Assembly (NCBI GenBank): GCA_964430265.1
Contig: CAYSEI010000003.1
Location: 1,070 to 65,069, forward strand
Reading direction: 5' to 3'
DNA: 64,000 nt
Origin: an uncultured Pseudomonadales bacterium
GTDB lineage: Bacteria > Patescibacteriota > Microgenomatia > UBA1400 > CAYXSR01
Program-made: the position numbers and the translations under genes
Notes under the pieces: model-generated
Databases searched by the model: none
What the model was told of the DNA's origin: nothing
Seen by the model: the letters and a program-made list of their open reading frames with translations, nothing else
Part shown: one piece after another, positions 1-64,000 of the stretch
Layout of the letters: each line of letters begins with the position of its first letter
Numbering within the stretch: the first letter of the stretch is position 1

Positions 1-159
1 GGCCGGGTTTAAATCTTTATTTACAACAATAACACTGTCCACATAAAGAAATATTTTCACTTGGTGTTTTTTGGCAATCGCCGCCTTGCTTAAATAATAT
101 AGTGTATCAATATCCTGATAAGTATAAGGCGGTTTGGTAACCATTAATCCTAACTTCAT
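1..159 (-). CDS. DsrE/DsrF/TusD-like sulfur-relay protein. Only the N-terminal 53 codons are present; the gene continues beyond the window start.
   Basis: Reverse-strand ATG at 159..157. Translation MKLGLMVTKPPYTYQDIDTLYYLSKAAIAKKHQVKIFLYVDSVIVVNKDLNPA is in frame to position 1. The pattern resembles the TusD/DsrE N-terminus, and the gene lies next to YeeE and TusA. Confidence 0.5.
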   Translation of the reverse strand, partial: MKLGLMVTKPPYTYQDIDTLYYLSKAAIAKKHQVKIFLYVDSVIVVNKDLNPA

Positions 160-165
160 AGTATA

Positions 166-1197
166 TTAAATTTCATTATTTCTAATAAATAAAAAGTAAG
201 CCATTGTCCAGTTGCCCAGAATTATAAAAATCCCAGCAACAAGACTAGAAACAGCTAGTTGAGGAACACCGCTTAAGATGTGTCCGATATTACAACCATT
301 AGCAATAACCGCACCCAATCCCATTAAAATTCCACCAAATAAAGATTGAACGGCAACTCTGGGTTTTGGATAACGAAACTTAAATTCTCCAGCAATTAAT
401 GAGCCAAAAAAAGCGCCCATTAACAAACCAATTACTTCAAATGATTCCCAAGTCAAAAAATTTTCTCCGTTTAAGATTGATTTTAGAATCGTTTCAAATC
501 CCATAGTAATGCCAAGCGGGTAATTCCTGCCCGAAAGCGCAGAAAAAACAAATGCTAAAATCCCGATCAATCCGATAACAAGTCCAGCTATTTGCCATTT
601 CCAGCCTTTCTTAAAGATAATTTTTATCAAGTTGCTGTGCTTATCTTTTTTATCAGAATTCTTTGTTTTGTTCCTTTTTTTTCCAAACAATAACCAAAAA
701 ATTATAAAGGAAAAAAAGCCGACCCAAATTATTTTCGGTACTCCGGTTATAGAATCTAAAGTTAATGGACCTAAATTAAAGTTTTGAATACCAGCAGTCA
801 ATCCCGATAAAATTCCGTCCTTAGCCAGAAAGGCAGCACCAACAAACCCGAATAAAGCCCACCAAGAACCTATCATTCCTTCCCCGACTCGATAAGCAGT
901 ACCGCTAGCACAACCCCCGGCTATTACCATCCCAAGACCGAAAATATAAGCGCCCAAGGGGACAGCAATCCAATAGAACGACTTTGGATTATATTCTATT
1001 AATCCAAAAGTGTTTAAAAGATAGAACCCAATCAATTCAACCGCAACAGCCAGACCAACAGCTTTAAGCAATGTAAAATCTTTAAACACAAGCGGATCGC
1101 GGAATGCAGAGTTCATACAAAATCGCCCTCGCTGCAAAGCAAATCCGAAAAGAATCCCCACAATTAATCCAGTAATTATAGTCAAAATATCTAACAT
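166..1197 (-). CDS. YeeE/YedE family inner-membrane sulfur (thiosulfate) transporter, TsuA-like
   Basis: 343 aa, multi-TM, with two internal repeats that each carry a conserved Cys motif (GGCASG and NGCNIG). A TusA-like gene lies directly upstream. Confidence 0.75.
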   Translation of the reverse strand: MLDILTIITGLIVGILFGFALQRGRFCMNSAFRDPLVFKDFTLLKAVGLAVAVELIGFYLLNTFGLIEYNPKSFYWIAVPLGAYIFGLGMVIAGGCASGTAYRVGEGMIGSWWALFGFVGAAFLAKDGILSGLTAGIQNFNLGPLTLDSITGVPKIIWVGFFSFIIFWLLFGKKRNKTKNSDKKDKHSNLIKIIFKKGWKWQIAGLVIGLIGILAFVFSALSGRNYPLGITMGFETILKSILNGENFLTWESFEVIGLLMGAFFGSLIAGEFKFRYPKPRVAVQSLFGGILMGLGAVIANGCNIGHILSGVPQLAVSSLVAGIFIILGNWTMAYFLFIRNNEI

Positions 1198-1201
1198 CTT
1201 T

Positions 1202-1459
1202 TTAACTTTTAACTTGAATTATTATACGATGATCCGGACCATCCTTTATCTTTTCCACTTTAAGCACTTTGTGCCCTTCTTTTTCTGAGTTACGAGGAAT
1301 CCTTTCTAAGGATAAGGGATAATCTGTTAAGACTTCTAACACCTCTTCAGGATTCATTTCCTTTAATTTTTTCCTGGTTTTAATATCCGGATATGGACAA
1401 ATCTCACCCCGGACATCAATACTTGCTGTTATTTTAACATCCTTATTTTCCTCTAACAT
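1202..1459 (-). CDS. tusA: TusA-like sulfurtransferase
   Basis: 85 aa with the CPxP active-site motif (GEICPYPDIK). Typical partner of YeeE. Confidence 0.75.
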   Translation of the reverse strand: MLEENKDVKITASIDVRGEICPYPDIKTRKKLKEMNPEEVLEVLTDYPLSLERIPRNSEKEGHKVLKVEKIKDGPDHRIIIQVKS

Positions 1460-1507
1460 ATAAACTTCCTTTCTCTGTTATAAATTTATTATAAAATAAA
1501 TTTGTAA

Positions 1508-2035
1508 TTACAATTTCGATACTGGATTGATACAGCCGTGTTCAAGACAATTTTCAATCTTAATTTCCATGTCCGCTTTCATACTTTCATTAAAACCAAC
1601 TATCGGATTTAAATCGCCAATAAATGTAGTCGGCACTCCTTGAGCTTGAATACCGTATGCCTCAGCCATTTCCTGAAATAACTGGACATTATCCTTATTC
1701 TTCCAGGTTTCATACATTTTTACTTCTAGATCCGAATATTTTTGTTCCATCTCTTCCAAGAAGGGTTTTTGGACTTCACAATGCGGACAACCGTCTCCCC
1801 AGAAAAAATAAACAACTGTTTTGCCTGAGCCATCAACTTCATCCTCAGTTGACTCAGATTTACCAAGAGTATCTGAGTCAGATTGATCAACTTTTTTTTC
1901 AGTTAACTTAACTGTAGATTGATTCGGATTATCTTGCTGGTGTTTTTCACCAGAAAAAAATAATAAACCAACTCCTAAAATTAGCAAAACTACCAAACCG
2001 GAATATATTACTTTTTTATTCATTTCACTTACCAC
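1508..2035 (-). CDS. Secreted, membrane-anchored thioredoxin-fold protein (CPHC)
   Basis: N-terminal hydrophobic anchor, then FFWGDGCPHCEVQKPF. Paralogous to the N-terminal domain of the ORF at 2428..4131. Confidence 0.7.
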   Translation of the reverse strand: MVSEMNKKVIYSGLVVLLILGVGLLFFSGEKHQQDNPNQSTVKLTEKKVDQSDSDTLGKSESTEDEVDGSGKTVVYFFWGDGCPHCEVQKPFLEEMEQKYSDLEVKMYETWKNKDNVQLFQEMAEAYGIQAQGVPTTFIGDLNPIVGFNESMKADMEIKIENCLEHGCINPVSKL

Positions 2036-2435
2036 CTTTTTGCATGCCTTGGCTGATCCATTCTTCAGCCTGGCTTGAATCTAATAATTCTTCAGTTTCC
2101 TCCGGTTTTTCCAGCTTTACTGTTGCAATCCAGCCTTTTTCATAAGGATCTTTATTAATCACTGTCGGATTATCAAACAGCTCCTCATGCACCTCAATAA
2201 CTTCTCCGGAAACAGGACTGGATAAATGCCCGCTCCACTTCAATGCCTCTAAAGTAACATAAGTATCACCCCTGCTTAACTTTTGTCCTTTTTTTGGCAG
2301 CTTAATAAACACAAATTCTTTCACTTTATCAGCCGCCGGCTTAATTACTCCCAAAGTGGCGGTTTCACCTTCAACTCTTACCCAGCAATAATCTTTGTTA
2401 TAAAGCAAATCATCTGGCAAGTTGTTTTCAGCCAT
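2025..2435 (-). CDS. gcvH: Glycine-cleavage H-protein-like lipoyl-carrier protein (orphan GcvH/LbpA-like)
   Basis: 136 aa. The lipoyl-lysine region LEALKWSGHLSSPVSGEV matches the GcvH ESVKAAS...PVSGEV core. No gcvT or gcvP is present in the window. Confidence 0.7.
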   Translation of the reverse strand: MAENNLPDDLLYNKDYCWVRVEGETATLGVIKPAADKVKEFVFIKLPKKGQKLSRGDTYVTLEALKWSGHLSSPVSGEVIEVHEELFDNPTVINKDPYEKGWIATVKLEKPEETEELLDSSQAEEWISQGMQKGGK

Positions 2436-4131
2436 TGTTTTCTCCTTCCTTTTTATCTTTTAAATTATCTTGATCCTTCTCATCTTCTTTTGTACCAATT
2501 TCTATACCGTATTTTGGCAGCACTTTGGTAAAAATAAAGTTTATAATTAATGCCGCAGCAATTGCTCCGCCAAAAACATAAAACATCCCGGAAATTCTAT
2601 TCATCAACTCCGGTTTTACTAACCAAACCCCGGATAAGGTCAGCATAATTATGCCTCCAATTAATTTAAGCATCCGCCCTTGAGTCTCTTCAAACTTACT
2701 TGCTTTAAGCGTAAACACAACCCCGGCAAAAACAACAAACTCATCAATAAAATATATCAACATATATAGGCCAAATAACAACGCGAAAAGGCTTTTTGAT
2801 ACACCTTGTTCAGCAAGTATGCTCGTCCAGATAACCGGGAAGCCAGCCGTACAAATCAACTCAACAAAAGTCACTCCAAAAGCCATAACTATTGTTGCCA
2901 GAATCATCGCAATGATTGATTCCTTTTTCATAATGCCCCTGATGTTTTTAAATATTTGCGGTTTAAATCTGTCAGGAATAGTAAAAGAAATACCCTTTTT
3001 ATACCAAAAATAATCCTTAATATTTACTGCTCCAAAAATAAAGGCAACTGTAGCTACTGCCAATTTAATCCAGTTCATATAACCGATTACCGTAAAGGTG
3101 TTAAAAAGTCCGAGGATAAACAAAGCATATACTAGCGTAGCAATACTAATAAAAGTAAGTCCGACCGCAAAGGTTTTTTTCCTGGAACCGGAATGAACAA
3201 CAATCCCCAATAGAAAAGTAATCACCCACAAAGAACAGGGGTTAAAACCGTCAACAAAGGCAACCAGCAAAGTCATGGCAAAAAGCGGCATATTAGAAAC
3301 ATTGACCTGACCGATTAAAGGAATATTAATTTTATACTCTTCCTCCGCAGTAACATCCCCGCTTTTAGGCAGAGACGGCGTGTAACCCTGTATATTTTTT
3401 GCCGGGCAAACACAATTTTCTTCCTGGCAAAGAACAATTTCACTTTCTAAATGGTCTCTTATTGCTGACTCACCGATAAAATAGCGTTCGCCAATAAAAA
3501 CAATCGGATAAGCACCACCGCCCACACCGTAGTTTTCCTTAAAATCCTCGTATAAACCCGCTTGCTTTTCAACATCATGACGATTGATATTAATATTGTA
3601 TTCTTTTTCTAAATTGCTTAAAAAGCCTTCAATATTTTGGCACTGGTTACAATCTTCCCGGTAAAAAAAGTGCAAACAAACGCTTTCTGCCTGTTCAGCA
3701 TTTTTTTTGTCACTAATACCTCCTGCTTTCTCACCCGGATCAATACAACCGTCTTCCAAACAACTAACAATTTTTTCTTCAATATCATCAGCCATGTTAT
3801 CAGAATAACCAACAATCGGAGCATAATTACCAATAAAAGTTGTTGGCACCCCACGGGCTTGAATGTCATAAGCAGCCGCTATTTTTTGAAATAATTTTTG
3901 ATTTTCCTGGTTATTCCAGGTTTCAAAGCTTTTTACCTCTAGCTCGGGATATTTATCCTCCATTTTTTCAAGAAAAGGTTTTTCCTCGGCACAATGCGGA
4001 CAGCCTTCACCCCAGAAAAAATAGACTGTAGTCGGCTCAGCCGCCCTAGCCACATTAGCTTTTAATACATTTAACCCTAGTATTAAAAAAATTAGACTGA
4101 CAATAAACAAAATTATTTTCTTTATATTCAT
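2428..4131 (-). CDS. Fusion protein: two N-terminal thioredoxin/glutaredoxin-like domains plus a C-terminal DsbD/CcdA transmembrane electron-transfer domain
   Basis: N-terminal anchor. Trx domain 1 carries CPHC. Domain 2 carries CNQC (FFYREDCNQCQNIEGF). The C-terminal multi-TM region carries the DsbD-beta/CcdA-type Cys (FVDGFNPCSLWV) and further TM helices. Confidence 0.75.
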   Translation of the reverse strand: MNIKKIILFIVSLIFLILGLNVLKANVARAAEPTTVYFFWGEGCPHCAEEKPFLEKMEDKYPELEVKSFETWNNQENQKLFQKIAAAYDIQARGVPTTFIGNYAPIVGYSDNMADDIEEKIVSCLEDGCIDPGEKAGGISDKKNAEQAESVCLHFFYREDCNQCQNIEGFLSNLEKEYNININRHDVEKQAGLYEDFKENYGVGGGAYPIVFIGERYFIGESAIRDHLESEIVLCQEENCVCPAKNIQGYTPSLPKSGDVTAEEEYKINIPLIGQVNVSNMPLFAMTLLVAFVDGFNPCSLWVITFLLGIVVHSGSRKKTFAVGLTFISIATLVYALFILGLFNTFTVIGYMNWIKLAVATVAFIFGAVNIKDYFWYKKGISFTIPDRFKPQIFKNIRGIMKKESIIAMILATIVMAFGVTFVELICTAGFPVIWTSILAEQGVSKSLFALLFGLYMLIYFIDEFVVFAGVVFTLKASKFEETQGRMLKLIGGIIMLTLSGVWLVKPELMNRISGMFYVFGGAIAAALIINFIFTKVLPKYGIEIGTKEDEKDQDNLKDKKEGENNG

Positions 4132-4793
4132 TTTATATACTTTCCTTTCATACCTTCTTTTAATAACAAAGCCAACCCTTCTGCATTTTTGTCACACTTA
4201 TCCGGACAATATATAGTCGGTCTTCTTGATAATTTAACTCTTTCACCATTATTCTCAAAAACATGAACAATACTTGCCTTGGTATAGTCGGTATTTTCCC
4301 AAGAAGTAATTACTATCCCTTTATCCAAATACTGATAAACATTATTAACCTGCTCAACATTTTCTATTGCAAAAGCATTTTTAACCGTTTCAATATCTAA
4401 ATCAGTAAAAATAGTGTAATCTTTTAATTGACCGCGGTAAACAATGCTTTCTTTATTGCTTAAAAAAGAATATCCGTCTTCTATTAAAATATACTCCATT
4501 TGCTGTTCAGTCGGTTTTAGTGTTCTCCCGGCCAAAATCATGTCTACTTTTTTGTTTTCTAAAAGAGCTAAACTCTCAGCAGTAGAACCAGTTTTAATAA
4601 TTTCATATTTTTCAGCATCAATTGTTTTAACCATTTCAAAACACGTCGGACAAGCAGCAATCTTTAATTTTTCCTTTTTCACAAACTGGCTGCTGTTAAC
4701 CTGCCCCGGCTTTTTTCCTTTTACAAAACTTAAACCTATTCCAGCAAAAACAGCTATTAAAACAGAGATAACAACTAATTTTTTGTTTATCAT
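4128..4793 (-). CDS. Hypothetical secreted or anchored protein with CxxC and CxxxC pairs
   Basis: 221 aa, N-terminal TM or signal sequence, CPTC near the N-terminus and CPDKC near the C-terminus. No family recognised. Embedded in the redox operon. Confidence 0.3.
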   Translation of the reverse strand: MINKKLVVISVLIAVFAGIGLSFVKGKKPGQVNSSQFVKKEKLKIAACPTCFEMVKTIDAEKYEIIKTGSTAESLALLENKKVDMILAGRTLKPTEQQMEYILIEDGYSFLSNKESIVYRGQLKDYTIFTDLDIETVKNAFAIENVEQVNNVYQYLDKGIVITSWENTDYTKASIVHVFENNGERVKLSRRPTIYCPDKCDKNAEGLALLLKEGMKGKYIK

Positions 4794-4800
4794 TTATATT

Positions 4801-5511
4801 TTAAAAAACCAACCTTAATAAAAACTGAGAATAATAAACACCTGTTACTAGAAAAATTATGGCGACTATTTTCCTGCTTACTTTTTCAATCTTCTGAACA
4901 ACAGCAAATGCCTGCCCTACCTTCTGCATAGAAAAAGCAATTATAAAAGAAAAAATTATTACCGGTAAACCTGTACCTAAAGCAAATATTGGAGGCAGCA
5001 AAAGTGCTTCTGTTGATTTAAGCACCATTGGGATAAGAACACCAAAAAACAATACACCGCTGTAAGGGCAAAATGCCAAAGCAAAAAGACTGCCTAATAA
5101 AAACGAACCCAAATAACCTTTAGTAGACAGTTTGCTTTTTAAATGCTCAATTTTTTTATTTTTAGTTTTTAAATTTAGTTTAATAACATCAAGCATAATT
5201 AAACCCAGAATAATTAAAACCGGCCCCAAAACCTTCTCCCCCCAGCCTTGAAATATTTTGGCTATTTGAAAGGAAGACAAACCAAAATATATTAAAGTTG
5301 CCAGAAGCGTATAGCTTAAACCCCTTCCCAAAGTATAAAAAACTCCGTTTAACAAAGTCTGCTTGGTTGATTTTAACTCTTTGGAAATATATGCAATTGC
5401 CGTAATATTGGTTGCCAAAGGACAAGGGCTGATTGAGGTAAGCACTCCTGTTAAAAAAGCAGTCAAAAGCGGAATGTTATAAGTATCAATCAAGTAGTTA
5501 ATAAACTGCAT
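4801..5511 (-). CDS. ccdA: CcdA-like cytochrome-c-biogenesis / DsbD-family thiol-disulfide transporter (transmembrane electron transfer)
   Basis: 236 aa, about 6 TM, with conserved Cys in TM1 (SISPCPLA) and TM4 (AFCPYSG). Confidence 0.7.
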   Translation of the reverse strand: MQFINYLIDTYNIPLLTAFLTGVLTSISPCPLATNITAIAYISKELKSTKQTLLNGVFYTLGRGLSYTLLATLIYFGLSSFQIAKIFQGWGEKVLGPVLIILGLIMLDVIKLNLKTKNKKIEHLKSKLSTKGYLGSFLLGSLFALAFCPYSGVLFFGVLIPMVLKSTEALLLPPIFALGTGLPVIIFSFIIAFSMQKVGQAFAVVQKIEKVSRKIVAIIFLVTGVYYSQFLLRLVF

Positions 5512-5512
5512 T

Positions 5513-6016
5513 TTATTTTCCCAATAGACTTCTTAATCTTGCTTCAAAATAATCAATAAATTGAGCTTCATTATTAACCAACCGCCACACTTTAACATCT
5601 TCACTAATATTATCTTGACCGTTCCTTATTGCATTAATAAATAAAGAGGATCCCCGGGCACGATATTTAGCAACTATTTCCTGATTCTCTTTTAACTCCC
5701 CATTGATATCTTTATAGATAATCTTGCCTGAAGCATATTCTTCCGGAAATTCTTCCTTAATGGTTTTTAACGCATATTCACCAACAGTTATACACGACCA
5801 GCATTGGTTTGTACCGTGAAAATGCACAATGACTATCTTATCCGCGGGCTGAGGCGTCGGGCTTGGAGAAACATGAGACGCTTTTTTACTTGAATTGCCT
5901 TCCCCTAGCACTTGATTATTACTTTGTGTTGTTCTATTACGGTATATTCCAAATCCAATTATTGCAATTACTACCACGGTAATAATTAAAGTTATTTTTT
6001 TATCCATATTCTCCAA
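5513..6016 (-). CDS. Membrane-anchored CxxC (CWSC) protein, possibly thioredoxin-fold
   Basis: N-terminal TM, Pro-rich linker, then VHFHGTNQCWSCITVGEY. Family not recognised. Confidence 0.35.
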   Translation of the reverse strand: MENMDKKITLIITVVVIAIIGFGIYRNRTTQSNNQVLGEGNSSKKASHVSPSPTPQPADKIVIVHFHGTNQCWSCITVGEYALKTIKEEFPEEYASGKIIYKDINGELKENQEIVAKYRARGSSLFINAIRNGQDNISEDVKVWRLVNNEAQFIDYFEARLRSLLGK

Positions 6017-6017
6017 A

Positions 6018-7175
6018 TTAAATTATTAACCCATACATAAATCCGGCAAGGGTTGTTAAAACCGTAATCGAAACTGCATAAACAAATGTCTTTTTTGTGC
6101 CAATAAGCTTACTGATTACCAAAAGCCCCTGAAGAGATAAAACCGGATCAGATAATAAATAAGCCATTAATGGTCCTTTATGCATACCCAATTCCATAAA
6201 ATTCTCTGCAATCGGTACTTCTACTAAAGCAGGAAAATAAGCAATTGCGCCAAACAAAACAGCAACAAAATTAGTTAAAATATTATTATTACTAGCTAAA
6301 GCCTGAAACTGTTTTTCAGGAATTATTTCAGTCAATGCTGAAGCAAAAAATACCCCGATTAAAAGCAAAGGAATAATTTGGGTAACAAATTTTATTGTTT
6401 CATTCCACCAAGCTTGTCTTCTTGAAGAGGAAAGCCAGCCAAAGGTCATTATTACCTGGATTAGAATCAAAGGCAGAACTAATCCATACCTTAAACCACT
6501 ACTAATCGGGGCAGTGCCGACTATTAAGATTGCTATCAATGTGCCCCAAAAAAAGCCTGTTTTCTTGCCTTGCAAGCGGTCCAAATCCTCTTTAATTATT
6601 TGTGTCTCTCCGTCTTCATGTCCATTGCCAAAAACAACCTCCATAATTATTCCGGTTAAAACTGCAAATGCTACTGAAAAAATAAACCGGATCAAGCTAA
6701 AACCCCAACCCAATCTCTGCCCGGTCAGAACTAAAGTAACAAGATTAAACGCCGGCCCGGCATAAAGAAGAGTAACCGCAACTCCCAAACCAGCACCCTT
6801 TTTCCAAATACCGGCAAAAAGGGGTAGAATCGTGCAAGAGCAAACTTGAACAAGAAAACCACTAGTAACAGCAATTACGTAAGCTAAGCCTTTTTTTGTT
6901 TTGCCGGATAAATATTTTAAAACCTGGCTGGAATCAACTAAACTATTAATTGCTCCAGCAATAAAGAAAGCCGGGATTAAACAAAAAAGAACATGTGCGG
7001 AAAGATAATCAACCAGCCCAAGCCAGCCTTGATAAACTGCCTGGCCAATTAACTCCTGAACTGTTTCTTGGGCAAGAAAACCGCCAATCTGATCCTGCCA
7101 CAGATAAATAATCAAATAGGCACCAGACAATAAGCCAATAACCCAGTTTTTTTTAATAATTTTAAATATTTTCAT
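6018..7175 (-). CDS. DUF318/ArsP-like permease
   Basis: 385 aa multi-TM with an intramembrane CSC motif (VQVCSCTILP). Genomic association with Thioredoxin_3 and ArsR genes. Confidence 0.6.
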   Translation of the reverse strand: MKIFKIIKKNWVIGLLSGAYLIIYLWQDQIGGFLAQETVQELIGQAVYQGWLGLVDYLSAHVLFCLIPAFFIAGAINSLVDSSQVLKYLSGKTKKGLAYVIAVTSGFLVQVCSCTILPLFAGIWKKGAGLGVAVTLLYAGPAFNLVTLVLTGQRLGWGFSLIRFIFSVAFAVLTGIIMEVVFGNGHEDGETQIIKEDLDRLQGKKTGFFWGTLIAILIVGTAPISSGLRYGLVLPLILIQVIMTFGWLSSSRRQAWWNETIKFVTQIIPLLLIGVFFASALTEIIPEKQFQALASNNNILTNFVAVLFGAIAYFPALVEVPIAENFMELGMHKGPLMAYLLSDPVLSLQGLLVISKLIGTKKTFVYAVSITVLTTLAGFMYGLII

Positions 7176-7178
7176 AAT

Positions 7179-7430
7179 TTATTCTTCGTTCTCAGTAATC
7201 AACTTTTTAATTTTTTCAACATCATTAACTAGACCAGTTAAAACCGGCTCATCATCAATAGTTAAAACCGGGCTGGACATTACACCCAATTCCATAATTT
7301 TCTGAATGCCTTCCTGACCGGAAACATATTCAACCTTCTGGTCTATTTGTATTTCTTCAACCGCTTTTTTTGTTAGCTCAAACAGCTTTTTACAAGTAGG
7401 GCATCCCGAACCTAAGATTTGGATTTTCAT
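7179..7430 (-). CDS. Thioredoxin_3 family small redox-active disulfide protein (redox-active disulfide protein 2)
   Basis: 83 aa, MKIQILGSGCPTCKKL with CxxC near the N-terminus. Typical partner of the DUF318 permease. Confidence 0.7.
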   Translation of the reverse strand: MKIQILGSGCPTCKKLFELTKKAVEEIQIDQKVEYVSGQEGIQKIMELGVMSSPVLTIDDEPVLTGLVNDVEKIKKLITENEE

Positions 7431-7750
7431 TTTTCCTCCTTTAATAAATTAAAAATTAAATCACTAACTTGTTTTCCCTTTGGGGTTAGAAAATAATATT
7501 TGCGTCTTCCTTCACGACGGCTGTCAACCAATTTTTCTTGCTTCAAGTCACTTAAATGATGGGAGGTTAAACTCTGGCTCATGTCAAAATAATCTTTCAT
7601 TTCACAGACACAGCATTCCCCCTGCCTTAAAACACAAATTAATTTTAGCCTGCTTTTCTCACTTAAGAGTTTTAATAAAGCAGAGATATCTTCAATTTTC
7701 TCTGCTTCTTTTTTTTCTGGTTGGCAACATTTATATGAACGCACATTCAT
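7427..7750 (-). CDS. ArsR/SmtB-family metalloregulatory transcriptional repressor
   Basis: 107 aa. Metal/metalloid-binding Cys cluster (ECCVCEM) precedes a helix-turn-helix region. First gene of the minus-strand operon. Confidence 0.7.
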   Translation of the reverse strand: MNVRSYKCCQPEKKEAEKIEDISALLKLLSEKSRLKLICVLRQGECCVCEMKDYFDMSQSLTSHHLSDLKQEKLVDSRREGRRKYYFLTPKGKQVSDLIFNLLKEEK

Positions 7751-7996
7751 ATATTACAACTTGCTATTTTGTTTGTCAAACAACTGTTTAGGCGTTTTGT
7801 AACTATTTCATTTTTTGCAGAAAACTTTTTTCTAGCGATTGTATATATTTCCTGTACCTATAGAAGTAACAATTAATAAATTAGATTAAATATTTATTAT
7901 TTTAACTATATTTTTTTATAAATTTTTACAAAATAACAACTTATATATATTACTATCTGATTATCTTACGAAAGGAGTCTCGCACTTTTAAATTTC

Positions 7997-8371
7997 CTAC
8001 TTTTGCTTTTCTTTTAAAATATCTTTTAATTCTGCTATTTCCTTTTCTAGATCCTTTAGTTTTTTTGCAACTGAAAGATCGATTTTGTAGTCTTTGATTG
8101 CCCGCTGGCGGTCGCTTTCCTGCTCAATTTTAGTACGGATAAGAATGAGGATTGACAGAATAATTGCTTCCAAAGAAACCCAAAAAGTCAATAAATCATA
8201 ATACAGTCCTATCAACAACCAGAATGCAAAAAAAAGAAGGTGTAAAACCAAAAAAGTCCAGGAACTAAAAAAATTAATTAAATGATTTCCAAATTTTTCT
8301 AAGGGAGTATTTTTTATTTGCTTGCTAAATTCGTCTTCCTTAGGAAGAATTGGTTTTTGTTTGTTATTCAT
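7997..8371 (-). CDS. DUF1003-like small membrane protein
   Basis: 124 aa with two TM helices followed by a charged coiled-coil tail. Confidence 0.4.
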   Translation of the reverse strand: MNNKQKPILPKEDEFSKQIKNTPLEKFGNHLINFFSSWTFLVLHLLFFAFWLLIGLYYDLLTFWVSLEAIILSILILIRTKIEQESDRQRAIKDYKIDLSVAKKLKDLEKEIAELKDILKEKQK

Positions 8372-8432
8372 TTATATACATTTTAAATTATTCTTTTTTC
8401 TTTTACAAACTCTTGATATAATCATGGTTGTT

Positions 8433-8951
8433 ATGAAAATTATAGATAAAGTAACTACTAAAACAGATGTTTTTTCCCGGACAAATACATACTTAATCGG
8501 ATTGCTTGTACTTTTAATTGTTCCGCCTTTCTTTATAAACAACCAATTCATTACTGGACCCTTAGTAAATGCAATTCTTTTAAGCTCAGCTGTAATTGGC
8601 AGTAATTCTGTGGGAACAATATATGGTATGCTACCCAGTACGATTGCTTTAACCAGCGGGTTACTGCCGCTTCCTTTAGCACCAATGATCCCCTTTATAA
8701 TGTTGGCTAATGCAATTTATGTTCTGACTTTTAAAAGTTTATATAACAAAAATCTCTTTATGGGAATATTTGCTGGCTCTTTGGCAAAATTTATATTTTT
8801 AAATGCTTGTGTTTCTTTTATTTTACCCAATTTATTAAAAGTACAGTTTTTAAGTAAAATAGCAGTAATGATGAGCTGGCCCCAGCTGGTAACAGCAATT
8901 GTTGGCGGTGTTATTGCTTTAGGTATTATTGAAAAATTCCAGCAAAATTAA
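8433..8951 (+). CDS. Hypothetical polytopic membrane protein (about 5 TM), possibly a transporter substrate-capture component
   Basis: The ORF at 8322 overlaps the upstream gene, and the internal ATG at 8433 (MKIIDKV) is the more likely start. Hydrophobic throughout. Confidence 0.35.
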   Translation: MKIIDKVTTKTDVFSRTNTYLIGLLVLLIVPPFFINNQFITGPLVNAILLSSAVIGSNSVGTIYGMLPSTIALTSGLLPLPLAPMIPFIMLANAIYVLTFKSLYNKNLFMGIFAGSLAKFIFLNACVSFILPNLLKVQFLSKIAVMMSWPQLVTAIVGGVIALGIIEKFQQN

Positions 8952-8986
8952 CCAGTATTATATATTTTTTGCTTTTTTAAATTATT

Positions 8987-9997
8987 ATGGACAAAGATTT
9001 ATTATTGGAAAAAATTAAGCAAGCAGGAATTGTCGGACGCGGCGGCGGTGGTTTTCCCTCTCATTTAAAGTGGAAAAGAATTTTAGATCATCAAGCAGAT
9101 AAAAAAGTGCTTGTTTGTAATGCTTCCGAAGGTGAACCCGGTGTTTTTAAAGATTTTTACATCTTAAAAAATTACCCGGAAAAGGTATTTAAAGGCATAC
9201 GTATAGCTTTGGACTTTTTAGATTCTAAAGATGCATATATTAATTTTAATAAAGCCTATTACCATCAATTAAGGGATAAAATTGATCCTTTAGTACAGAA
9301 TTACAAGGATAAAGGTTGTGACATTCGTATTTTTATTGAAGAGCCCAGCTACATCGGAGGGGAAACCGGAGCACTTTTAAATGCAATTGAAGGAAAAAGA
9401 ACTGAGCCACGACTCAAACCGCCCTCTCCTTCTTTAGCAGGAATTCGTGGAAATCCTTGTTTAGTCCATAATGTTGAAACACTTTATGATGTCTGCTTGG
9501 TTGTTGATGGAAAATTTAAGGAAAAAAGATATTACAGTATCTCTGGTGAGGTTAGAAACTCTGGTGTTTATCATTTAAACAGGGATTTAAACATGGAAGA
9601 AGTTTTGAAAAAAACAAATAACTGGCCGGACATGGATTTTTTTGTACAGGCTGGCGGAGGAGCAAGCGGCCCTTGCTTTAATAAAGAACAGTTAAAAAAA
9701 GAAAAAACTCCGGGAAGCGGATCTATTGAGGTGTATCCAGCTGATACACATCCTAGAGAAATGTTTAAAAAATGGTTTACTTTTTATAAAAAGGAAAGCT
9801 GTGGCAAATGCGGGCCCTGTAGACAGGGAACTTATCAATTGTATAAAATGATTAACCAACGTGAACAAATCCCTTGGAAAGATATGGGAGAAATAATTGA
9901 AGCAATGGAAAAAACAGCTTTTTGTGCTTTGGGAACTTCCATTGCTATTCCCTATAAAAGCTATTTAACTAATGTATTAAAAAAGTGTGTATTATAA
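8987..9997 (+). CDS. NuoF-like NAD(P)H-binding FMN / 4Fe-4S flavoprotein (hydrogenase diaphorase HydB-like subunit)
   Basis: GRGGGGFPSHLKW and CNASEGEPGVFKD (NADH and FMN sites of the 51-kDa family). The C-terminus carries ESCGKCGPCRQG plus a distal Cys, matching the N3-type 4Fe-4S site. The stop overlaps the hydA start. Confidence 0.8.
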   Translation: MDKDLLLEKIKQAGIVGRGGGGFPSHLKWKRILDHQADKKVLVCNASEGEPGVFKDFYILKNYPEKVFKGIRIALDFLDSKDAYINFNKAYYHQLRDKIDPLVQNYKDKGCDIRIFIEEPSYIGGETGALLNAIEGKRTEPRLKPPSPSLAGIRGNPCLVHNVETLYDVCLVVDGKFKEKRYYSISGEVRNSGVYHLNRDLNMEEVLKKTNNWPDMDFFVQAGGGASGPCFNKEQLKKEKTPGSGSIEVYPADTHPREMFKKWFTFYKKESCGKCGPCRQGTYQLYKMINQREQIPWKDMGEIIEAMEKTAFCALGTSIAIPYKSYLTNVLKKCVL

Positions 9998-11702
9998 CAT
10001 GAAGAAAAAAAACACAGTATATATTGACAATAAACCATATTTTTTTGAACAAGGTGACACTATTTTAGATGTTGCCAGAAAAAATGACATTGATATTCCC
10101 CACCTTTGTTATCATCCCGACTTGCCCAAAGTGGCAAACTGCAGAACCTGTCTGGTTGAAAACCTGAACAAGGAGGAAATAACCACATCCTGTACCCTAG
10201 TTTGCAAAGACGGCATGAAAGTTAACACTAAAAGTGAGGAAATAAACAGATTAAGAAAAACTAATCTGGAACTGGTTTTGGCACAGCATACACAAAATTG
10301 TAATTTGTGCCAGAGCGGACTGCAGTGTGATACTGCAGACTTAATGAAAAAATATGGAGTTACCGGATACAAATATAGCAAAGAAAAGGTAGATGCTAAA
10401 AAACCCAAAATCGGTTCCTTAATAGAAATTGATCCTAAATTGTGCATTGGCTGTAGAAAATGTACTGAGGCCTGCAAAAAACAAGGTATTGGATATTTAG
10501 AACTGGATAAAAGAGGTCAGGAAATACATGTTAAACCAACTGAAAACAAGCATATTGATTGTATCTTTTGCGGACAATGCACTTTAAAATGTCCTGTCAA
10601 TGCAATCCGAGAACAAAATCAGGTAGAAGACGTAGAAAGAAAATTAAATGCTCCTGATAAAATTGTTATTGCCCAGATGGCTCCTTCTGTAAGAACTAGC
10701 ATCGGTGAAGAGTTTGGATTTCCAATCGGTACCAATCTGAGCAAAAAAATGTATACGGCATTTAGAAAATTGGGCTTTGAAAAGGTTTTTGATGTAAATA
10801 TGGGTGCAGACATTACCACCATGGTAGAAGCAGAAGAACTAATTGAAAGGATTGAAGAAAACGAAGGTTTGCCAATGTTTACTTCTTGCTGTCCTTCCTG
10901 GGTAAAATTTATTGAATTTTATTACCCAGAATTTATCCCCAATTTAACTACCTGCCGTTCACCCCAAATTCATTCCGGTGCTGCATACAAAACCTGGTGG
11001 GCCCAAAAAAAAGGAATTGACCCCAAAAATATTGTAGTGGTTTCTATTATGCCTTGTACTTCCAAAAAATTTGAGGCACAATTGGAAAAACTGAAAGTCA
11101 ACGGCCATTATCCAGTTGACCATGTTTTGACTACCAGAGAAACCGCTGACCTATTAAAAAAACACAATATCGACCCGCATGATCTAAAAGATTCAGACGT
11201 TGACAAATACGGAGAATATACTGGTGCCGCAGCAATATACGGGGCTTCCGGCGGAGTAATGGAGTCAGCACTTAGAACTGCTGCTTATCAAATGACTGGA
11301 AAAGACTTGGAAAAACTGGAATTTGAACAGGTAAGAGGAACTAAAGGAATTAAAAAAACAACCGTCACTATTGATGGCAAGGAATTACGTTTAGCCGTAG
11401 TTTCTAATACAAAAAATGCCCGCATTATTTTACAAGAGATTAAAAAGAAACCAAAAGCTTACCACTATATTGAATTTATGACCTGTCCGGGCGGATGTTT
11501 GGGCGGCGGCGGCCAGCCGCTTTCTTCCACTGAAGAAACTGTCAAAGAAAGGATTAAGAGCTTGTATAAAATAGATACAGAATCAAAAATAAGAAAGGCA
11601 CACGAAAACCCGATTGTTAAAGAATTTTTTGATTACCTAGACACTTTGCCTGAAGAAAAAAGAAAACAAATTCTTTATACCAACTACCAGAAAAGAAGTT
11701 GA
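9987..11702 (+). CDS. hydA: [FeFe]-hydrogenase catalytic subunit (group A, M3-like). Domains are an N-terminal 2Fe-2S ferredoxin, 2x[4Fe-4S] and the H-cluster.
   Basis: H-cluster motifs are L1 FTSCCPSWV, L2 MPCTSKKFEA and L3 EFMTCPGGCLGGGGQP. Two CxxCxxCxxxCP ferredoxin motifs and an N-terminal Cys pattern CYHPDLPKVANCRTC are also present. Confidence 0.9.
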   Translation: MYYNMKKKNTVYIDNKPYFFEQGDTILDVARKNDIDIPHLCYHPDLPKVANCRTCLVENLNKEEITTSCTLVCKDGMKVNTKSEEINRLRKTNLELVLAQHTQNCNLCQSGLQCDTADLMKKYGVTGYKYSKEKVDAKKPKIGSLIEIDPKLCIGCRKCTEACKKQGIGYLELDKRGQEIHVKPTENKHIDCIFCGQCTLKCPVNAIREQNQVEDVERKLNAPDKIVIAQMAPSVRTSIGEEFGFPIGTNLSKKMYTAFRKLGFEKVFDVNMGADITTMVEAEELIERIEENEGLPMFTSCCPSWVKFIEFYYPEFIPNLTTCRSPQIHSGAAYKTWWAQKKGIDPKNIVVVSIMPCTSKKFEAQLEKLKVNGHYPVDHVLTTRETADLLKKHNIDPHDLKDSDVDKYGEYTGAAAIYGASGGVMESALRTAAYQMTGKDLEKLEFEQVRGTKGIKKTTVTIDGKELRLAVVSNTKNARIILQEIKKKPKAYHYIEFMTCPGGCLGGGGQPLSSTEETVKERIKSLYKIDTESKIRKAHENPIVKEFFDYLDTLPEEKRKQILYTNYQKRS

Positions 11703-11706
11703 ATGC

Positions 11707-12471
11707 TTGCTGGTATTAAAACAATTGTATTATTCTCTAAAATATAATTTCTGTATATTTATGAAAGCAACTGAAAATCTAATCAATCAGCAACAGATTA
11801 AGTTTTTAACTATGCACTATTATTACCGTATAGAGAAATTTGTCAAAAAAGTTGCTTCTAAATATGATAAAAAAAACTTAAAGGTTTTAGACATTGGTGC
11901 CGGCAAATGCTCATATAAAAAACTTTTTAACAAAGCTTCTTATTATTCCACCGATATTCGCCAAAATAAAGACAATAGCATTAATTACGTAACTGATTTT
12001 AATTATGGATTAAAAGACCTTGAAAACAATTCTTTTGATTATATTTTATGTATTCAGGTTTTAGAACACCTTAAATTTCCCCATAAAGCTTTTAAGGAAA
12101 TGAATAGATTATTAAAACCTGGGGGTAAATTATTTCTATCGACAAACTTTATCGCTCATATGCATATGATTCCCAATGACTATTTCCGCTTCACTAAGTA
12201 TGGGTTAAAACTATTAGGTGAAGAAAACGGTTTTGAAGTAGAACATCTAGCAGAACACGGGGGCATTTTTCATGTTTTGAGTTATACATTAAGCACCCTG
12301 CCTCTAAGAATAATATTCTGCAAAGTAAATTTTTGGTACACTCTTTATTTATTGATTTTCAGCCTACCAATTATATGCTTAAACTTATTAGCAATACTCT
12401 TGGATAACTTTGATAAAGAAAAAAGAATGACGATAAATTACGAAGTCATTTATAAAAAAACATCTTCTTAA
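11707..12471 (+). CDS. Class I SAM-dependent methyltransferase (type 11-like)
   Basis: VLDIGAGKC glycine loop, then FDYILCIQVLEHL. Hydrophobic C-terminus. The start may be the internal Met MKATENL. Confidence 0.65.
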   Translation: MLVLKQLYYSLKYNFCIFMKATENLINQQQIKFLTMHYYYRIEKFVKKVASKYDKKNLKVLDIGAGKCSYKKLFNKASYYSTDIRQNKDNSINYVTDFNYGLKDLENNSFDYILCIQVLEHLKFPHKAFKEMNRLLKPGGKLFLSTNFIAHMHMIPNDYFRFTKYGLKLLGEENGFEVEHLAEHGGIFHVLSYTLSTLPLRIIFCKVNFWYTLYLLIFSLPIICLNLLAILLDNFDKEKRMTINYEVIYKKTSS

Positions 12472-12491
12472 TCTCCCCTATCCTTATCAAT

Positions 12492-13946
12492 TTACCTAAA
12501 ATCAAGCTGTTTGCTAAAGTAACGCTTAACAAAACGCAAATAATATTTAAAAACATCCCAATTGGTTAAAGCATATTGTATTTTCATCAGCATCCACTGG
12601 GGCGTAAAAACCAGACTGTAAAATTTACGGATGTATTCTTTTAATTCTTTGTTTTTTAAATCCGTTTTTACAATTGGCTGGCGCATGTCATATTTTCCCC
12701 AATCTTTTGTTTTTAGCCAGTTTTTTTCATTGGCTTCTTTAAAAAGAGGTGTTCCCGGATAAGGGATTACAATAGTAGTCTGCCAGCTGTCAATTAATTT
12801 TTTTTGTACTAGATCTTTAAAAAATTGGTAAGTGTTTTCAATATCTTTTTCTTCTTCCCAGGGATAGCCAATCATTACTGTTACATGCGGATTTAAGCCT
12901 GCTTTTTTTGCATTTTTTAAATTGGGTTCAATCTGTTCCACTTTTAAACCTTTGTTTATTTTATCCAGAGTTTTCTGGTTAGCTGATTCAAGTCCATAAA
13001 GTAAGAAGCGGAAGCCGGCTTTGCGCATCATTTGGTAGTCTTTTTTTGTTAGGTTGCTGTTAAAACGCATATTGCAATTTATCCTGACTTTTTTATTTAA
13101 TCCTTTTTTAATCATTTTTTCACAAAACTCATTTAGCCAGTTACCAACAGGAAAAGTTCCTGAATCATCCATGATTTCTTTTATTGAGTATTTTTTAACT
13201 AATTCCTCCACTTCTTTTATTGCCTTATCAACAGAAATAGTTCTGCACTGGGGGTATAAGTTTGCCGGCCAGCTGCAAAAAGTACACTTCCCCCACCAGC
13301 AGTCGCGTGAAAACATAGTATATGTACCCGGCAAGCTGCGGTAATTTGAGTTTTTATATGCATAAGTCTTCCAGTTTGTTAGCTCCCTGTCTATTAAAGG
13401 AAGATTGCTTAAATCTTTTTTAAGCTGGAATTTTCCTGTATTTAATATTTTTCTATTTTTCTTGTACCATATACCTGGTTTAAGCTTTTTTCCTTTTTCT
13501 ATATGCTTAACAACACTTAAAAGCAGATAATCATAGTCTCCTCCGGTGAGAATATAGTCGGCCTGTGAGTTATTCAAAGTTTCTTTTGGTCTAGCTGTTA
13601 CATGATCTCCTGCTAAAATAATTGTTAATTGCTTGTTTATTTTTTTTAATTTCTCAATTATTTGCCAGTGTTTTTTAATTACTGGTGTTTTTGTTTCTAA
13701 AAAAAGAATATCCGGATTAAAATCAAATAATTTGCTCTCCCATTTTTTGTATTGCATCTGCTTGTTTATTCCGTCCAACCATAAAATCTCGTATCCAGCA
13801 TTTTTAAGCATTGTAGCTGCATAAGCAGGAATTATCGGATAGGCTGTCCAAGGGGTTTTTGCCCATTGAAACTGCCTGTTTTGGGCAAGCAGGGCTGTTC
13901 CTTTTTTTGATTCTAATTGAGGATAGCCAATTGCTATTTTCATCAT
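12492..13946 (-). CDS. B12-binding-domain radical SAM protein (class B radical SAM family)
   Basis: The N-terminal cobalamin-binding-like domain begins MKIAIGYPQ. The radical SAM CxxxCxxC is CWWGKCTFC. The ORF could start at 13967, but that leaves only 18 bp to the divergent GT gene. Confidence 0.75.
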   Translation of the reverse strand: MMKIAIGYPQLESKKGTALLAQNRQFQWAKTPWTAYPIIPAYAATMLKNAGYEILWLDGINKQMQYKKWESKLFDFNPDILFLETKTPVIKKHWQIIEKLKKINKQLTIILAGDHVTARPKETLNNSQADYILTGGDYDYLLLSVVKHIEKGKKLKPGIWYKKNRKILNTGKFQLKKDLSNLPLIDRELTNWKTYAYKNSNYRSLPGTYTMFSRDCWWGKCTFCSWPANLYPQCRTISVDKAIKEVEELVKKYSIKEIMDDSGTFPVGNWLNEFCEKMIKKGLNKKVRINCNMRFNSNLTKKDYQMMRKAGFRFLLYGLESANQKTLDKINKGLKVEQIEPNLKNAKKAGLNPHVTVMIGYPWEEEKDIENTYQFFKDLVQKKLIDSWQTTIVIPYPGTPLFKEANEKNWLKTKDWGKYDMRQPIVKTDLKNKELKEYIRKFYSLVFTPQWMLMKIQYALTNWDVFKYYLRFVKRYFSKQLDFR

Positions 13947-13985
13947 TTTTAGTATACCATTAGCCAAATATTGTAAAATAGGGGT

Positions 13986-14972
13986 ATGAAATCTGTAAGT
14001 GTAATTTTAGCTACCTTAAACAGCGGTGATATTTTAGATAAGTGCTTGTCCTCTGTGCGCAGTCAAGAATATAACCAAGATAAAATTGAGATTATTGCTG
14101 CAGACGGCGGGTCCACTGACGCAACTTTGGACATCTTAAAAAAATACAAAGCGCAAATTATTCCGGAAAATACGGGGAATCCAGAAGCTGCAAAACTTCT
14201 GGCACTTAAAAAAGCAAAAAACGAAATTATTCTGCATATTGACGATGATACTGTCCTTCCCAACAACAAATGGCTGAAAAACATGCTTGATTGTTTTGCA
14301 AAAGAACCAGAAGCTGTTGCCTGCTACCCTTGGCGATATACGTATAGGAAAAAAGATAAATTTTTAAATAGGTATTTTGCACTTTTTGGAGTTAATGATC
14401 CTCTTGCATATTTTCTAAAAAAAGCAGACAGACAGGATTACCTGCCTCCCAAAGACAAGTACAAATTAAAAGGAAAAGCTACTGACAAGGGAAAATATTT
14501 TTTGGTCGAGTTTAATAAAAATAATCTGCCGACTGTAGGTGCAAACGGATTTTTAATTAAAAGAAAAATCTTAAACAAAGTTTTGCAAAATAAAAAACAC
14601 TTTTTTCATATTGATGCAAATTTAAAATTAGTTAAAAAGGTTTTTAACAAATACATTGTAGTTAAAAATAATGTTTTACATTTAAGCGGTGGTTCACTTT
14701 TAAAGTATCTTAAAAAAAGATCCCGCTATTTAAATATTGTTAACTTGGAGCAAAAACAAAACCGCATATATTATACTGCTGATGTTAACAAAGACTTTTT
14801 TATGCTTGTCTTGTTTGCTATCTATGCAAACACTTATATAGGTCCTCTTTTAGTCTCTTTTAAAGGCTTTTTATCTAAAAAAGACCCGGCTTGGTTTTTG
14901 CATCCGATTATTAATTTTTTGATTGCCTGGATATATTTTATTAACGTATTAAAATCATGGCTGAAAAAATAA
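13986..14972 (+). CDS. Glycosyltransferase family 2 (1 of 5 tandem paralogs)
   Basis: VSVILATLN...IIAADGGSTD. GT-A fold N-terminal signature. Confidence 0.75.
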   Translation: MKSVSVILATLNSGDILDKCLSSVRSQEYNQDKIEIIAADGGSTDATLDILKKYKAQIIPENTGNPEAAKLLALKKAKNEIILHIDDDTVLPNNKWLKNMLDCFAKEPEAVACYPWRYTYRKKDKFLNRYFALFGVNDPLAYFLKKADRQDYLPPKDKYKLKGKATDKGKYFLVEFNKNNLPTVGANGFLIKRKILNKVLQNKKHFFHIDANLKLVKKVFNKYIVVKNNVLHLSGGSLLKYLKKRSRYLNIVNLEQKQNRIYYTADVNKDFFMLVLFAIYANTYIGPLLVSFKGFLSKKDPAWFLHPIINFLIAWIYFINVLKSWLKK

Positions 14973-15925
14973 CACCGCAAATTTCTATTGTCATCTGTAC
15001 CTTTAACCGTGCTGAGAGTCTAAAAAATTGCTTACAATCATTGACCAAGCAAACTTTTTCTGATTTTGAAGTAATAATTGTTGACGGCGGATCGCAAGAC
15101 AAAACACCACAGATAATTGAAAATTACAAAAACAAATTAAATATAAAAGTAGTTATTAATAAATCGAAAAATATTGCTAAACTAAGAGACTGTGGATGGA
15201 GGCAAGCTGAAGGAAGATATATTTCCTGGATTGACGATGATGTGGTTGCCTCACCAAACTGGGCGGAAACTGTTTTTAATGTGCTTAAAAACAACAAAAA
15301 CATCACGGGTGTGACTGGTCCGACATTGATTCCCAAAGAAATTCTGCAAAATCGTGACGTATTCTTTTTTCATAATAAAAAAGACTTGCTTGCAAAGTTT
15401 TGGCAAAACTTTGTTTTAGAAGGAAAAGAAAAGGACCCAGGACAAATTTTAAAAAATGGATTTTGGACGCCGGGATCCAATTTTTCCGAATCCACAAAAC
15501 TAGAAAAATCTGTTGAGGTTGATTTTTTGGAGGCTTGTAACATGACTTTTAAAAAAAGTCTGGTGGAAAAAGTGAACGGTTTTAACCCGGATTTTTTTAA
15601 AGAATGGTCTGAGGCGGATCTGTCGCAAAGAATTAAAAAACTTGGATACAAGTTGCTTTTCCATCCCAAAGCAGTTGTTGAGCACCACATTTCCAAAAAA
15701 GGCGCTTTTCACGGACGGACAACAGCAAAAGAAAGAATGCAGGATTTTTTTAACTTTTATTTTAAACATGCCTATAAGTTTAAATATTTATGGAGGTTTT
15801 TAATTTTGGTGTTTATACAAAATCTTTACTATACATACAAAGCAATAAAAGACAAAAATATTTCTTGGCTGGGCAGCTGGTTGGGAACAATTAAAGGATT
15901 TAAATATATATGCAAAAAGAATTAA
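14957..15925 (+). CDS. Glycosyltransferase family 2 (2 of 5)
   Basis: ISIVICTFNRAESL, VIIVDGGSQD, WIDDDV (DxD). Confidence 0.75.
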   Translation: MAEKITPQISIVICTFNRAESLKNCLQSLTKQTFSDFEVIIVDGGSQDKTPQIIENYKNKLNIKVVINKSKNIAKLRDCGWRQAEGRYISWIDDDVVASPNWAETVFNVLKNNKNITGVTGPTLIPKEILQNRDVFFFHNKKDLLAKFWQNFVLEGKEKDPGQILKNGFWTPGSNFSESTKLEKSVEVDFLEACNMTFKKSLVEKVNGFNPDFFKEWSEADLSQRIKKLGYKLLFHPKAVVEHHISKKGAFHGRTTAKERMQDFFNFYFKHAYKFKYLWRFLILVFIQNLYYTYKAIKDKNISWLGSWLGTIKGFKYICKKN

Positions 15926-16929
15926 GCTCTATCATCATTCCCACACACGGATATACCCAAGAATTAAAAGATTGCTTGCTTTCAATTAAAAAAAATACCC
16001 AGGCTGATTATGAGTTGATTGTTGTAGCAACCGAAGAACCGCCTCAGAAATTCTTTAATAATCTGGGTGTAAAATTAATCAAAACCAAAGAGTTCGGCCC
16101 GGCAAAAAAAAGAAATATTGCTGTAAAAAAATCCATTGGAAAATATTTAATATTTTTGGATTCAGATACTGTGGTTGATAAAAATTGGCTTAACCCTGTA
16201 GTTGGTTATCTAAACAAAAATCCAAATGTTGGTGGCGGACAGTTTAAATTATTAAAATATTCGGACAAAAATGTTTTTGATTCTGCAGGAGAAAAAATTA
16301 CACCCTGGGGGTTCTTGGTAGAACGTGCACGCAGCAGCAAAGACAAATTACAATTTGACAAGGTAGAAAAAATATTTAGTATTAAGGGTGCTGCCATGAT
16401 TTTTAAACGTAAAGTGTTTGAAAAAGCAGGCGGCTTTGACCCTAATTACTTTATTTTTTGGGAAGAACCAGACATATGCTGGAGAATTTGGAAAACAGGC
16501 AAGGAAATTGTTTTTCTATACATGGGAAAAGTCTGGCACAAAAAAGAAAAACAAAACAAAAGCTCATATAAAAAAAAGCGCAGCAAAATTACTTATTGGG
16601 GCTGCAGAAACCAGATCATGACTGTTTATAAAAACAGCGTCGGCATAAACAGAATAAGAATGCTTTTTTGTGTTAACCTTGCCTGGCTTTCCTTTTTAAT
16701 ACTTTTCTCTTTAAAAGGGCAGTTTGAACAAAGCAAAGCAATTATTAATGCTTATAAATATATTTTCCCCAATTTTACATCCTTAAAACAAAAAAGAAAC
16801 AAACTAAAGCAAGACCTTGGCAAGAATTTTTATTCGGATAAAAAATGGCTGCCTAAAGTTACAATTAAAAGAGGTTTAAAATGGTATTGGGGTAAAGGAT
16901 CTAGTTATTTATTAAATAAGCCTTTTTAA
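15910..16929 (+). CDS. Glycosyltransferase family 2 (3 of 5)
   Basis: SIIIPTHGY...FLDSDT. C-terminal TM segment. Confidence 0.7.
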   Translation: MQKELSSIIIPTHGYTQELKDCLLSIKKNTQADYELIVVATEEPPQKFFNNLGVKLIKTKEFGPAKKRNIAVKKSIGKYLIFLDSDTVVDKNWLNPVVGYLNKNPNVGGGQFKLLKYSDKNVFDSAGEKITPWGFLVERARSSKDKLQFDKVEKIFSIKGAAMIFKRKVFEKAGGFDPNYFIFWEEPDICWRIWKTGKEIVFLYMGKVWHKKEKQNKSSYKKKRSKITYWGCRNQIMTVYKNSVGINRIRMLFCVNLAWLSFLILFSLKGQFEQSKAIINAYKYIFPNFTSLKQKRNKLKQDLGKNFYSDKKWLPKVTIKRGLKWYWGKGSSYLLNKPF

Positions 16930-16930
16930 A

Positions 16931-17905
16931 ATGATTTCTGTAATAATTGTTAATTACAACGGAGCAAAATATATTAAAGACTGTATTAAATCTTTACAGT
17001 CTTCAATCTACAAAAATTTTGAAATAATTTTTGTGGATGATTGTTCAACTGATCAATCATTTAAAATAATTAAAAAATTTAAAAATGTTAAATTAATTCA
17101 AAACAAAAAAAACTTGGGAGCATCGTTATCCAGAAATAAAGGTGCAAAAAGAGCTAAAGGTAACCTTCTATTTTTCCTTGATGTTGACACTAAAACTATT
17201 CCAAGTGCATTAGATAATCTTGCCAAGGAGTTTAACAAAAATGAAACAATGGGAGCAGCACAAGTGCAATTAATTAAAGCAGATAAAAATGTCTTGGATT
17301 CCAGCGGCCACTATTTATCACCTTTTGGCTTCCCTTATGAAACTGGGACAAACAAAAATCCGGACAAATATCAAGAAAAAAGAAAAATATTGGGAGGTAA
17401 ATCCGCCGGATTAATCGTCAGAAAAAATGTGTTTGAAAAAATAAATGGTTTTGATTCGGACTATTTTATTTACGGTGAAGATACTGATCTTTGCTGGCAT
17501 GTTTGGCTATCAGGATTTGAAGTATTTTATTTACCTTCTGTAAAAATATTTCATTTTCAAAAAAGCAGTATTAACAAAAATACAAAAAAAAGAGTTTTTT
17601 ATCAGGGCACTAAAAACAATCTTAATTATTTATTAAAAAACCTTGAGTTGAAAAAGTTCTTTTGGATTATTCCTCTGCATGTTCTGGGATGGATGCTGCT
17701 ATTTTTTAAAAAAGTTTTAACTGGAGAGTTTAAGTTTGCTCTAGCAATTATAAACGGGCTTTTTTGGAATCTTATTAATCTACCCAAAATAATGCAAAAA
17801 AGGGGGATAATAAAAAGTAAAAACATAGACAGAAAAATATTGTTTGGTGAAATAAAAATTGGTAGCCTTTTTAATAAAGGTTTAAGGTGGTTTAAAAATG
17901 TCTGA
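16931..17905 (+). CDS. Glycosyltransferase family 2 (4 of 5)
   Basis: ISVIIVNYNGAKYIKDC, FVDDCSTD, FLDVDT. Confidence 0.75.
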   Translation: MISVIIVNYNGAKYIKDCIKSLQSSIYKNFEIIFVDDCSTDQSFKIIKKFKNVKLIQNKKNLGASLSRNKGAKRAKGNLLFFLDVDTKTIPSALDNLAKEFNKNETMGAAQVQLIKADKNVLDSSGHYLSPFGFPYETGTNKNPDKYQEKRKILGGKSAGLIVRKNVFEKINGFDSDYFIYGEDTDLCWHVWLSGFEVFYLPSVKIFHFQKSSINKNTKKRVFYQGTKNNLNYLLKNLELKKFFWIIPLHVLGWMLLFFKKVLTGEFKFALAIINGLFWNLINLPKIMQKRGIIKSKNIDRKILFGEIKIGSLFNKGLRWFKNV

Positions 17906-18743
17906 ACCACCCTCTGTTTCTATTATTATAGTTAACTACAACGGCAAAAATATTATTACAGACTGCCTGAATACTGTTATTAAAACAGACTACCCTAGTT
18001 TTGAAATTGTGGTGGTTGATAATAATTCAAATGACGGCAGCCAAAGAATTTTAAAAGAAAAATATAAAAAACAAATCAAGTTGGTTTGTACAGATAAAAA
18101 CTTGTATTTTACCGGCGGATCAAATTTGGGAGCATTAAAAGCAAACAACCAGATACTTGTTTTTTTAAACAGTGACACCGAAGTTGAGCCTGACTGGCTA
18201 AAAAAGCTTGTCGCCTGTCATCTAAAAAACGGCAGAAACTCACTGATTCAGCCTAAAATTCTTTTATACAAGAATAAAAAAACAATTGACAATATCGGCG
18301 GCAAATACATTTTTCCTGGTTTTGGCAAGGGCATGCGAAAAGTGGGAAAAATTGATTATGTAAATGGAACTTGTTTTTTAATTGACAAAGACTTCTTTTT
18401 TGAACTGGGAGGATTTGATGACTGGTTTAAAATGCATTATGAAGACGTTGATCTCAACCTCCGAGCCCAAAAACAATCAAGTAGTGTGCATTATTGTCCG
18501 GAAAGCATAATTTATCATAAAGGATCCTTAACCGTTAAAACCAAAATCAGCAAACAAGAACTCATATATCACATTCGTAAAAATCGATTAAAAACAGTAT
18601 TTAAAAACTTTCAGGGATTGAATAGAATCCTGCGTCTTCTTTGTCTTGCTCCTTTTTATCTTTATTGGACAGTTGTACAACCAATCACAATAAAGTCTAT
18701 TATTTCCTTTTTCAGAAGTTTAAAAAGACAACCACCTGCTTAA
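17898..18743 (+). CDS. Glycosyltransferase family 2 (5 of 5)
   Basis: VSIIIVNYNGKNIITDC, VVVDNNSNDGS, FLNSDT. Confidence 0.75.
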   Translation: MSEPPSVSIIIVNYNGKNIITDCLNTVIKTDYPSFEIVVVDNNSNDGSQRILKEKYKKQIKLVCTDKNLYFTGGSNLGALKANNQILVFLNSDTEVEPDWLKKLVACHLKNGRNSLIQPKILLYKNKKTIDNIGGKYIFPGFGKGMRKVGKIDYVNGTCFLIDKDFFFELGGFDDWFKMHYEDVDLNLRAQKQSSSVHYCPESIIYHKGSLTVKTKISKQELIYHIRKNRLKTVFKNFQGLNRILRLLCLAPFYLYWTVVQPITIKSIISFFRSLKRQPPA

Positions 18744-19661
18744 ATCCTTATTAATCAAGCTTACCATTTTTTCAACATCCTTATGATAGTAATTAATTAA
18801 CTTAATTCGTGTTTCTTTCTGCATTTTTGGATAGCCAGTTGCTTTTGTTTTGGGAAATGTAATTATTTTTTGATAAATCTTGTATAATCTTTTTTTTTCA
18901 AAAAGCCAATCAATAAAATCTGGCAGCAGTGTATTTTTTCTATCCGACATCCACTTGGCAATTTTATATAAAAAGCTTTTAATTTTAGGATGCTGTATTT
19001 GTTTTGAAGGATTTACTTTTTTATGAATAACTGAAGGCACAAAATTAGTATCTATTTTTAAAAACTCATACATTTCCCTGACTACTTTTTTTGGTTTGTT
19101 CTTTATATCGTCAAAAAAAACTATATAAATGTTTTTCTGGGGAAAAATATCAAAAGCGTTTTTCAAGTGTTTGTAATATTTTCCTTTTTTTGCATTTAAT
19201 TTTTTCCATTCATCATTTTTAACTGCTTGATTAAATTCATAATCCACTCTAACCCTGACTGATTGTTTACGATACCAGTATAAAGAGTAAAGCATGTCAA
19301 TCGGATTCCTGATAGCTATAATTATTTTGGCATCGGGAAAATGCTTTTTTATTCTTTTTAAAGCTTTTTTGCTGCGAATATATCCTGGAGAAAATTCACC
19401 TCTAATTTTCTTTTTTTGTGCTGCTGGAAATTGTTTTAAATACCAATCAATTCCTTTATTATAGTTTGATTCTTTTTCCCAGTTTGCAGCAATATTTCTT
19501 TTTATTCTTTTTTTTGTGTTTTTTTCACTAAAAAAAGCTATTTCTTTACGGGTTTTTTGTGCGGAAAAAAGTACCTGCGGGTGTTTTTGCAAGCATTTGC
19601 TGATCCATGTAGATCCACATTTTTCAAAACCTATTCCGATAAAATCAATTTTGTTTTCCAT
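18720..19661 (-). CDS. PAPS-dependent sulfotransferase family protein
   Basis: 5'-PSB-like loop IGFEKCGSTWIS and 3'-PB-like RNPIDMLYSLYWY. The likely start is the internal Met MENKIDF. The longer ORF reaching 19709 would overlap the flippase gene by 65 nt. Confidence 0.7.
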   Translation of the reverse strand: MENKIDFIGIGFEKCGSTWISKCLQKHPQVLFSAQKTRKEIAFFSEKNTKKRIKRNIAANWEKESNYNKGIDWYLKQFPAAQKKKIRGEFSPGYIRSKKALKRIKKHFPDAKIIIAIRNPIDMLYSLYWYRKQSVRVRVDYEFNQAVKNDEWKKLNAKKGKYYKHLKNAFDIFPQKNIYIVFFDDIKNKPKKVVREMYEFLKIDTNFVPSVIHKKVNPSKQIQHPKIKSFLYKIAKWMSDRKNTLLPDFIDWLFEKKRLYKIYQKIITFPKTKATGYPKMQKETRIKLINYYHKDVEKMVSLINKDLSRWLSF

Positions 19662-20910
19662 TTTTAACCAATTTAAAAATAATCCAGAAAACAGATAATA
19701 AAACTCCAACTAACAATGAAAAAATTGAGTTTCTGATTATCGCATTAATACTATTATGATTAAAATATATTAATGCTAATTGCATAAATGCAGTTATTGC
19801 AGCAATAAATCCAATAACTTTTTCTTCTAATGCTAATAAAAAGCGTGTCATCAAATTAAAAATCGCCAGTAGCCCCGTAAAAACAGCAAAGGAAAACATA
19901 TATTTAACTGCTTCTTTATATTGATTGCCATAAAGGGCAGTAATAAAAAAATCAGGAAACAAACGAAACCCAACAATTCCTAAAATTGTTATTGAAAAAA
20001 CAAACCCTATCGATAATAACAAAGTTTGTTTTAAGCGCTTTTTATTTTTCTGATATTTAATAAAAAGTGGATAAGAAACCATTAAGATTGCGGAAGCGCC
20101 AAAGAAAATAATTTTACCTAATACAGAAAGCGCTGAATAAAGCCCTGATTGTCTTTCAGAAAAAAAATGGCGTACCAGTAAAATGTCAGATGAATAAAGT
20201 GATGTTAAGGAGAAATTACTAATCAATGCAAGTCCAGAAAATTTCCAGAAACTTTTTTTTATTTTTATTTTTTCAGTTTTCTGATCACCCCATATTTTTT
20301 GCACAAAAATATAGTTTATCAATAATGAAACAACTGCTAAAACTATCCATCCAGATAAAGCTGTTGTTTCTTTTCCCCCTAGTAAAAGTAAAATAAAAGT
20401 TATCAAAAGCTTAAGAAAAGTTGATAAAACACTGACCGCAGCACTATAAACAAACTTAAGCCTGCTTTGCAATGCTGCACCAAAAACCAAAGGTAAAAAA
20501 CTAAATCCCAGCCATAAAGCATAAGAATAAATCAGCATATTATTTTCTAAATAAAGAAATTTTTTAATAAAAGGAGATAAGAGAAAAAAAACTATTTCAA
20601 AAATTATAGTTATTTTTATTGCTAACTTTGATAAGGATTTAACTGCAGAAAGGGTTTTTTCTTTTTTAATTTCACCAATAAAGCTCACTACTGATAAACT
20701 AAATGCACCTGTAAATACAGAAATAAAATAATTAAGTGTAATTATACTTTCCAGCCTGCCGTATTCTGCTGGAGCCAAAAAACGGCCAGCAACAAAATGG
20801 TATAAATAATTTAAAAAAGCTGTTATTAAGTTAGCAACCAATATAATAAAGCTACCTTGAAGCAATTTATTTTTTAGTTTTGTTTTTACTTTATTTTCTA
20901 AATTAAGCAT
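19645..20910 (-). CDS. Wzx-like (MOP superfamily) polysaccharide / oligosaccharide-lipid flippase
   Basis: 421 aa with about 12 predicted TM helices, and a basic N-terminus typical of polysaccharide biosynthesis protein families. Confidence 0.6.
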   Translation of the reverse strand: MLNLENKVKTKLKNKLLQGSFIILVANLITAFLNYLYHFVAGRFLAPAEYGRLESIITLNYFISVFTGAFSLSVVSFIGEIKKEKTLSAVKSLSKLAIKITIIFEIVFFLLSPFIKKFLYLENNMLIYSYALWLGFSFLPLVFGAALQSRLKFVYSAAVSVLSTFLKLLITFILLLLGGKETTALSGWIVLAVVSLLINYIFVQKIWGDQKTEKIKIKKSFWKFSGLALISNFSLTSLYSSDILLVRHFFSERQSGLYSALSVLGKIIFFGASAILMVSYPLFIKYQKNKKRLKQTLLLSIGFVFSITILGIVGFRLFPDFFITALYGNQYKEAVKYMFSFAVFTGLLAIFNLMTRFLLALEEKVIGFIAAITAFMQLALIYFNHNSINAIIRNSIFSLLVGVLLSVFWIIFKLVKNGKQN

Positions 20911-20988
20911 AAATAACTAGAATTTCTTATTCTTAAAAATGATGATAAACTTAAAATTAAGTATAGCAAATTATTGTTTAATTAATTT

Positions 20989-22623
20989 ATGAAGATAAAG
21001 AATTTTAATTTTAAAAAGTGGTTGAAAAACAACAAACTTAACCTAGTAATTCTTTTTGTTCTGGTAATTGTCAGTTATGCAAATAGTCTAGACAACCAAT
21101 TTGTTTCTGACGATATTTACGGAATCGTCAATAAAGAAAATCTGGGACAGTTTAGCTATATCAGAAATAGGTTCCCTATGGTTATTAGACCAATTTTATA
21201 CACTATTGTGTTTAAAATATTTGGCTCCAACCCAGCTTTTTTCAGACTAATAAATGTTTTTTTTCATCTAGGAAATGTTTTTCTTGTCTATTTAATTGTT
21301 TCCCTTTTATACAACAATACTGCTGCATTAATCAGCAGCAGCTTAACAGCAGTACACCCTATTTTAATTGAAGCTGTTTCCTGGATTTCCGGGGGACCTT
21401 ATTCCACCTATACCTTTTTTGGCCTGGCTGCATTTCTCTTTTTTATTCTCTCGCAAAACAAGCAAAAATATTATTGGTTTTTTTTAGCTAGTTTGGTTTT
21501 TGCTTTTCTGACTTCTCCTATTTCTATAGTAATACCAATAATCCTGGCTGCATTTGCTTTGACTCACAAAAATTTTAAGTTTGATTGGAAAATGATTTTG
21601 CCACCTTTAATAATTGGCTTAATTGCTTTTATAATCTTTTTTCCCAGCATTTCAAAAAGAATGTATGCTTTACAAACTTCTTATTATCAAAAAACAACTT
21701 TTGTAAACCCTTTATTTCTTATTCCTACAGCAATAACTGGATATCTGGAACTGATCTTTTGTCCCAATAATTTAACTTTGTATCATTCAGAAATCAATAG
21801 CATTGGGCAAATTCAGTACACTTTAAGAATTATTTTTTTTCTTCTTTTTATTGGCTTGACTATTTATCTGTATTTTAAAAAAAGAAAAGATTCTTTTTGG
21901 TTGATGCTTTTTTTAATTGCTTTAGGCCCTTTTCTTACTCCTTTTGGAATTTCCTGGCTTTTGGCTGAACGCTATGCATATTTTTCTGCAATTGGTGTTT
22001 TTGTTTTTATCGGTATTCTTATAGATAAAATTAATAAAAAATTCAAATTAAAGGATGTGCCCATTTTTTTTGTATTAGGACTTGTTGTTCCTCTATTAAC
22101 AATAAAAACAATTGTTCGCAACAACGACTGGCAAAATCAGGACACATTGTGGATTGCGGCTGCCAAAACTTCTCCATCCAGTCCGCAAAACAACAATAAC
22201 CTGGGCGATTTGTATGCTAGAAAAGGTAATTTGCAAAGAGCTGAATACCATTTCAGTAAAGCACTTCAGCTTAAACCGGGATATGCAGATGCTCACCACA
22301 ATCTTGCCAATATTTATTGGAAGCAAGGTGAATTAAATAAAGCAATTGAAAACTATCAAAAAGCCTTAGAAATTAATCCCAATATTTGGCAGTCACACCA
22401 AAACTTGGCTGCAGTCTATATTCAAAAAGAGGACTACCCAAATGCTTTAAAACATTTGGAGTCAGGCTTAGAGATCAACCCTTCTTCTCCTAAACTTTTA
22501 TATAACGCTGCTATTTTATACAGCAAAATTGGAGAAGAAGAAAAAACAAAGAACATGCTTGAACAAATTCTACAAATAGATCCCAACAATTTAGAAGTAA
22601 GACAGCTTCTAAATCAGTTTTGA
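20989..22623 (+). CDS. GT-C type (PMT/GT39-like) membrane glycosyltransferase fused to C-terminal TPR repeats
   Basis: About 400 aa of polytopic membrane domain, then at least four TPR units (NNLGDLYARKGNLQRAEYHFSKALQLKPGYADAHHNLANIYWKQGELNKAIENYQKALEINPN...). Confidence 0.5.
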   Translation: MKIKNFNFKKWLKNNKLNLVILFVLVIVSYANSLDNQFVSDDIYGIVNKENLGQFSYIRNRFPMVIRPILYTIVFKIFGSNPAFFRLINVFFHLGNVFLVYLIVSLLYNNTAALISSSLTAVHPILIEAVSWISGGPYSTYTFFGLAAFLFFILSQNKQKYYWFFLASLVFAFLTSPISIVIPIILAAFALTHKNFKFDWKMILPPLIIGLIAFIIFFPSISKRMYALQTSYYQKTTFVNPLFLIPTAITGYLELIFCPNNLTLYHSEINSIGQIQYTLRIIFFLLFIGLTIYLYFKKRKDSFWLMLFLIALGPFLTPFGISWLLAERYAYFSAIGVFVFIGILIDKINKKFKLKDVPIFFVLGLVVPLLTIKTIVRNNDWQNQDTLWIAAAKTSPSSPQNNNNLGDLYARKGNLQRAEYHFSKALQLKPGYADAHHNLANIYWKQGELNKAIENYQKALEINPNIWQSHQNLAAVYIQKEDYPNALKHLESGLEINPSSPKLLYNAAILYSKIGEEEKTKNMLEQILQIDPNNLEVRQLLNQF

Positions 22624-23591
22624 ACTTTTTTAAAAAAGAACCCTTGTAAGAATTTAATTCCGTAAACAATATGTGTCAAAAAAATTGCCGGAATGGTTAA
22701 TAAACCGATCAAAATATTTTTACTATTTCTCCATACTTGAATAAAAGTTAAAACCAACAACACAACATACACTAACAAAACCAAAGAATAGACAAAAAAC
22801 AAGGGCGGGTAAATAAAATAGGTTATTCCTCCGCCAAAAAAACCGATGGTGAAGAATACAGGAACCCAATATCCTAACCTATTTGATGTTTTAGGAAAGA
22901 TTTTGGCAAAATATCCTCTTTGCCTCCCATAGCTAGAAATTTGTTTTAAATGCGGTGCAAATATTTTTCTACGGTGGTGATAAACAACAACTTCAGGATC
23001 ATAAGCTATTTTTTTGTTTAGGCTATAAACTAGTTCGCAGCAAAGTTTGGTATCTTCACCAGGCCAATATTTGGAATCAAATCCTCCAAGTTTTGCAAAA
23101 TCCTTTTTTCTAATAAACAAGTTAAATGTAGGATAGTCATCAACAAAACATTTTTTAGTAGGATGACAACGGTAAATTCCTGCACCGCCTGCGCCTAAAG
23201 GCGTTTTCCATACCCATCCAGAAACTTTCTCTCCAATATCATCATCTTCAGGTGTTAGCCCCGGACCGCAAATTCCTGCAATTGATTGATCAGAAAAATT
23301 TTCAAGTGCTTTTTCCAGCCAGTCTTTTTGAGGATAAGCATCATCGTCAATAAAAGCAAGAATTTTACCTTCTGCTTTTTTTGCAGCCAGATCTCTTTTT
23401 TCTGCCGGACCTTTGTTCTTCCCCGAAGCAAGCACCTTTATCCATTCAGGATAATCATTTTCATCTTTTTTATCGGGGATAATGATTACTTCAAAATCTT
23501 TGTAAGTTTGTTTTTTCAAAGCAGGTAGAGTCTTTTGCAAAAAGTATTTGCTTGGATTTTTAAAAGGAACAATAACCGATACTTTAGTCAT
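22614..23591 (-). CDS. Glycosyltransferase family 2 with C-terminal membrane anchor
   Basis: VSVIVPFKNPSKYF...AFIDDDAY, then a TM tail. Confidence 0.7.
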   Translation of the reverse strand: MTKVSVIVPFKNPSKYFLQKTLPALKKQTYKDFEVIIIPDKKDENDYPEWIKVLASGKNKGPAEKRDLAAKKAEGKILAFIDDDAYPQKDWLEKALENFSDQSIAGICGPGLTPEDDDIGEKVSGWVWKTPLGAGGAGIYRCHPTKKCFVDDYPTFNLFIRKKDFAKLGGFDSKYWPGEDTKLCCELVYSLNKKIAYDPEVVVYHHRRKIFAPHLKQISSYGRQRGYFAKIFPKTSNRLGYWVPVFFTIGFFGGGITYFIYPPLFFVYSLVLLVYVVLLVLTFIQVWRNSKNILIGLLTIPAIFLTHIVYGIKFLQGFFFKKVQN

Positions 23592-24321
23592 AATATTTTA
23601 AAATGTTTAAACGGTAGAAAACTGCAATCGTATCATAAAGCATAGACCAGATTGTTCCAAATTTAACACTGGAATAGCCAATTTTTCCAGCATCCATTTC
23701 CACCGGACCGTCATGGATTTTTTTATAACCTAATCTGTGAGCAACCGCCAGCATTTCAATATCAAAAGCATATTTTTTTACCACCAACTTGGGCAAAACC
23801 TTCTCCAAAACTTGTCTCTTAAAAATTTTTATTCCTCTTTGACAATCAGTAACCTTTAAACCAAACAGAAACCTGGTTAATGTGTGGTATCCCCAACTTA
23901 ATATTTTCCTTATCAAGGGATATCCTTTTACTTTGGAAGCAGAATGCCTTATTGATCCTACAATCACGTCAGAATTGTACCAAAGCATATGTTCCAGCAA
24001 AAGTCTCAGTCCTAAAGGATCTATTTCCATTCCAGCATCCAAAAATGCAACTAAATCACCTTTGGTTTTTTTCATGCCATAGCGCACTGCATGCCCTTTT
24101 CCTCTATTTTTGGAATATCCGTGTATTTTTATTTTTTTGTTTGCCAGCTTTTGTGCTTTTTCAAATGTTTTATCCACTTTTCCGTCAACAATACAAATAA
24201 TTTCATAGTCATATTTTATTTTGTCCAAAGTTTTTTTTATCTTTTTCAAGTCACGGACAATAGTTTTTTCTTGACGATAAGCAGGGATTACTACAGAAAG
24301 GAGTTTATTATTTTTTGACAT
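23584..24321 (-). CDS. Polyprenyl-phosphate glycosyltransferase (DPM1/GtrB-like GT2)
   Basis: LSVVIPAYRQEKTI...GYSKNRGKGHAVRYG...FLDAGME. Compact 245-aa DPM1-like architecture. Confidence 0.7.
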   Translation of the reverse strand: MSKNNKLLSVVIPAYRQEKTIVRDLKKIKKTLDKIKYDYEIICIVDGKVDKTFEKAQKLANKKIKIHGYSKNRGKGHAVRYGMKKTKGDLVAFLDAGMEIDPLGLRLLLEHMLWYNSDVIVGSIRHSASKVKGYPLIRKILSWGYHTLTRFLFGLKVTDCQRGIKIFKRQVLEKVLPKLVVKKYAFDIEMLAVAHRLGYKKIHDGPVEMDAGKIGYSSVKFGTIWSMLYDTIAVFYRLNILKYYD

Positions 24322-24389
24322 GCTCCTATTTTATCAAATTTATGGCTAAAATTTACATTTTACTCAATTCCATACTCTTCTTGAACAAT

Positions 24390-24420
24390 AAAAAAACTCC
24401 CGGACAACAATATCCGGGAG
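24390..24420 (-). terminator. Rho-independent terminator downstream of the 24439..25389 gene
   Basis: Plus strand reads A7-ctcccgga-caacaata-tccgggag. On the minus strand this gives an 8-bp GC-rich stem followed by U7. Confidence 0.55.
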
Positions 24421-24438
24421 AAAAATTATATTTTCTTT

Positions 24439-25389
24439 TTATTTAAAGTTTTGCGAATCACAAAACTCTTCATTAGGACAACCTTGCTGCATCCAATTGT
24501 AAAACAACTCAGGATCACCGTTAATTGCAAAAGCAACCTCACTGATTCCAGTATTGTGTTTTACTGTCTCTTCAATCTGATTATAAAAGTCCTTTGAACT
24601 GCAACTTGAATTGGCCCCCGGAATAATATTCCTGATATCTGCAAGATTAATAAATGCAGTATCTCTTTGTATGTTAACAGAAATCAATGCATCTTCTGTC
24701 TCTTGCGAAAAAATGGATATAAATCCCAGTTCTTGTTCTGCAGCTGTTGGTCCCTGAAAAAGTTCATTCAGAACCAAACTCAACCTTTGTTCTTGATCTG
24801 CAGCTGTGATTGCATTTCTTTCTACACCATAAACAAACCCACACTCCGTTGGCTCGTCAGGAATATTGTTAGGATTGTTAAAATATATAACTACTTCACT
24901 TGCTGGTGCTTTTTTAACTTCTCCCTTACATACAATTTCATTAATCAACCATTGATCATTCTCTTGTATAAGTTCCACTTCAATTTGTTTTTCCATAGAG
25001 GGAAACTTCAATTTTACACTAACCCTCGCTTTTGTTTCTCTCACATCTATTAAGCTTGTGCTTAAATTGTCCGGCTTATCTTGAGCACAAATAATTGGGT
25101 CTGCACCGCCTTTATCCATGTTATCAAGCTCCTGATCAATTTTTTCCACCAATGTCGGCGACAACTCTTCACTCATTTTATAAGCTCCGCTTGAAAGAGG
25201 ATTTCCTTCGTACTCCAGATACCAGCTGTAAAAACTCTCCACTGTTTCCTGGGGATCGGCTTTTAACACATTAGACTGTTGTTTAGACTTACTCCCAAAC
25301 ATACTTTCTTTATTTAATGTTGTTAAACCAAAAATAGCCAATACTCCAATCATCAGCAAAATAAATACAATTTGTAAGTATTTTTTCAT
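24439..25389 (-). CDS. Secreted protein, possibly GerMN-domain-like
   Basis: Signal peptide or anchor. The C-terminal half weakly resembles GerMN (LVLNELFQGPTAAEQELGFISIF...). Assignment by eye only. Confidence 0.3.
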   Translation of the reverse strand: MKKYLQIVFILLMIGVLAIFGLTTLNKESMFGSKSKQQSNVLKADPQETVESFYSWYLEYEGNPLSSGAYKMSEELSPTLVEKIDQELDNMDKGGADPIICAQDKPDNLSTSLIDVRETKARVSVKLKFPSMEKQIEVELIQENDQWLINEIVCKGEVKKAPASEVVIYFNNPNNIPDEPTECGFVYGVERNAITAADQEQRLSLVLNELFQGPTAAEQELGFISIFSQETEDALISVNIQRDTAFINLADIRNIIPGANSSCSSKDFYNQIEETVKHNTGISEVAFAINGDPELFYNWMQQGCPNEEFCDSQNFK

Positions 25390-25471
25390 TTTTTCACCTC
25401 CTTTTTATGTTTTAACTTAATAACTAATTTTCATAATAATATATTTTTTTTTGAATCAATTTGACTCAAAA

Positions 25472-26665
25472 TCAATCATTTACTTTAAAAGTTTTTGATT
25501 CAAAAATTATCGGTTCTTTAGCAAACTTTTCTTCAGCCTTTTGATTGATAATACGCACAGCATCATAAATCTTACGCCAGTGTTTTTTAACCTCCAGGGA
25601 TTCGCTTTTACCAATCACAACTTCAATTAGTTGATCATATTCCCAGCGTCTGTCCTTTTGGGAAAAAAGCGCTTTACAAACATAATATTGGTTTGAATCA
25701 TAGGGAATTTCTAAAAATTCGTTTCCGTAATAAAGTCTACTGTTCTCAGCATCAAAAGAAAAATGTTTGTCTTTGTTTTGATCATCATTATTATTTTCTT
25801 TTTGCTTTTTTTTAGATTTATCCAATTTTTTATTTTGCAAAAAAAAGTTTTTTAATAAAATTGCAAGTCTTGTACTTGCGCTTAAAACAATTAATCCAAA
25901 ACTTACTATCAACAATGCATTATCAGAAAGGTTTTTCCCTATTATCAACAATCCAAATATTCTCTCCTCTGTTTCAAGCGGAAAAGTTTTCAAAAAGTAA
26001 AAATCGGGGGGAGTATTAATAAATTCATAGCGTTGCTCTAAATATTTAGAAACATAACTAGAATCAATAAAGGTAGGAACTCTTCCTTCTAATAAAAGAG
26101 ATTGATTGTTTTTATTAGTAATTTGATAGTTAATTTTGGAAGAAATATTCCTTTGTTCTAAATTAATTATTTTAATTTCATTGTCTTCAACAGTCACTGA
26201 TTGCATAATTTTTTCTAGAGATTGCTCGAGTAAAAGATCATTATTCAGCTGATTGCCTGTTTCCGGCTGCCTATATCCAACAAGTACAGCTCCTTTAATA
26301 ATAGAGTTCTTCTCAATTGTTTTTGACAACAAACGCCATCTTTCTCCGGTAGCAGAAACTATTGTTTGCGGTTTTTTAAAGGAAGAATTAAAGCGGTAGT
26401 CTGAATAATCTAAAAATCCCTTAATTGTATTATTTCTTTCAATTACAAACCCGTCTTGATTGAATATGTATACAATATCATTGCTAAATCTTTCTCTTTC
26501 ATTAACATAAGGCGTAACATCCCATTTTCCGTTGTTATATTCAAGATCTTCAATAATCCGAGCTGCTGTTTTTTGTAAATCCGCATTCAGTTTATAAATA
26601 GAATAAAAAAGCAGTAAAAAAGAAAAAATTAAAAGAAACCAGATAAATTTTTTAATGTTTTGCAT
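25472..26665 (-). CDS. Two-TM membrane protein with an extracytoplasmic domain and a possible C-terminal OmpR/PhoB-type winged-helix domain
   Basis: TM at aa 7-27 and around aa 235-255. The C-terminal region ENSRLYYGNEFLEIPYDSNQYYVCKALFSQKDRRWEYDQLIEVVIGKSESLEVKKHWRKIYDAVRIINQK aligns by eye to the Trans_reg_C consensus. Confidence 0.3.
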   Translation of the reverse strand: MQNIKKFIWFLLIFSFLLLFYSIYKLNADLQKTAARIIEDLEYNNGKWDVTPYVNERERFSNDIVYIFNQDGFVIERNNTIKGFLDYSDYRFNSSFKKPQTIVSATGERWRLLSKTIEKNSIIKGAVLVGYRQPETGNQLNNDLLLEQSLEKIMQSVTVEDNEIKIINLEQRNISSKINYQITNKNNQSLLLEGRVPTFIDSSYVSKYLEQRYEFINTPPDFYFLKTFPLETEERIFGLLIIGKNLSDNALLIVSFGLIVLSASTRLAILLKNFFLQNKKLDKSKKKQKENNNDDQNKDKHFSFDAENSRLYYGNEFLEIPYDSNQYYVCKALFSQKDRRWEYDQLIEVVIGKSESLEVKKHWRKIYDAVRIINQKAEEKFAKEPIIFESKTFKVND

Positions 26666-26713
26666 ATTAAAATTATAGCATTAATTTAAATCTTTTTAAT
26701 TGAATTACTTATA

Positions 26714-26751
26714 GGAAAAAAACCCTATTCCACAATAAATATGGAATAGGG
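26714..26751 (-). terminator. Rho-independent terminator downstream of the pilin gene 26776..27240
   Basis: ccctattcca (26723-26732), a 9-nt loop, tggaataggg (26742-26751), and A7 on the plus strand (26716-26722), which is U7 on the minus strand. Confidence 0.7.
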
Positions 26752-26775
26752 CAGATTTTTAAAATACTTTTAAAT

Positions 26776-27240
26776 TTATCTTGTAACAGTAATTGAGTCT
26801 ACTAATTCTCCAGAAGCAGAAGCAACAATCCTACCATTAGCATCTTCATAAATTGTATATTGTGTATTTGCCTGAGTTCCGCTGACCGGATCTGCTGGCA
26901 TTTCAGCAATATAAGTCGGCACAATGGTTTCTGTTCCTGCTTCGTTCGTTGCTGCAGCTAAATTAAAACAAGGAGCTGCTGTACCAATGCAAGTCGGTGA
27001 ATCCGGGAAGTTGCTGGTACTATCATCAGCATCAGTATCTGGCAAATTACCATTGTGTTCAGCTGAAAACTGATAAACAGCGTTGGTAATTGAATACAGG
27101 TCGCTGCGACGCTGTGTGTCTCTGGCATTAGCAAATTGTCTTCCCGGGTTAACCGCGACTAAAACAATTGCTGCCAAAATAGCAATAACACCAATAACAA
27201 CCAAAAGCTCAATTAAGGTAAAACCTTTTTTTAGTTTCAT
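26776..27240 (-). CDS. Type IV pilin / pseudopilin (prepilin-type N-terminal cleavage and methylation domain)
   Basis: MKLKKG|FTLIELLVVIGVIAIL, with Glu at +5 and a hydrophobic alpha1 helix. Confidence 0.85.
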   Translation of the reverse strand: MKLKKGFTLIELLVVIGVIAILAAIVLVAVNPGRQFANARDTQRRSDLYSITNAVYQFSAEHNGNLPDTDADDSTSNFPDSPTCIGTAAPCFNLAAATNEAGTETIVPTYIAEMPADPVSGTQANTQYTIYEDANGRIVASASGELVDSITVTR

Positions 27241-27306
27241 ACGTTTTCACCTCCTTTCATTTCTCTTAGTTTAATATTAACAAGCCGGCTATTTTTGTCA
27301 AATAGA

Positions 27307-27729
27307 TCAGCGTACAACTTCGATTGTCCCTGTTCCAACTTCGCTTTCTGCTCTTACTACAATTCTTCCTTCAGAATTTTGATAAATATCATATCCCGTG
27401 TCTTCTGCCGTCCCTGTACTTGGATCTTGAGGAACTTCAGTTATATACGTGGGAACAATTATTGATCCCAAATCATAACAGGAAGCTCCGGTTCCAATAC
27501 AAGTAGATGTTTCCGGAAAGTTAGTTGGGAAAATTCCTTTATTTTCTGTTACGTATTCATAAACAGCATTAGTTATAGAATACAAATCACTGCGTCGCTG
27601 TGTATCTCTGGCATTGGCAAATTGTCTACCGGGGTTAACTGCAACCAAGACAATGGCAACCAATATAGCAATGGTTCCAATAACTACCATGAGTTCTACC
27701 ATGGTAAAGCCTTTGTTATTTTTATTCAT
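27307..27729 (-). CDS. Type IV pilin paralog
   Basis: MNKNNKG|FTMVELMVVIGTIAIL. The first 60 mature residues are near-identical to the neighbouring pilin (AVNPGRQFANARDTQRRSDLYSITNAVY), and the C-terminus diverges. The likely start is the internal Met at 27729 rather than the ORF start at 27753. Confidence 0.85.
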   Translation of the reverse strand: MNKNNKGFTMVELMVVIGTIAILVAIVLVAVNPGRQFANARDTQRRSDLYSITNAVYEYVTENKGIFPTNFPETSTCIGTGASCYDLGSIIVPTYITEVPQDPSTGTAEDTGYDIYQNSEGRIVVRAESEVGTGTIEVVR

Positions 27730-28105
27730 TATCTCCTCCTTGTGTGTTTTCATTTATTGCAGATCCTGTTGCTTGTTTGTTTTCTTCTGCTTTTTTATCT
27801 TCTTGTTCTGTTTCATTTTCTTTGTTATTTTGGTCATTTTGTTCTTCATTATTTTCAACTTCATTTATCAGCTGTTTTATTTTTTCTTTCTCAATCCCAC
27901 TATTTTCAAAGGAATTTATAGTTGTAACCGCCTGGTCCACTTTATTTTTATTTAAAACCGGGTTTTTTTGCTGAACTATTTGTTCATTAATATTTTGTGA
28001 TGTTTGCCAGCTATTTATTATTGTATACCCAGAAAAGATAAATAAAAAGCCCAAGGCAAATATAAAAACAATACTGATAATAAATGTTTCACTAATTTTT
28101 TTCAT
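27722..28105 (-). CDS. Small membrane-anchored protein with an acidic, low-complexity tail
   Basis: 127 aa with one N-terminal TM, then a Glu/Asn/Lys-rich region. Sits between the pilin and pilO-like genes. Confidence 0.3.
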   Translation of the reverse strand: MKKISETFIISIVFIFALGFLFIFSGYTIINSWQTSQNINEQIVQQKNPVLNKNKVDQAVTTINSFENSGIEKEKIKQLINEVENNEEQNDQNNKENETEQEDKKAEENKQATGSAINENTQGGDNE

Positions 28106-28664
28106 TTAATTCCTCAAAATCCTGATCAACATAAATAAATAAATTGAATTCTGCTCGAACTTCTTTATCTTCAATATCCGGAGAAGTCAGGGTAAATTTC
28201 TGCGATCGGAAAAAGTAGGGTGATTTCTGTAACAAATTCAAGCTGTTTAATATTTTTGGCCAACTATCTTCGATTACTAATGTTAAAGGAAGATATGCAT
28301 TGCCATTAGCATCTTTCAAAGGCATATCTGAATCAAATGTAAAAATCTTTAAATCCGCTGATTTCTCAATTTTATTTATTAGATCAATAAAATCAACTAT
28401 TGATTCCGCATTGGGGAAACTTTTTTCAATTATTTCTTTTTTTGTTTGAATGTTTTCTAAATCTACCATAGTTTTCTGATAATTTTGCTGACTGATCTTC
28501 TGTGCCATTAATTCAGAAGAAACTTTTTGGATATTTTCCGCTTTTAAAGGTAAAAAATATAAAACAGCTATATTGGCAATTAACAATATAACGTCAACTC
28601 CGATTATTATTTTTAAAAATGAACTTAGAAATGGTTCTTTTTTCTGCTGTTTAATTTTTTTCAT
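28092..28664 (-). CDS. PilO-like type IV pilus assembly protein
   Basis: 190 aa with a short cytoplasmic N-terminus, one TM, a coiled coil and a periplasmic domain. Lies immediately downstream of pilMN. Confidence 0.5.
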   Translation of the reverse strand: MKKIKQQKKEPFLSSFLKIIIGVDVILLIANIAVLYFLPLKAENIQKVSSELMAQKISQQNYQKTMVDLENIQTKKEIIEKSFPNAESIVDFIDLINKIEKSADLKIFTFDSDMPLKDANGNAYLPLTLVIEDSWPKILNSLNLLQKSPYFFRSQKFTLTSPDIEDKEVRAEFNLFIYVDQDFEELNEKN

Positions 28665-30090
28665 TATTTATTATCTTAAAAGACAAACTGAAATTTAAAT
28701 TTTTCTCTTTTTCAAGATTGGAAATTGGTATTATTACACCTTTAAATTTTTCCTCCTCAACTAATTTTCTTTTTAAATTCAATAAATCTTCTCTGTCAGA
28801 AGCTGTTCCCGCCAAAATTACTTGCCCTGTTTGCATATCATATTCAAGATCAGTCAAACTAATATTTTCCGGTGAGAGTTCAATAATTTGAAAAACAATT
28901 TCTTGAGGAAAATTACGTGAGTTTGCAAGGTTTAAAACTTTTTGGCTCTGCTGATTAATTGCTCTTATATTACTTGCTTTTGCAGCAGTTAAAGAAAGAT
29001 TCATACTTTGCATTTGTTTTTTCTTGTTCAAAGAATTAATTCTGTTATAAAAAAACAAATAGGTTCCAATACTTGCAAGAGAGGTTGTAATAATAGCAAT
29101 TGTTGAAATCATAATCCAACGTTTAAGTGTTTTTCTACGTTTTTTTCTGTCATATTTTTTTTGAATTTGGGGAGGCAAAAGATTTATTGTTGTTTCATCT
29201 CTAGGTGCAGCAACTTTTCTCTGACAAAGAGAAATTGTTGTAATAAACCTGTTTAAAGCTTCTTTTTTAAGCCCGCCTATCTGTAAATTACACAATTGTG
29301 ATTTTTTTTCCAAACTACTCTCTACTTTTTGTTGCAGTTCTTTTCCTGCTTCTTGTCCGCATAAGTGAATTTCTTTAATTTCCTCTTGATACTTATCTTC
29401 ATAAAAATTACTCATTCTTTTTAAAGTCTGCAGAAAATATGCCTCGCCTACGCCATTTTCTTTGCCTGTTAGGGAGACAACTGAGCTTGCCATGATTTCT
29501 GCACCTTTACAAAGGGTTAAAGTAGCAGCTTGAGGCTGGACTTCAGCTACAATGGTTAACTCTTTTTTATCTTCTACCAATCGCGCCAAAGATATTGAAG
29601 TTGTTTCAAATGAAAGTGGATGTAGACCGGCTTTTTTAAAAGCTTTGACATATCCATTTACAATTTTTTTTGGAATTGAGACTGCTAAAACCGTATGCCC
29701 CGATGAATTGTCAGACTTAATAATACGCCAGTCTAAATAACTTTCTTCAATAGGAGTCGGCAAAAAAGTTTTTGCCTGCCAACGAACAGCTTCATCAATC
29801 TCATTTAACTTAATATCCGGAAAAGTTATCACTTTAGTAAAAACCTTTTCCTCCGGAATACCAACAATTACTTTTTCCTGCTTGATACTGTTTTTTTGCA
29901 AAATCTGGGTAATCAAAGAAGCAAGCTTGTCAATATCAACAACTTCACTTACATTAATAATTTCCGGGGATATCTGTTGTTCAATAGCTTTAAGAACTTT
30001 GTTTCCTTTACTGTTTAAAACCACTAACTGCAGTTTATGGGAAAGAATTGCTAAGCTAAAATAATCTTTCTGGCTATTTAAAATACTCAT
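28651..30090 (-). CDS. PilM-PilN fusion (actin-like ATPase-fold PilM plus TM and periplasmic PilN domain)
   Basis: 479 aa. The first roughly 330 aa are PilM-like (two RNaseH-like subdomains). A basic stretch and TM helix (WIMISTIAIITTSLASIGTYLFFY) follow, then a PilN-like domain. Confidence 0.7.
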   Translation of the reverse strand: MSILNSQKDYFSLAILSHKLQLVVLNSKGNKVLKAIEQQISPEIINVSEVVDIDKLASLITQILQKNSIKQEKVIVGIPEEKVFTKVITFPDIKLNEIDEAVRWQAKTFLPTPIEESYLDWRIIKSDNSSGHTVLAVSIPKKIVNGYVKAFKKAGLHPLSFETTSISLARLVEDKKELTIVAEVQPQAATLTLCKGAEIMASSVVSLTGKENGVGEAYFLQTLKRMSNFYEDKYQEEIKEIHLCGQEAGKELQQKVESSLEKKSQLCNLQIGGLKKEALNRFITTISLCQRKVAAPRDETTINLLPPQIQKKYDRKKRRKTLKRWIMISTIAIITTSLASIGTYLFFYNRINSLNKKKQMQSMNLSLTAAKASNIRAINQQSQKVLNLANSRNFPQEIVFQIIELSPENISLTDLEYDMQTGQVILAGTASDREDLLNLKRKLVEEEKFKGVIIPISNLEKEKNLNFSLSFKIINNEKN

Positions 30091-30198
30091 TTGGGCAGAT
30101 TAACTCTATAACTTAAGTATAGTAATAAATTATGCGCTTGTCCATTATTTGCTCTCATTATATCAGAAGGTTTGAAAATTGCTGCAGAATGCGTTTTA

Positions 30199-31530
30199 AT
30201 GAAGCTAATGCCCAATTCCAAAAAAGGTCAAATTTTAATTGAGATTATTATAGCAGTTGCACTCTTAGGAATCTTATTTCACGCAGTTTTTACTTTACTT
30301 AATGGTGCATTTCAAACAGTGGGTGAAGTCCGCGTCAGACAGACTGCCAAACACTTAGCACAATCAAAAATAGAAGAGATCCATAATCTTCCCTATGATC
30401 AGATCGGTACTATCAATGGAATTCCTTCAGGAAGCATAGCTCAGTACGAAAACAAGAAAATGAACGGAATAAGCTACAATATTTTTACTACTGTTATTTA
30501 TGTTGATGACCCTTTTGACCAATTTGCTCCTAATGATACCCTTCCTACAGATTACAAAAGAATCCGCGTAGAAGTAAACTGGAAAGGTCTTTTCCCTTCT
30601 AAAAGACCAATTACTTTAATTACTGACATTGCACCGCAAGGGATGGAAGAAGCAGAAGACGGAGGAACAATCCTTATCCAGGTTGCCGATGCCAATGTAA
30701 ACCCTATACCAAATGCAGAGGTGCAATTAGTTAATGATTCAGTCAATCCGGAGATTAACCTTAATCTTAAAACTAACGATCAAGGAAAGTTATTGATTCC
30801 GGGTGCACCTGCTTGTGCCACTTGTTATTTTGTTTCGGTAACCAAAAACGGTTATACTACCAGTAGAACTTATTCAAATCAAGAAATTGCCAATCCAACC
30901 AAAGCTTATCTAACAGTTGAAGAAGGTGGTTTAACAGATCCTACTTTTTTTATTGATAAAACTTCAACTATAACAATTAAAAGCTATGGCAGCCGGTTAA
31001 ATGGTTTTCCTCCTTTAGGCAATATTACTTTTCATTTACAGGGCACTAAAAAGATCGGCACTGACACTTCAGAAAATCCGGTTTATAAAATAGGCCAGGA
31101 TTACACAACCAACACTAACGGAGAGATAATCTTGGAAGATTTTGAATGGGATAATTATACTTTTACACTTACGGATGATTCCCTTGACCTGGCAGGAAAC
31201 AATCCTTTTGAATTAAATTTACTACCAGACAGTAACCTTGTTTTTCATTTTGCTACTAAAGAGCATGAAAATAACAGCTTGTTAATTCAAATTATGAACA
31301 ACGCTGATGAGCCAATTGGTTCTGCCAGTGCTGAATTGAGTAGAGAAGAATTTAATGAAGCAACTACCAGCGGCAAGATTGATCAGCCAAACTTTGGACA
31401 AGTGTTTTTCAGTCCTCTTGACTCGGGAGAACATGAATTATTTATAAAAGCTGACGGTTATGAAGACACTCAGAATACAATAGATGTATCCGGACAGTCA
31501 ATTGAAAAAATTATTTTACAAGAACAATGA
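30199..31530 (+). CDS. Large minor-pilin-like protein with a divergent prepilin N-terminus
   Basis: KKG|QILIEIIIAVALLGIL has Glu at +5 but Q instead of F at +1. The remaining roughly 400 aa of extracellular region are probably beta-rich. The start was chosen at an internal Met. Confidence 0.45.
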   Translation: MKLMPNSKKGQILIEIIIAVALLGILFHAVFTLLNGAFQTVGEVRVRQTAKHLAQSKIEEIHNLPYDQIGTINGIPSGSIAQYENKKMNGISYNIFTTVIYVDDPFDQFAPNDTLPTDYKRIRVEVNWKGLFPSKRPITLITDIAPQGMEEAEDGGTILIQVADANVNPIPNAEVQLVNDSVNPEINLNLKTNDQGKLLIPGAPACATCYFVSVTKNGYTTSRTYSNQEIANPTKAYLTVEEGGLTDPTFFIDKTSTITIKSYGSRLNGFPPLGNITFHLQGTKKIGTDTSENPVYKIGQDYTTNTNGEIILEDFEWDNYTFTLTDDSLDLAGNNPFELNLLPDSNLVFHFATKEHENNSLLIQIMNNADEPIGSASAELSREEFNEATTSGKIDQPNFGQVFFSPLDSGEHELFIKADGYEDTQNTIDVSGQSIEKIILQEQ

Positions 31531-32147
31531 AACATAAAAAAAGACTTGCCTCACAAAAAGGGTTTACACTAATTGAGCTTTTAGTAGGCATGACCATAGC
31601 AGTTAGTTTGGTTGGTCTGATTATTCTTTTACAAGTTCATTTATCCGAAGACCAGCTGTTCTTATTAAAAAAAAGCTTATCCAACCAAGGAGCAAATGAA
31701 AGTTTAACCCAAATAAAAAAAGAATTACGAAATGTTCAACCAGGAGAAAATGGTGATTACCCATTATTTATTGCCCAAGACTATCAAATCGGGTTTTATA
31801 CGGATGTTGATTTTGACTCAGAAATTGAAAGAGTCCGCTATTTTCTGCAAAACGGTGTCCTGTCAAAAGGAACAATTGAACCTAATGAAAGCTATCAATA
31901 TTTAGAAGAAAACGAAATAATTAAAATTATTAATGAAGACGTTAGAAATACTGATCAACCGCTTTTCTCTTTTTACAACGGAAATTGGCCTGATGATCAA
32001 GAAAATAATCCGCTTGAAACACCAGCACCTTTTGATGAGATTAAGCTGATTAAAATATATTTACAAATTAATACTGAATATGATCCAAACAGTGATTTTA
32101 TATCCGAGTCTTTTGTCAGTCCTAGAATTTTAAAGGAAAACCTATGA
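31527..32147 (+). CDS. Minor pilin (prepilin-type N-terminal cleavage and methylation domain)
   Basis: QKG|FTLIELLVGMTIAVSLVGL. Confidence 0.7.
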   Translation: MKHKKRLASQKGFTLIELLVGMTIAVSLVGLIILLQVHLSEDQLFLLKKSLSNQGANESLTQIKKELRNVQPGENGDYPLFIAQDYQIGFYTDVDFDSEIERVRYFLQNGVLSKGTIEPNESYQYLEENEIIKIINEDVRNTDQPLFSFYNGNWPDDQENNPLETPAPFDEIKLIKIYLQINTEYDPNSDFISESFVSPRILKENL

Positions 32148-33520
32148 AAAAAAATAAAAGAGGCTCTTTAACCATTTCTCTTTTAACCATCAGCGCTTCC
32201 TTTATAATCATTATTTTAGCTTTGTTAATGCTTTTAACAAACCAATTTGACTATACAATGCGTCAGGAAGCACATCAGCAAGCATTAAATATTGCTGAAG
32301 CAGGAATTAACTATTACCGTTGGCACTTAGCTCACGATCAAAATGATTTTCAGGACGGAACTGATAATACCGGTCCATATATTCATGATTATCATGATCC
32401 ACAGGGTAAACAAATTGGCCAATACTCTTTAGAAATTATTCCGCCAGATGAAGGATCCACAGTAGTTACCATAAAATCAACTGGATGGCATAATGAATAT
32501 CCAAATATTAAAAGAACTATAACTGCAAAATTGGGTTTACCTTCTATTACTCAATACTCATCTTTAAATAATACCAGTTTGTGGTTTGGTTCAGGCATAA
32601 CCGTTCATGGTTTGATCCACAGTAATAATGGTATTCGCATGGATGGTGTAAATACTTCAATAGTTAGCAGTGCCAGAGAAACATATACCTGTGGTACAGA
32701 AACAGGTTGTTCTCCTTCTCAGGAAAGACCCGGCGTATGGGGAAGCGGACCTGGCGGAGATCAGGGATTGTGGGAGTTTCCTGTTGCTAATTATGATTTT
32801 GAAGGAATTAACCTTGACTTTCTTAAGATGCGTCAAGCAGCACAAGACAATGGATTATATCTTCAAGATTCACAAGCACAGGGATATCATTTAATTTTTT
32901 CCGGTCAATATTTGAATGTACGTAGAGTAACGGATACTGACTATACTTGGGGATATAGCAGTGAACAAGGCTGTGAAAGACTTTATCAATACATAGATTC
33001 TGAAGAGACTGTTGGAAACTATGATTTATCAGAAACCCCCATTGTTTTTGCTGAAGATAATCTTTGGGTAGAAGGAACCGTTGAAGGAAGAGTTACGGTA
33101 ATTGCTACACGTTTTCCTTTGGATAATAATAATATGAATATTTGGATTGATGATAATTTGCAATACGAATCACACGATGATCACAATCGCTTGGGATTAA
33201 TTGCACAAAATGATATATATTTCTCCCGTAATATTCCTAATGATTTTGTAGTTGAAGGCGCTCTAATGGCAGTTAAGGGACATATTATCAGACACGGATA
33301 TTTTTGGTGGTGCGGCTGGTACAATAATGCAGTCAGAAATTCATTAACAGTCTACGGAACTCTTATTTCTAACCTAAAACCATACTGGAACTACGGAACC
33401 TCACCAACTTCAGGATTTGAAACTAGAACCCATACTTATGATTCTTCTTTACTTTATAATCCTCCTCCTTATTTTCCCACTCAAGGAGAATATAATCTTA
33501 TTTATTGGAAAGAAGATTAA
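32144..33520 (+). CDS. PilX-like minor pilin / tip-associated protein
   Basis: N-terminal TM, then NIAEAGINYYRWHLAH, which resembles the PilX_N motif. Large extracellular domain. Confidence 0.45.
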   Translation: MKKNKRGSLTISLLTISASFIIIILALLMLLTNQFDYTMRQEAHQQALNIAEAGINYYRWHLAHDQNDFQDGTDNTGPYIHDYHDPQGKQIGQYSLEIIPPDEGSTVVTIKSTGWHNEYPNIKRTITAKLGLPSITQYSSLNNTSLWFGSGITVHGLIHSNNGIRMDGVNTSIVSSARETYTCGTETGCSPSQERPGVWGSGPGGDQGLWEFPVANYDFEGINLDFLKMRQAAQDNGLYLQDSQAQGYHLIFSGQYLNVRRVTDTDYTWGYSSEQGCERLYQYIDSEETVGNYDLSETPIVFAEDNLWVEGTVEGRVTVIATRFPLDNNNMNIWIDDNLQYESHDDHNRLGLIAQNDIYFSRNIPNDFVVEGALMAVKGHIIRHGYFWWCGWYNNAVRNSLTVYGTLISNLKPYWNYGTSPTSGFETRTHTYDSSLLYNPPPYFPTQGEYNLIYWKED

Positions 33521-34179
33521 TCAAGCATTTCACTGCAAACAGTTTCTGAGACAACAAAGTTTTCTTTGCCTTTCTCCGGTTCTTCAAAGTTACAACGAAA
33601 TGGCTTCTGACTGGCACTGGGTTCATCAGAAGGTGAAGGATACAACGGCTCCGGACTGTAGTTACTACTTGGTTCGGGTTCGGAAATGTATGTTTCCGGA
33701 ACCACAGGCGCAGACTCTTCAGGTAAAACAGGACTGGGTGAAGGCATTATTGAATTTTCATCACTGCTTTCTTCCAAAATCCGAACAATTTCTTCAAACT
33801 CTTGTAGATTAATAATATCTTCGGAAATATATGCCAAATCTTTTATATTGTCCAAATCAATTATTATGTTTCCCATTTCGTCAGAAAATCTGTCTGCATC
33901 TAGTTGGGACAATTTAGCAAACAATTGATCAATTTTATTTTTATCCCAATATTGCATAATTGTTCTGTCCGGGGTTTTGATGGTTACTTGACCGCTACGA
34001 TTTACTGTTACCGAACTTCCCTTTTTTTTGAATTCCACTTGCTCAATAGTCTTGGATTTGTTACCACTTCCTGTACCAGCAGAAGGATTAACAATAAGAT
34101 AAATTCCTAATCCCAAAAACGTAAAAGCAACTAAAATCCCCAAAACTATTTTTGTAGACTTACTAATTTTTGTTTCCAT
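33517..34179 (-). CDS. Hypothetical membrane-anchored protein with a Pro/Ser/Glu-rich C-terminus
   Basis: 220 aa with one TM. Downstream of pilC in the same operon. Confidence 0.3.
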   Translation of the reverse strand: METKISKSTKIVLGILVAFTFLGLGIYLIVNPSAGTGSGNKSKTIEQVEFKKKGSSVTVNRSGQVTIKTPDRTIMQYWDKNKIDQLFAKLSQLDADRFSDEMGNIIIDLDNIKDLAYISEDIINLQEFEEIVRILEESSDENSIMPSPSPVLPEESAPVVPETYISEPEPSSNYSPEPLYPSPSDEPSASQKPFRCNFEEPEKGKENFVVSETVCSEMLD

Positions 34180-35402
34180 TATAAACTGGATCCTGCTTGT
34201 CCTTGTAAATTACCAACCACACTATAGATCGGTCCGATAATTGAAATCACCATTGCTCCTACTGCAACTCCGATTATCAACATTAAAGCCGGTTCCAATA
34301 AGCTAACAAACTTTTTCAGTGATGTTTCCACCTCTTCTTCATAAAAAGTTGCCAAGTCCATTAAAATCTCATCTAAAGTCCCGCTTTCTTCTCCTGCTTT
34401 TATTGTCTGCATCATTATGGGAGGAAAAACTTTTTCCTCTTCTAGGATAATTGACAAAGAGGTGCCTTTTTTGATCTTTTTGTTAAAATGCTCAGAAAAT
34501 TTATCAAATTTGTTTTGTGAAAGCGTAAGCGCAGAAACATTCAAAGCTTTAATAATCGGAACACCCGTTGCTAAAAGCAAAGATAAAGTCCGGGAAAAAC
34601 GTGCTAAATCCAAATGTTCCATTAATCTATTAATTATTGGCATTTTGGATAAAAAATTCATAATTGCTCTTCTTGTGGAGGAGACTTTCATCAGAACTAC
34701 AAAGCCCACGATTGAAAGCACAAAACCTCCAACAACAAAAAGTGCATGGTTCCCCAACCATTTACTTACTGACAATAAAATTTGCGTTGGCAGAGGTATA
34801 TTAATATTCATACTAATAAAAACATTACCAATCTTTGGCAAAACAAAAGTCATCATAGCTATTCCTACAGCCACCATGGCAGTTAAAACCACAATTGGAT
34901 AAGCCAATGCTCCTTTTACTTTTTGTGTCAACTGATGCTGAGACATTAACTGAGTCGCCAAATAATCAAACGTTTCTTCCATTTTTCCTGATTCTTCACC
35001 AGCCTCAATCATGGTAATAAAAACTTTATCAAAAACATTGGGAAAGCGGGAAAATCCGTCTGAAAGTGATTCTCCTTTTTTAATTCCGTAATAAACATCC
35101 TCTAATATTGCCCGCATTCTCTTGTTTTCTGTTTCAGAAATAAATATTTCAAAAGCTTCATTAATCGGCAAGGCTGCTTTAAGCATAATTGACAAGTGAC
35201 GGCAGAGAGTAGCTTTTTCAATAACAGGAATTGTTAAAAAATTATCAAACAAAGAAGCTTCTTTGTTGCGTTTTTTAATTGATAAAACTTTATAGCCTTT
35301 TTCCTGCAATAATTGGGCAGCATCTTCTTCATTAACAGCAGTGATTCCGTCAGATATAATTTTACCGTTTTTGTTTTCCGCTTTATATTGGAAAAGAGGC
35401 AT
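34179..35402 (-). CDS. pilC: Type IV pilus inner-membrane platform protein PilC (GspF/T2SS-F family)
   Basis: 407 aa with two T2SSF repeats and 3 TM. Adjacent to pilB. Confidence 0.85.
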   Translation of the reverse strand: MPLFQYKAENKNGKIISDGITAVNEEDAAQLLQEKGYKVLSIKKRNKEASLFDNFLTIPVIEKATLCRHLSIMLKAALPINEAFEIFISETENKRMRAILEDVYYGIKKGESLSDGFSRFPNVFDKVFITMIEAGEESGKMEETFDYLATQLMSQHQLTQKVKGALAYPIVVLTAMVAVGIAMMTFVLPKIGNVFISMNINIPLPTQILLSVSKWLGNHALFVVGGFVLSIVGFVVLMKVSSTRRAIMNFLSKMPIINRLMEHLDLARFSRTLSLLLATGVPIIKALNVSALTLSQNKFDKFSEHFNKKIKKGTSLSIILEEEKVFPPIMMQTIKAGEESGTLDEILMDLATFYEEEVETSLKKFVSLLEPALMLIIGVAVGAMVISIIGPIYSVVGNLQGQAGSSL

Positions 35403-35403
35403 T

Positions 35404-37083
35404 TTAGTCCTTTAAAACTCTTAATACTTCATCAATAGTTGTCAATCCTGCAGCTACTTTATTTAACCCGTCTTCCATCAAAGTAACCATCCCTTTTTGT
35501 CTGGCAACTTTTTTAATCTTGTCACTGGATGATTTGGCAATAGTCAATTCCCTAATTTCTTCGTCAAAAGGTAAAATTTCAAATACACCAATTCTGCCTC
35601 TATAGCCCGTATTACGACACTCCTCACACCCTTTTCCCCTATAAAATTTTTGTTTTGTTACTTTTTCTCCCAGTTCTTTTGAAAATAAATCAAGAGTTTT
35701 CTGCTCCGGTTGGTATTCTTCTATGCAACTCCGACAGATTTTTCTTACCAATCTCTGAGCAATTACTGAATTAATTGTTGAAGCAACTAAGTATCCTTCC
35801 GCTCCCATGTCCAAAAAACGGGGGATTGCACCGGCCGCATCATTGGTATGCAAAGTTGATAGAACTAAGTGACCTGTCAAAGAAGAATGAATTGATATTT
35901 CTGCAGTTTCTTCATCCCTGATCTCTCCAACCATGATAATATCCGGATCATGTCTTAATAAGGACCGCAGCCCGGCTGCAAAAGTTAAACCTGCTTTAGG
36001 ATTAACTTGTGTTTGTGTAATCTGCTGCATACCATATTCAATCGGATCCTCAATAGTACAAATTTTTACTTTAATTGTGTTGAGGATGTTCAAAATACTA
36101 TATAAAGTTGTTGTTTTACCTGATCCTGTTGGACCGGTAACCAGAATCATTCCGTGTGGTTTTTCAATGCTATTTCTGATTAATTCCAAGTTCTTGTTTC
36201 TTAGTCCTAATTCTGAAAGTCCCAAAGGACGCGCACTTTCAGTTAACAAACGCATTACCACATTTTCGCCGTAAAATCCGGGAATTACGGAAACACGCAA
36301 AGCAACTGATTCATTGTCTATTTCAAATTTAAACCTCCCGTCTTGCGGAACACGATGTTCATCTATCTTCAAAGAAGCCAAAATCTTTATTCTTGCTACT
36401 AATGCTCCTTGTATTTCTTTGGGTAGATTAATAATATCCTGCAAAACTCCGTCTATACGAAAACGCACTATTACTTGCCCTTCAAAGCTTTCTAAATGAA
36501 TATCAGAAGCTCTTTCTGCTGCAGCAAATTCAATTAAAGTGTCTAAAAGTTTAATAACTGGTATTTCTTCTGCCGCTTCATTTGGCTCTTTTTTCCCTTT
36601 TTGTGCTTCTTCAATGTTTTCCAAAATATTTTCTTTAAACACTTTTTTAAAACTTTTTTTGTATTGCCCTAAACTTTTACTTAAATCATCTTCCATTATT
36701 AAGTAAGGAACAATACGTTTCCCTGTTTTCCGTTTGGCAAATTCCAAAACTTCAAAATCTTTTGGGTCTTCCATTGCTAGATGCAGATTATCTTTTTCAA
36801 CTTTAAATGGCAAAATACGATAATTCCGTGCCAAACGCTCAGGAATCAAGTTTAGAACATTTTCAGGTATTACAGTACCACTTAAAGAGATAAAGGGGAC
36901 ATTAAGATGTTCTGCAACTAATTGACCCAAAGCTTTTTCTGTTATTAAACCTCGAAAAATCAAAACATCTTCCAGGCTTTTTTTCATTTCTTTGGCTGTA
37001 CTTACAGCTTTTTTAAGTTCTTTTTCATCAACAAACCCTGATTTGAGCAGGATTTCTTTCAGAGTTTCTTGTTTTAATTTCAT
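35404..37083 (-). CDS. pilB: Type IV pilus assembly ATPase PilB (GspE family)
   Basis: Walker A GPTGSGKTTTLYS. N-terminal GspE_N domain. A C-terminal tetracysteine CxxC...CxxC (CRSC...CEEC) is present. Confidence 0.9.
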   Translation of the reverse strand: MKLKQETLKEILLKSGFVDEKELKKAVSTAKEMKKSLEDVLIFRGLITEKALGQLVAEHLNVPFISLSGTVIPENVLNLIPERLARNYRILPFKVEKDNLHLAMEDPKDFEVLEFAKRKTGKRIVPYLIMEDDLSKSLGQYKKSFKKVFKENILENIEEAQKGKKEPNEAAEEIPVIKLLDTLIEFAAAERASDIHLESFEGQVIVRFRIDGVLQDIINLPKEIQGALVARIKILASLKIDEHRVPQDGRFKFEIDNESVALRVSVIPGFYGENVVMRLLTESARPLGLSELGLRNKNLELIRNSIEKPHGMILVTGPTGSGKTTTLYSILNILNTIKVKICTIEDPIEYGMQQITQTQVNPKAGLTFAAGLRSLLRHDPDIIMVGEIRDEETAEISIHSSLTGHLVLSTLHTNDAAGAIPRFLDMGAEGYLVASTINSVIAQRLVRKICRSCIEEYQPEQKTLDLFSKELGEKVTKQKFYRGKGCEECRNTGYRGRIGVFEILPFDEEIRELTIAKSSSDKIKKVARQKGMVTLMEDGLNKVAAGLTTIDEVLRVLKD

Positions 37084-37466
37084 GGCAGTGAATTGTTATC
37101 TACGTCTTTAAGATGTGGCTTAATTTTTTCTACAACTTGATTAGGTGTTAAGTTTGCTTTTACTAAATACTCTTTAACGCCCATTTTTTGAGCAGCATTT
37201 CTTTTTTCCGGATCAGAAAGATTGGAAAGAATTACAACCGGAACACTTTCACCTCCGGGTAAAGAACGGATTTTTTTAAGTGCATCCAAACCCGACAGTT
37301 TAGGAAGCATAATATCAAGAAGAACAAAGTCCGGATTTTCTTTTTCAAAAAATTCCACAGCTGCCTCACCTTCTGCAACAATACTAGTCTCTATACCCAA
37401 ATTCTTTAATTTTGTTGCATACATTCCAGCAATCAAAGAATCATCTTCTGCTATTAAAACTTTCAT
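37080..37466 (-). CDS. Stand-alone response-regulator receiver (CheY-like) protein
   Basis: MKVLIAEDD...LLDIMLP, with the phospho-acceptor Asp and conserved Lys. 128 aa and no output domain. Confidence 0.8.
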   Translation of the reverse strand: MKVLIAEDDSLIAGMYATKLKNLGIETSIVAEGEAAVEFFEKENPDFVLLDIMLPKLSGLDALKKIRSLPGGESVPVVILSNLSDPEKRNAAQKMGVKEYLVKANLTPNQVVEKIKPHLKDVDNNSLP

Positions 37467-37485
37467 AAAATCATCTTAACATTTA

Positions 37486-39621
37486 TCAGGTGTCAGCTGC
37501 AACTGACGGAAGAGTAAAGTAAAAAGTGGCTCCTTTTTTTGGCTCAGAATTAACACCTATTTTTCCACCCATACGTTCAATAAAAAGTTTGGAAATATAC
37601 AAGCCTAATCCTGTCCCGCTTTTTTTATCATCTTCCGAGGTTTCCAAACGCGAGAATTTTTTAAATAATTTACTTTGTGCTTCTTTATTAATACCCGGAC
37701 CTGTATCTTCCACTTCCACCTTGACTTTATTTTTCTTTTTAAAACAGCAGACAATAACTTTGCCTTTATCAGTATATTTAATTGCGTTACTTACTAGATT
37801 AATTATTACCTCCTTAATTTTGTCCAAATCAGCTTCAACTATACACTCGTTTTTATTACCGTTAGTATATTTTAATTCCAAATCTTTTTGTTTGGCTTCT
37901 ATTTGAAAACGATCAACAATTTCTTTACAGACTTCTTCCAAATTAAATTTAGAAACCTCTAAATCCAACCGTCCTGATTCAATCCGGGAAACGTTAAGCA
38001 TGTTATTAACCAGTCTAATCATTCTTTGTGCCCCCTGGGAAGCATCATCAATCAGTTTCTCTGCTTGCTCTGGCAAATCACCTGCATCACCATCTGCTAA
38101 CATGGATAAATATCCATTAATAATGGTTAAAGGTGAACGCAGTTCGTGTGAGGCCATGGAAACAAAATCATCCTTAAGTTGTGAAACTTGTTTAAGCTTT
38201 TTATTTGCTTTCTGTAATTCTTGTGTTGCTTCATTTACTTCTTTTTCTAAAGTTTGGCTAAACTTTTTAATCTCCTCAAAAGATAATGCGTTTTGTACAG
38301 CAACAGCAATTTCCGGAACCATAATCATCAAAGCTTCTATATCCTTTTCAAAATATATATCTCCTGACAATTTATGGTCTAAAATCAAAAGCCCCACATT
38401 GTTTTTTTCAACTCTAAGAGGGAAAATAAAGCCGGCATTGTGTTTACGCATCCACTCTTTTAATTTACTTTCTTCCATTTCATCAAATATAAAAGGACCT
38501 TTTCTTTTAAGAAACTGCAAAATTTGAGAATATTTAAGGTTATTGAAGCTCATTTTATTTTTATATACATGTTTTATTTCTCCCTTTTTAACCACCACAA
38601 TTGCACCTTCTTTTATCTTCATCTCTTTTAAAATAGTTTCCAAGGCTTTGGGAGCAATTTTATTTAGATCCAAGGAAGAACTTAAATAACCACCGACCTT
38701 GTTTAATAATTTTTCCGTCTCATAGCGATCTTTGAAAAATATGTCGTCTGTAATTCCCTCAAGATAACGTCGTAAAGGTTGAAAAGTTAGTGCAATTAAA
38801 AAAGCTAAACCTCCATTAATCAGCATTTGTTGTGTTCGTACAATTTCACCCGTCAGAAAATAACTGATACCAAAGATCACTACAATATAGAATGCTTCTA
38901 ATGTAGTTAAAAGCAGTGCCCAAGAAACAGTTTTTGCAACAACTAATCTAATATCAAAAAGACGGTGTTTAATAATTGCATAAGTAACAAAACCAACCAA
39001 AACCAAAGAAAAAGTGGGACCTAAAAACATAAATCTGGATGTCTGTAAAAGAAACAAAAACACGAAATTAGTTAAAGCACCAAAAAGAAAAGTTGCTATT
39101 ATTCCGGCAATAAAAAACTTAAGCTGTGTTTTTTTTAATCCCCTTGCTTGCAAAAATCGTTTGATTAAAACAATACAAGCTGCAATAAAATAACCGATTA
39201 AAGTAATTGCGTATAAGACTATCGCTGGCCCTGGACTAGGTTGAATATTTCCAGACTGAAAAGAAACTGAAAAAAACATAAAAGGAGTAAATGTTGAAAT
39301 AGCTGTTAAGAAGGTTAAGAAACTTAATATAAAAGTCCAAGATTTTCTAAGTTCTAATTTGTCCTCGGGGAAAGTTTCTGCAAGAAACAAAAGCAAAAGT
39401 CCTGCCGGCGAAGTAACAAACATCACCATTCTGATCCAAAAAAGAGTTTGTTCTGGGGTCTGTGAAAAAAGAGAAAAATAGTTTGCTATTGACCAACTTC
39501 CAAAACAAACAGTAAGTGCAGATAATAATCTATGGGAGGCACCTTTGGGATTTTTTAAAAATACAAAAATACCTAAAATAAAATTAAAAAAGGCAGTTAA
39601 TAAAGAAATAACAAGTTCCAT
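37486..39621 (-). CDS. Sensor histidine kinase with a polytopic N-terminal membrane domain
   Basis: About 6 TM at the N-terminus. H-box MASHELRSPLTIINGY. N, G1 and G2 boxes include DTGPGI and GTGLGL. Confidence 0.8.
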   Translation of the reverse strand: MELVISLLTAFFNFILGIFVFLKNPKGASHRLLSALTVCFGSWSIANYFSLFSQTPEQTLFWIRMVMFVTSPAGLLLLFLAETFPEDKLELRKSWTFILSFLTFLTAISTFTPFMFFSVSFQSGNIQPSPGPAIVLYAITLIGYFIAACIVLIKRFLQARGLKKTQLKFFIAGIIATFLFGALTNFVFLFLLQTSRFMFLGPTFSLVLVGFVTYAIIKHRLFDIRLVVAKTVSWALLLTTLEAFYIVVIFGISYFLTGEIVRTQQMLINGGLAFLIALTFQPLRRYLEGITDDIFFKDRYETEKLLNKVGGYLSSSLDLNKIAPKALETILKEMKIKEGAIVVVKKGEIKHVYKNKMSFNNLKYSQILQFLKRKGPFIFDEMEESKLKEWMRKHNAGFIFPLRVEKNNVGLLILDHKLSGDIYFEKDIEALMIMVPEIAVAVQNALSFEEIKKFSQTLEKEVNEATQELQKANKKLKQVSQLKDDFVSMASHELRSPLTIINGYLSMLADGDAGDLPEQAEKLIDDASQGAQRMIRLVNNMLNVSRIESGRLDLEVSKFNLEEVCKEIVDRFQIEAKQKDLELKYTNGNKNECIVEADLDKIKEVIINLVSNAIKYTDKGKVIVCCFKKKNKVKVEVEDTGPGINKEAQSKLFKKFSRLETSEDDKKSGTGLGLYISKLFIERMGGKIGVNSEPKKGATFYFTLPSVAADT

Positions 39622-39662
39622 TATTTCTAGTCTATCATATTCAATAATAAAAAAAATACTTT

Positions 39663-40859
39663 TTAAGATAGTGCTGTCAAAACTGCTTCACCGATGTTCG
39701 GAGGAAAAAAATTTTTAACAAATTCTTGAACTTCTTTTCTTGAAGCTGACGATTCTAAGGGAGTAATTATAGCTCTTTCCGGAACCTTTTTATTTAAAAT
39801 ACATCTTTTTAAAAAGGCTGCTTCTGCTCCACTGGTAACACCTACAACTGAGCGCATCTGTGCAAAACTGCAAATTTCGCCTTTCATTTGCATTTCCAAA
39901 GACCTTAATAGTGAAGATGAAACATTTTCAATTCCCACACCTGCTGCAATAATAACAGGTAAAAGCGATTGTTGTTTTTCTTTGTCTTTTGACAACTCCA
40001 TCATTCTTTCCCTATTAAATCTTCCCAGTATTTTTTCTAGTCTACCGTGAAATACAGGCAAGTCTTGGTTTAAAGAAAATCTCTCAATATCAACAATTGC
40101 CCCTTGACCTTCCAAATTGGTTCCCATAACCACATCTTTGCCAAGCTCCCTAGAAATAACTCTTAGCCAAAGTTTTGTCAATCCATTATCACAAGCATCA
40201 ACAATATATTCTGCATTGTTAATAGCTTTTTCCATGTCTTCCGGCCTGAGATATTGTGCAAAAGGATGAATATTGGCTTCAGGAAAGATTTCCCAAGCTC
40301 TTTGTGCTGCAACAACAGCTTTTTCTTTTCCCTTATCTGCATTAGTAAAAACAGAACATCTGCCCAGATTTGAAGCCGCTACTTTATCTCCATCCCAAAT
40401 TTCTAAGCTTCCTTCCAGACCAATTCCAATTCCTTCCCTTACCAAACAATCCATAACTTCACTTCCCGTACTTGCACCCACTATAAGTACTTTTGCCGAT
40501 CCCAATTCTTGAACTTGCTCCCTGTTTGTCACTCCTTCATGGCGTGAAAGAACTAACCGCGCGTGTTCATTTCTTGGTAACAAATGATAAATTTCTTTTT
40601 TCCAAGGCAAATAAACCCATCTACCGATTTTTTCAGGACTTGTTCCGTTTTCCTGTGTAAACGCTTGCATTTCATCACGAGTCAAACACTCATCCAACTC
40701 TTTCAAATCCTGCTCCACGGTATCAAATACTTCAATCCTTGTTTTTTTTAAAAGTTCCGGTCTAAATTCAAGATCAGCAGCTTGCCTTATTATCGGTTTT
40801 TGATCCTCTAAACTTGTGTGTTCATGATTGATTACACCAGTTTGTTTTTCAGGACTCAT
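39663..40859 (-). CDS. ThiF/MoeB/E1-like adenylyltransferase with unusual N- and C-terminal extensions
   Basis: Rossmann region KVLIVGASTGSEVMDCLVREGIG with a non-canonical glycine loop. DGDKVAASNLGRC matches DxDxVxxSNLNR. DKGKEKAVVAAQR is present. DACDN is the E1 DxxDN-like motif. No Zn tetracysteine. The ATGA start/stop overlaps the upstream ORF. Confidence 0.65.
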   Translation of the reverse strand: MSPEKQTGVINHEHTSLEDQKPIIRQAADLEFRPELLKKTRIEVFDTVEQDLKELDECLTRDEMQAFTQENGTSPEKIGRWVYLPWKKEIYHLLPRNEHARLVLSRHEGVTNREQVQELGSAKVLIVGASTGSEVMDCLVREGIGIGLEGSLEIWDGDKVAASNLGRCSVFTNADKGKEKAVVAAQRAWEIFPEANIHPFAQYLRPEDMEKAINNAEYIVDACDNGLTKLWLRVISRELGKDVVMGTNLEGQGAIVDIERFSLNQDLPVFHGRLEKILGRFNRERMMELSKDKEKQQSLLPVIIAAGVGIENVSSSLLRSLEMQMKGEICSFAQMRSVVGVTSGAEAAFLKRCILNKKVPERAIITPLESSASRKEVQEFVKNFFPPNIGEAVLTALS

Positions 40860-41557
40860 TTCTCTCCTTTAAAAACGTATAATTCAGGCTTACCCATAAT
40901 AAATTTTTTCCAGTATCCGGGAAAATTATCAAACAAAGTTTTCGCTTTAGGATCCTCTTCTTTTAAAAACATATTTTCTACTTTTTCTATTCTTACTCCC
41001 GAACTATCCACAAAAGCCGCTACTCCCGAAGGCATAATTGCATAAAGCATTTTAATTCCCTGTCTTTCTGCTATTTTTTCAGTTGCTCGATAAAGCATTA
41101 ATGTCATTTTTTGCTTAGTTTCCCTTGGAGTCCCCGGATCAAAAGCAAACTTGCCCAATTCTCCTATTTGACTGACATCTAATCCTTTTCTTTCATGCGG
41201 CCAGTTTCCTTGCACTCCTACCCAGTTTTGTGCGTCTATAGCTTGCCATTCTTCATTTCCTTTTGAACCCATAATCAGTCTTAGAGTCGCCTTTGTTTCA
41301 CCCCAAAAATTAGCAACTACTGTATGTGTTAATCCTTTTTGGTTGTAATAATCTTCACAAAGATAATTTTCAATTTCTTCTCTGCTTAGTTCTTTCCCTG
41401 TATAAGCAGAGTAGCCTGTAATTACCAGCTCCTGAACAGCACAATTTCTTTTTCCATTTTCAACACAGGCAGTGATAATTGGCTGGCCTTCCGGAGAAGT
41501 CCTGCTAATTTCAAAATATTCGTTGTGTCCTGGATTATGAAGTCTTTCCATCTTCAA
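40856..41557 (-). CDS. Hypothetical protein translationally coupled to the E1-like gene. A GNAT-fold acyltransferase is one possibility but is unverified.
   Basis: 233 aa with no family recognised. Its stop overlaps the E1-like start by 4 nt (ATGA). Confidence 0.3.
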   Translation of the reverse strand: MKMERLHNPGHNEYFEISRTSPEGQPIITACVENGKRNCAVQELVITGYSAYTGKELSREEIENYLCEDYYNQKGLTHTVVANFWGETKATLRLIMGSKGNEEWQAIDAQNWVGVQGNWPHERKGLDVSQIGELGKFAFDPGTPRETKQKMTLMLYRATEKIAERQGIKMLYAIMPSGVAAFVDSSGVRIEKVENMFLKEEDPKAKTLFDNFPGYWKKFIMGKPELYVFKGEK

Positions 41558-41652
41558 TAGGTTAACAAAAAAAATCCCGAAAATCTAGAGTTATTAGATA
41601 TATTCTAAAAGTAAAGCTTTCCCAGTTTAATAATCTTCTGATATAATAAGAA

Positions 41653-44339
<2,687 letters not shown>

Positions 44340-44342
44340 TTT

Positions 44343-44918
44343 TTAATCAAAATACTCGATTTTATGGAAGTCTATGCCAATGATTTCACAAGCATCCTGA
44401 TCGTGAACACTGTCACCCAGCATTAAATACTTGTCTTTGTTTGTTTTCGGATCATAGATAAGCTTAAAACCTTCAGGATTAGGTTTAATAAACTTGACAT
44501 TAGTACGGGTAACCAAAAATTCGAACTTATCAAAAAGATTATGATCCTTTAAAATTTGGGTTATTGTTGGTTGTGTATTTGATGACCAAATATACAATTG
44601 CTTCTTGTTTAATTTGACAATCATGTTTATTAATTCCGGATTTTTGTAATACCCTCTAAGTTTTTCTTGTTCAAAACGGGTGTTATTTTTTATAAACAAA
44701 TTTTTTGCAGCATCGCCAAATTCTTTAACATAATTATTTATTACAAGGCTTAAACGCATTTCCTTGTCAATATATTTTTTGTAGTATTTGGGGTTCCATT
44801 CAATAAGCTGTTTTTTTATTGGCTCTAACACTATATCCCAAGGTAAATCCAAATGAAAAAGTGTTTTGTCAAAATCAATAATCAAATGTGTTTTATTTGG
44901 ATATAAATCAATCAGCAT
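44343..44918 (-). CDS. HAD-superfamily hydrolase
   Basis: Motif I DFDKTLF (DxDxT). Motif IV GDSVHDQD. Confidence 0.5.
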   Translation of the reverse strand: MLIDLYPNKTHLIIDFDKTLFHLDLPWDIVLEPIKKQLIEWNPKYYKKYIDKEMRLSLVINNYVKEFGDAAKNLFIKNNTRFEQEKLRGYYKNPELINMIVKLNKKQLYIWSSNTQPTITQILKDHNLFDKFEFLVTRTNVKFIKPNPEGFKLIYDPKTNKDKYLMLGDSVHDQDACEIIGIDFHKIEYFD

Positions 44919-44933
44919 ACTTTATATTTTAAC

Positions 44934-44976
44934 AAAAAAAGAGCGGACATAGATACATAAAGTTTCTAGTCCGCCC
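44934..44976 (-). terminator. Putative rho-independent terminator downstream of the RRM gene
   Basis: Minus-strand RNA reads GGGCGGAC, a 20-nt loop, GUCCGCUC (8 bp including one G-U pair), then U7. The long loop lowers confidence. Confidence 0.45.
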
Positions 44977-44989
44977 TATTTTCTAATTT

Positions 44990-45244
44990 TTATCTTTTCT
45001 TGGGTCTAGCTTCATTAACAACTAATTCTCTTCCTTCAAAATCTTTGCCGTTCAATTCATCAATTGCTTTTTGTGCTTCTTCATCTGAAGACATTTCAAC
45101 AAAACCAAATCCGCGTGAGCGACCGGTTTGTCTGTCTGTTATGACATTAGCACTTACCACACTGCCGAATTGAGCAAATAACTCTTCTAACTTGTCATTG
45201 GTTATTCCCCAATCAAGGTTTCCGATGTATAATTTTTTATTCAC
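44990..45244 (-). CDS. RRM-type (RNP-1/RNP-2) RNA-binding protein
   Basis: RNP-2 LYIGNL. RNP-1 RGFGFVEM. 84 aa. Strong RBS (GGAGGTG) upstream. Confidence 0.8.
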   Translation of the reverse strand: MNKKLYIGNLDWGITNDKLEELFAQFGSVVSANVITDRQTGRSRGFGFVEMSSDEEAQKAIDELNGKDFEGRELVVNEARPKKR

Positions 45245-45372
45245 TTAATTCACCTCCCTTATATTTTTGGAAAATCTTCTCTGAAGTACTGTTTTTCGAG
45301 GTTCAAAAGAAAAATTTATCCTAACTTAATTAACACCTGAATTATAACACTATCTACAGGGAAATAACAACA

Positions 45373-46500
45373 TCAATTAAAAATATACAAAATTGGGATC
45401 AGATCTGCAGTTACAAGAGTATATGTATTAATTAGTCCGGTAAATATCTGATATACAATCCCAATAACTATACTCATAAGCAAAAAGCTGGTTTTTTCTT
45501 TTGGCAGACTAACAGAAGTTAAAATCGCCAGTCCTGGCAAAGCCGGTAAAATATATCGCATTTGCGCAGAACCGCCTTGGACATGAAAAAAAGTCAACCC
45601 TATAAAAAAACTCAAATTCCAAATAATTATGCTTAAATACTTTTTTTTATTAATTTTTTTTAAGTTTAATATAAACAGATAGGATAATGGAGATAATAAA
45701 AGTGTTTGCGTAAAATAAAAGTAAAAGGGTCTATTGGCTGCCTTTTTAACAAAAGGAAACATTTCCTGGACAATCTTTCTGGTGTGGGTATTAGGAAAAA
45801 ATTGTCCGGTTTTACTCATATAATATAAAAACCAAAAAATAATCAAGGAAATTAAAAACATAAAGAGTAATATTTTAAAAATCTTTTGCTTGATTACTTT
45901 GTTACTCTGCCAAATATTAACTAAAATAGCCGGTAAAATAAATACAGCCGGTAATTTGGTAAATAAACTTAATAAAGAAAATAAACCACTTAAGAGTAAA
46001 AATTTGTATTCTTCTGATTTTAAAGAAAAATAAAAAGAAAGCGTAATTAAAAATGTTAAAAATGAATCAATCCACAGTTTACTTGAAACAAATAAATTAA
46101 CCGGACATATAGCCATAAAAAGCATTGCAAATAATGAATTATTTTTATTGGTTAATCGCTTGCTTATCTTAAAAACCAAGTATACTGTAGCTAAGGATGA
46201 AACAACAGGAACTAACATTAAGAATCTTTCTCCCCATATTTGATAAATTATTTTACCCAAATAAACAAAAAGAGGGGGGTGATGAAAAACAGAGTAATCA
46301 TATACAATTGCCGGTAATTTTTCTAAAATTACTGTATTTTGCAGGCTATATTTCTCTAATTGAAATTGATCCTTTTTTATTAGGGTAGTATAAATGACTT
46401 CATCGTTTTCAATATGGGAAGTAAAAAAGGTAGAAAGCCTAAAAATAAAGGAAATCAATAAAACCAGAAAGACAACAATCCGTATCTGTTTATTATTCAC
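45373..46500 (-). CDS. GT-C fold membrane glycosyltransferase (ArnT/PMT, GT39/GT83-like)
   Basis: 375 aa polytopic protein. Acidic DE motif in the first extracytoplasmic loop (HIENDEVIY). Confidence 0.5.
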   Translation of the reverse strand: MNNKQIRIVVFLVLLISFIFRLSTFFTSHIENDEVIYTTLIKKDQFQLEKYSLQNTVILEKLPAIVYDYSVFHHPPLFVYLGKIIYQIWGERFLMLVPVVSSLATVYLVFKISKRLTNKNNSLFAMLFMAICPVNLFVSSKLWIDSFLTFLITLSFYFSLKSEEYKFLLLSGLFSLLSLFTKLPAVFILPAILVNIWQSNKVIKQKIFKILLFMFLISLIIFWFLYYMSKTGQFFPNTHTRKIVQEMFPFVKKAANRPFYFYFTQTLLLSPLSYLFILNLKKINKKKYLSIIIWNLSFFIGLTFFHVQGGSAQMRYILPALPGLAILTSVSLPKEKTSFLLMSIVIGIVYQIFTGLINTYTLVTADLIPILYIFN

Positions 46501-46604
46501 TTTATAATCTTAACATATCTTTTATTTATTATTTAAGTGATATTTGACAATCCTTTTTTTTCTATTTATATTAATATTAATATTAATTGGTTTATAAGGA
46601 AAAA

Positions 46605-46955
46605 ATGTCAGAAGAAAAGAAAAAGTCGTCTTTAAATTTAGATTCAAATATTGCTGGAGCTTTAAGTTATGCTTTGGGACCAGTCACCGGAATTATTTTT
46701 TATATTTTGGAAGAAAAAGATAAATTTGTACGCTTTCATGCTTTACAATCAACCATTACTTTTGGCAGCCTTTTTGTTCTAAGGTTTGTTTTGCACGCTT
46801 TATCCTATCCATTCTGGGGAATAATGTCTTTATTACTTTCTGCCATAAACCTTGCCGGTTTGGTTCTTTGGGTAGTATTAATGGTCAAAGCATTTCAGAA
46901 TGAGAAATACAAACTTCCAGTTATTGGAGATCTAGCAGAAAAAAACATTAAATAA
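46605..46955 (+). CDS. DUF4870-like small membrane protein
   Basis: ALSYALGPVTGIIFYILEEKDKFVRFHALQS followed by two further TM helices. Confidence 0.5.
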   Translation: MSEEKKKSSLNLDSNIAGALSYALGPVTGIIFYILEEKDKFVRFHALQSTITFGSLFVLRFVLHALSYPFWGIMSLLLSAINLAGLVLWVVLMVKAFQNEKYKLPVIGDLAEKNIK

Positions 46956-46957
46956 AT

Positions 46958-48145
46958 TTATTTTTCTTGTAAAGCTTTAATTCCTGGCAAAGTGCCTTTC
47001 TCAATATATTCAAGCATTGCCCCTCCACCAGTTGAAACATGATCTATAACGTCTAAATATTTTTTCTTTCTCAAGCAAGCCAGCGTGTCTCCGCCCCCGA
47101 CAATACTCATTGATTCGGGATTTTGGGCAATTGCATAATAAATAAATTCTGTTCCCTTGCTAAATTTTTCTTTTTCAAAAACACCCATCGGTCCGTTCCA
47201 AATAATTGTTCCAGCCTTGGAAATAATATTGCCAAATTCCGCTTGGGTTTTGGGTCCAATATCCAAAGCCTGCCAATCTTCTGGAATTTTATCTGAAGCA
47301 ACAACTCCGTCTTCCTTTTCTTTTTCCAAATCACCAAGAACAACATCCGTAGGTAGCATCATTGCTGTATTTCCCCTGGCAGCCTTCCAAAAAAGCATTT
47401 TAGCAGTTTCTTCCATTTCCCTATTTACCAATGACTTTCCTATCTCATAACCCCAGGCTTTTAAAAATGTATTAGCAACTCCACCGCCAACAAGACAATA
47501 ATCTGCTTTTTCCAAAAGTTTACCAATCAAAGTAATTTTTGTTTCGGCCTTAGCACCACCAATAATTGCTACCAAAGGCAGTTTTGGCTCATTAATTGCC
47601 CTATCAATTATTTTAATTTCTTTTTCCATTAACAAACCTGCCACACTGGGAAGAAAATGGTTTATACCTACAACTGAAGCATGCACACGATGAGAAACTC
47701 CAAAAGCGTCATTTACAAAAACCTCTGCAATTTGTGATAACTGTTTTGCAAATTCTTCTTTGTTTGCTCTTTCACCGAGATAAAAACGTACATTTTCCAT
47801 TAAAACTATACTCCCTGGTTTGTATTCTTTCAGTTTTTTTAGATTATCCTTTTTTGTATAATCTTCTGCAAAAAAATCAACTTTTTTATCCAATATCTTT
47901 TCCAAATGCTTTGCCACCGGCTCTAAAGTGTATTTAATATTTCTTTTCCCCTGCGGCCTACCAAAATGGGAGATTAAAAAGATTGTACAGTTCTGGTCAA
48001 GCAAATATTTAATTGTAGGTAGTGTTTGCTTTATCCGAAAATCATCAGCAATTTTCAGACCTTCTTCCATTGAAACATTATAGTCAACTCTTACTAGAAC
48101 TCTTTTATTTTTCAAATCGATGTTTTTAATGCTTTTTTTTGTCAT
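46958..48145 (-). CDS. pgk: Phosphoglycerate kinase
   Basis: N-terminal KRVLVRVDYNV. 395 aa. A C-terminal GGGA motif is present. Confidence 0.9.
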   Translation of the reverse strand: MTKKSIKNIDLKNKRVLVRVDYNVSMEEGLKIADDFRIKQTLPTIKYLLDQNCTIFLISHFGRPQGKRNIKYTLEPVAKHLEKILDKKVDFFAEDYTKKDNLKKLKEYKPGSIVLMENVRFYLGERANKEEFAKQLSQIAEVFVNDAFGVSHRVHASVVGINHFLPSVAGLLMEKEIKIIDRAINEPKLPLVAIIGGAKAETKITLIGKLLEKADYCLVGGGVANTFLKAWGYEIGKSLVNREMEETAKMLFWKAARGNTAMMLPTDVVLGDLEKEKEDGVVASDKIPEDWQALDIGPKTQAEFGNIISKAGTIIWNGPMGVFEKEKFSKGTEFIYYAIAQNPESMSIVGGGDTLACLRKKKYLDVIDHVSTGGGAMLEYIEKGTLPGIKALQEK

Positions 48146-48154
48146 ATAATCCTT

Positions 48155-49474
48155 TTAATCGGCTAACCCTTTATCATTTTCTAGTTTAACATCTTCTACT
48201 AAAATTTTCTCTTTCTTAATGTTTTGCGGACAAACAACATCCTCAATTAGATCGCGAGTGTTAAATACATTAAGCTGCTTAAACATGAATGTAAATCTTT
48301 TTTCCAAGGATTTTCTGATTTCTCTTTTTATTTCTTCATTAATTGACCAACTTTCTTTTTTAAACTCACCCCAAACTTTTTTACGCAGTTTATAATGAAA
48401 CTGCTCCTCAGTCTGATCTTTTTTTCTTTCGTCTGACTTGTTTTTATCCAACCACTTATACATACTTTTCAAAAGCTTTTCTGGAAATAGAGGATGATCC
48501 ATAATAATATTTTGGAAACCTGTTGCCAAATGCACTTCAATTGCCTCAGCCTGAGGAAACTGCGCAAAATAATCGTCTGGTAAAGTTGAGGCTCCGTGCT
48601 GCACTGTTCCACCCATTCCCAATTCACGACTTACCTGTGCTAGTTTTTTTAAGGTATCAAAATCAACATCCACATCTGCCAAACTACCGTCTGGGAGAAC
48701 AATTCCTCCATGATGCGTCCCTGTTTGAATGGAGACCTTTGACAAACCAATATGTTTATTTTTCAAGTTCTCTTCAAATCCCCGTATATATGCACGTAAC
48801 TCTTCTTCGGTTGAATTCTTGCCACCAATATGACCAATCTCGCCGCCAAGAGAAATTGTAATTCCTTTTGGTCCAAGCTCTCGGCAATAATTCGCCAGTT
48901 CTGCAGAAACCAAATAATTTTCTTGCTGCTGTTTTTTAATTTCATCATAAGAATAATCAACTAGCGTTGAGGCATCAATATCAATGTTGTAAAAGCCCGC
49001 ATCTATTGCTTCTTTTATAAGCTTTTTAATTTCCTTTAGTTCACTTTGCTTGGTTTTGCCTTTTTTTGCTACTTTTAATTGAAAATGGTCCCCTTGAATA
49101 AATAGAGGTCCTGTAAATCCTTCTCTTACTGCAGCAGCGATTACCACTCCTGCATATTCATGCGGCGGCTGTCCTGTATATCCCATCTCTGATCGCGCCA
49201 GTTCCAAAATTAATGCACCGACTTGATTTTTGACAGCTGCTTTAAAAACTGCTCTTGCCATATCATAAGCCATTCCCCTTAAGTTAATTGCCGGAACAGT
49301 AAAATTAAGCGGTAGTTCTTCTTTTCCTCTAGCTAAATAAAAGTCATTTATTGACGCTGGTTTAACCCCAACTTCTTGGGCTTTATTCCAGATTTCCAAA
49401 AAAGCTTGTTCTTTTTTTTTGCCTTTATTAAATGCCAAATCCCATGCTAATTGGTCCATTTTATCTTTTATCAT
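48155..49474 (-). CDS. Class II (metal-dependent) ketose-bisphosphate aldolase family protein, long form
   Basis: Block order PAIN...FIQGDH...GGEIGHIGG...QTGTHHG...VQHGAST matches class II FBA metal- and substrate-binding blocks. 439 aa. Confidence 0.6.
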   Translation of the reverse strand: MIKDKMDQLAWDLAFNKGKKKEQAFLEIWNKAQEVGVKPASINDFYLARGKEELPLNFTVPAINLRGMAYDMARAVFKAAVKNQVGALILELARSEMGYTGQPPHEYAGVVIAAAVREGFTGPLFIQGDHFQLKVAKKGKTKQSELKEIKKLIKEAIDAGFYNIDIDASTLVDYSYDEIKKQQQENYLVSAELANYCRELGPKGITISLGGEIGHIGGKNSTEEELRAYIRGFEENLKNKHIGLSKVSIQTGTHHGGIVLPDGSLADVDVDFDTLKKLAQVSRELGMGGTVQHGASTLPDDYFAQFPQAEAIEVHLATGFQNIIMDHPLFPEKLLKSMYKWLDKNKSDERKKDQTEEQFHYKLRKKVWGEFKKESWSINEEIKREIRKSLEKRFTFMFKQLNVFNTRDLIEDVVCPQNIKKEKILVEDVKLENDKGLAD

Positions 49475-49510
49475 TTTCCCTCCTAATTAAAATTATTCTT
49501 TATATAGATA

Positions 49511-50473
49511 TTATAATTGATATTCAATTTTATTTTTGTCAAAAACATGAGTTGTATCTATTAAACGGATTTTATTGGAAACCGTATTCATCACTAAAGA
49601 ATTTGTCCTAGCACCACCACCAAAAAAACGCACGCCTTTTAATATATCCCCATCTGTTACTCCGGATGCACAAAATATTATGTTTTCACCTGAAGCTAGT
49701 TCCTCAGTTTTATAAACTTTTTCCGGATCTCCTCCCATTTTTTTTAACCTTTCTTCTTCCTCTTTATTTTTAGGCCAAAAACGGGCTTGAATTTCACCTT
49801 TAATACAGCGCAGTCCAGCTGCAGTGATCACTCCTTCCGGAGCAGCACCAATACCCATAACTGCGTGGATTCCTGAACCCCGCATTGCAGCAGCAATACC
49901 AGGCAATAAATCACCGTCTGGAATTAACTTAACCCGTGCTCCTGCTGCACGAATATCTTTAATAAGCTCTTCATGTCTATCCCTGTCCAAAACTACAACA
50001 ACTAAATCCTTAATATTCCTTTCAAGTGATTCCGCTAAAATTAACAGATTCTCCTTAACTGATGCATCAAGATTAACTTTTCCAGCAGCTTCAGGTCCAA
50101 CTATTAACTTTGCCATATACATATCTGGAGCATGAAAAAGTCCGCCTCTTTCTGCTGCTGCTAAAACCGCAATTGCGCGCGGACCTAAAGATGCAGTAGC
50201 ATTAGTATTTTCTAAAGGATCAACTGCAATATCAATTTCCTTTCCTTTTTTAGTCCCTAGCTCTTCACCAATAAAAAGCATTGGTGCTTCATCCTTCTCT
50301 CCTTCACCAATAACCACTTTTCCGTCAAATTCCACAGTATTAAAATACTTCCGCATTGCTTTAACAGCAGCTGCATCAGCACGATTTTTGTTGCCAAAAC
50401 CTGCAGCACGCGCTGCAGCAATTGCTGCTAATTCTGTTGAATGTGCCAATTGTAATGCAAGATCATTTTCCAT
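49511..50473 (-). CDS. glpX: Fructose-1,6-bisphosphatase class II
   Basis: ELAAIAAARAAG...IAVDPLENT...GIGAAPEGV. Characteristic of GlpX. Confidence 0.85.
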   Translation of the reverse strand: MENDLALQLAHSTELAAIAAARAAGFGNKNRADAAAVKAMRKYFNTVEFDGKVVIGEGEKDEAPMLFIGEELGTKKGKEIDIAVDPLENTNATASLGPRAIAVLAAAERGGLFHAPDMYMAKLIVGPEAAGKVNLDASVKENLLILAESLERNIKDLVVVVLDRDRHEELIKDIRAAGARVKLIPDGDLLPGIAAAMRGSGIHAVMGIGAAPEGVITAAGLRCIKGEIQARFWPKNKEEEERLKKMGGDPEKVYKTEELASGENIIFCASGVTDGDILKGVRFFGGGARTNSLVMNTVSNKIRLIDTTHVFDKNKIEYQL

Positions 50474-50572
50474 TTTTGTTCCCTTCTTTAATGATTATTC
50501 AATGCATATTTAATATGAATGTAATTTATGGTTTAAAAAAAAAGCGTTTACTTTTTTATAAGAGTTTTTTGA

Positions 50573-51535
50573 TCAGCAGCCACCTTGTGCAGCTTCTACT
50601 TCGCCTGCTCCTTCTAATGTTTCATTACAAGCTTCTGGTTTTTCACTAAAACCTGAGCAAATTGCGTTTTTAAAGTTTTCCGGACTTCTTTGACCTTGAT
50701 ATTTAACTCCGTTTATTAAAAGTGTTGGTGAACCAGTTACATTATATTCACTGTTTAAAGCAGTATCTTCTTCAGCATATGCCAAATAATTTTGTTCATA
50801 ACAGTTTTTAACTGAAGCTGTATTTACTCCAGCCTCTTGAGCAGCTGTTTCCCAACATGTTTCTACATCACTAGCTGTACAGTCAGTATTAACCTGGCTT
50901 ACAAAGTTCCAGAATTTATCGTTTTGGTTTTCATAAACACAACGTTCACGAATATTTTGCTTTAGCTCGTCAACTCCGTGCATAGAACAATATTTACTTT
51001 CTTCATCAATACAATATTCTTCTCCACCGCCTTGATAATTTTCGTACAAAACATAACGAGGCTTAATCTCTATTGCATCTCCAAGTAGCTCTGCAACCGG
51101 TTTCATAATGTCTTCTGCTTGATTTCCATAAGGACAAAATGATTGGGTAAACAATATAACTTCAGGATTTTCCTGCTGCGGGATTTCTTGTGGTTCAGTA
51201 TTTTGTGTATCTGCCTGTTGCTCCTGCTGTTCTTGTTCATTCATTGGGTAGGCACTGGGGAAAAATTGAGTAAGTTCTTTATTTACATAGGAGATTATTT
51301 CCTGTCCTTCAATATCAACTGTCAGTTTATATAGGCCTTCCTCTTCTTTAATTTCCTTTATTTCAAATTCTCTTTGTCCTTGAACCAGCTTTTCATCAAT
51401 AAACTTACTTGTGCTTTCTTTGGCTTGTGCAAGGCTTTTATCTTTATTTAAAGATATTTCTGTAAAACCCTTAGTATAAATTGAAGCTACTAATGCTGCT
51501 ACTAATGCTAATATCGGAAGAATCTTTTTTGCCAT
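50573..51535 (-). CDS. Secreted Cys-rich protein with a C-terminal DsbA-like thioredoxin-fold domain whose active site is degenerate (CPYG)
   Basis: Signal peptide. An acidic, Gln-rich linker. FTQSFCPYGNQ. A cis-Pro loop region (VTGSPTLLING). Ten further Cys. Confidence 0.4.
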   Translation of the reverse strand: MAKKILPILALVAALVASIYTKGFTEISLNKDKSLAQAKESTSKFIDEKLVQGQREFEIKEIKEEEGLYKLTVDIEGQEIISYVNKELTQFFPSAYPMNEQEQQEQQADTQNTEPQEIPQQENPEVILFTQSFCPYGNQAEDIMKPVAELLGDAIEIKPRYVLYENYQGGGEEYCIDEESKYCSMHGVDELKQNIRERCVYENQNDKFWNFVSQVNTDCTASDVETCWETAAQEAGVNTASVKNCYEQNYLAYAEEDTALNSEYNVTGSPTLLINGVKYQGQRSPENFKNAICSGFSEKPEACNETLEGAGEVEAAQGGC

Positions 51536-51621
51536 AACGAATTAAGTTTAGCATAACGATTTTTTTTTGCAAGTGCAGTTTTTTATTATTTATTAAAACT
51601 GGTATAATCGAATTTGTTTAA

Positions 51622-53868
51622 ATGAAATTCATAAAAAATCCCACTAATATCTTAAATAATTTGTTCCGGCGTTTGAAAAAAATACGCTTACGCTGGAAAA
51701 TTCTTTTAGGATTATTTTTCAGTATTATATTAATAGTCACTATTCTATTTTTAACTCTTTTAAAAGACCTTCCTTCTCCAACGACTTTAAAAAAACCCAA
51801 CTACCCGGTAGCAACTAAGCTTTTTGATCGTAACGGAAAGTTACTATATGAAATATATGCTGAACAAAAACGCACCCCGATTAAACTTGAAAATGTTCCG
51901 AAACACGTAATTCAAGCAAGTATTGCAATTGAAGACAAAAACTTTTATCGACATACAGGCTTGGATTTAACAGGAATCAGCAGAGCTTTTTTCAAAACAA
52001 TTTTTAAAAAAGACCTGCAAGGTGGATCAACTATTACTCAACAACTGGTTAAAAATGCACTTTTAAGTCCGGAAAGAACCTTACGCAGAAAAATACGCGA
52101 AGCACTTTTAGCATTTACAACTGAAGTTATATATTCTAAAGACCAAATCTTGGAAATGTATTTTAATTATGTACCTTATGGCGGCACTGCTTACGGAATT
52201 GAGGAGGCTTCCCAGCTTTATTTGAAAAAAAGTATTAAGGACGTAAATTTAGCAGAGGCCGCCTTTTTAGCCGGACTACCTGCTTCTCCATCACGCTATT
52301 CTCCTTTTGGCGCTAATCCAGAACTAGCAAAAAAAAGACAAAAACAGGTTTTAAAAAGAATGCTGGAAGAAAAATATATTTCTGAAGAAGAGATTAATAA
52401 AGCACTGGAATACAAGCTAACTTTTTCTCAACCCGAACAGGATATAAAAGCACCACATTTTGTAATGTATGTTAAAGATCTCTTAGTGGAAGAGTACGGT
52501 CAGAGGATGGTTGAACAAGGAGGACTGAGAGTTACCACTTCACTTGATTTGGATATTCAAGAATTTACCCAAGCTACAATTGCTAGCCAAGTAGCGGAAT
52601 TAGAAAACATGAGGGTTTCTAATGGAGCTGCTTTGGTAACCAAACCTCCCACAGGTGAAATTTTAGCAATGGTTGGTTCCCGTGACTATTTTAACGAAGA
52701 GATTGACGGAAATGTAAACCTTACTACTAGTTTACGTCAACCCGGTTCTTCAATTAAACCCATAAATTATGCAGTCGGACTTTTAAAGGGGTTTACTCCT
52801 GCAAATTTGTTTTTAGATATCCCAACGTGTTTTGCTGTTCCTGGACAACCATTATATTGTCCACGCAACTACGACGGAAGCTTCCACGGACCAGTACAAA
52901 TGCGCTTTGCTTTAGGAAGTTCGTATAATATACCTGCTGTAAAAATGCTGGCTATGAATGGAATCGATGCCATGATGGCTACCGCCTCTGCAATGGGTAT
53001 TTCCACCTGGAATGAACCCAGCAGATACGGCTTATCACTAACCCTCGGCGGAGGAGAAGTTAAAATGACTGAAATGGCTACTGCTTTTGGGGTTTTTGCT
53101 AACCAAGGAAAAAAAATTGAACTAAACCCGATTTTAAAGGTTTCCACTTATGAAGGAAAGCTTTTACAAGAACAAGATTTTGAGAAACATCCTCCGTCAG
53201 GAGAAAAAGTTTTACCTCCGGAAGTAACTTATTTAACCTCCCATATGCTTTTAGACAATAATGCACGAACACCTGCTTTTGGAGCTAACTCGGAATTAGT
53301 AATTCCCAATCATTCAGTATCTGTAAAAACCGGAACTACTGATGATTTAAAAGACAACTGGACAATCGGCTACACCCCTTCTTATCTTACTGCCACCTGG
53401 GTGGGGAACAATGACAGCTCGCCAATGCATCCTTATCTAGTCTCCGGTGTCACCGGTGCAGCCCCTATCTGGAATGACATCATGAGTTATGTTTTAAAAG
53501 ATCAACCTGATGAATGGCCAAAAAAACCGGAAAACATTATTGGCAGAAACGTCTGCACTTCCGCTGCCAACGAAGGAGAAAAATGCAATGGACGATTTGA
53601 ATATTTTATTAAAGGCACTGAAGACAACATGTTAAACGGAGAAATGGAAAAAAAAGAGATTTGGATTGACAAAACCACCAATCTACCTCCAGAACCCGGA
53701 CAAACAGAAAACCTTGAATTAAGAGAACACTTTGTAGTTTCCGACTATTTTGTTAAAGATTACTGTGTTTCCTGTCCACAGGAGGATAAGGAGCCGGTAA
53801 TAATTAATTATCCTTTTACAAAACCAACACAAGCATCTCAGCCGGTCAAAGAATCAAATAACAATTAA
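51622..53868 (+). CDS. Class A penicillin-binding protein (bifunctional GT51 transglycosylase / transpeptidase)
   Basis: GT51 motifs IAIEDKNFYRHTGLD and GGSTITQQLVKN. Transpeptidase motifs SxxK (RQPGSSIKP), SxN and KTG (KTGTTDD). Confidence 0.85.
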   Translation: MKFIKNPTNILNNLFRRLKKIRLRWKILLGLFFSIILIVTILFLTLLKDLPSPTTLKKPNYPVATKLFDRNGKLLYEIYAEQKRTPIKLENVPKHVIQASIAIEDKNFYRHTGLDLTGISRAFFKTIFKKDLQGGSTITQQLVKNALLSPERTLRRKIREALLAFTTEVIYSKDQILEMYFNYVPYGGTAYGIEEASQLYLKKSIKDVNLAEAAFLAGLPASPSRYSPFGANPELAKKRQKQVLKRMLEEKYISEEEINKALEYKLTFSQPEQDIKAPHFVMYVKDLLVEEYGQRMVEQGGLRVTTSLDLDIQEFTQATIASQVAELENMRVSNGAALVTKPPTGEILAMVGSRDYFNEEIDGNVNLTTSLRQPGSSIKPINYAVGLLKGFTPANLFLDIPTCFAVPGQPLYCPRNYDGSFHGPVQMRFALGSSYNIPAVKMLAMNGIDAMMATASAMGISTWNEPSRYGLSLTLGGGEVKMTEMATAFGVFANQGKKIELNPILKVSTYEGKLLQEQDFEKHPPSGEKVLPPEVTYLTSHMLLDNNARTPAFGANSELVIPNHSVSVKTGTTDDLKDNWTIGYTPSYLTATWVGNNDSSPMHPYLVSGVTGAAPIWNDIMSYVLKDQPDEWPKKPENIIGRNVCTSAANEGEKCNGRFEYFIKGTEDNMLNGEMEKKEIWIDKTTNLPPEPGQTENLELREHFVVSDYFVKDYCVSCPQEDKEPVIINYPFTKPTQASQPVKESNNN

Positions 53869-53933
53869 TCTACTTTAGATATTTAAATTTTTTCCTCTTT
53901 TAAATATTTTTTTCTCCTGTTAAAATATATTTA

Positions 53934-56297
53934 ATGGAGCAAAAATGGACAGGTTATTTAACCAACCTATTAAACCAGCTATTTAAAGCAATTTTTTTCA
54001 TTCTTCAAATTATCGGACGTTTAACATATAAGTCCTTTTTCCACTTTATCTATTTAAATTACCTTTTATTGTCCTTAATTTTTGTTTCCATAAAAAAAAT
54101 CTACAAAGAAACAACTTCTTTTTTCAAAAATACTAAAACTTTTATCAGAAGCATTGAAAAAAGAATAAAAGAAATTAAATTCCCTAAAATTAAAAAGCCG
54201 AACCTAAAAATACCCAAACTAGAAGTAGTTCTACCCAAAATCAATATCCCAAAACTTCAACTGCCAAAACTTAAAATTACTTTTTTAAAGTTAAATATTT
54301 TAATTATCCTTTTTTTGTCTGCTTTTGGTTCCTTTTTTTACTTTTACATTTTAAAAGGCCTTCCCAACCCACAAAGACTTTCAACCCGGAAACAAATTCT
54401 CTCAACCAAAATATATGACCGAAACAATAAGCTATTGTATACGGTTTTTGACGGCAATCATAATCGCTCCTTAGTAAAATTGGAAGATATTCCTCAAGAT
54501 GTAATTAATGCAACCATTACTATTGAAGACAATAATTTCTATAACCATCCCGGCTTTTCCCCGCGGGCAATTGTACGTGCAGCTTGGAATAACAGCCACG
54601 AAAAAGATCATTTACAAGGCGGCTCCACTATTACTCAGCAACTGGTTAAGAACGCTTTTCTAAGTCCAGAACAAACTTTTAAAAGGAAAATTAAAGAACT
54701 AGTTCTTAGTATACAGGTTGATCTTTTGTACAACAAAGATGAAATTTTGGAAATGTATTTTAATGAGGTCCCTTATGGTGGAACCGCCTATGGTATTGAA
54801 GAAGCTGCACAACTGTACCTGGACAAAAGCATCACAGATGTTAATTTAGCAGAAGCAGCTTTATTAGCCGGTTTACCTGCAGCTCCAACACATTTTTCAC
54901 CTTTTGGAGCCAATCCTCAACTGGCTGCCGTCAGACAAAGGACAGTACTTAATAAAATGTTAGAGCATAAATATATTACACGACAAGAATATGAAAATGC
55001 TAAAAAACAAAAAATTAAACTTGCCTCACAAAGAAGTGATATTAAAGCCCCGCACTTTGTAATGTATGTTAAAGACCAGCTTGTTAAAAAATACGGACAA
55101 AGAATGGTTGAGCAAGGAGGCTTAAAAGTTACCACTTCTTTAGACTTGGATGTTCAAGAATTTGCCCAAGCAGTAGTAGCTTCTGAAGTCGCTAAATTAA
55201 AACAAATGAATGTCAGCAACGGCGCCTCAATAGTTACCAATCCTAAAACAGGAGAAATACTGGCCATGGTCGGTTCCCGTAACTATTTTGACAAACAAAT
55301 TGACGGCAATGTGAACTTAACCACAAGTCAACGCCAGCCCGGAAGTGCAATAAAACCAGTCAATTATGCAGTTGCTTTGGAAAACGGATTTAATCCCGCA
55401 ACAAGAATTTCTGACACTCCAATAACTTATCACATTCCCGGTTCTGAGCCTTATTCACCGGTTAACTATGACCATAAATTCCACGGACCTGTCTCCTTGC
55501 GTACAGCTTTAGGAAGTTCATATAATGTACCAGCTGTAAAAACTTTATCCATTTTTGGCGTAGATAAAATGATTGATATGGGAGAAAAAATGGGTATAAC
55601 AACTTGGAAAGACCGTTCACGCTTTGGCCTTTCATTAACCCTAGGTGGCGGAGAAGTTAAAATGACTGATATGGCTGTAGTTTACGGAACCTTGGCAAAT
55701 CAAGGAAAAAAAATTGACCTTCACCCTATTTTGGAAGTTAAAAATAACCAGGGAAAAACATTGGAAAAAACAAATATTATGAATCTCGAGAAAAAAAGCG
55801 TTCTTGATCCCGGAGTGGCTTATCTTTTAAACAATATTTTATCAGACAATCAAGCTAGAAGCCCTGCATTTGGTCCGTCCAGTTATTTGGTAATTCCCAA
55901 ACATGAAGTAGCCGTTAAAACCGGAACCACCAATGACAAAAGAGACAACTGGACAATTGGCTATACAGAAAATGCATTAGTTGCTGTTTGGGTGGGTAAT
56001 AATGACAATTCACCAATGAGTGCTGTTGCTTCCGGTGTTACCGGCGCCTCCCCAATCTGGCATAAAACAATCAAAAAATTGTTAAAAGAAACCCCTTCTC
56101 ATCAATTTACAGTTCCCAATAATGTTAAAAAAATTAAAGTTTGTGCATATAATGGATTACTACCTTGTGAAGGCTGCCCGACAATCAACGAATACTATTT
56201 AGAACAAAACATCCCAAAATACCATTGCAGCAGCGAAAAAATCAAAGAAGCAAAAAAAGAAAATCCTATTTTGGAAGGAATTTCTACTCGCCGATAA
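53934..56297 (+). CDS. Class A penicillin-binding protein, second paralog
   Basis: ITIEDNNFYNHPGFS, GGSTITQQLVKN, RQPGSAIKP, KTGTTND. Long Lys-rich N-terminal cytoplasmic and TM region. Confidence 0.85.
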   Translation: MEQKWTGYLTNLLNQLFKAIFFILQIIGRLTYKSFFHFIYLNYLLLSLIFVSIKKIYKETTSFFKNTKTFIRSIEKRIKEIKFPKIKKPNLKIPKLEVVLPKINIPKLQLPKLKITFLKLNILIILFLSAFGSFFYFYILKGLPNPQRLSTRKQILSTKIYDRNNKLLYTVFDGNHNRSLVKLEDIPQDVINATITIEDNNFYNHPGFSPRAIVRAAWNNSHEKDHLQGGSTITQQLVKNAFLSPEQTFKRKIKELVLSIQVDLLYNKDEILEMYFNEVPYGGTAYGIEEAAQLYLDKSITDVNLAEAALLAGLPAAPTHFSPFGANPQLAAVRQRTVLNKMLEHKYITRQEYENAKKQKIKLASQRSDIKAPHFVMYVKDQLVKKYGQRMVEQGGLKVTTSLDLDVQEFAQAVVASEVAKLKQMNVSNGASIVTNPKTGEILAMVGSRNYFDKQIDGNVNLTTSQRQPGSAIKPVNYAVALENGFNPATRISDTPITYHIPGSEPYSPVNYDHKFHGPVSLRTALGSSYNVPAVKTLSIFGVDKMIDMGEKMGITTWKDRSRFGLSLTLGGGEVKMTDMAVVYGTLANQGKKIDLHPILEVKNNQGKTLEKTNIMNLEKKSVLDPGVAYLLNNILSDNQARSPAFGPSSYLVIPKHEVAVKTGTTNDKRDNWTIGYTENALVAVWVGNNDNSPMSAVASGVTGASPIWHKTIKKLLKETPSHQFTVPNNVKKIKVCAYNGLLPCEGCPTINEYYLEQNIPKYHCSSEKIKEAKKENPILEGISTRR

Positions 56298-56357
56298 GTA
56301 TGTTAATATTAATTTAACAACAAATTTTTGATTTTATATCAAAAAAAGGAGGTTTTT

Positions 56358-57119
56358 ATGTTTAATTTAAAAGGTAAAAAAGCCCTGGTTACGGGTGCTT
56401 CCCGCGGAATCGGGAAAGGCATTGCCCTGGCTTTAGCAGAACAAGGTGCAGATGTAGTTGTTAATTATCATTCCAGTGAAAATGAAGCAAATCAAGTAGT
56501 TGAAGAAATTAGAAAAATGGGGTGTGAAGCTTTTGCTATACAAGCAGATGTTTCTCATAAAGAAGATGTTGATGCTATGTTTAGTAAAATAAAACAAGAA
56601 TGGGGTGGATTAGATATACTGGTAAACAATGCAGGGATTGTTAATTTTAAACCTTTTGAACAAATGACTGAAAAAGACTGGGATCAGGTAATGGATGTCA
56701 ATCTTAAGGGACAATTTTTGTGTGCAAAAGCATCTATTCCCTTGCTAAAAGATTCTGATAAAGGAAGAATTATTAATTTGGCATCAATTGCTTCCGGCGG
56801 AGTTGGTGTTGGTTTTTTAAATCTGGCTCATTATTGTGCATCAAAAGGAGGAGTAGTTGCTTTTACTGAAGAACTAGCTCTAGAATTGGGTCCAGATATT
56901 ACAGTTAATGCTATTGCTCCTGGAGTAATTGATACTGACATGGTCGACAACATAAAAAATGACCCGGCAACTCTAAAGGGCATCCTTGCTAGAGTTCCTA
57001 AAAATAGACTGGGAACTCCAAAAGAAATTGGTGCTATGGCTGCTTTTTTAGCATCAGATGAAGCAGATTACTGTACAGGAGCTGCTTTTTACGTTGACGG
57101 AGGCTGGTTGGCAAGCTGA
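56358..57119 (+). CDS. SDR-family oxidoreductase (FabG-like 3-oxoacyl reductase)
   Basis: TGASRGIGKGIA glycine loop, NNAG, and a YxxxK catalytic pair (YCASK). Strong RBS AAGGAGG before ATG 56358. Confidence 0.8.
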   Translation: MFNLKGKKALVTGASRGIGKGIALALAEQGADVVVNYHSSENEANQVVEEIRKMGCEAFAIQADVSHKEDVDAMFSKIKQEWGGLDILVNNAGIVNFKPFEQMTEKDWDQVMDVNLKGQFLCAKASIPLLKDSDKGRIINLASIASGGVGVGFLNLAHYCASKGGVVAFTEELALELGPDITVNAIAPGVIDTDMVDNIKNDPATLKGILARVPKNRLGTPKEIGAMAAFLASDEADYCTGAAFYVDGGWLAS

Positions 57120-57125
57120 AGATAG

Positions 57126-57704
57126 CTAATTTTCTAGCTTTTTGAGCTTTTTCCACCAAACATTAATAAAATCATTCTCTTGAACGATTAAGTTCAATAA
57201 TTGTTTGGCAGAATCTGTATTTAATGCTTTTTTGACGTTTTTAATCCATTGTATCTGACCTTGATAACCTCTTTCCAAATATTCCTTGGCAGTAATTGCT
57301 GCTTCCAGCCAATCAGCGTCTTTGGCAACAATTGCTTCTTTTGTTTTTCTCCGGTTAAATTCATTAAAAAGTTGCGTAATCCTTTGCGATAGTTTATCAG
57401 GTAGGTTTTTAACCTGCTCCTTAAACGCTTTTTCTTCTGCTTTTTCAATATTAAAATATCTTTTTGCTACCTTGTGTTGGTCTCCAACACGTATTTCACC
57501 ATTGTCGTGAAAAAGAATCATTGCTGCTGTTTTTTCCGGGTCTGCCCCTTCCAAAAAAGCCAGAATATATCCGATTTGTGCTGCTCTATAAACATGCTCT
57601 GCAACATTTTCCGAATTTTTTACACCAGAAACTTTAGGACCCGAACGCTGCAGCCTCCGGCTAACACCTAGCTCTGATAAGAATTTAACAATGTTTTTGC
57701 TCAT
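57126..57704 (-). CDS. HD-domain phosphohydrolase (YfbR-like 5'-nucleotidase family)
   Basis: H...HD...D metal-ligand pattern (AEHVYRAA...LFHDNGEIRVGD). Confidence 0.6.
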   Translation of the reverse strand: MSKNIVKFLSELGVSRRLQRSGPKVSGVKNSENVAEHVYRAAQIGYILAFLEGADPEKTAAMILFHDNGEIRVGDQHKVAKRYFNIEKAEEKAFKEQVKNLPDKLSQRITQLFNEFNRRKTKEAIVAKDADWLEAAITAKEYLERGYQGQIQWIKNVKKALNTDSAKQLLNLIVQENDFINVWWKKLKKLEN

Positions 57705-57790
57705 AATGTGTCAATTATAGCAGATATTTATACTTGACAATCTATTTGAAAAGTTTAAAATATAGATAGTTAGAAAGTTGGAAAATTAAA

Positions 57791-58054
57791 ATGCGTGCAG
57801 ATCAAACAGTTCAAGTTGATTGGCTTAAGGTCTTAAATAAGGGCCTAATAACTATTCCTAAAAAATGGCGGGAAAACCTTGGAATTAAACCAGGAGAAAT
57901 AATTAAGGCTGAAAAAAAAGATAACCAAATAGTGCTCAAGCCTAGAAAAATTTCCGCTCCCTATCGAATCTACAGCCAGAAAGAACTTAATGAATTTGTT
58001 GTAAAAGATCAGCTTCCGAAAGACTTAAAAAAGAAGTTAGATAACAATGCATAA
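57791..58054 (+). CDS. AbrB/MazE/SpoVT-type antitoxin
   Basis: Swapped-hairpin motif GLITIPKKWRENLGIKPGE. 87 aa. Overlaps the downstream PIN gene by 8 nt. Confidence 0.65.
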   Translation: MRADQTVQVDWLKVLNKGLITIPKKWRENLGIKPGEIIKAEKKDNQIVLKPRKISAPYRIYSQKELNEFVVKDQLPKDLKKKLDNNA

Positions 58055-58475
58055 GATTTTTTTTGATGCCTCAGTAATTTTTTCTGCTTTATATTCAAAA
58101 ACCGGCGGTTCACGCTACATTTTTAAATTAAGCAAAAAAGGCAATATACAAGCTGCAACAAGTGAAACTGTTATTCAAGAAGTAGAAAAAAACTTAAAAA
58201 AGCTTGACCAATTCAACAAAGATAATTTTCAGAACTTTCTTTTAAAATATCCGCTTATAATACGAGAAACTATTACAAAAAAAGAAATAAAGCCCTATTT
58301 AAACAAGGTTTATAAAAAAGACGCCCACGTTATTGCCGGAACAATTCTACTTAAATGTAAGTTTTTAATAACCCTAGATAAAAAACACCTTAATAATCCA
58401 AGAATCAAGAAAAAATTCAAAGAAATAGAAATTACATCTCCCAGAGATTTCCTGCAAAATATACTAGTTAAATAA
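58047..58475 (+). CDS. PIN-domain toxin (VapC-like)
   Basis: N-terminal FFDASVIFSAL acidic motif. Size and position 3' of the AbrB-like gene. Confidence 0.55.
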   Translation: MHKIFFDASVIFSALYSKTGGSRYIFKLSKKGNIQAATSETVIQEVEKNLKKLDQFNKDNFQNFLLKYPLIIRETITKKEIKPYLNKVYKKDAHVIAGTILLKCKFLITLDKKHLNNPRIKKKFKEIEITSPRDFLQNILVK

Positions 58476-58487
58476 TCATCGCTTGCT

Positions 58488-59051
58488 TTATATCTTCCCC
58501 ACCAATTCTTCACCTGGTTTTAGTGTTTTTTCACCTGGCTTCCAGTTTGCCGGACAAGCTTGGTCTCCGTGTTCAGCAACATATTTAGCAGCCTGCAGTT
58601 TTCTAAGAATTTCTTTACTGCTCCTGCCTATACTATTGTCATGCTTTTCAATTGATTTAAGTTTTCCTTCCGGGTCAATAATAAATGTTGCACGTAGAGA
58701 AACTCCCTCTTTATCAATATATGTGCCAAAAGCACGTGATATCATTCCTGTCGGATCTGCACCCATTGGATATTTGACTTTACCCACTGCTTTTGACTGC
58801 TCGTGCCAAGCTAAATGTACGTATGCTGTATCAGTGCTAAAACTGATTATTTCTGCATCAGAATCCTTGAACTTGTCATAGTTTTTTGCTGCATCCTCTA
58901 ATTCAGTTGGACAAACAAAAGTAAAGTCAGCCGGATAAAATAAAAGCACCAGCCATTTGCCGCTAAAATCAGACAGCTTTTTTTTGCTAATTTTTCCTTT
59001 GTAAAAAACCTCAAATTCAAAATCCGGAATCTTTTCATTTATTTTTACCAT
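58488..59051 (-). CDS. Typical 2-Cys peroxiredoxin (AhpC/TSA family)
   Basis: FTFVCPTE peroxidatic Cys. C-terminal resolving Cys in ACPANW. Confidence 0.9.
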   Translation of the reverse strand: MVKINEKIPDFEFEVFYKGKISKKKLSDFSGKWLVLLFYPADFTFVCPTELEDAAKNYDKFKDSDAEIISFSTDTAYVHLAWHEQSKAVGKVKYPMGADPTGMISRAFGTYIDKEGVSLRATFIIDPEGKLKSIEKHDNSIGRSSKEILRKLQAAKYVAEHGDQACPANWKPGEKTLKPGEELVGKI

Positions 59052-59065
59052 TTTTTACCTCCCCT

Positions 59066-59569
59066 TTAGTATTGATTTAAATGTATTTTTTCTTTTTCAA
59101 AGTCAGCTTCGGAATGCTCTGGCTTTTCATTGTCCGGATAACCAATCGGCATTAAACACAGTACCCGAACATTTTCTGGAATGCTTAGTGTTTGCCTAAC
59201 GTGTTGTTCGTGTTTTGTTGTGTCATTATGCCTTACTTGTATAAAACAGGTTCCTAATTCTTGGTTGGTTGCTTCCAAGTAAATGTTTTCACTTGCAATA
59301 CTGCAGTCTTCTATCCAATTATGATGCTTTTTACTTGAAGCAATTACTATAATTACTGGTGCATGTTCAGCAAAACTTGCCCAGGAAGTTGTTTGTGAAA
59401 GCTTGTCTTTTAGTTTTTTATCTTTAACAACAATAAATTCCCAAGGCCGGCAGTGGTTTGAAGAAGGCGCAAACTGAGCTGCTTTTAAAACCTTTTCTAG
59501 TTTTTCCTCTTCTATTTCTTGATGCTTGTAATTACGATAACTGCGTCTTTTTTTAATTGCATCCAACAT
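59066..59569 (-). CDS. Nitroreductase-family protein
   Basis: N-terminal RRSYRNY FMN-binding motif. 167 aa. Confidence 0.75.
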   Translation of the reverse strand: MLDAIKKRRSYRNYKHQEIEEEKLEKVLKAAQFAPSSNHCRPWEFIVVKDKKLKDKLSQTTSWASFAEHAPVIIVIASSKKHHNWIEDCSIASENIYLEATNQELGTCFIQVRHNDTTKHEQHVRQTLSIPENVRVLCLMPIGYPDNEKPEHSEADFEKEKIHLNQY

Positions 59570-59580
59570 AAATACCTCCT

Positions 59581-60135
59581 TTATTTAAAATAACTTTTAA
59601 AATAAGGAATGTGCCATAAAGCATGAAAAAAACTAACCATAATAAAAAGTATACCGATATTAATATGGATCAAACTTAAAGTACGGTTAAAGTAGCCAAG
59701 TAAATATAAGAAACTGCTTACAGCAGTAATTAAAAAGCTGACTGTTAAAACTAGGTTCCAAATTTTTCTGTGATGAATTAATTTCAACTTTTTAAGTTTA
59801 ACAAAGCCAAAAGATAAAAAATATAAAAAAAGTGTCAACAAAATTGTTACTGGCAAGTAGTAATTTGTTTTATCTGTCTGTTTATTATTTTGTTCCTGCG
59901 AGCTTGCTTTGGAGTTCACTGTCGTTTCTTTTTCTACTGCAGCCAAACGCTCTTCTGGATCCGGTTGGGAATGGTCACAAATACTGTCATTATCCATATC
60001 AATAAAACGCGGACATTTTCCTGGAGCTGGATCATTTACCTCTCCAAAGGGACAATCTTCCCAAGCCATTAAATCAGTAGGAAAGACAAGGAAAAAAATA
60101 AAGATAATCAAAAAGATGGTTTTTTTTGCTTTCAT
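59581..60135 (-). CDS. Membrane protein with an N-terminal extracytoplasmic Cys-rich module
   Basis: Signal or TM, then CPFGEVNDPAPGKCPRFIDMDNDSICDHSQ, an acidic linker and 3 TM helices. Confidence 0.3.
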   Translation of the reverse strand: MKAKKTIFLIIFIFFLVFPTDLMAWEDCPFGEVNDPAPGKCPRFIDMDNDSICDHSQPDPEERLAAVEKETTVNSKASSQEQNNKQTDKTNYYLPVTILLTLFLYFLSFGFVKLKKLKLIHHRKIWNLVLTVSFLITAVSSFLYLLGYFNRTLSLIHINIGILFIMVSFFHALWHIPYFKSYFK

Positions 60136-60244
60136 TATAATATCTTTTATTATACAGTTATTATACAGTAATCTTAAAAACTTAAATTAAGCTGAGAACC
60201 CATTGTTGTTACAACAATATTAGTAAAATAAATATAATTTAATT

Positions 60245-60841
60245 ATGGAAATAATAAGTTTAGAGATTGGCGAGCTGAGTACAAATTGTTATATACTAAT
60301 TTGTACTCAAACGGATCAATGCCTGATAATAGACCCGGGTGACAATGCAAACTATATCAGTGAAAAAATCTTGTATCAGGACCTAAAACCTAAAACAATA
60401 ATTGCCACACACGGACATTATGACCACAATCTTGCCAGCAGTGAGTTACAAATGGCTTTTGAAATTCCTTTTCTTATTCATAAAAAAGATGAAAACCTTT
60501 TAAAAAGGTTGAAAAAATCTGCTGAATACTGGACTAAAAGAAATATCTACCAAATACCACCAAAAATTGATTCTTATCTTAAAGATGATGAAAAAATCCT
60601 TTTTGGCAAGGAATTTTTAAAAGTCATGCATGCACCCGGACACACACCCGGAGGAATAGTTTTATACAATACCAATGAAAAAATTCTTTTATCCGGAGAT
60701 ACTATTTTTGCCAATGGCATAGGAAGAACCGATTTTAGCTACAGTGAGCCTGAAAAAATGAAAAAAACATTAAAAAAAATTAAAAAGAAATTCAAAGGAT
60801 ACACTGTTTATCCAGGACATGGAAACGAATTTATCCTTTAA
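60245..60841 (+). CDS. MBL-fold metallo-hydrolase (glyoxalase II-like)
   Basis: THGHYDH metal motif, HAPGHTPG and GDTIF. Confidence 0.8.
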   Translation: MEIISLEIGELSTNCYILICTQTDQCLIIDPGDNANYISEKILYQDLKPKTIIATHGHYDHNLASSELQMAFEIPFLIHKKDENLLKRLKKSAEYWTKRNIYQIPPKIDSYLKDDEKILFGKEFLKVMHAPGHTPGGIVLYNTNEKILLSGDTIFANGIGRTDFSYSEPEKMKKTLKKIKKKFKGYTVYPGHGNEFIL

Positions 60842-60871
60842 ATAGGTATATTTTTAGAATAAAATATTAAT

Positions 60872-61198
60872 ATGTATAAAAAACACAACACACCATTTGG
60901 AAAATATTTTCGCAGACTAGATAAAATTGACAAAGGTATTAAACAAGAAGAATATGGTTCAATATTAATCCTTACCTTAGTAGAGGAAGTGGGTGAAATG
61001 GCACGAGCTTATTTAGCCCACCACGGAAGAAAAAAACTTAATGTGGCTGCACAAAAAGACGAAACATATGAACAGGAGTTGGGGGATATCTTAGTAGCAA
61101 TACTGCGTTTTGCCCGAATTAAAGATATTAATCTGGACAAAAGAATCAAATACTCTTTGAAGAAAATAGAGAAACGCAAACAAAAACCTAAAAAATAA
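60872..61198 (+). CDS. MazG-like nucleotide pyrophosphohydrolase (small all-alpha NTP-PPase)
   Basis: EEVGEMARAY (EExxE) and ELGDILV motifs. 108 aa. The stop overlaps the next gene's start. Confidence 0.55.
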   Translation: MYKKHNTPFGKYFRRLDKIDKGIKQEEYGSILILTLVEEVGEMARAYLAHHGRKKLNVAAQKDETYEQELGDILVAILRFARIKDINLDKRIKYSLKKIEKRKQKPKK

Positions 61199-62103
61199 TG
61201 GAACAACCACCACCAGAAGAAATATCAATATCTTTAGAAAAAGAAACGGAAACATTTGAAGCAGATACACATCCTTTTGATACAAAAGAATTAAAAGAGT
61301 TTTTTCAAAAACATTTCCCCGAATACGCTGATTTAATTACCCAATGTAAAAGACCCGGATTAAGCGAGAATCCCGACGAAATGGAAAAATGGGAAGCGCA
61401 AAGAATTAGAAAACGTAAACAACGCTTTAAAGATGAAACTTTAACCGGCTGGTTAAACAGAGTTTTATATGAAGAAACTTTTCTTGTTGATCCTTTTCCA
61501 GGAAGGACTGATATTGATTTAAAACAAGGCATCCCCGGCTTTACGCCCGGCGGTTTAATTTCCCATCATTATATTTTGGGATCAAGTAATGGTCGGACTA
61601 TAGAAGACGTTCTTGCTCTTTCTACAGAAGAAAGTTTAGAAGAACAATTACTCAGTCTGCCGGATCGGAGAGAACAACTGAATTTTCTAGACGTAATTTC
61701 CAACTCCACTTATAGACGCAATTCTGATTCAATTCCATTTTTACCTCTGGTATTAAGAAGTATTCAAGAAAACAAGAGCTTTCCTCAGGAATTAAATTCA
61801 ATTGGATATCGTCTGCTTCGCATTTTGCAGGCAAGAAGAGATGATTTTTATAGTTCTGTAAAAGATCCCAAATTAAAAGAATGTGTTAAAATTTCGGACA
61901 AAAAAATAACCAAGATTGTTCTTTTATATTCTGCCTGGTCAAGATTTCAAAGCCTTTTAACCAAACAAGGCGGAATTAGATCTTTAATGTCTGAAAAACT
62001 TAAATCAGACTTAAAAGATTTTCTTTTTTTCAGAACGCACCCGGAAACACAAATATTTTATGAATATCTTTCCCCATCAGGTTTTTTAAATGAGCAGCGC
62101 TGA
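61198..62103 (+). CDS. Hypothetical protein, coupled to the MazG-like gene
   Basis: 301 aa with no recognisable motif. Acidic N-terminus. Confidence 0.3.
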   Translation: MEQPPPEEISISLEKETETFEADTHPFDTKELKEFFQKHFPEYADLITQCKRPGLSENPDEMEKWEAQRIRKRKQRFKDETLTGWLNRVLYEETFLVDPFPGRTDIDLKQGIPGFTPGGLISHHYILGSSNGRTIEDVLALSTEESLEEQLLSLPDRREQLNFLDVISNSTYRRNSDSIPFLPLVLRSIQENKSFPQELNSIGYRLLRILQARRDDFYSSVKDPKLKECVKISDKKITKIVLLYSAWSRFQSLLTKQGGIRSLMSEKLKSDLKDFLFFRTHPETQIFYEYLSPSGFLNEQR

Positions 62104-62104
62104 A

Positions 62105-64000
62105 TCAGCCTGCACCACCACCGCCGCCGCCGCCACCGCCACCACCGCCGCCCGAAGCACCACCAGAAGAACCCACTCCTGATGCCCCATAGCTTGACTG
62201 GGCTGACGAGGAAAGAGAAGAAATTGCGCTATTTAAAGAATTTAAACTGGTTGAGAAATCCGTAAAATCACTTGTAGAACTCATACCCCAGTAACTGGCA
62301 ATTGCTTTTTGGTCTTGTGGACTGAATTTAACCGGCAATTGGGAAAGGGTTTTTGTCGATACACCCAATACAGTACCATACACTAAATATTTTTCCCATA
62401 TAATGACTGAGTCAATCGGGTCTTTTTTAGTTTTTTTATATTCTTCCATGTGTTTTTTAAAAGCTTTCCATTTAGCTGCTTCTTCAGAACCCTTAGGTGT
62501 TCTTTTTTCCGCAAACCCCTGTTCAACAATAATAATGATTGTAAAAAGAACTGACATAAAGATCCCTAATACACCTGATAGAATCAGAAAACCATTAAAT
62601 GTAATTATTCCAAGAACAAAGGCAATAAAAACTTGAACAAAAAGGCTCAATATAAAAACCGCAACCGAGTAACCAAACTTTTTTTTGAATTGGTGCGATT
62701 CCTTGTTAAAATAGTTCTCCTCCAGATTTTCTTCAAGTGCCTTATCTTCAAGAGATTGAAAAAATTTATAGGCTGCTTCACGATGTTTTTTACACCAAGC
62801 TTGTATTTTTTTAAAGGCCAGAAGATTTTGCTCTCTGCTATTTAATTTTTGTTTTTTAAACCCGATTTTGTTAAGAAAGTCAATAACTTTCCTTTCTATA
62901 CCAGACAGATTTTCATTTCCTAGCTTTTCCGGTTTTAAATAATAACGATAGTCTTTAAAAATAAGTCCTTTTTTCTGATTACTCCGCTGAATGCTAAAAA
63001 ATTTTTTGTGCACTAAAGACAAAACGGTTGCTGTAAAACTTTTGGGCGAAAGCTTTTTTGTTCCGGATATCAATTGCTCTACCTGTGCCGGATCAATATC
63101 ACTTGGAGGCTCCCATAGCCTTCCGGATAAGTTTATTTCCGGAAGTGGAGCATCTTTGCCATACTTAAAAAACTTTTTTTGCTGCCTGATAAAATACCAG
63201 ATTAAAAATAGATTGAGTAGTATTGATACTCCGAGCAAGGTATTTCCTAAAATTTTTTGTCTTTGTCTTTTTTGTTCGGTTTTTTGAATAAATTCTTCCT
63301 CTTGGGAAACAATTTCTTGTTTGCTTAAAGTGCCTTTTACTCCATTAGTAAAAATGTTTTTCGGCATAATAAAGCGCGCTTCAAAAAATTCACCTTCAGT
63401 AATTTTAGGAACTTGATAAACAACTTTTTCAGCAGTTGGGATGGAAACTATTCCTGACAAAGGCCCGTGTGCCCAGGCCTGAACTTCTTCACCTGGTATA
63501 TTCTCAGGCAGATTAAATACTGCTTCTACATTATTTTGTGCTACCTCCCATTCTGCTCCAATTATTTTCCAATAAACCTCCGCAACTTCTCCTTGTAGAG
63601 TAACAGCATTTTTAACTTGATATGATAGAGTAAATAGCTTATCTTCATTGTTTGCTCGGTAAAACCATTTAATATAGTAACGATCCTTTTCTTCTCTGAC
63701 ATAAAAGGTATTTGGGGGACGATTATTATCCGCTTGAGAAATTTCTTTATCAGTTAATTGTTTGTAACAAGTTTCCTGATCACAGATATTAAAATTGGAA
63801 AGTATATACTCATCTCTTCTTCCAGGATTAGTTGCTGAATCGCCAAGTTTATTTATGTACTGATATGCAAAAGTAAAGCTACCGTCAAAATCATAAGTTC
63901 TTTGCTCTTCAATTTGCATTGAACCATTTTTGTTTACACTTGCATTAATGTTTACTTTATCTATCGAGTATTCTTTTGCTAAAACCGGTTGAAAGGAAAA
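62105..64000 (-). CDS. DUF2207-type membrane protein with a poly-Gly/Ser C-terminal tail. The N-terminus lies beyond the window end.
   Basis: Large extracytoplasmic N-domain, 2-3 TM, a cytoplasmic region and a terminal SGGASGGGGGGGGGGGGGAG. The reading frame stays open upstream of the annotated Met out to position 64000. Confidence 0.55.
   Translation of the reverse strand, partial: FSFQPVLAKEYSIDKVNINASVNKNGSMQIEEQRTYDFDGSFTFAYQYINKLGDSATNPGRRDEYILSNFNICDQETCYKQLTDKEISQADNNRPPNTFYVREEKDRYYIKWFYRANNEDKLFTLSYQVKNAVTLQGEVAEVYWKIIGAEWEVAQNNVEAVFNLPENIPGEEVQAWAHGPLSGIVSIPTAEKVVYQVPKITEGEFFEARFIMPKNIFTNGVKGTLSKQEIVSQEEEFIQKTEQKRQRQKILGNTLLGVSILLNLFLIWYFIRQQKKFFKYGKDAPLPEINLSGRLWEPPSDIDPAQVEQLISGTKKLSPKSFTATVLSLVHKKFFSIQRSNQKKGLIFKDYRYYLKPEKLGNENLSGIERKVIDFLNKIGFKKQKLNSREQNLLAFKKIQAWCKKHREAAYKFFQSLEDKALEENLEENYFNKESHQFKKKFGYSVAVFILSLFVQVFIAFVLGIITFNGFLILSGVLGIFMSVLFTIIIIVEQGFAEKRTPKGSEEAAKWKAFKKHMEEYKKTKKDPIDSVIIWEKYLVYGTVLGVSTKTLSQLPVKFSPQDQKAIASYWGMSSTSDFTDFSTSLNSLNSAISSLSSSAQSSYGASGVGSSGGASGGGGGGGGGGGGGAG
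62108..62170. repeat. GC-rich simple-sequence tract (GGN Gly codons) in an AT-rich background
   Basis: ccaccaccgccgccgccgccaccgccaccaccgccgcc encodes the poly-Gly tail of the DUF2207 protein. Confidence 0.6.

Follow-up and report, generated by a model that had tools for sequence, protein, structure and literature searches.

A putative cell-envelope glycosylation locus built of two interleaved cassettes of CPR/Patescibacteria type

Gene content and borders of the locus

The window, i.e., the whole 64-kb stretch of DNA that was analysed, belongs to a contig measuring at least 130 kb and carries between positions 11707 and 24321 twelve open reading frames, all uninterrupted (Table 1). Pfam assignments distinguish among them a methyltransferase, a B12-type radical SAM enzyme (rSAM), seven GT2 glycosyltransferases (GT2a to GT2g), a sulfotransferase, a Wzx flippase and a GT-C enzyme with TPR repeats (GT-C-TPR), which bears out the original prediction of a glycan-biosynthesis locus. 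Its left border is set by a [FeFe] hydrogenase gene terminating at 11702, and the right one by a terminator-like hairpin, called solely by a consensus scan, that closes the upstream minus-strand gene. The database calls place the start of the sulfotransferase at 19661 (M17; P0001, 313 aa, 100% identical) and that of rSAM at 13946 (M8; P0231, 484 aa), while the TTG start of the methyltransferase is doubtful and the ATG at 11761 is likely the true one. Since orthologues are alignable over the whole length, as exemplified by GT2a (residues 1-326 of 328), GT2b (8-322 of 322), GT2f (4-322 of 325) and GT2g (8-245 of 245), the genes are not pseudogenes, the frameshifts considered in the original prediction being absent. 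Judged by its genes, the locus appears to represent an intact cell-envelope glycosylation system.

Table 1. Coordinates of the predicted genes and of the right border within the window
Feature	Position	Strand	Basis of assignment
Class I methyltransferase	11707-12471	+	Methyltransf_23 9e-16, Methyltransf_11 6e-13
B12-type radical SAM (rSAM)	12492-13967	-	Radical_SAM 6.5e-20; B12-binding 35.7 bits (cutoff 32.1)
GT2a glycosyltransferase	13986-14972	+	PF00535 1.4e-22
GT2b glycosyltransferase	14957-15925	+	PF00535 7e-29
GT2c glycosyltransferase	15910-16929	+	PF00535 8.8e-19
GT2d glycosyltransferase	16931-17905	+	PF00535 4e-29
GT2e glycosyltransferase	17898-18743	+	PF00535 1.7e-26
Sulfotransferase	18720-19709	-	Sulfotransfer_1 4e-20
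Wzx/MOP flippase	19645-20910	-	Polysacc_synt_3 1.5e-14, Polysacc_synt 1.2e-13
GT-C-TPR	20989-22623	+	PMT_2 32 bits + TPR families
GT2f glycosyltransferase	22614-23591	-	PF00535 6.6e-18
GT2g glycosyltransferase	23584-24321	-	GT2 family; 8-nt overlap with GT2f
Terminator-like hairpin (right border)	24397-24420	-	10-bp stem, 6 GC pairs, T-run

Conservation of the two cassettes

The minus strand encodes GT2g, GT2f, Wzx, the sulfotransferase and rSAM, and, with the exception of the sulfotransferase, these genes recur in metagenomic loci on one strand in the order Wzx>GT2g>GT2f>rSAM, often followed by GT2a. Most conserved is rSAM, with more than 544 metagenomic matches and with homologues in 119 other clusters listed, all 51-63% identical, those named coming from Beckwith-, Shapiro- and Gottesmanbacteria and Patescibacteria. 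GT2f is the gene tied most tightly to rSAM: of 29 metagenomic loci no shorter than 12 kb that were retrieved with the rSAM profile, 22 have it directly upstream (35-49% identity), 15 contain Wzx and 12 GT2g, and in 12 a GT2a-like gene adjoins rSAM. The Wzx-GT2g-GT2f-rSAM block occurs as well in L008 (GT2g 75% and GT2f 58% identical), in L010 of WWE3 and in L089; Wzx adjoins the GT2g orthologue in these three and in L012 and L004, the identity of GT2g in WWE3 and other loci being 48-52%. GT-C-TPR is detectable in just four of the 29 loci, so its link to this cassette is loose. The sulfotransferase, missing from all 29, is a rare add-on, an accessory gene; in WWE3, Saccharibacteria and relatives, its homologues (36-44% identity) reside in GT-rich glycan loci and frequently neighbour PMT_2-type GT-Cs.

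On the plus strand, GT2a to GT2e follow one another so closely that stop and start codons overlap or abut, GT2a being divergent from the rSAM gene rather than downstream of it as in the canonical cassette. The tandem arrangement and common Pfam family, the sole arguments for a recent duplication and diversification of the five genes, are set against pairwise identities of just 21-32% (GT2c, the nearest paralogue of GT2d in the window, reaching 32%), the absence of DNA-level repeats among the five genes and the existence of closer orthologues elsewhere. In Shapirobacteria (L088), orthologues of the five genes are arranged collinearly one to one along a clean diagonal with 44-57% identity (GT2a 57%, GT2b 54%, GT2c 44%, GT2d 47%, GT2e 52%), and in L009 GT2a and GT2b reach 57 and 59%. 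The originally proposed recent duplication is thereby refuted, its probability being as good as nil. The likeness to L088 extends to gene order, as it contains a GT2a|rSAM pair and a GT2b-c-d-e operon, with GT2e fused to a methyltransferase and GT-C-TPR as the terminal gene. By these comparisons the locus consists of two ancient cassettes that are common among CPR/Patescibacteria of Microgenomates type, interleaved on opposite strands and supplemented with accessory tailoring genes; the comparison with related genomes invited by the original prediction thus revealed recurrent cassettes and a collinear array.

Predicted properties of the encoded enzymes

Among GT2a, GT2f and GT2g, which were searched against PDB, only GT2g has polyprenyl-phosphate glycosyltransferases as best matches (Pyrococcus DPMS 5mlz, 4e-17 over residues 8-228; GtrB, 5e-11; ArnC). 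In NCBIfam it matches PgfS, ArnC, PpgS, AglJ and DolP-hexose transferase, all under cutoffs, such families ranking higher for it than for the other six GT2s. GT2g therefore resembles DPM1, ArnC and GtrB and is a candidate polyprenyl-phosphate glycosyltransferase, in accord with the sugar-donor role predicted for it. The protein is soluble and has no TM anchor; in place of the DAD metal motif it shows D-A-G...E. GT2f and GT2a possess DDD motifs at residues 82 and 86, respectively, and C-terminal membrane anchors: a multi-TM one in GT2f (peaks within 266-315) and two helices in GT2a (peaks 272-290 and 304-322). GT2c has a single TM helix, and in GT2e N-S-D replaces the DxD motif. Wzx is polytopic, with hydrophobic segments along the whole protein, and its NCBIfam matches to MOP flippase and TuaB agree with Pfam in confirming the predicted flippase. 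Bac_transf, Glycos_transf_4, Wzy and ligase genes were found neither in the 64-kb window nor in those related loci for which Pfam tables were available. The lack of a phosphoglycosyltransferase is consistent with the DPM1-like enzyme performing the initiation; a phosphoglycosyltransferase for this step and a polymerase could sit elsewhere in the genome.

According to AF2 models (pLDDT 92 and 90), GT-C-TPR has 11 TM helices and, beginning at about residue 384, an external TPR domain; the DD motif, situated in the first outer loop, is invariant. Foldseek ranks ArnT first (5f15/5ezm, E 1e-4), followed by AglB, STT3, Pmt4 and Emb, and the invariant residues are D41, D42, H123, P124, E128, R328, Y329 and Y331. 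PMT_2 is the only domain matched in the TM region, and PF02366 (PMT) gave no match at E<=0.01, which rules out the label GT39. Of the expected GT39-TPR enzyme, the GT-C fold and the repeats thus hold and the family does not: the protein is of ArnT fold and TMTC-like.

As for tailoring, rSAM has an invariant Cx4Cx2C motif and no TM helix, and its best NCBIfam matches are HpnJ (165 bits against a cutoff of 578, residues 43-485) and BchE (142 bits), both far below cutoff. Neither family is a methylase, so the B12/radical-SAM methylation suggested earlier is an assumption. Weak matches to HpnI and HpnB were registered for GT2e and GT2b; all NCBIfam matches in the locus stay far under curated cutoffs. 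The methyltransferase bears a C-terminal hydrophobic anchor at about residues 202-231 (hydropathy peak 2.5 at 213-231), and its orthologues (46-47%) adjoin B12-rSAM paralogues in L087/L090, L106 and L120. The sulfotransferase is devoid of TM helices, and its family profile retrieves from PDB 3rnl (4e-50), NST (1e-33) and 3-OSTs (1e-30). In a 32-member alignment including other CPR copies, conservation is complete at W19, G88-E89, Y94, K112, R118, P120 and S126 and almost complete at N119; these positions fall in the 5'-PSB, catalytic and 3'-PB (RNPxD..YS) motifs, E89 aligning with Glu of the NST 'fEKSANYF'. The PAPS-binding residues, on which the original prediction of sulfation depended, are thus kept, and the enzyme looks like a functional cytoplasmic PAPS-type carbohydrate sulfotransferase.

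A possible pathway and its alternatives

As the best explanation, to which we assign slightly better than even chances, a polyprenyl-phosphate-linked glycan would be made and modified in the cytoplasm before being flipped and transferred outside. GT2g would load a sugar onto polyprenyl phosphate at the cytoplasmic face, implying a monophosphate-linked carrier, and the membrane-anchored GT2f, then GT2a-e, would extend the chain. Since SAM and PAPS are available in the cytoplasm, tailoring of the lipid-linked sugar(s) by rSAM, the methyltransferase and the sulfotransferase must happen there; the lack of TM helices in rSAM and the sulfotransferase together with the C-terminal anchor of the methyltransferase points to the cytoplasmic face. 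The product may be sulfated. The Wzx-type MOP protein would then flip the tailored product, and the TMTC/ArnT-like GT-C at the end of the GT2a-e cassette may hand over what has been flipped, a sugar or a glycan, to an acceptor outside the cytoplasm, probably a protein, most likely selected by the external TPR domain. Against this pathway speak the missing anchor of GT2g and its D-A-G...E in place of DAD, the rarity of GT-C-TPR in rSAM loci and the single-sugar habit of such GT-Cs, and the absence of APS kinase from the window and CPR-type loci.

Alternatively, two independent systems might share one locus, a possible but on the whole doubtful arrangement. In the one, comparable to ArnC/ArnT, GtrB/GtrC-type, CsbB/YfhO and TMTC systems, a polyprenyl-P-monosaccharide made by GT2g would pass via a flippase to GT-C-TPR, which attaches this single sugar either to proteins or to a polymer of the wall; in the other, GT2a-f would build a conventional Und-PP-linked polysaccharide, with the methyltransferase, sulfotransferase and rSAM modifying it, Wzx exporting it, and the initiator and polymerase/ligase encoded elsewhere. 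The nearest solved folds of GT-C-TPR, i.e., ArnT and, more distantly, PMTs, use monosaccharide donors, its company with the minus-strand cassette is infrequent, and further PMT_2 GT-Cs lie dispersed across the window (45373-46500) and across loci of relatives. Dol-P-Man is likewise the donor in the TMTC model (PMC7801869). However, neither initiator, Wzy nor ligase came to light in the DNA inspected, Wzx in most loci directly adjoins the DPM1-like GT2g and not the GT2b-e array, and GT-C-TPR closes the GT2b-e operon in L088. An unlikely reading takes the product for a glycolipid of the membrane or for groups decorating a cell-wall polymer, with rSAM remodelling a lipid-linked sugar in the manner of HpnJ, whose substrate is hopanoid-linked glucosamine, and TPR serving assembly or partner binding. 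The top rank of HpnJ, the HpnI and HpnB matches, the lipid acceptor of ArnT and the absence of an obvious Ser/Thr-rich acceptor gene beside the locus favour it, but the HpnJ score is less than one third of the family cutoff and hopanoid genes were not found in the window. Besides, a GT-C followed by lumenal or external TPR is tied to protein O-glycosylation in the only family studied, TMTC (PMC7801869).

Improbable too is that the sulfotransferase idles for want of PAPS, being a recent, perhaps transient acquisition, and that the glycan is non-sulfated. Neither ATP sulfurylase nor APS kinase is encoded in the 64-kb window, and no PAPS-synthesis gene appears in any CPR-type relative locus, whereas in 13 non-CPR loci, DPANN included, cysC is located no more than 10 kb from the gene for the sulfotransferase; the sulfotransferase is also absent from the long rSAM loci, and its GC is 28% versus 34.5% outside the locus. 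Yet the PAPS-binding and catalytic residues are all intact, retention of homologues in glycan loci argues for selection, the search for PAPS genes covered a minor part of the genome, and PAPS or APS might be taken up, CPR bacteria being known scavengers.

No description of sulfated or C-methylated glycans or of comparable protein O-glycosylation machinery in CPR emerged from the literature search. Returning to the pathway preferred here, GT-Cs of the PMT_2, ArnT and TMTC types are known for the transfer of single sugars, and not of oligosaccharides, from polyprenyl-P donors, and we know of no direct bacterial precedent for a chain of six to seven glycosyltransferases ending in such an enzyme. 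The sulfotransferase, with its PAPS-binding and catalytic residues, is like heparan-sulfate NST and 3-OSTs, and GT-C-TPR has the DD and ERxxY motifs in common with TMTCs (PMC7801869).

Gene content, borders and conserved order of the locus

The region 11707-24321 comprises 12 uninterrupted ORFs with exactly the coordinates of the original prediction, and both the assignment of these genes to a glycan-biosynthesis locus and every single domain named for them were borne out by Pfam (table). None of the genes, including those of the GT2 family glycosyltransferases, is a pseudogene, since each can be aligned over its whole length with orthologues of other genomes. In public gene calls, the sulfotransferase starts at M17 (19661) and the B12-binding radical SAM enzyme (rSAM) at M8 (13946).

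Genes of the glycan-biosynthesis locus, their positions in the window and the basis of their assignment
Feature	Position	Strand	Basis
Class I methyltransferase	11707-12471	+	Pfam
Radical_SAM and B12-binding protein (rSAM)	12492-13967	-	Pfam
Five tandem GT2 genes, GT2a-e	13986-18743	+	Pfam
Sulfotransfer_1 protein	18720-19709	-	Pfam
Polysacc_synt (Wzx/MOP) protein	19645-20910	-	Pfam
PMT_2 and TPR protein (GT-C-TPR)	20989-22623	+	Pfam
GT2f	22614-23591	-	Pfam GT2
GT2g	23584-24321	-	Pfam GT2

The left border coincides with the stop codon, at 11702, of a gene pair (8987-11702) encoding a NuoF-like flavoprotein and the large subunit of an [FeFe] hydrogenase (Fe_hyd_lg_C, 5e-89), which ends 4 bp 5′ of the methyltransferase ORF, while on the right the locus is delimited by a terminator-like hairpin of the minus strand (24420-24397). 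Rfam and tRNA scans returned no match and the promoter scan yielded nothing above chance. The divergent start codons of rSAM and GT2a are separated by only about 18-39 bp (13947-13985), so that both promoters have to be sought inside neighbouring coding sequences, unless the genes are transcribed from a greater distance. The lowest GC content (about 28%) is found in the genes for the sulfotransferase, Wzx, the methyltransferase and GT2d, the value outside the locus being 34.5%. Farther along the window, class A penicillin-binding proteins (Transgly and Transpeptidase) are encoded by two successive genes (51622-56297), which indicates a capacity for peptidoglycan synthesis.

Judged by gene order, the locus combines two conserved cassettes, one on each strand, whose genes are interleaved. 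A profile search of JGI metagenomes with the rSAM family gave more than 544 matches, and gene order was scored in the 29 loci retrieved that were 12 kb or longer. Their usual arrangement, with all genes on one strand, is Wzx>GT2g>GT2f>rSAM>GT2a: an orthologue of GT2f lies directly upstream of rSAM in 22 of the 29, 15 contain a homologue of Wzx and 12 an orthologue of GT2g, and a GT2a-like gene follows downstream of rSAM in 12. The same block recurs in a WWE3 genome (L001/L010) and in two further relative loci, L089 and L008, the latter with identities of 42% for Wzx, 75% for GT2g, 58% for GT2f, 64% for rSAM, 36% for GT2a, 48% for GT-C-TPR and 41% for the sulfotransferase. In the window, the minus strand (GT2g, GT2f, Wzx, sulfotransferase and rSAM) carries this first cassette plus the sulfotransferase and no other genes, and the plus strand (methyltransferase, GT2a-e and GT-C-TPR) consists entirely of a second cassette of the type found in Shapirobacteria. 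GT-C-TPR accompanies the rSAM cassette in 4 of the 29 long loci. The sulfotransferase occurs in none of the 29 and the methyltransferase in 3, and both are accessory.

Several peculiarities were observed in the related loci. The copies closest to this locus of the CPR (Patescibacteria) type, L008 (CAYXSV010000042.1) and L009 (CAZCGQ010000015.1), are titled "uncultured Gammaproteobacteria", a label which looks doubtful given this closeness and a GC content of 34-36%; the interior of L008 also harbors an IS200-like transposase and a PaaX/Cas2-like gene. In a Beckwithbacteria contig (L087/L090; Ga0210057_1000101, 10001-20792), one glycan locus contains three B12-binding radical SAM paralogues, with a GT2, a class I methyltransferase or both coming after each of them, together with an asparagine-synthase-like gene. 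Repeated pairing of rSAM with a methyltransferase also occurs in two more loci (L106 and L120).

Properties of the individual enzymes

All seven GT2 proteins match PF00535 at 65-102 bits (cutoff 23.3). The DxD motif reads DDD, DDD, DSD, DVD and DDD in GT2a, b, c, d and f, respectively, and GT2e has N-S-D at this position. The five tandem genes had been suggested to be products of recent duplication, and this view is refuted by pairwise identities of only 21-32% among the seven proteins and by the existence of collinear one-to-one orthologues. At the DNA level, similarity between the GT2 genes is confined to matches of 25-55 nt (70-80%) at motif-coding sites. In a Candidatus Shapirobacteria genome (L088; GCA_043817235.1) the same genes follow in the same order, with GT2a divergent from rSAM and succeeded by GT2b, c, d, e and GT-C-TPR; the identity matrix between the two arrays is cleanly diagonal (57, 54, 44, 47 and 52% for GT2a-e, against 18-36% off the diagonal), and L009 contributes orthologues of GT2a (57%) and GT2b (59%). 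Thus, low identity of the paralogues, the lack of long DNA matches and collinear orthologues together show the array to be an ancient, collinear assembly line, which changes the reading of such glycosyltransferase arrays in CPR genomes.

Among the three GT2 proteins compared with PDB (GT2a, GT2f and GT2g), GT2g is the only one whose best relatives are polyprenyl-phosphate glycosyltransferases, GT2a and GT2f giving generic GT2 matches only. The closest sequence relatives of GT2g are enzymes glycosylating polyprenyl phosphate: dolichol-phosphate mannose synthase (DPMS) of Pyrococcus (5mlz; 4e-17, residues 8-228 versus 25-240), GtrB (5e-11) and ArnC in PDB, and PgfS, ArnC, PpgS, AglJ and DolP-hexose transferase in NCBIfam, where scores are all far below the curated cutoffs (best, PgfS, 58.5 bits with a cutoff of 500; ArnC, 42.9 bits with a cutoff of 529). 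It reads D-A-G-M-E where DPMS has D-A-D-L-Q. The 245-aa GT2g shows no hydrophobic segment that could correspond to the C-terminal transmembrane (TM) anchor of GtrB, ArnC and archaeal DPMS. Human DPM1 is also devoid of such an anchor and is tethered by a partner. The GT2g gene overlaps by 8 nt that of GT2f, a protein with multiple TM segments, and we infer that a tethering akin to DPM1/DPM3 is possible for this pair. The flippase assignment is based on matches of Wzx to PF13440 (54.4 bits) and PF01943 (51.6 bits), both above cutoff, and on hydrophobic segments spread across the entire 421-aa protein.

Hundreds of homologues were found for GT-C-TPR, the glycosyltransferase of the GT-C fold with a TPR domain; the best 120 listed are 39-48% identical over the TM domain, have 500-630 aa and end with TPR families. 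Hosts named for them are Beckwithbacteria, Parcubacteria, Moranbacteria, Microgenomates and Omnitrophota, and several carry the JGI name "protein O-mannosyl-transferase". The AlphaFold (AF2) model reached pLDDT 92 for the full-length protein, and pLDDT 90 with pTM 0.92 for the TM domain; it predicts 11 TM helices, a Lys-rich N-terminus and a TPR domain exposed outside from about residue 384. Full-length Foldseek and PDB sequence searches were dominated by TPR proteins, and fold matching was performed with the TM domain modelled alone: ArnT came best (E 1e-4, TM-score about 0.5), followed by AglB, STT3, ALG9, Pmt4, AftD, PglB and Emb, while a PDB sequence search with this domain gave no match. 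Both hallmarks of a GT-C enzyme are present, namely the polytopic fold and conserved acidic residues of the first outer loop, the latter being D41-D42, invariant in 45 homologues; H123-P124...E128 and E327-R328...Y331 are likewise invariant or nearly so. The initial assignment to GT39 did not hold, as only PMT_2 (PF13231, 32 bits) was matched, with neither PF02366 nor MIR at E<=0.01, and Pmt1, Pmt2 and Pmt4 are distant folds (E 0.1-0.9). Animal O-mannosyltransferases of the TMTC family have the same topology as the model, and their motifs M1 and M7 and the quoted segment "AVHPIHT" correspond to these invariant or nearly invariant residues of GT-C-TPR (PMC7801869). Since topology, M1 and M7 agree, whereas M2-M4 and the DUF1736 signature are unrecognisable, the modelled enzyme is TMTC-like in architecture rather than GT39. 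A second GT-C of PMT_2 type without TPR (PMT_2 4.9e-12; weak matches to PIG-U and PMT) is encoded 21 kb from the locus on the minus strand (45373-46500).

The most conserved gene of the locus is rSAM, with all 119 other clusters listed being 51-63% identical. Its domain architecture is that of class B (cobalamin-dependent) radical SAM methylases, the core matching PF04055 at 72 bits and the N-terminal B12-binding domain PF02310 at 35.7 bits (cutoff 32.1), and throughout the family cluster motif C216-x4-C221-x2-C224 (DCWWGKCxFCSW) is invariant instead of the canonical Cx3Cx2C. The best NCBIfam models are HpnJ (165 bits, cutoff 578) and then BchE, neither of which is a methylase; methylase models (PhpK, RiPP C-MT, Mmp10-like, HpnR and KedN5) gave 29-87 bits with cutoffs of 280-700, and the nearest PDB entries, 9ccb and AprD4, are uninformative. 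B12-dependent methylation, originally put forward as a possibility, thus finds no support: a methylase function of rSAM is not established, because HpnJ and BchE are its best families and those of methylases score lower.

The sulfotransferase contains no TM helix. The PAPS-binding residues, on which the predicted sulfation partly hinged, proved intact in an alignment of 32 sequences, where W19 (5′-PSB loop), G88-E89...Y94, K112, R118, P120 and S126 (3′-PB) are invariant and N119 is nearly so, forming motifs GxxKxG(S/T)TW, GE...Y and K...RNPxDxxYS; E89 aligns with Glu of the catalytic motif "fEKSANYF" of N-sulfotransferase (NST). The family profile detected a bacterial PDB entry, 3rnl (4e-50), heparan-sulfate NST (1e-33) and 3-OST-1/3/5 (about 1e-30), and the wider family encompasses 4,421 clusters at 50% identity with E<=1e-30. 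Its closest members (36-44%) reside in glycosyltransferase-rich loci of WWE3, Saccharibacteria and low-GC MAGs doubtfully labelled "Gammaproteobacteria", those of DPANN Aenigmarchaeota being slightly more distant (30-34%). For locus finding a 12-sequence alignment was used, the first alignment being too diverse. Neither ATP sulfurylase nor APS kinase was found within the 64-kb window, and no APS kinase was detected in any CPR-type locus or in the window using E. coli CysC, validated by strong matches, as a probe. The same probe revealed a cysC-like gene within 10 kb of a sulfotransferase homologue in 13 non-CPR loci, DPANN Aenigmarchaeota included (L016, 9434-9952; L058, 8205-8663; L054; L049; and nine bacterial loci); in L016, from Aenigmarchaeota, cysC immediately precedes the gene for the sulfotransferase. 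Small ORFs beside the sulfotransferase or rSAM in relatives were considered as APS kinases as well, and none of them proved to be one. The publication on sulfur metabolism PMC10811913 is silent on PAPS in CPR. Near the left end of the window (166-7175), sulfur and redox genes of the envelope are clustered (YeeE/YedE-type Sulf_transp, thioredoxin-like proteins, a GCV_H-like protein, DsbD_2 and an ArsP_1 permease), with no gene for PAPS synthesis among them.

Proposed pathway and its alternative

All components of the locus are members of known superfamilies, and as a whole they follow the logic by which lipid-linked glycans are assembled. The sketch of the pathway offered by the original prediction is plausible but unproven, and the version we consider most likely, with a confidence somewhat better than even, comprises five steps. 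GT2g, acting on the cytoplasmic side of the membrane, would initiate the glycan on polyprenyl phosphate; GT2f and GT2a-e would extend it; rSAM, the membrane-anchored methyltransferase and the sulfotransferase would tailor the lipid-linked sugars in the cytoplasm; Wzx would flip the tailored product; and the TMTC/ArnT-like GT-C-TPR would transfer it to an extracytoplasmic acceptor selected by the TPR domain, probably a protein. Neither an initiating phosphoglycosyltransferase, WecA/MraY-like (PF00953, Glycos_transf_4) or WbaP-like (PF02397, Bac_transf), nor a polymerase or ligase of the Wzy/O-antigen-ligase type (Wzy_C) was matched by Pfam in the 64-kb window or in the related loci, the scan for initiators in the window covering nearly all non-overlapping ORFs of at least 120 aa. 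The main alternative divides the locus between a single-sugar system made of GT2g and the GT-C enzyme and a conventional Wzx-dependent Und-PP pathway having its initiator and polymerase elsewhere. In its favour, the solved relatives closest in fold (ArnT and PMTs) transfer monosaccharides, and GT-C-TPR coexists with the rSAM cassette in so few of the long loci; we regard such a split as less likely than the five-step scheme initiated by GT2g.

As for the acceptor of the five-step scheme, pilin was dismissed as a candidate: a type IV pilus cluster adjoins the locus, but in L008, L009, L087, L088 and L089 the two are not neighbours, and the proteins encoded nearby have no telling features. The cluster, directly to the right of the locus (26776-39621), encodes two pilins (26776-27240 and 27307-27753), PilM, another N_methyl protein, PilC and PilB; genes for a response regulator and a 7TM histidine kinase come next.

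A broader and more speculative proposal, which as a whole we judge doubtful, is that the core of Wzx, GT2g, TM-anchored GT2f and rSAM represents an undescribed CPR-wide pathway, in which rSAM would remodel a polyprenyl-phosphate-linked sugar before flipping, by C-methylation or by carbon-skeleton rearrangement of the HpnJ kind, and TMTC-like GT-Cs would glycosylate surface proteins with the product, sulfated in this organism at the expense of PAPS possibly derived from the host. If sulfation does take place here, a CPR bacterium without evident sulfate-activation genes must obtain PAPS, possibly from its host; the sulfotransferase thus raises the testable question of the PAPS source for a genome-reduced symbiont.

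CPR/Patescibacteria are ultrasmall and mostly episymbiotic; therefore, their surface is the place of contact with the host, and to our knowledge their envelope glycans are almost entirely uncharacterised. A literature search for CPR/Patescibacteria with sulfotransferase, O-mannosyltransferase or B12-type radical SAM enzymes found nothing on the topic. Three elements appear uncharacterised: the widespread cassette in which a DPM1-like GT2 is coupled with a MOP flippase and a B12-type rSAM; the bacterial TMTC-like GT-C encoded in operons; and the sulfotransferase of NST/3-OST type in CPR-type loci devoid of linked PAPS genes. The first of them is strongly conserved and combines a polyprenyl-phosphate glycosyltransferase with both a flippase and a B12-type rSAM, a set without known characterised counterpart, and the bacterial relatives of TMTC, sharing operons with enzymes that probably build the glycan, offer a tractable route to donor and acceptor specificity.

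Relation to known systems

By analogy, the logic of the proposed mechanism would parallel that of ArnC/ArnD/ArnEF/ArnT, of the Haloferax Agl pathway and of systems tailoring lipid-linked sugars. With the Arn system, which provides Und-P-L-Ara4N for lipid A, it shares a DPM1-like GT2 loading Und-P, tailoring at the cytoplasmic face, flipping and transfer by a GT-C of the PMT_2 clan; GT2g matches ArnC over residues 6-232, and ArnT ranks first among the fold matches of the locus GT-C. The differences concern the flippase (MOP/Wzx versus SMR-type ArnE/F), the tailoring enzymes (B12-type rSAM, methyltransferase and sulfotransferase versus a deformylase), and the presence in the locus of six further GT2s and of a TPR domain on the GT-C. 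In N-glycosylation of Haloferax volcanii (AglJ, AglG/I/E, AglP, AglR and AglB), synthesis is begun on polyprenol monophosphate by a DPM1-like GT2 and continued by additional GT2s; the lipid-linked glycan is then modified by a SAM methyltransferase, its flipping is attributed to a protein resembling Wzx, and its transfer to protein is the task of a GT-C. Haloarchaeal glycans can also carry sulfate. Likeness in sequence is limited to weak NCBIfam matches to AglJ, AglG and DolP-hexose transferase, all far below cutoffs, and in contrast to Agl the organism is a bacterium and its transferase is not STT3/AglB: the Pfam and NCBIfam hits of GT-C-TPR include no STT3, and a WWDXG domain of AglB type was not seen, AglB being a more distant fold match.

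Tailoring of lipid-linked sugars is known from HpnI/HpnK/HpnJ and from the conversion of decaprenyl-P-ribose to decaprenyl-P-arabinose. As in the Hpn system, where a GT2 puts a sugar on a lipid and a B12-binding radical SAM enzyme remodels it, HpnJ aligns with rSAM nearly end to end, but the window contains no hopanoid genes, the Cx4Cx2C motif is invariant and the context is that of Wzx and a DPM1-like GT2. The sulfotransferase shares with heparan-sulfate NST/3-OST and 3rnl the 5′-PSB and 3′-PB motifs and the catalytic Glu in E-x-S/T-x-x-Y, differing from NST/3-OST in being prokaryotic, cytoplasmic and about 300 aa long with its own C-terminal region. Finally, GT-C-TPR resembles TMTC1-4 (CAZy GT105; PMC7801869) in having 11 TM helices with the N-terminus inside and the C-terminal TPR outside, DD in the first outer loop (M1), AVHPIxxE, ERxxY (M7) and ArnT as the closest solved fold. 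Unlike TMTC, it gives no match to DUF1736 at E<=0.01, and M2 (SHKSYRP), M3 (RxD) and M4 (KE), the motifs contacting mannose and phosphate in TMTC, are not evident, while "DW" of M5 is replaced by Y-H-S-E and M6 is approximated by PxxxP; its host is bacterial, and its gene stands in an operon with GT2s.

What the first reader, a model, noticed from the sequence alone, without database searches (positions are those of the whole stretch)
39663..41557. Divergent E1/ThiF-like adenylyltransferase translationally coupled to an unrecognised 233-aa protein, heading a pilus and two-component operon
The 398-aa protein keeps the E1 catalytic core. It has DxDxVxxSNLxR, the catalytic Lys region and a DACDN motif, so it is probably an active adenylyltransferase. 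Three things are unusual:

- the glycine loop is non-canonical (VGASTGS);
- an N-terminal extension of about 110 aa and a C-terminal extension of about 150 aa are present;
- it lacks the Zn tetracysteine seen in MoeB/ThiF/MccB.

Its start overlaps, as ATGA, the stop of a 233-aa ORF in which I recognise no motif. A GNAT-like acyltransferase or an E2-like protein are both conceivable. No ThiS/MoaD-like small beta-grasp gene is visible nearby, so this is not a canonical thiamine or molybdopterin module.

E1-like enzymes with dedicated partners underlie peptide adenylation (MccB), ubiquitin-like conjugation (Bil, CBASS Cap2) and RiPP maturation. An uncharacterised E1-plus-partner pair is therefore a plausible undescribed conjugation or modification system. 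Its target might be encoded elsewhere. It might also relate to the downstream histidine kinase / receiver / PilB / PilC genes on the same strand.
Basis: partly seen in the sequence, partly recalled or inferred. Interest (0 to 1): 0.72.

Follow-up and report, generated by a model that had tools for sequence, protein, structure and literature searches.

The report
Oxazolone-type synthase pair beside sensor kinase
The two overlapping genes are a LuxI/FeeM-like N-acyl amino acid synthase and a ThiF-like cyclase, the enzyme pair known from bacterial oxazolone lipid synthesis. In this ultra-small (CPR-type) bacterium the pair lacks the usual oxidase and is always wired to a membrane sensor kinase, a receiver and often type IV pilus genes, which suggests a lipid-like signal and its receptor.

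Summary
In detail: a 398-aa ThiF/E1-like gene (39663-40859, minus strand) overlaps by ATGA a 233/231-aa gene (40856-41557). HK, receiver, PilB and PilC follow on the same strand.

The pair is not an undescribed conjugation system.
- The E1's best family match is the ThiF half of Rv1355c/TrzS, the oxazolone synthetase.
- Acyltransferase-ThiF fusion proteins exist.

This is the OxzAB/TyzACB/TrzAS type of pathway: N-acylate an amino acid, then adenylate and cyclise it.

Three features differ from the described systems.
- No flavin oxidase domain or gene accompanies the pair.
- In all 6 independent acyltransferase-type loci with enough flank, a 7TM histidine kinase follows directly. A stand-alone receiver is seen in 5 of them and type IV pilus genes in 4.
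- A sister cassette in 11 further CPR loci swaps the acyltransferase for a PaaK-like ligase but keeps the E1 and the 7TM kinase.

Best reading: a synthase-receptor signalling cassette that controls pili. This is inferred from synteny only. LuxI-like genes next to kinases in CPR were noted in 2020. The ThiF partner and the oxazolone link were not found in the library searched.

The parts
40856..41557 (-). LuxI/FeeM-like N-acyl amino acid synthase (NAS) candidate; 233 aa from the TTG, more likely 231 aa from the ATG at 41551
39663..40859 (-). ThiF/E1-like adenylating enzyme of the Rv1355c/TrzS (oxazolone cyclase) clade; it has no flavin oxidase domain
37486..39621 (-). Histidine kinase with an N-terminal 7TM sensor domain (HisKA_7TM); candidate receptor
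   Evidence: Pfam HisKA_7TM, HisKA and HATPase_c. Full-length homologues follow the E1 cassette in 17 independent loci.
37080..37466 (-). Stand-alone CheY-like receiver (128 aa, no output domain); overlaps pilB by 4 nt
   Evidence: Sequence. Homologous single-domain receivers occur in L013, L015, L017 and L033.
35404..37083 (-). PilB-type type IV pilus assembly ATPase
   Evidence: Sequence. The PilB of L017 matches at E 3e-145. In L033 the PilB follows NAS-E1-HK-RR in the same order and matches at E 3.8e-151.
34179..35402 (-). PilC-type platform protein
   Evidence: Sequence; homologue in L017 at E 1e-59.
33517..34179 (-). 220-aa protein with one N-terminal TM segment, last gene of the minus-strand run; function unknown
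   Evidence: No significant Pfam hit.
26776..33520 (.). Rest of the type IV pilus cluster: two pilins (26776-27240 and 27307-27753, minus strand), a PilM-PilN fusion (28651-30090, minus strand) and minor pilins (30172-33520, plus strand; one carries a CarboxypepD_reg domain)
   Evidence: Pfam N_methyl, PilM_2, PilN and CarboxypepD_reg. L013 has the same architectures next to its NAS-E1-HK.
41558..41652 (.). 95-nt divergent intergenic region between the NAS gene and purB; presumed promoter region of the cassette
   Evidence: Sequence. Promoter-like hits in the region are at chance level. No Rfam family matches.

Best explanation
The 231/233-aa protein is an N-acyl amino acid synthase of the LuxI/FeeM branch of the GNAT fold. 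It transfers an acyl group, from acyl-CoA or acyl-ACP, onto the amine of an amino acid. The 398-aa ThiF-like enzyme then uses ATP to adenylate the carboxylate of that N-acyl amino acid. The amide oxygen attacks the acyl-adenylate and closes a 5(4H)-oxazolone (azlactone) ring, as TrzS, TyzB and OxzB do.

No flavin oxidase is present. The product would therefore be the saturated, reactive oxazolone, or whatever that ring (or the acyl-AMP) goes on to acylate.

The amphiphilic product, or its N-acyl amino acid precursor, is proposed to be sensed in the membrane by the co-transcribed 7TM histidine kinase. The kinase would phosphorylate the stand-alone receiver, and the receiver would modulate the adjacent type IV pilus machinery by protein-protein contact.

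Shown: the folds, the family relationships, the fusions and the conserved gene order. Inferred: the chemistry (by homology), the ligand-receptor relation and the pilus output (both from synteny alone).
For: Enzyme identities.
- The NAS model resembles LasI, TofI and FeeM. These are the same structural neighbours that were reported for TyzA (PMC10404671).
- The NAS family profile hits EsaI, and 12 of 66 members hit Pfam FeeM.
- The E1's top family is Rv1355c, which is TrzS. It shares 23-31% identity with proteins that pass that family's cut-off.
- The N-terminal domain is shared with that family.
- ATP-site residues are kept. In this clade alignment D224 lies in the conserved DxxDN motif, which is where the literature places the Asp whose D217A change abolishes TrzS cyclisation.

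Functional linkage of the two genes.
- The window has the ATGA overlap, and L015 has a 4-nt overlap.
- Gaps are 2-13 nt in L013, L014, L032 and L033.
- P0032 and P0040 are true NAS-ThiF fusion proteins.

Linkage to the kinase.
- A 7TM-HK follows directly in 6 of 6 NAS-type loci with enough flank: the window, L013, L015, L017/18, L032 and L033.
- It is also present in 11 of 11 PaaK-like-type loci with enough flank.
- L033 repeats the window order NAS-E1-HK-RR-PilB.
- Pilus genes flank 4 of the 6 NAS-type loci.

Literature.
- Without O2 or a working oxidase domain, TrzS releases the cyclised saturated intermediate.
- Both groups working on oxazolones call their role unknown and suggest signalling.
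- LuxI-like genes next to CqsS-like kinases in CPR were flagged earlier as candidate quorum-sensing (QS) systems.
Against: - No oxidase domain or gene accompanies the pair in any NAS-type locus. The pathway is therefore incomplete compared with every characterised oxazolone synthetase, and a saturated azlactone is hydrolytically labile.
- Both family assignments fall below curated cut-offs: FeeM scores 16.4 bits against a cut-off of 27, and NF005901 scores 134.6 against 476.
- The substrates are unknown, and CPR bacteria are generally poor in fatty-acid metabolism (my own knowledge), so the acyl donor is uncertain.
- The ligand-receptor relation and the pilus output rest only on gene order. 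The kinase might instead regulate the enzymes.
- The closest structural neighbour of the E1 is AclA (9egb). I could not find its function.
Confidence: 0.5

Rival explanations
1. The enzymology is the same (N-acyl amino acid, then cyclised or activated lipid), but the product is a structural, stress or antimicrobial lipid rather than a signal. The kinase and receiver either control its production or are linked only through shared pilus or envelope regulation.
For: Known oxazolones and N-acyl tyrosines have been linked to stress responses and antimicrobial activity, and no receptor is known for them. The receiver has no DNA-binding domain, so a classic autoinduction loop is not evident.
Against: The kinase stays adjacent in 17 independent loci, across two cassette types that use different amide-forming enzymes. 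The sensor-domain similarity tracks the cassette type.
Confidence: 0.25
2. The small protein is a true LuxI-type AHL synthase that makes an acyl-homoserine lactone for the kinase, as proposed for CPR LuxI homologues in 2020. The E1 would be an accessory enzyme.
For: LasI and TofI are the top structural neighbours, and EsaI is the best sequence-profile hit in the PDB. Bernard et al. listed CPR LuxI-like genes next to kinases.
Against: Pfam Autoind_synth matches only 1 of 66 family members, against 12 for FeeM. The obligatory, sometimes fused, ThiF-like partner has no role in AHL synthesis, but it is exactly the second enzyme of the NAS-to-oxazolone pathways.
Confidence: 0.08
3. The E1 adenylates the C-terminus or a side chain of a protein or peptide (Ubl-like conjugation, or an MccB/PaaA-like RiPP step), and the GNAT-like partner modifies the same macromolecule.
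Against: No Ubl, E2, JAB or short precursor ORF lies near the pair. No cysteine is invariant in the clade. The N-terminal domain is the one shared with the small-molecule enzyme family Rv1355c. The partner belongs to an amino-acid-acylating fold family.
Confidence: 0.07
4. The protein is an ordinary MoeB/ThiF sulfur-carrier adenylyltransferase.
For: The generic ThiF Pfam domain matches.
Against: ThiF and MoeB NCBIfam scores of 38-69 bits are far below their cut-offs of 266-376. There is no CxxC zinc site, no rhodanese domain and no ThiS/MoaD gene. The conserved partners are an acyltransferase and a kinase instead.
Confidence: 0.02

Closest known systems
TrzA/TrzS (Rv1356c/Rv1355c) of Mycobacterium: N-acyl tryptazolone synthesis (PMC12856293)
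   Same: An upstream LuxI/FeeM-like N-acyltransferase is followed by a ThiF-like ATP-dependent cyclase. The window E1's best family hit is the Rv1355c model, including its N-terminal domain. The conserved Asp of the DxxDN motif is present.
   Different: TrzS carries a fused FMN oxidase (FDO) domain that the window protein lacks. Identity is only ~23-31% to family members, and the score is far below the family cut-off. The neighbours of TrzAS are c-di-GMP genes, not a 7TM kinase and pili.
TyzACB (Rv2336-2338c) and OxzAB (Pseudoalteromonas rubra): tyrazolone synthesis (PMC10404671; bioRxiv 10.1101/2020.06.11.147165)
   Same: The logic is the same: NAS, then ThiF cyclase. TyzB is a stand-alone ThiF, as here. 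TyzA has the same structural neighbours (FeeM, AHL synthases) as the window NAS.
   Different: Both systems always include a nitroreductase-superfamily oxidase (TyzC, or the OxzB C-terminal domain). No dedicated sensor kinase is associated with them.
LuxM/LuxN and CqsA/CqsS of Vibrio: autoinducer synthase next to a multi-TM histidine kinase receptor (my own knowledge; CqsS and LuxN are listed as references in PMC7567580)
   Same: A small-molecule synthase gene sits next to a polytopic membrane histidine kinase that lacks a periplasmic domain, and the signal is lipophilic.
   Different: The synthase chemistry differs. Homology of the sensor domains was not tested here. The output here is a stand-alone receiver beside pilus genes, not a phosphorelay to LuxO.
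CPR 'LuxI homologue / putative sensory kinase' adjacencies (Bernard et al. 2020, PMC7567580)
   Same: LuxI-like genes lie next to kinases with a CqsS-like N-terminal sensor in CPR genomes, and were proposed as complete QS systems.
   Different: That study does not mention ThiF (0 occurrences in the text and supplements), the oxazolone pathway, or pili. I could not verify whether their 18 cases are the same family.
TcdA/CsdL: tRNA t6A dehydratase
   Same: It is a ThiF-like enzyme that adenylates a carboxylate next to an N-acyl (carbamoyl) group and closes an oxazolone-type ring. It is the second-best PDB sequence family for the clade profile, at E 1.7e-19.
   Different: Its substrate is tRNA. 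It lacks this N-terminal domain and has no NAS partner.

Membership tests
ThiF/E1-like superfamily (PF00899) | Pfam domain above the gathering score, and the Rossmann-type E1 fold | tested here: met
   [not shown]
ThiF/E1-like superfamily (PF00899) | ATP/Mg-binding residues: Gly-rich loop, DxD, NLxR, Lys and the DxxDN Asp | tested here: met
   G128/S130/G132, D156/D158, N164-R167, K180 and D224 are all present. The loop is the clade variant G-x-S-x-G.
Rv1355c/TrzS-type oxazolone synthetase (NCBIfam NF005901) | Score at or above the family's curated cut-off | tested here: not met
   134.6 bits against a cut-off of 476. It is the best-scoring family, but only the ThiF half (profile positions 20-326 of 722) is present.
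Rv1355c/TrzS-type oxazolone synthetase (NCBIfam NF005901) | Fused or adjacent flavin-dependent oxidase of the nitroreductase superfamily | tested here: not met
   There is no FDO domain in the protein. An FDO HMM finds only a small classical nitroreductase 18 kb away, at 59066-59569. No FDO occurs in L013, L015, L017, L032 or L033.
Rv1355c/TrzS-type oxazolone synthetase (NCBIfam NF005901) | Adjacent LuxI/FeeM-like N-acyltransferase gene | tested here: met
   ATGA-overlapping upstream gene with a LasI/FeeM-like fold.
Rv1355c/TrzS-type oxazolone synthetase (NCBIfam NF005901) | ATP-dependent cyclisation of an N-acyl amino acid | not testable with these tools
   This needs enzyme assays.
LuxI/FeeM-like N-acyl amino acid synthases (GNAT clan) | Three-layer alpha/beta/alpha GNAT-like fold closest to AHL synthases and FeeM | tested here: met
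   [not shown]
LuxI/FeeM-like N-acyl amino acid synthases (GNAT clan) | Pfam FeeM (PF21926) or Autoind_synth above the gathering score | tested here: not met
   FeeM scores 16.4 bits against a cut-off of 27. The family profile does reach EsaI at E 3.8e-5 across the E-x-(S/G)-R-F core.
LuxI/FeeM-like N-acyl amino acid synthases (GNAT clan) | N-acylation of a free amino acid from acyl-CoA or acyl-ACP | not testable with these tools
   This needs enzyme assays.
MoeB/ThiF sulfur-carrier activating enzymes | Zn-binding CxxC pairs, a ThiS/MoaD partner, and equivalog scores | tested here: not met
   No CxxC and no GG-terminated small ORF. All ThiF and MoeB models score far below their cut-offs.
Bacterial Ubl conjugation (Bil, CBASS Cap2, 6A-MBL) and E1-dependent RiPP systems (MccB, PaaA) | An E2, JAB, Ubl or precursor-peptide gene in the neighbourhood, and a conserved catalytic Cys where applicable | tested here: not met
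   None lies among the neighbours. No Cys is invariant. The cap2_3 model scores only 31 bits.
Synthase plus membrane-kinase signalling pair (LuxM/LuxN- or CqsA/CqsS-like logic) | Conserved adjacency of the synthase genes and a polytopic sensor kinase across lineages | tested here: met
   17 of 18 independent CPR loci with enough flank show it; L008 is the exception.
Synthase plus membrane-kinase signalling pair (LuxM/LuxN- or CqsA/CqsS-like logic) | The product is the kinase's ligand | not testable with these tools
   This needs binding or phosphorylation assays.

The most novel reading that the evidence does not exclude
CPR/Patescibacteria carry a dedicated signalling cassette in which a ThiF-dependent N-acyl-amino-acid-derived molecule is the ligand of a co-encoded 7TM histidine kinase. 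The molecule would be an oxazolone, or a saturated azlactone-derived product. The kinase, through a stand-alone receiver, would switch type IV pili, the organelles these episymbionts use for host contact and DNA uptake. If so, this would be the first physiological role for the oxazolone pathway and a new autoinducer class. The amide-forming enzyme would be interchangeable between a LuxI/FeeM-like acyltransferase and a PaaK-like ligase.
Probability: 0.3. Interest if true: 0.8.

Novelty: new variant of a known kind. Interest (0 to 1): 0.55.

Why it matters
Both groups that characterised oxazolone synthetases state that the physiological role of these molecules is unknown, and both speculate about signalling. 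A cassette in which the synthase genes are invariably followed by one specific family of 7TM sensor kinase supplies a concrete candidate receptor, a receiver and a plausible output, the type IV pili. That makes the question testable.

It also refines an earlier genomic claim that CPR bacteria have LuxI-type quorum sensing (PMC7567580). The obligatory ThiF partner argues that the molecule is not an AHL. For CPR biology, regulation of type IV pili bears on host attachment and DNA uptake.

The oxidase-less form also raises a chemical question: what does a ThiF cyclase do with an N-acyl amino acid when no desaturase follows?

Tried and rejected
1. Word-index homologue searches were nearly empty. 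The E1 gave 3 real relatives and no self-hit, and the NAS found only itself. A profile re-search added few more. The full-HMMER representative search was needed for the NAS.
NAS contexts therefore came from per-protein look-ups.
3. The AFDB Foldseek library was unavailable, so I could not compare directly with the TrzS, TyzB, OxzB, TrzA, TyzA or OxzA models.
4. I could not find the function of AclA (PDB 9egb), the best structural match of the E1, in the paper library.
5. The search for an FDO in the window found only a 167-aa classical nitroreductase 18 kb away. I judged it unrelated.
6. Promoter and terminator scans were at chance level. Rfam found nothing in the 64 kb.
7. I rejected a canonical MoeB/ThiF role, a Ubl-conjugation role and a RiPP role; the reasons are in the membership tests.
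8. The extra ~300-aa N-terminus of the 966-aa Rv1355c-family proteins P0094 and P0095 is not matched by the NAS HMM. I therefore do not claim a triple fusion.
Full report
OBSERVATION. On the minus strand a 233-aa ORF (41557..40856, TTG start) ends in a TGA that overlaps, as ATGA, the ATG of a 398-aa ORF (40859..39663). A GGAG lies about 6 nt upstream of that ATG. Gene callers elsewhere start the small protein at the ATG at 41551, giving 231 aa (P0013). Five more genes follow on the same strand with gaps of 41, 19, -4, 1 and -1 nt:
- a 711-aa histidine kinase (HK);
- a 128-aa receiver (RR);
- PilB;
- PilC;
- a 220-aa protein of unknown function.

purB and purA diverge upstream. There is no CxxC, and no GG-terminated small ORF lies nearby.

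WHAT THE TWO PROTEINS ARE: THE SMALL PROTEIN. The 233-aa protein had only borderline hits: FeeM at E 0.008 and the exosortase-associated acyltransferase at E 0.036. An exhaustive HMMER search found 79 homologues. Several results place the family in the LuxI/FeeM branch of the GNAT fold:
- The family profile reaches the AHL synthase EsaI (E 3.8e-5) across the E-x-(S/G)-R-F core.
- 12 of 66 members hit Pfam FeeM.
- Two homologues, P0032 (641 aa, Candidatus Levybacteria) and P0040 (692 aa), are fusions of this domain to a ThiF domain.

THE KNOWN SYSTEM. The literature search identified this pairing as the oxazolone pathway.
- OxzA (an N-acyltransferase) works with OxzB (a ThiF-nitroreductase) (de Rond et al.).
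- TyzA, TyzB and TyzC are the Mycobacterium tuberculosis tyrazolone enzymes (PMC10404671).
- TrzA/TrzS are Rv1356c/Rv1355c (PMC12856293).

In these systems the acyltransferase N-acylates an aromatic amino acid from acyl-CoA. The ThiF part then cyclises the product in an ATP-dependent step, and a flavin oxidase (FDO) desaturates it. TyzA's reported structural neighbours (FeeM and AHL synthases) are the ones found here for the window protein. A 2025 review calls OxzB the only ThiF-like enzyme known to act on a small molecule. The gene pair is therefore a relative of a described pathway, not an undescribed conjugation system.

WHAT IS DIFFERENT: NO OXIDASE. The window E1 stops after the ThiF part. 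An HMM built from the oxidase domains of related loci finds only a 167-aa classical nitroreductase 18 kb away. None of the other acyltransferase-type loci has an oxidase either. TrzS without O2, or with a crippled oxidase domain, releases the cyclised saturated intermediate. A saturated 5(4H)-oxazolone is therefore the expected product. That product is chemically an activated acyl donor, so transfer onward to a nucleophile is conceivable (inference).

WHAT IS DIFFERENT: CONSERVED GENE ORDER. Context look-ups for NAS homologues at 28-38% identity gave the following arrangements.

| Locus | Gene order |
|---|---|
| L013 | PilM, pilins ... NAS - E1 - HK ... RR |
| L014 | NAS - E1 (contig ends) |
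| L015 | NAS - E1 - 7TM + HK (split) - RR, inserted within an ATP synthase operon; Microgenomates |
| L017/L018 | PilB - PilT - PilC - x - RR(<-) - NAS::E1 fusion - 7TM-HK - pilin; Levybacteria |
| L032 | NAS - E1 - 7TM-GAF-HK |
| L033 | NAS - E1 - 7TM-HK - RR - x - RR - PilB |

All 6 independent loci with enough flank, counting the window, have the 7TM kinase directly after the E1. Five show a stand-alone receiver, and 4 sit in or next to type IV pilus genes. The window's own pilus cluster spans about 26.8-37.1 kb.

WHAT IS DIFFERENT: A SISTER CASSETTE. Scans for E1 relatives in genomes and metagenomes, annotated with local HMMs, found a second cassette type. It occurs in Saccharibacteria, Magasanikbacteria, Andersenbacteria and unassigned contigs. 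Its parts are:
- a 500-558-aa PaaK-like adenylate-forming enzyme (weak PaaK and AMP-binding_C_2 hits);
- the E1;
- an FDO (separate or fused), a class I/II aminotransferase, or in L021/22 both;
- the same 7TM kinase.

The kinase is present in 11 of 11 independent loci with enough flank (L001, L006, L007/25, L009, L010, L011, L019, L021/22, L024, L026, L027). L008 is the only locus with flank that lacks the kinase.

WHAT IS DIFFERENT: THE WINDOW IS A MOSAIC. The window's NAS and kinase are closest to the acyltransferase-type loci. For example, the L017/L018 kinases match at E 1e-169 to 1e-176. Its E1, however, scores 62-105 bits against nearly all full-length E1s of the PaaK-like or FDO-linked loci (the frameshifted L011 gene scores lower). 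It scores at most 46 bits against the E1s of the other acyltransferase-type loci. This suggests that the E1s of the two cassette types are interchangeable. It also suggests that the acyltransferase and the PaaK-like ligase are analogous amide-forming first steps (inference).

MECHANISM PROPOSED. The steps are:
1. The NAS makes an N-acyl amino acid.
2. The E1 adenylates its carboxylate and closes the azlactone ring, or hands the activated acyl group on.
3. The amphiphilic product is sensed by the 7TM kinase.
4. The kinase phosphorylates the single-domain receiver.
5. The receiver acts on the pilus machinery.

Steps 1 and 2 rest on homology to characterised enzymes. Steps 3 to 5 rest on conserved synteny, and on analogy to LuxM/LuxN and CqsA/CqsS (my own knowledge). 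I give about 0.75 to the enzymology at the family level, about 0.4 to the signal-receptor link, and 0.5 overall.

PRIOR ART AND NOVELTY. Bernard et al. [quoted passage not shown] They proposed complete AHL-type QS systems. ThiF is mentioned nowhere in that paper or its supplements. No paper in the searchable library links oxazolones or N-acyl amino acid synthases to CPR.

The quorum-sensing idea for CPR LuxI-like genes is therefore not new. What I did not find in the library I could search:
- the obligatory ThiF-like cyclase;
- the homology to oxazolone synthetases;
- the absence of the oxidase;
- the PaaK-like sister cassette;
- the tie to type IV pili.

I rate the finding a new variant of a known kind.

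LIMITS. All functional statements are inferential.
- Both family assignments are below curated thresholds.
- I could not compare directly with the TrzS, TyzB, OxzB, TrzA, TyzA or OxzA sequences or models, because the AFDB library was unavailable.
- The function of the top structural neighbour, AclA, is unknown to me.
- The source organism is only inferred to be a Microgenomates-group CPR bacterium. The inference rests on 33% GC and on the nearest relatives of its NAS and kinase.

Noticed in passing
L001, L006, L007/L025, L009, L010, L011, L019, L021/L022, L024, L026, L027: A sister cassette occurs in Saccharibacteria, Magasanikbacteria, Andersenbacteria and other CPR. It has a PaaK-like 500-558-aa adenylate-forming enzyme, the Rv1355c-type E1, and an FDO nitroreductase (separate or fused), a class I/II aminotransferase, or both (L021/22). 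The same HisKA_7TM kinase is always present. It may be the 'CqsA homologue / CqsS-like kinase' synteny reported in 2020.
   Followed up: partly
window 39663-40859 compared with L013-L017, L032, L033: The cassette is a mosaic. The window E1 is closer to the E1s of PaaK-like or FDO-linked loci (62-105 bits for nearly all full-length genes) than to the E1s of the other acyltransferase-type loci (at most 46 bits). Its acyltransferase and kinase are closest to the latter. In the alignment (L013-L017), those other E1s have replaced the conserved Lys (K180) by Q or H and the second Asp of DxD by Gly.
   Followed up: partly
P0046, P0060; L030 2-2080: More distant homologues of the 233-aa protein are fused to a FAD_binding_4 (FAD-linked oxidase) domain. 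In L030 the fusion is followed by a PEMT-family methyltransferase. This may be an alternative acylate-then-oxidise pathway that does not use ThiF.
   Followed up: no
L015 2317-6582: In a Microgenomates genome the whole NAS-E1-7TM-HK-RR cassette sits between the ATP synthase gamma and beta genes. There the kinase is split into a separate 7TM gene (231 aa) and a kinase-core gene (435 aa).
   Followed up: no
L033 4276-5202: Between the kinase and PilB this locus has two stand-alone receivers separated by a 61-aa ORF. The window has one receiver.
   Followed up: no
window 59066-59569 (-): A 167-aa classical nitroreductase (Pfam PF00881, 101.8 bits) is the only nitroreductase-fold gene in the window. 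It is short and 18 kb from the pair, and it is not of the ~330-370-aa FDO type.
   Followed up: partly
window 26776-33520: The type IV pilus cluster has two pilins, a PilM-PilN fusion (479 aa) and a 452-aa minor pilin with a CarboxypepD_reg domain. L013 has the same unusual architectures next to its cassette.
   Followed up: partly
window 62105-63919 (-): The reading frame of this 604-aa ORF ends in a long Gly/Ser-rich tail (...GGASGGGGGGGGGGGGGAG).
   Followed up: no
window 1-64000: No Rfam family reaches its gathering score anywhere in the 64 kb. No tRNA, rRNA or riboswitch was detected.
   Followed up: no
P0094, P0095 (966 and 968 aa): These Rv1355c-family proteins have an extra ~300-aa N-terminal region that the NAS HMM does not match. 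NCBIfam PRK14852 (989 aa) may describe such proteins. The identity of the extra domain is unknown.
   Followed up: no
[not shown]
   Followed up: partly
window 39663-40859: The word-index protein search returned no self-hit for the E1. The neighbouring 231-aa protein from the same contig is in the collection (P0013, from a 130,698-bp NCBI contig).
   Followed up: no
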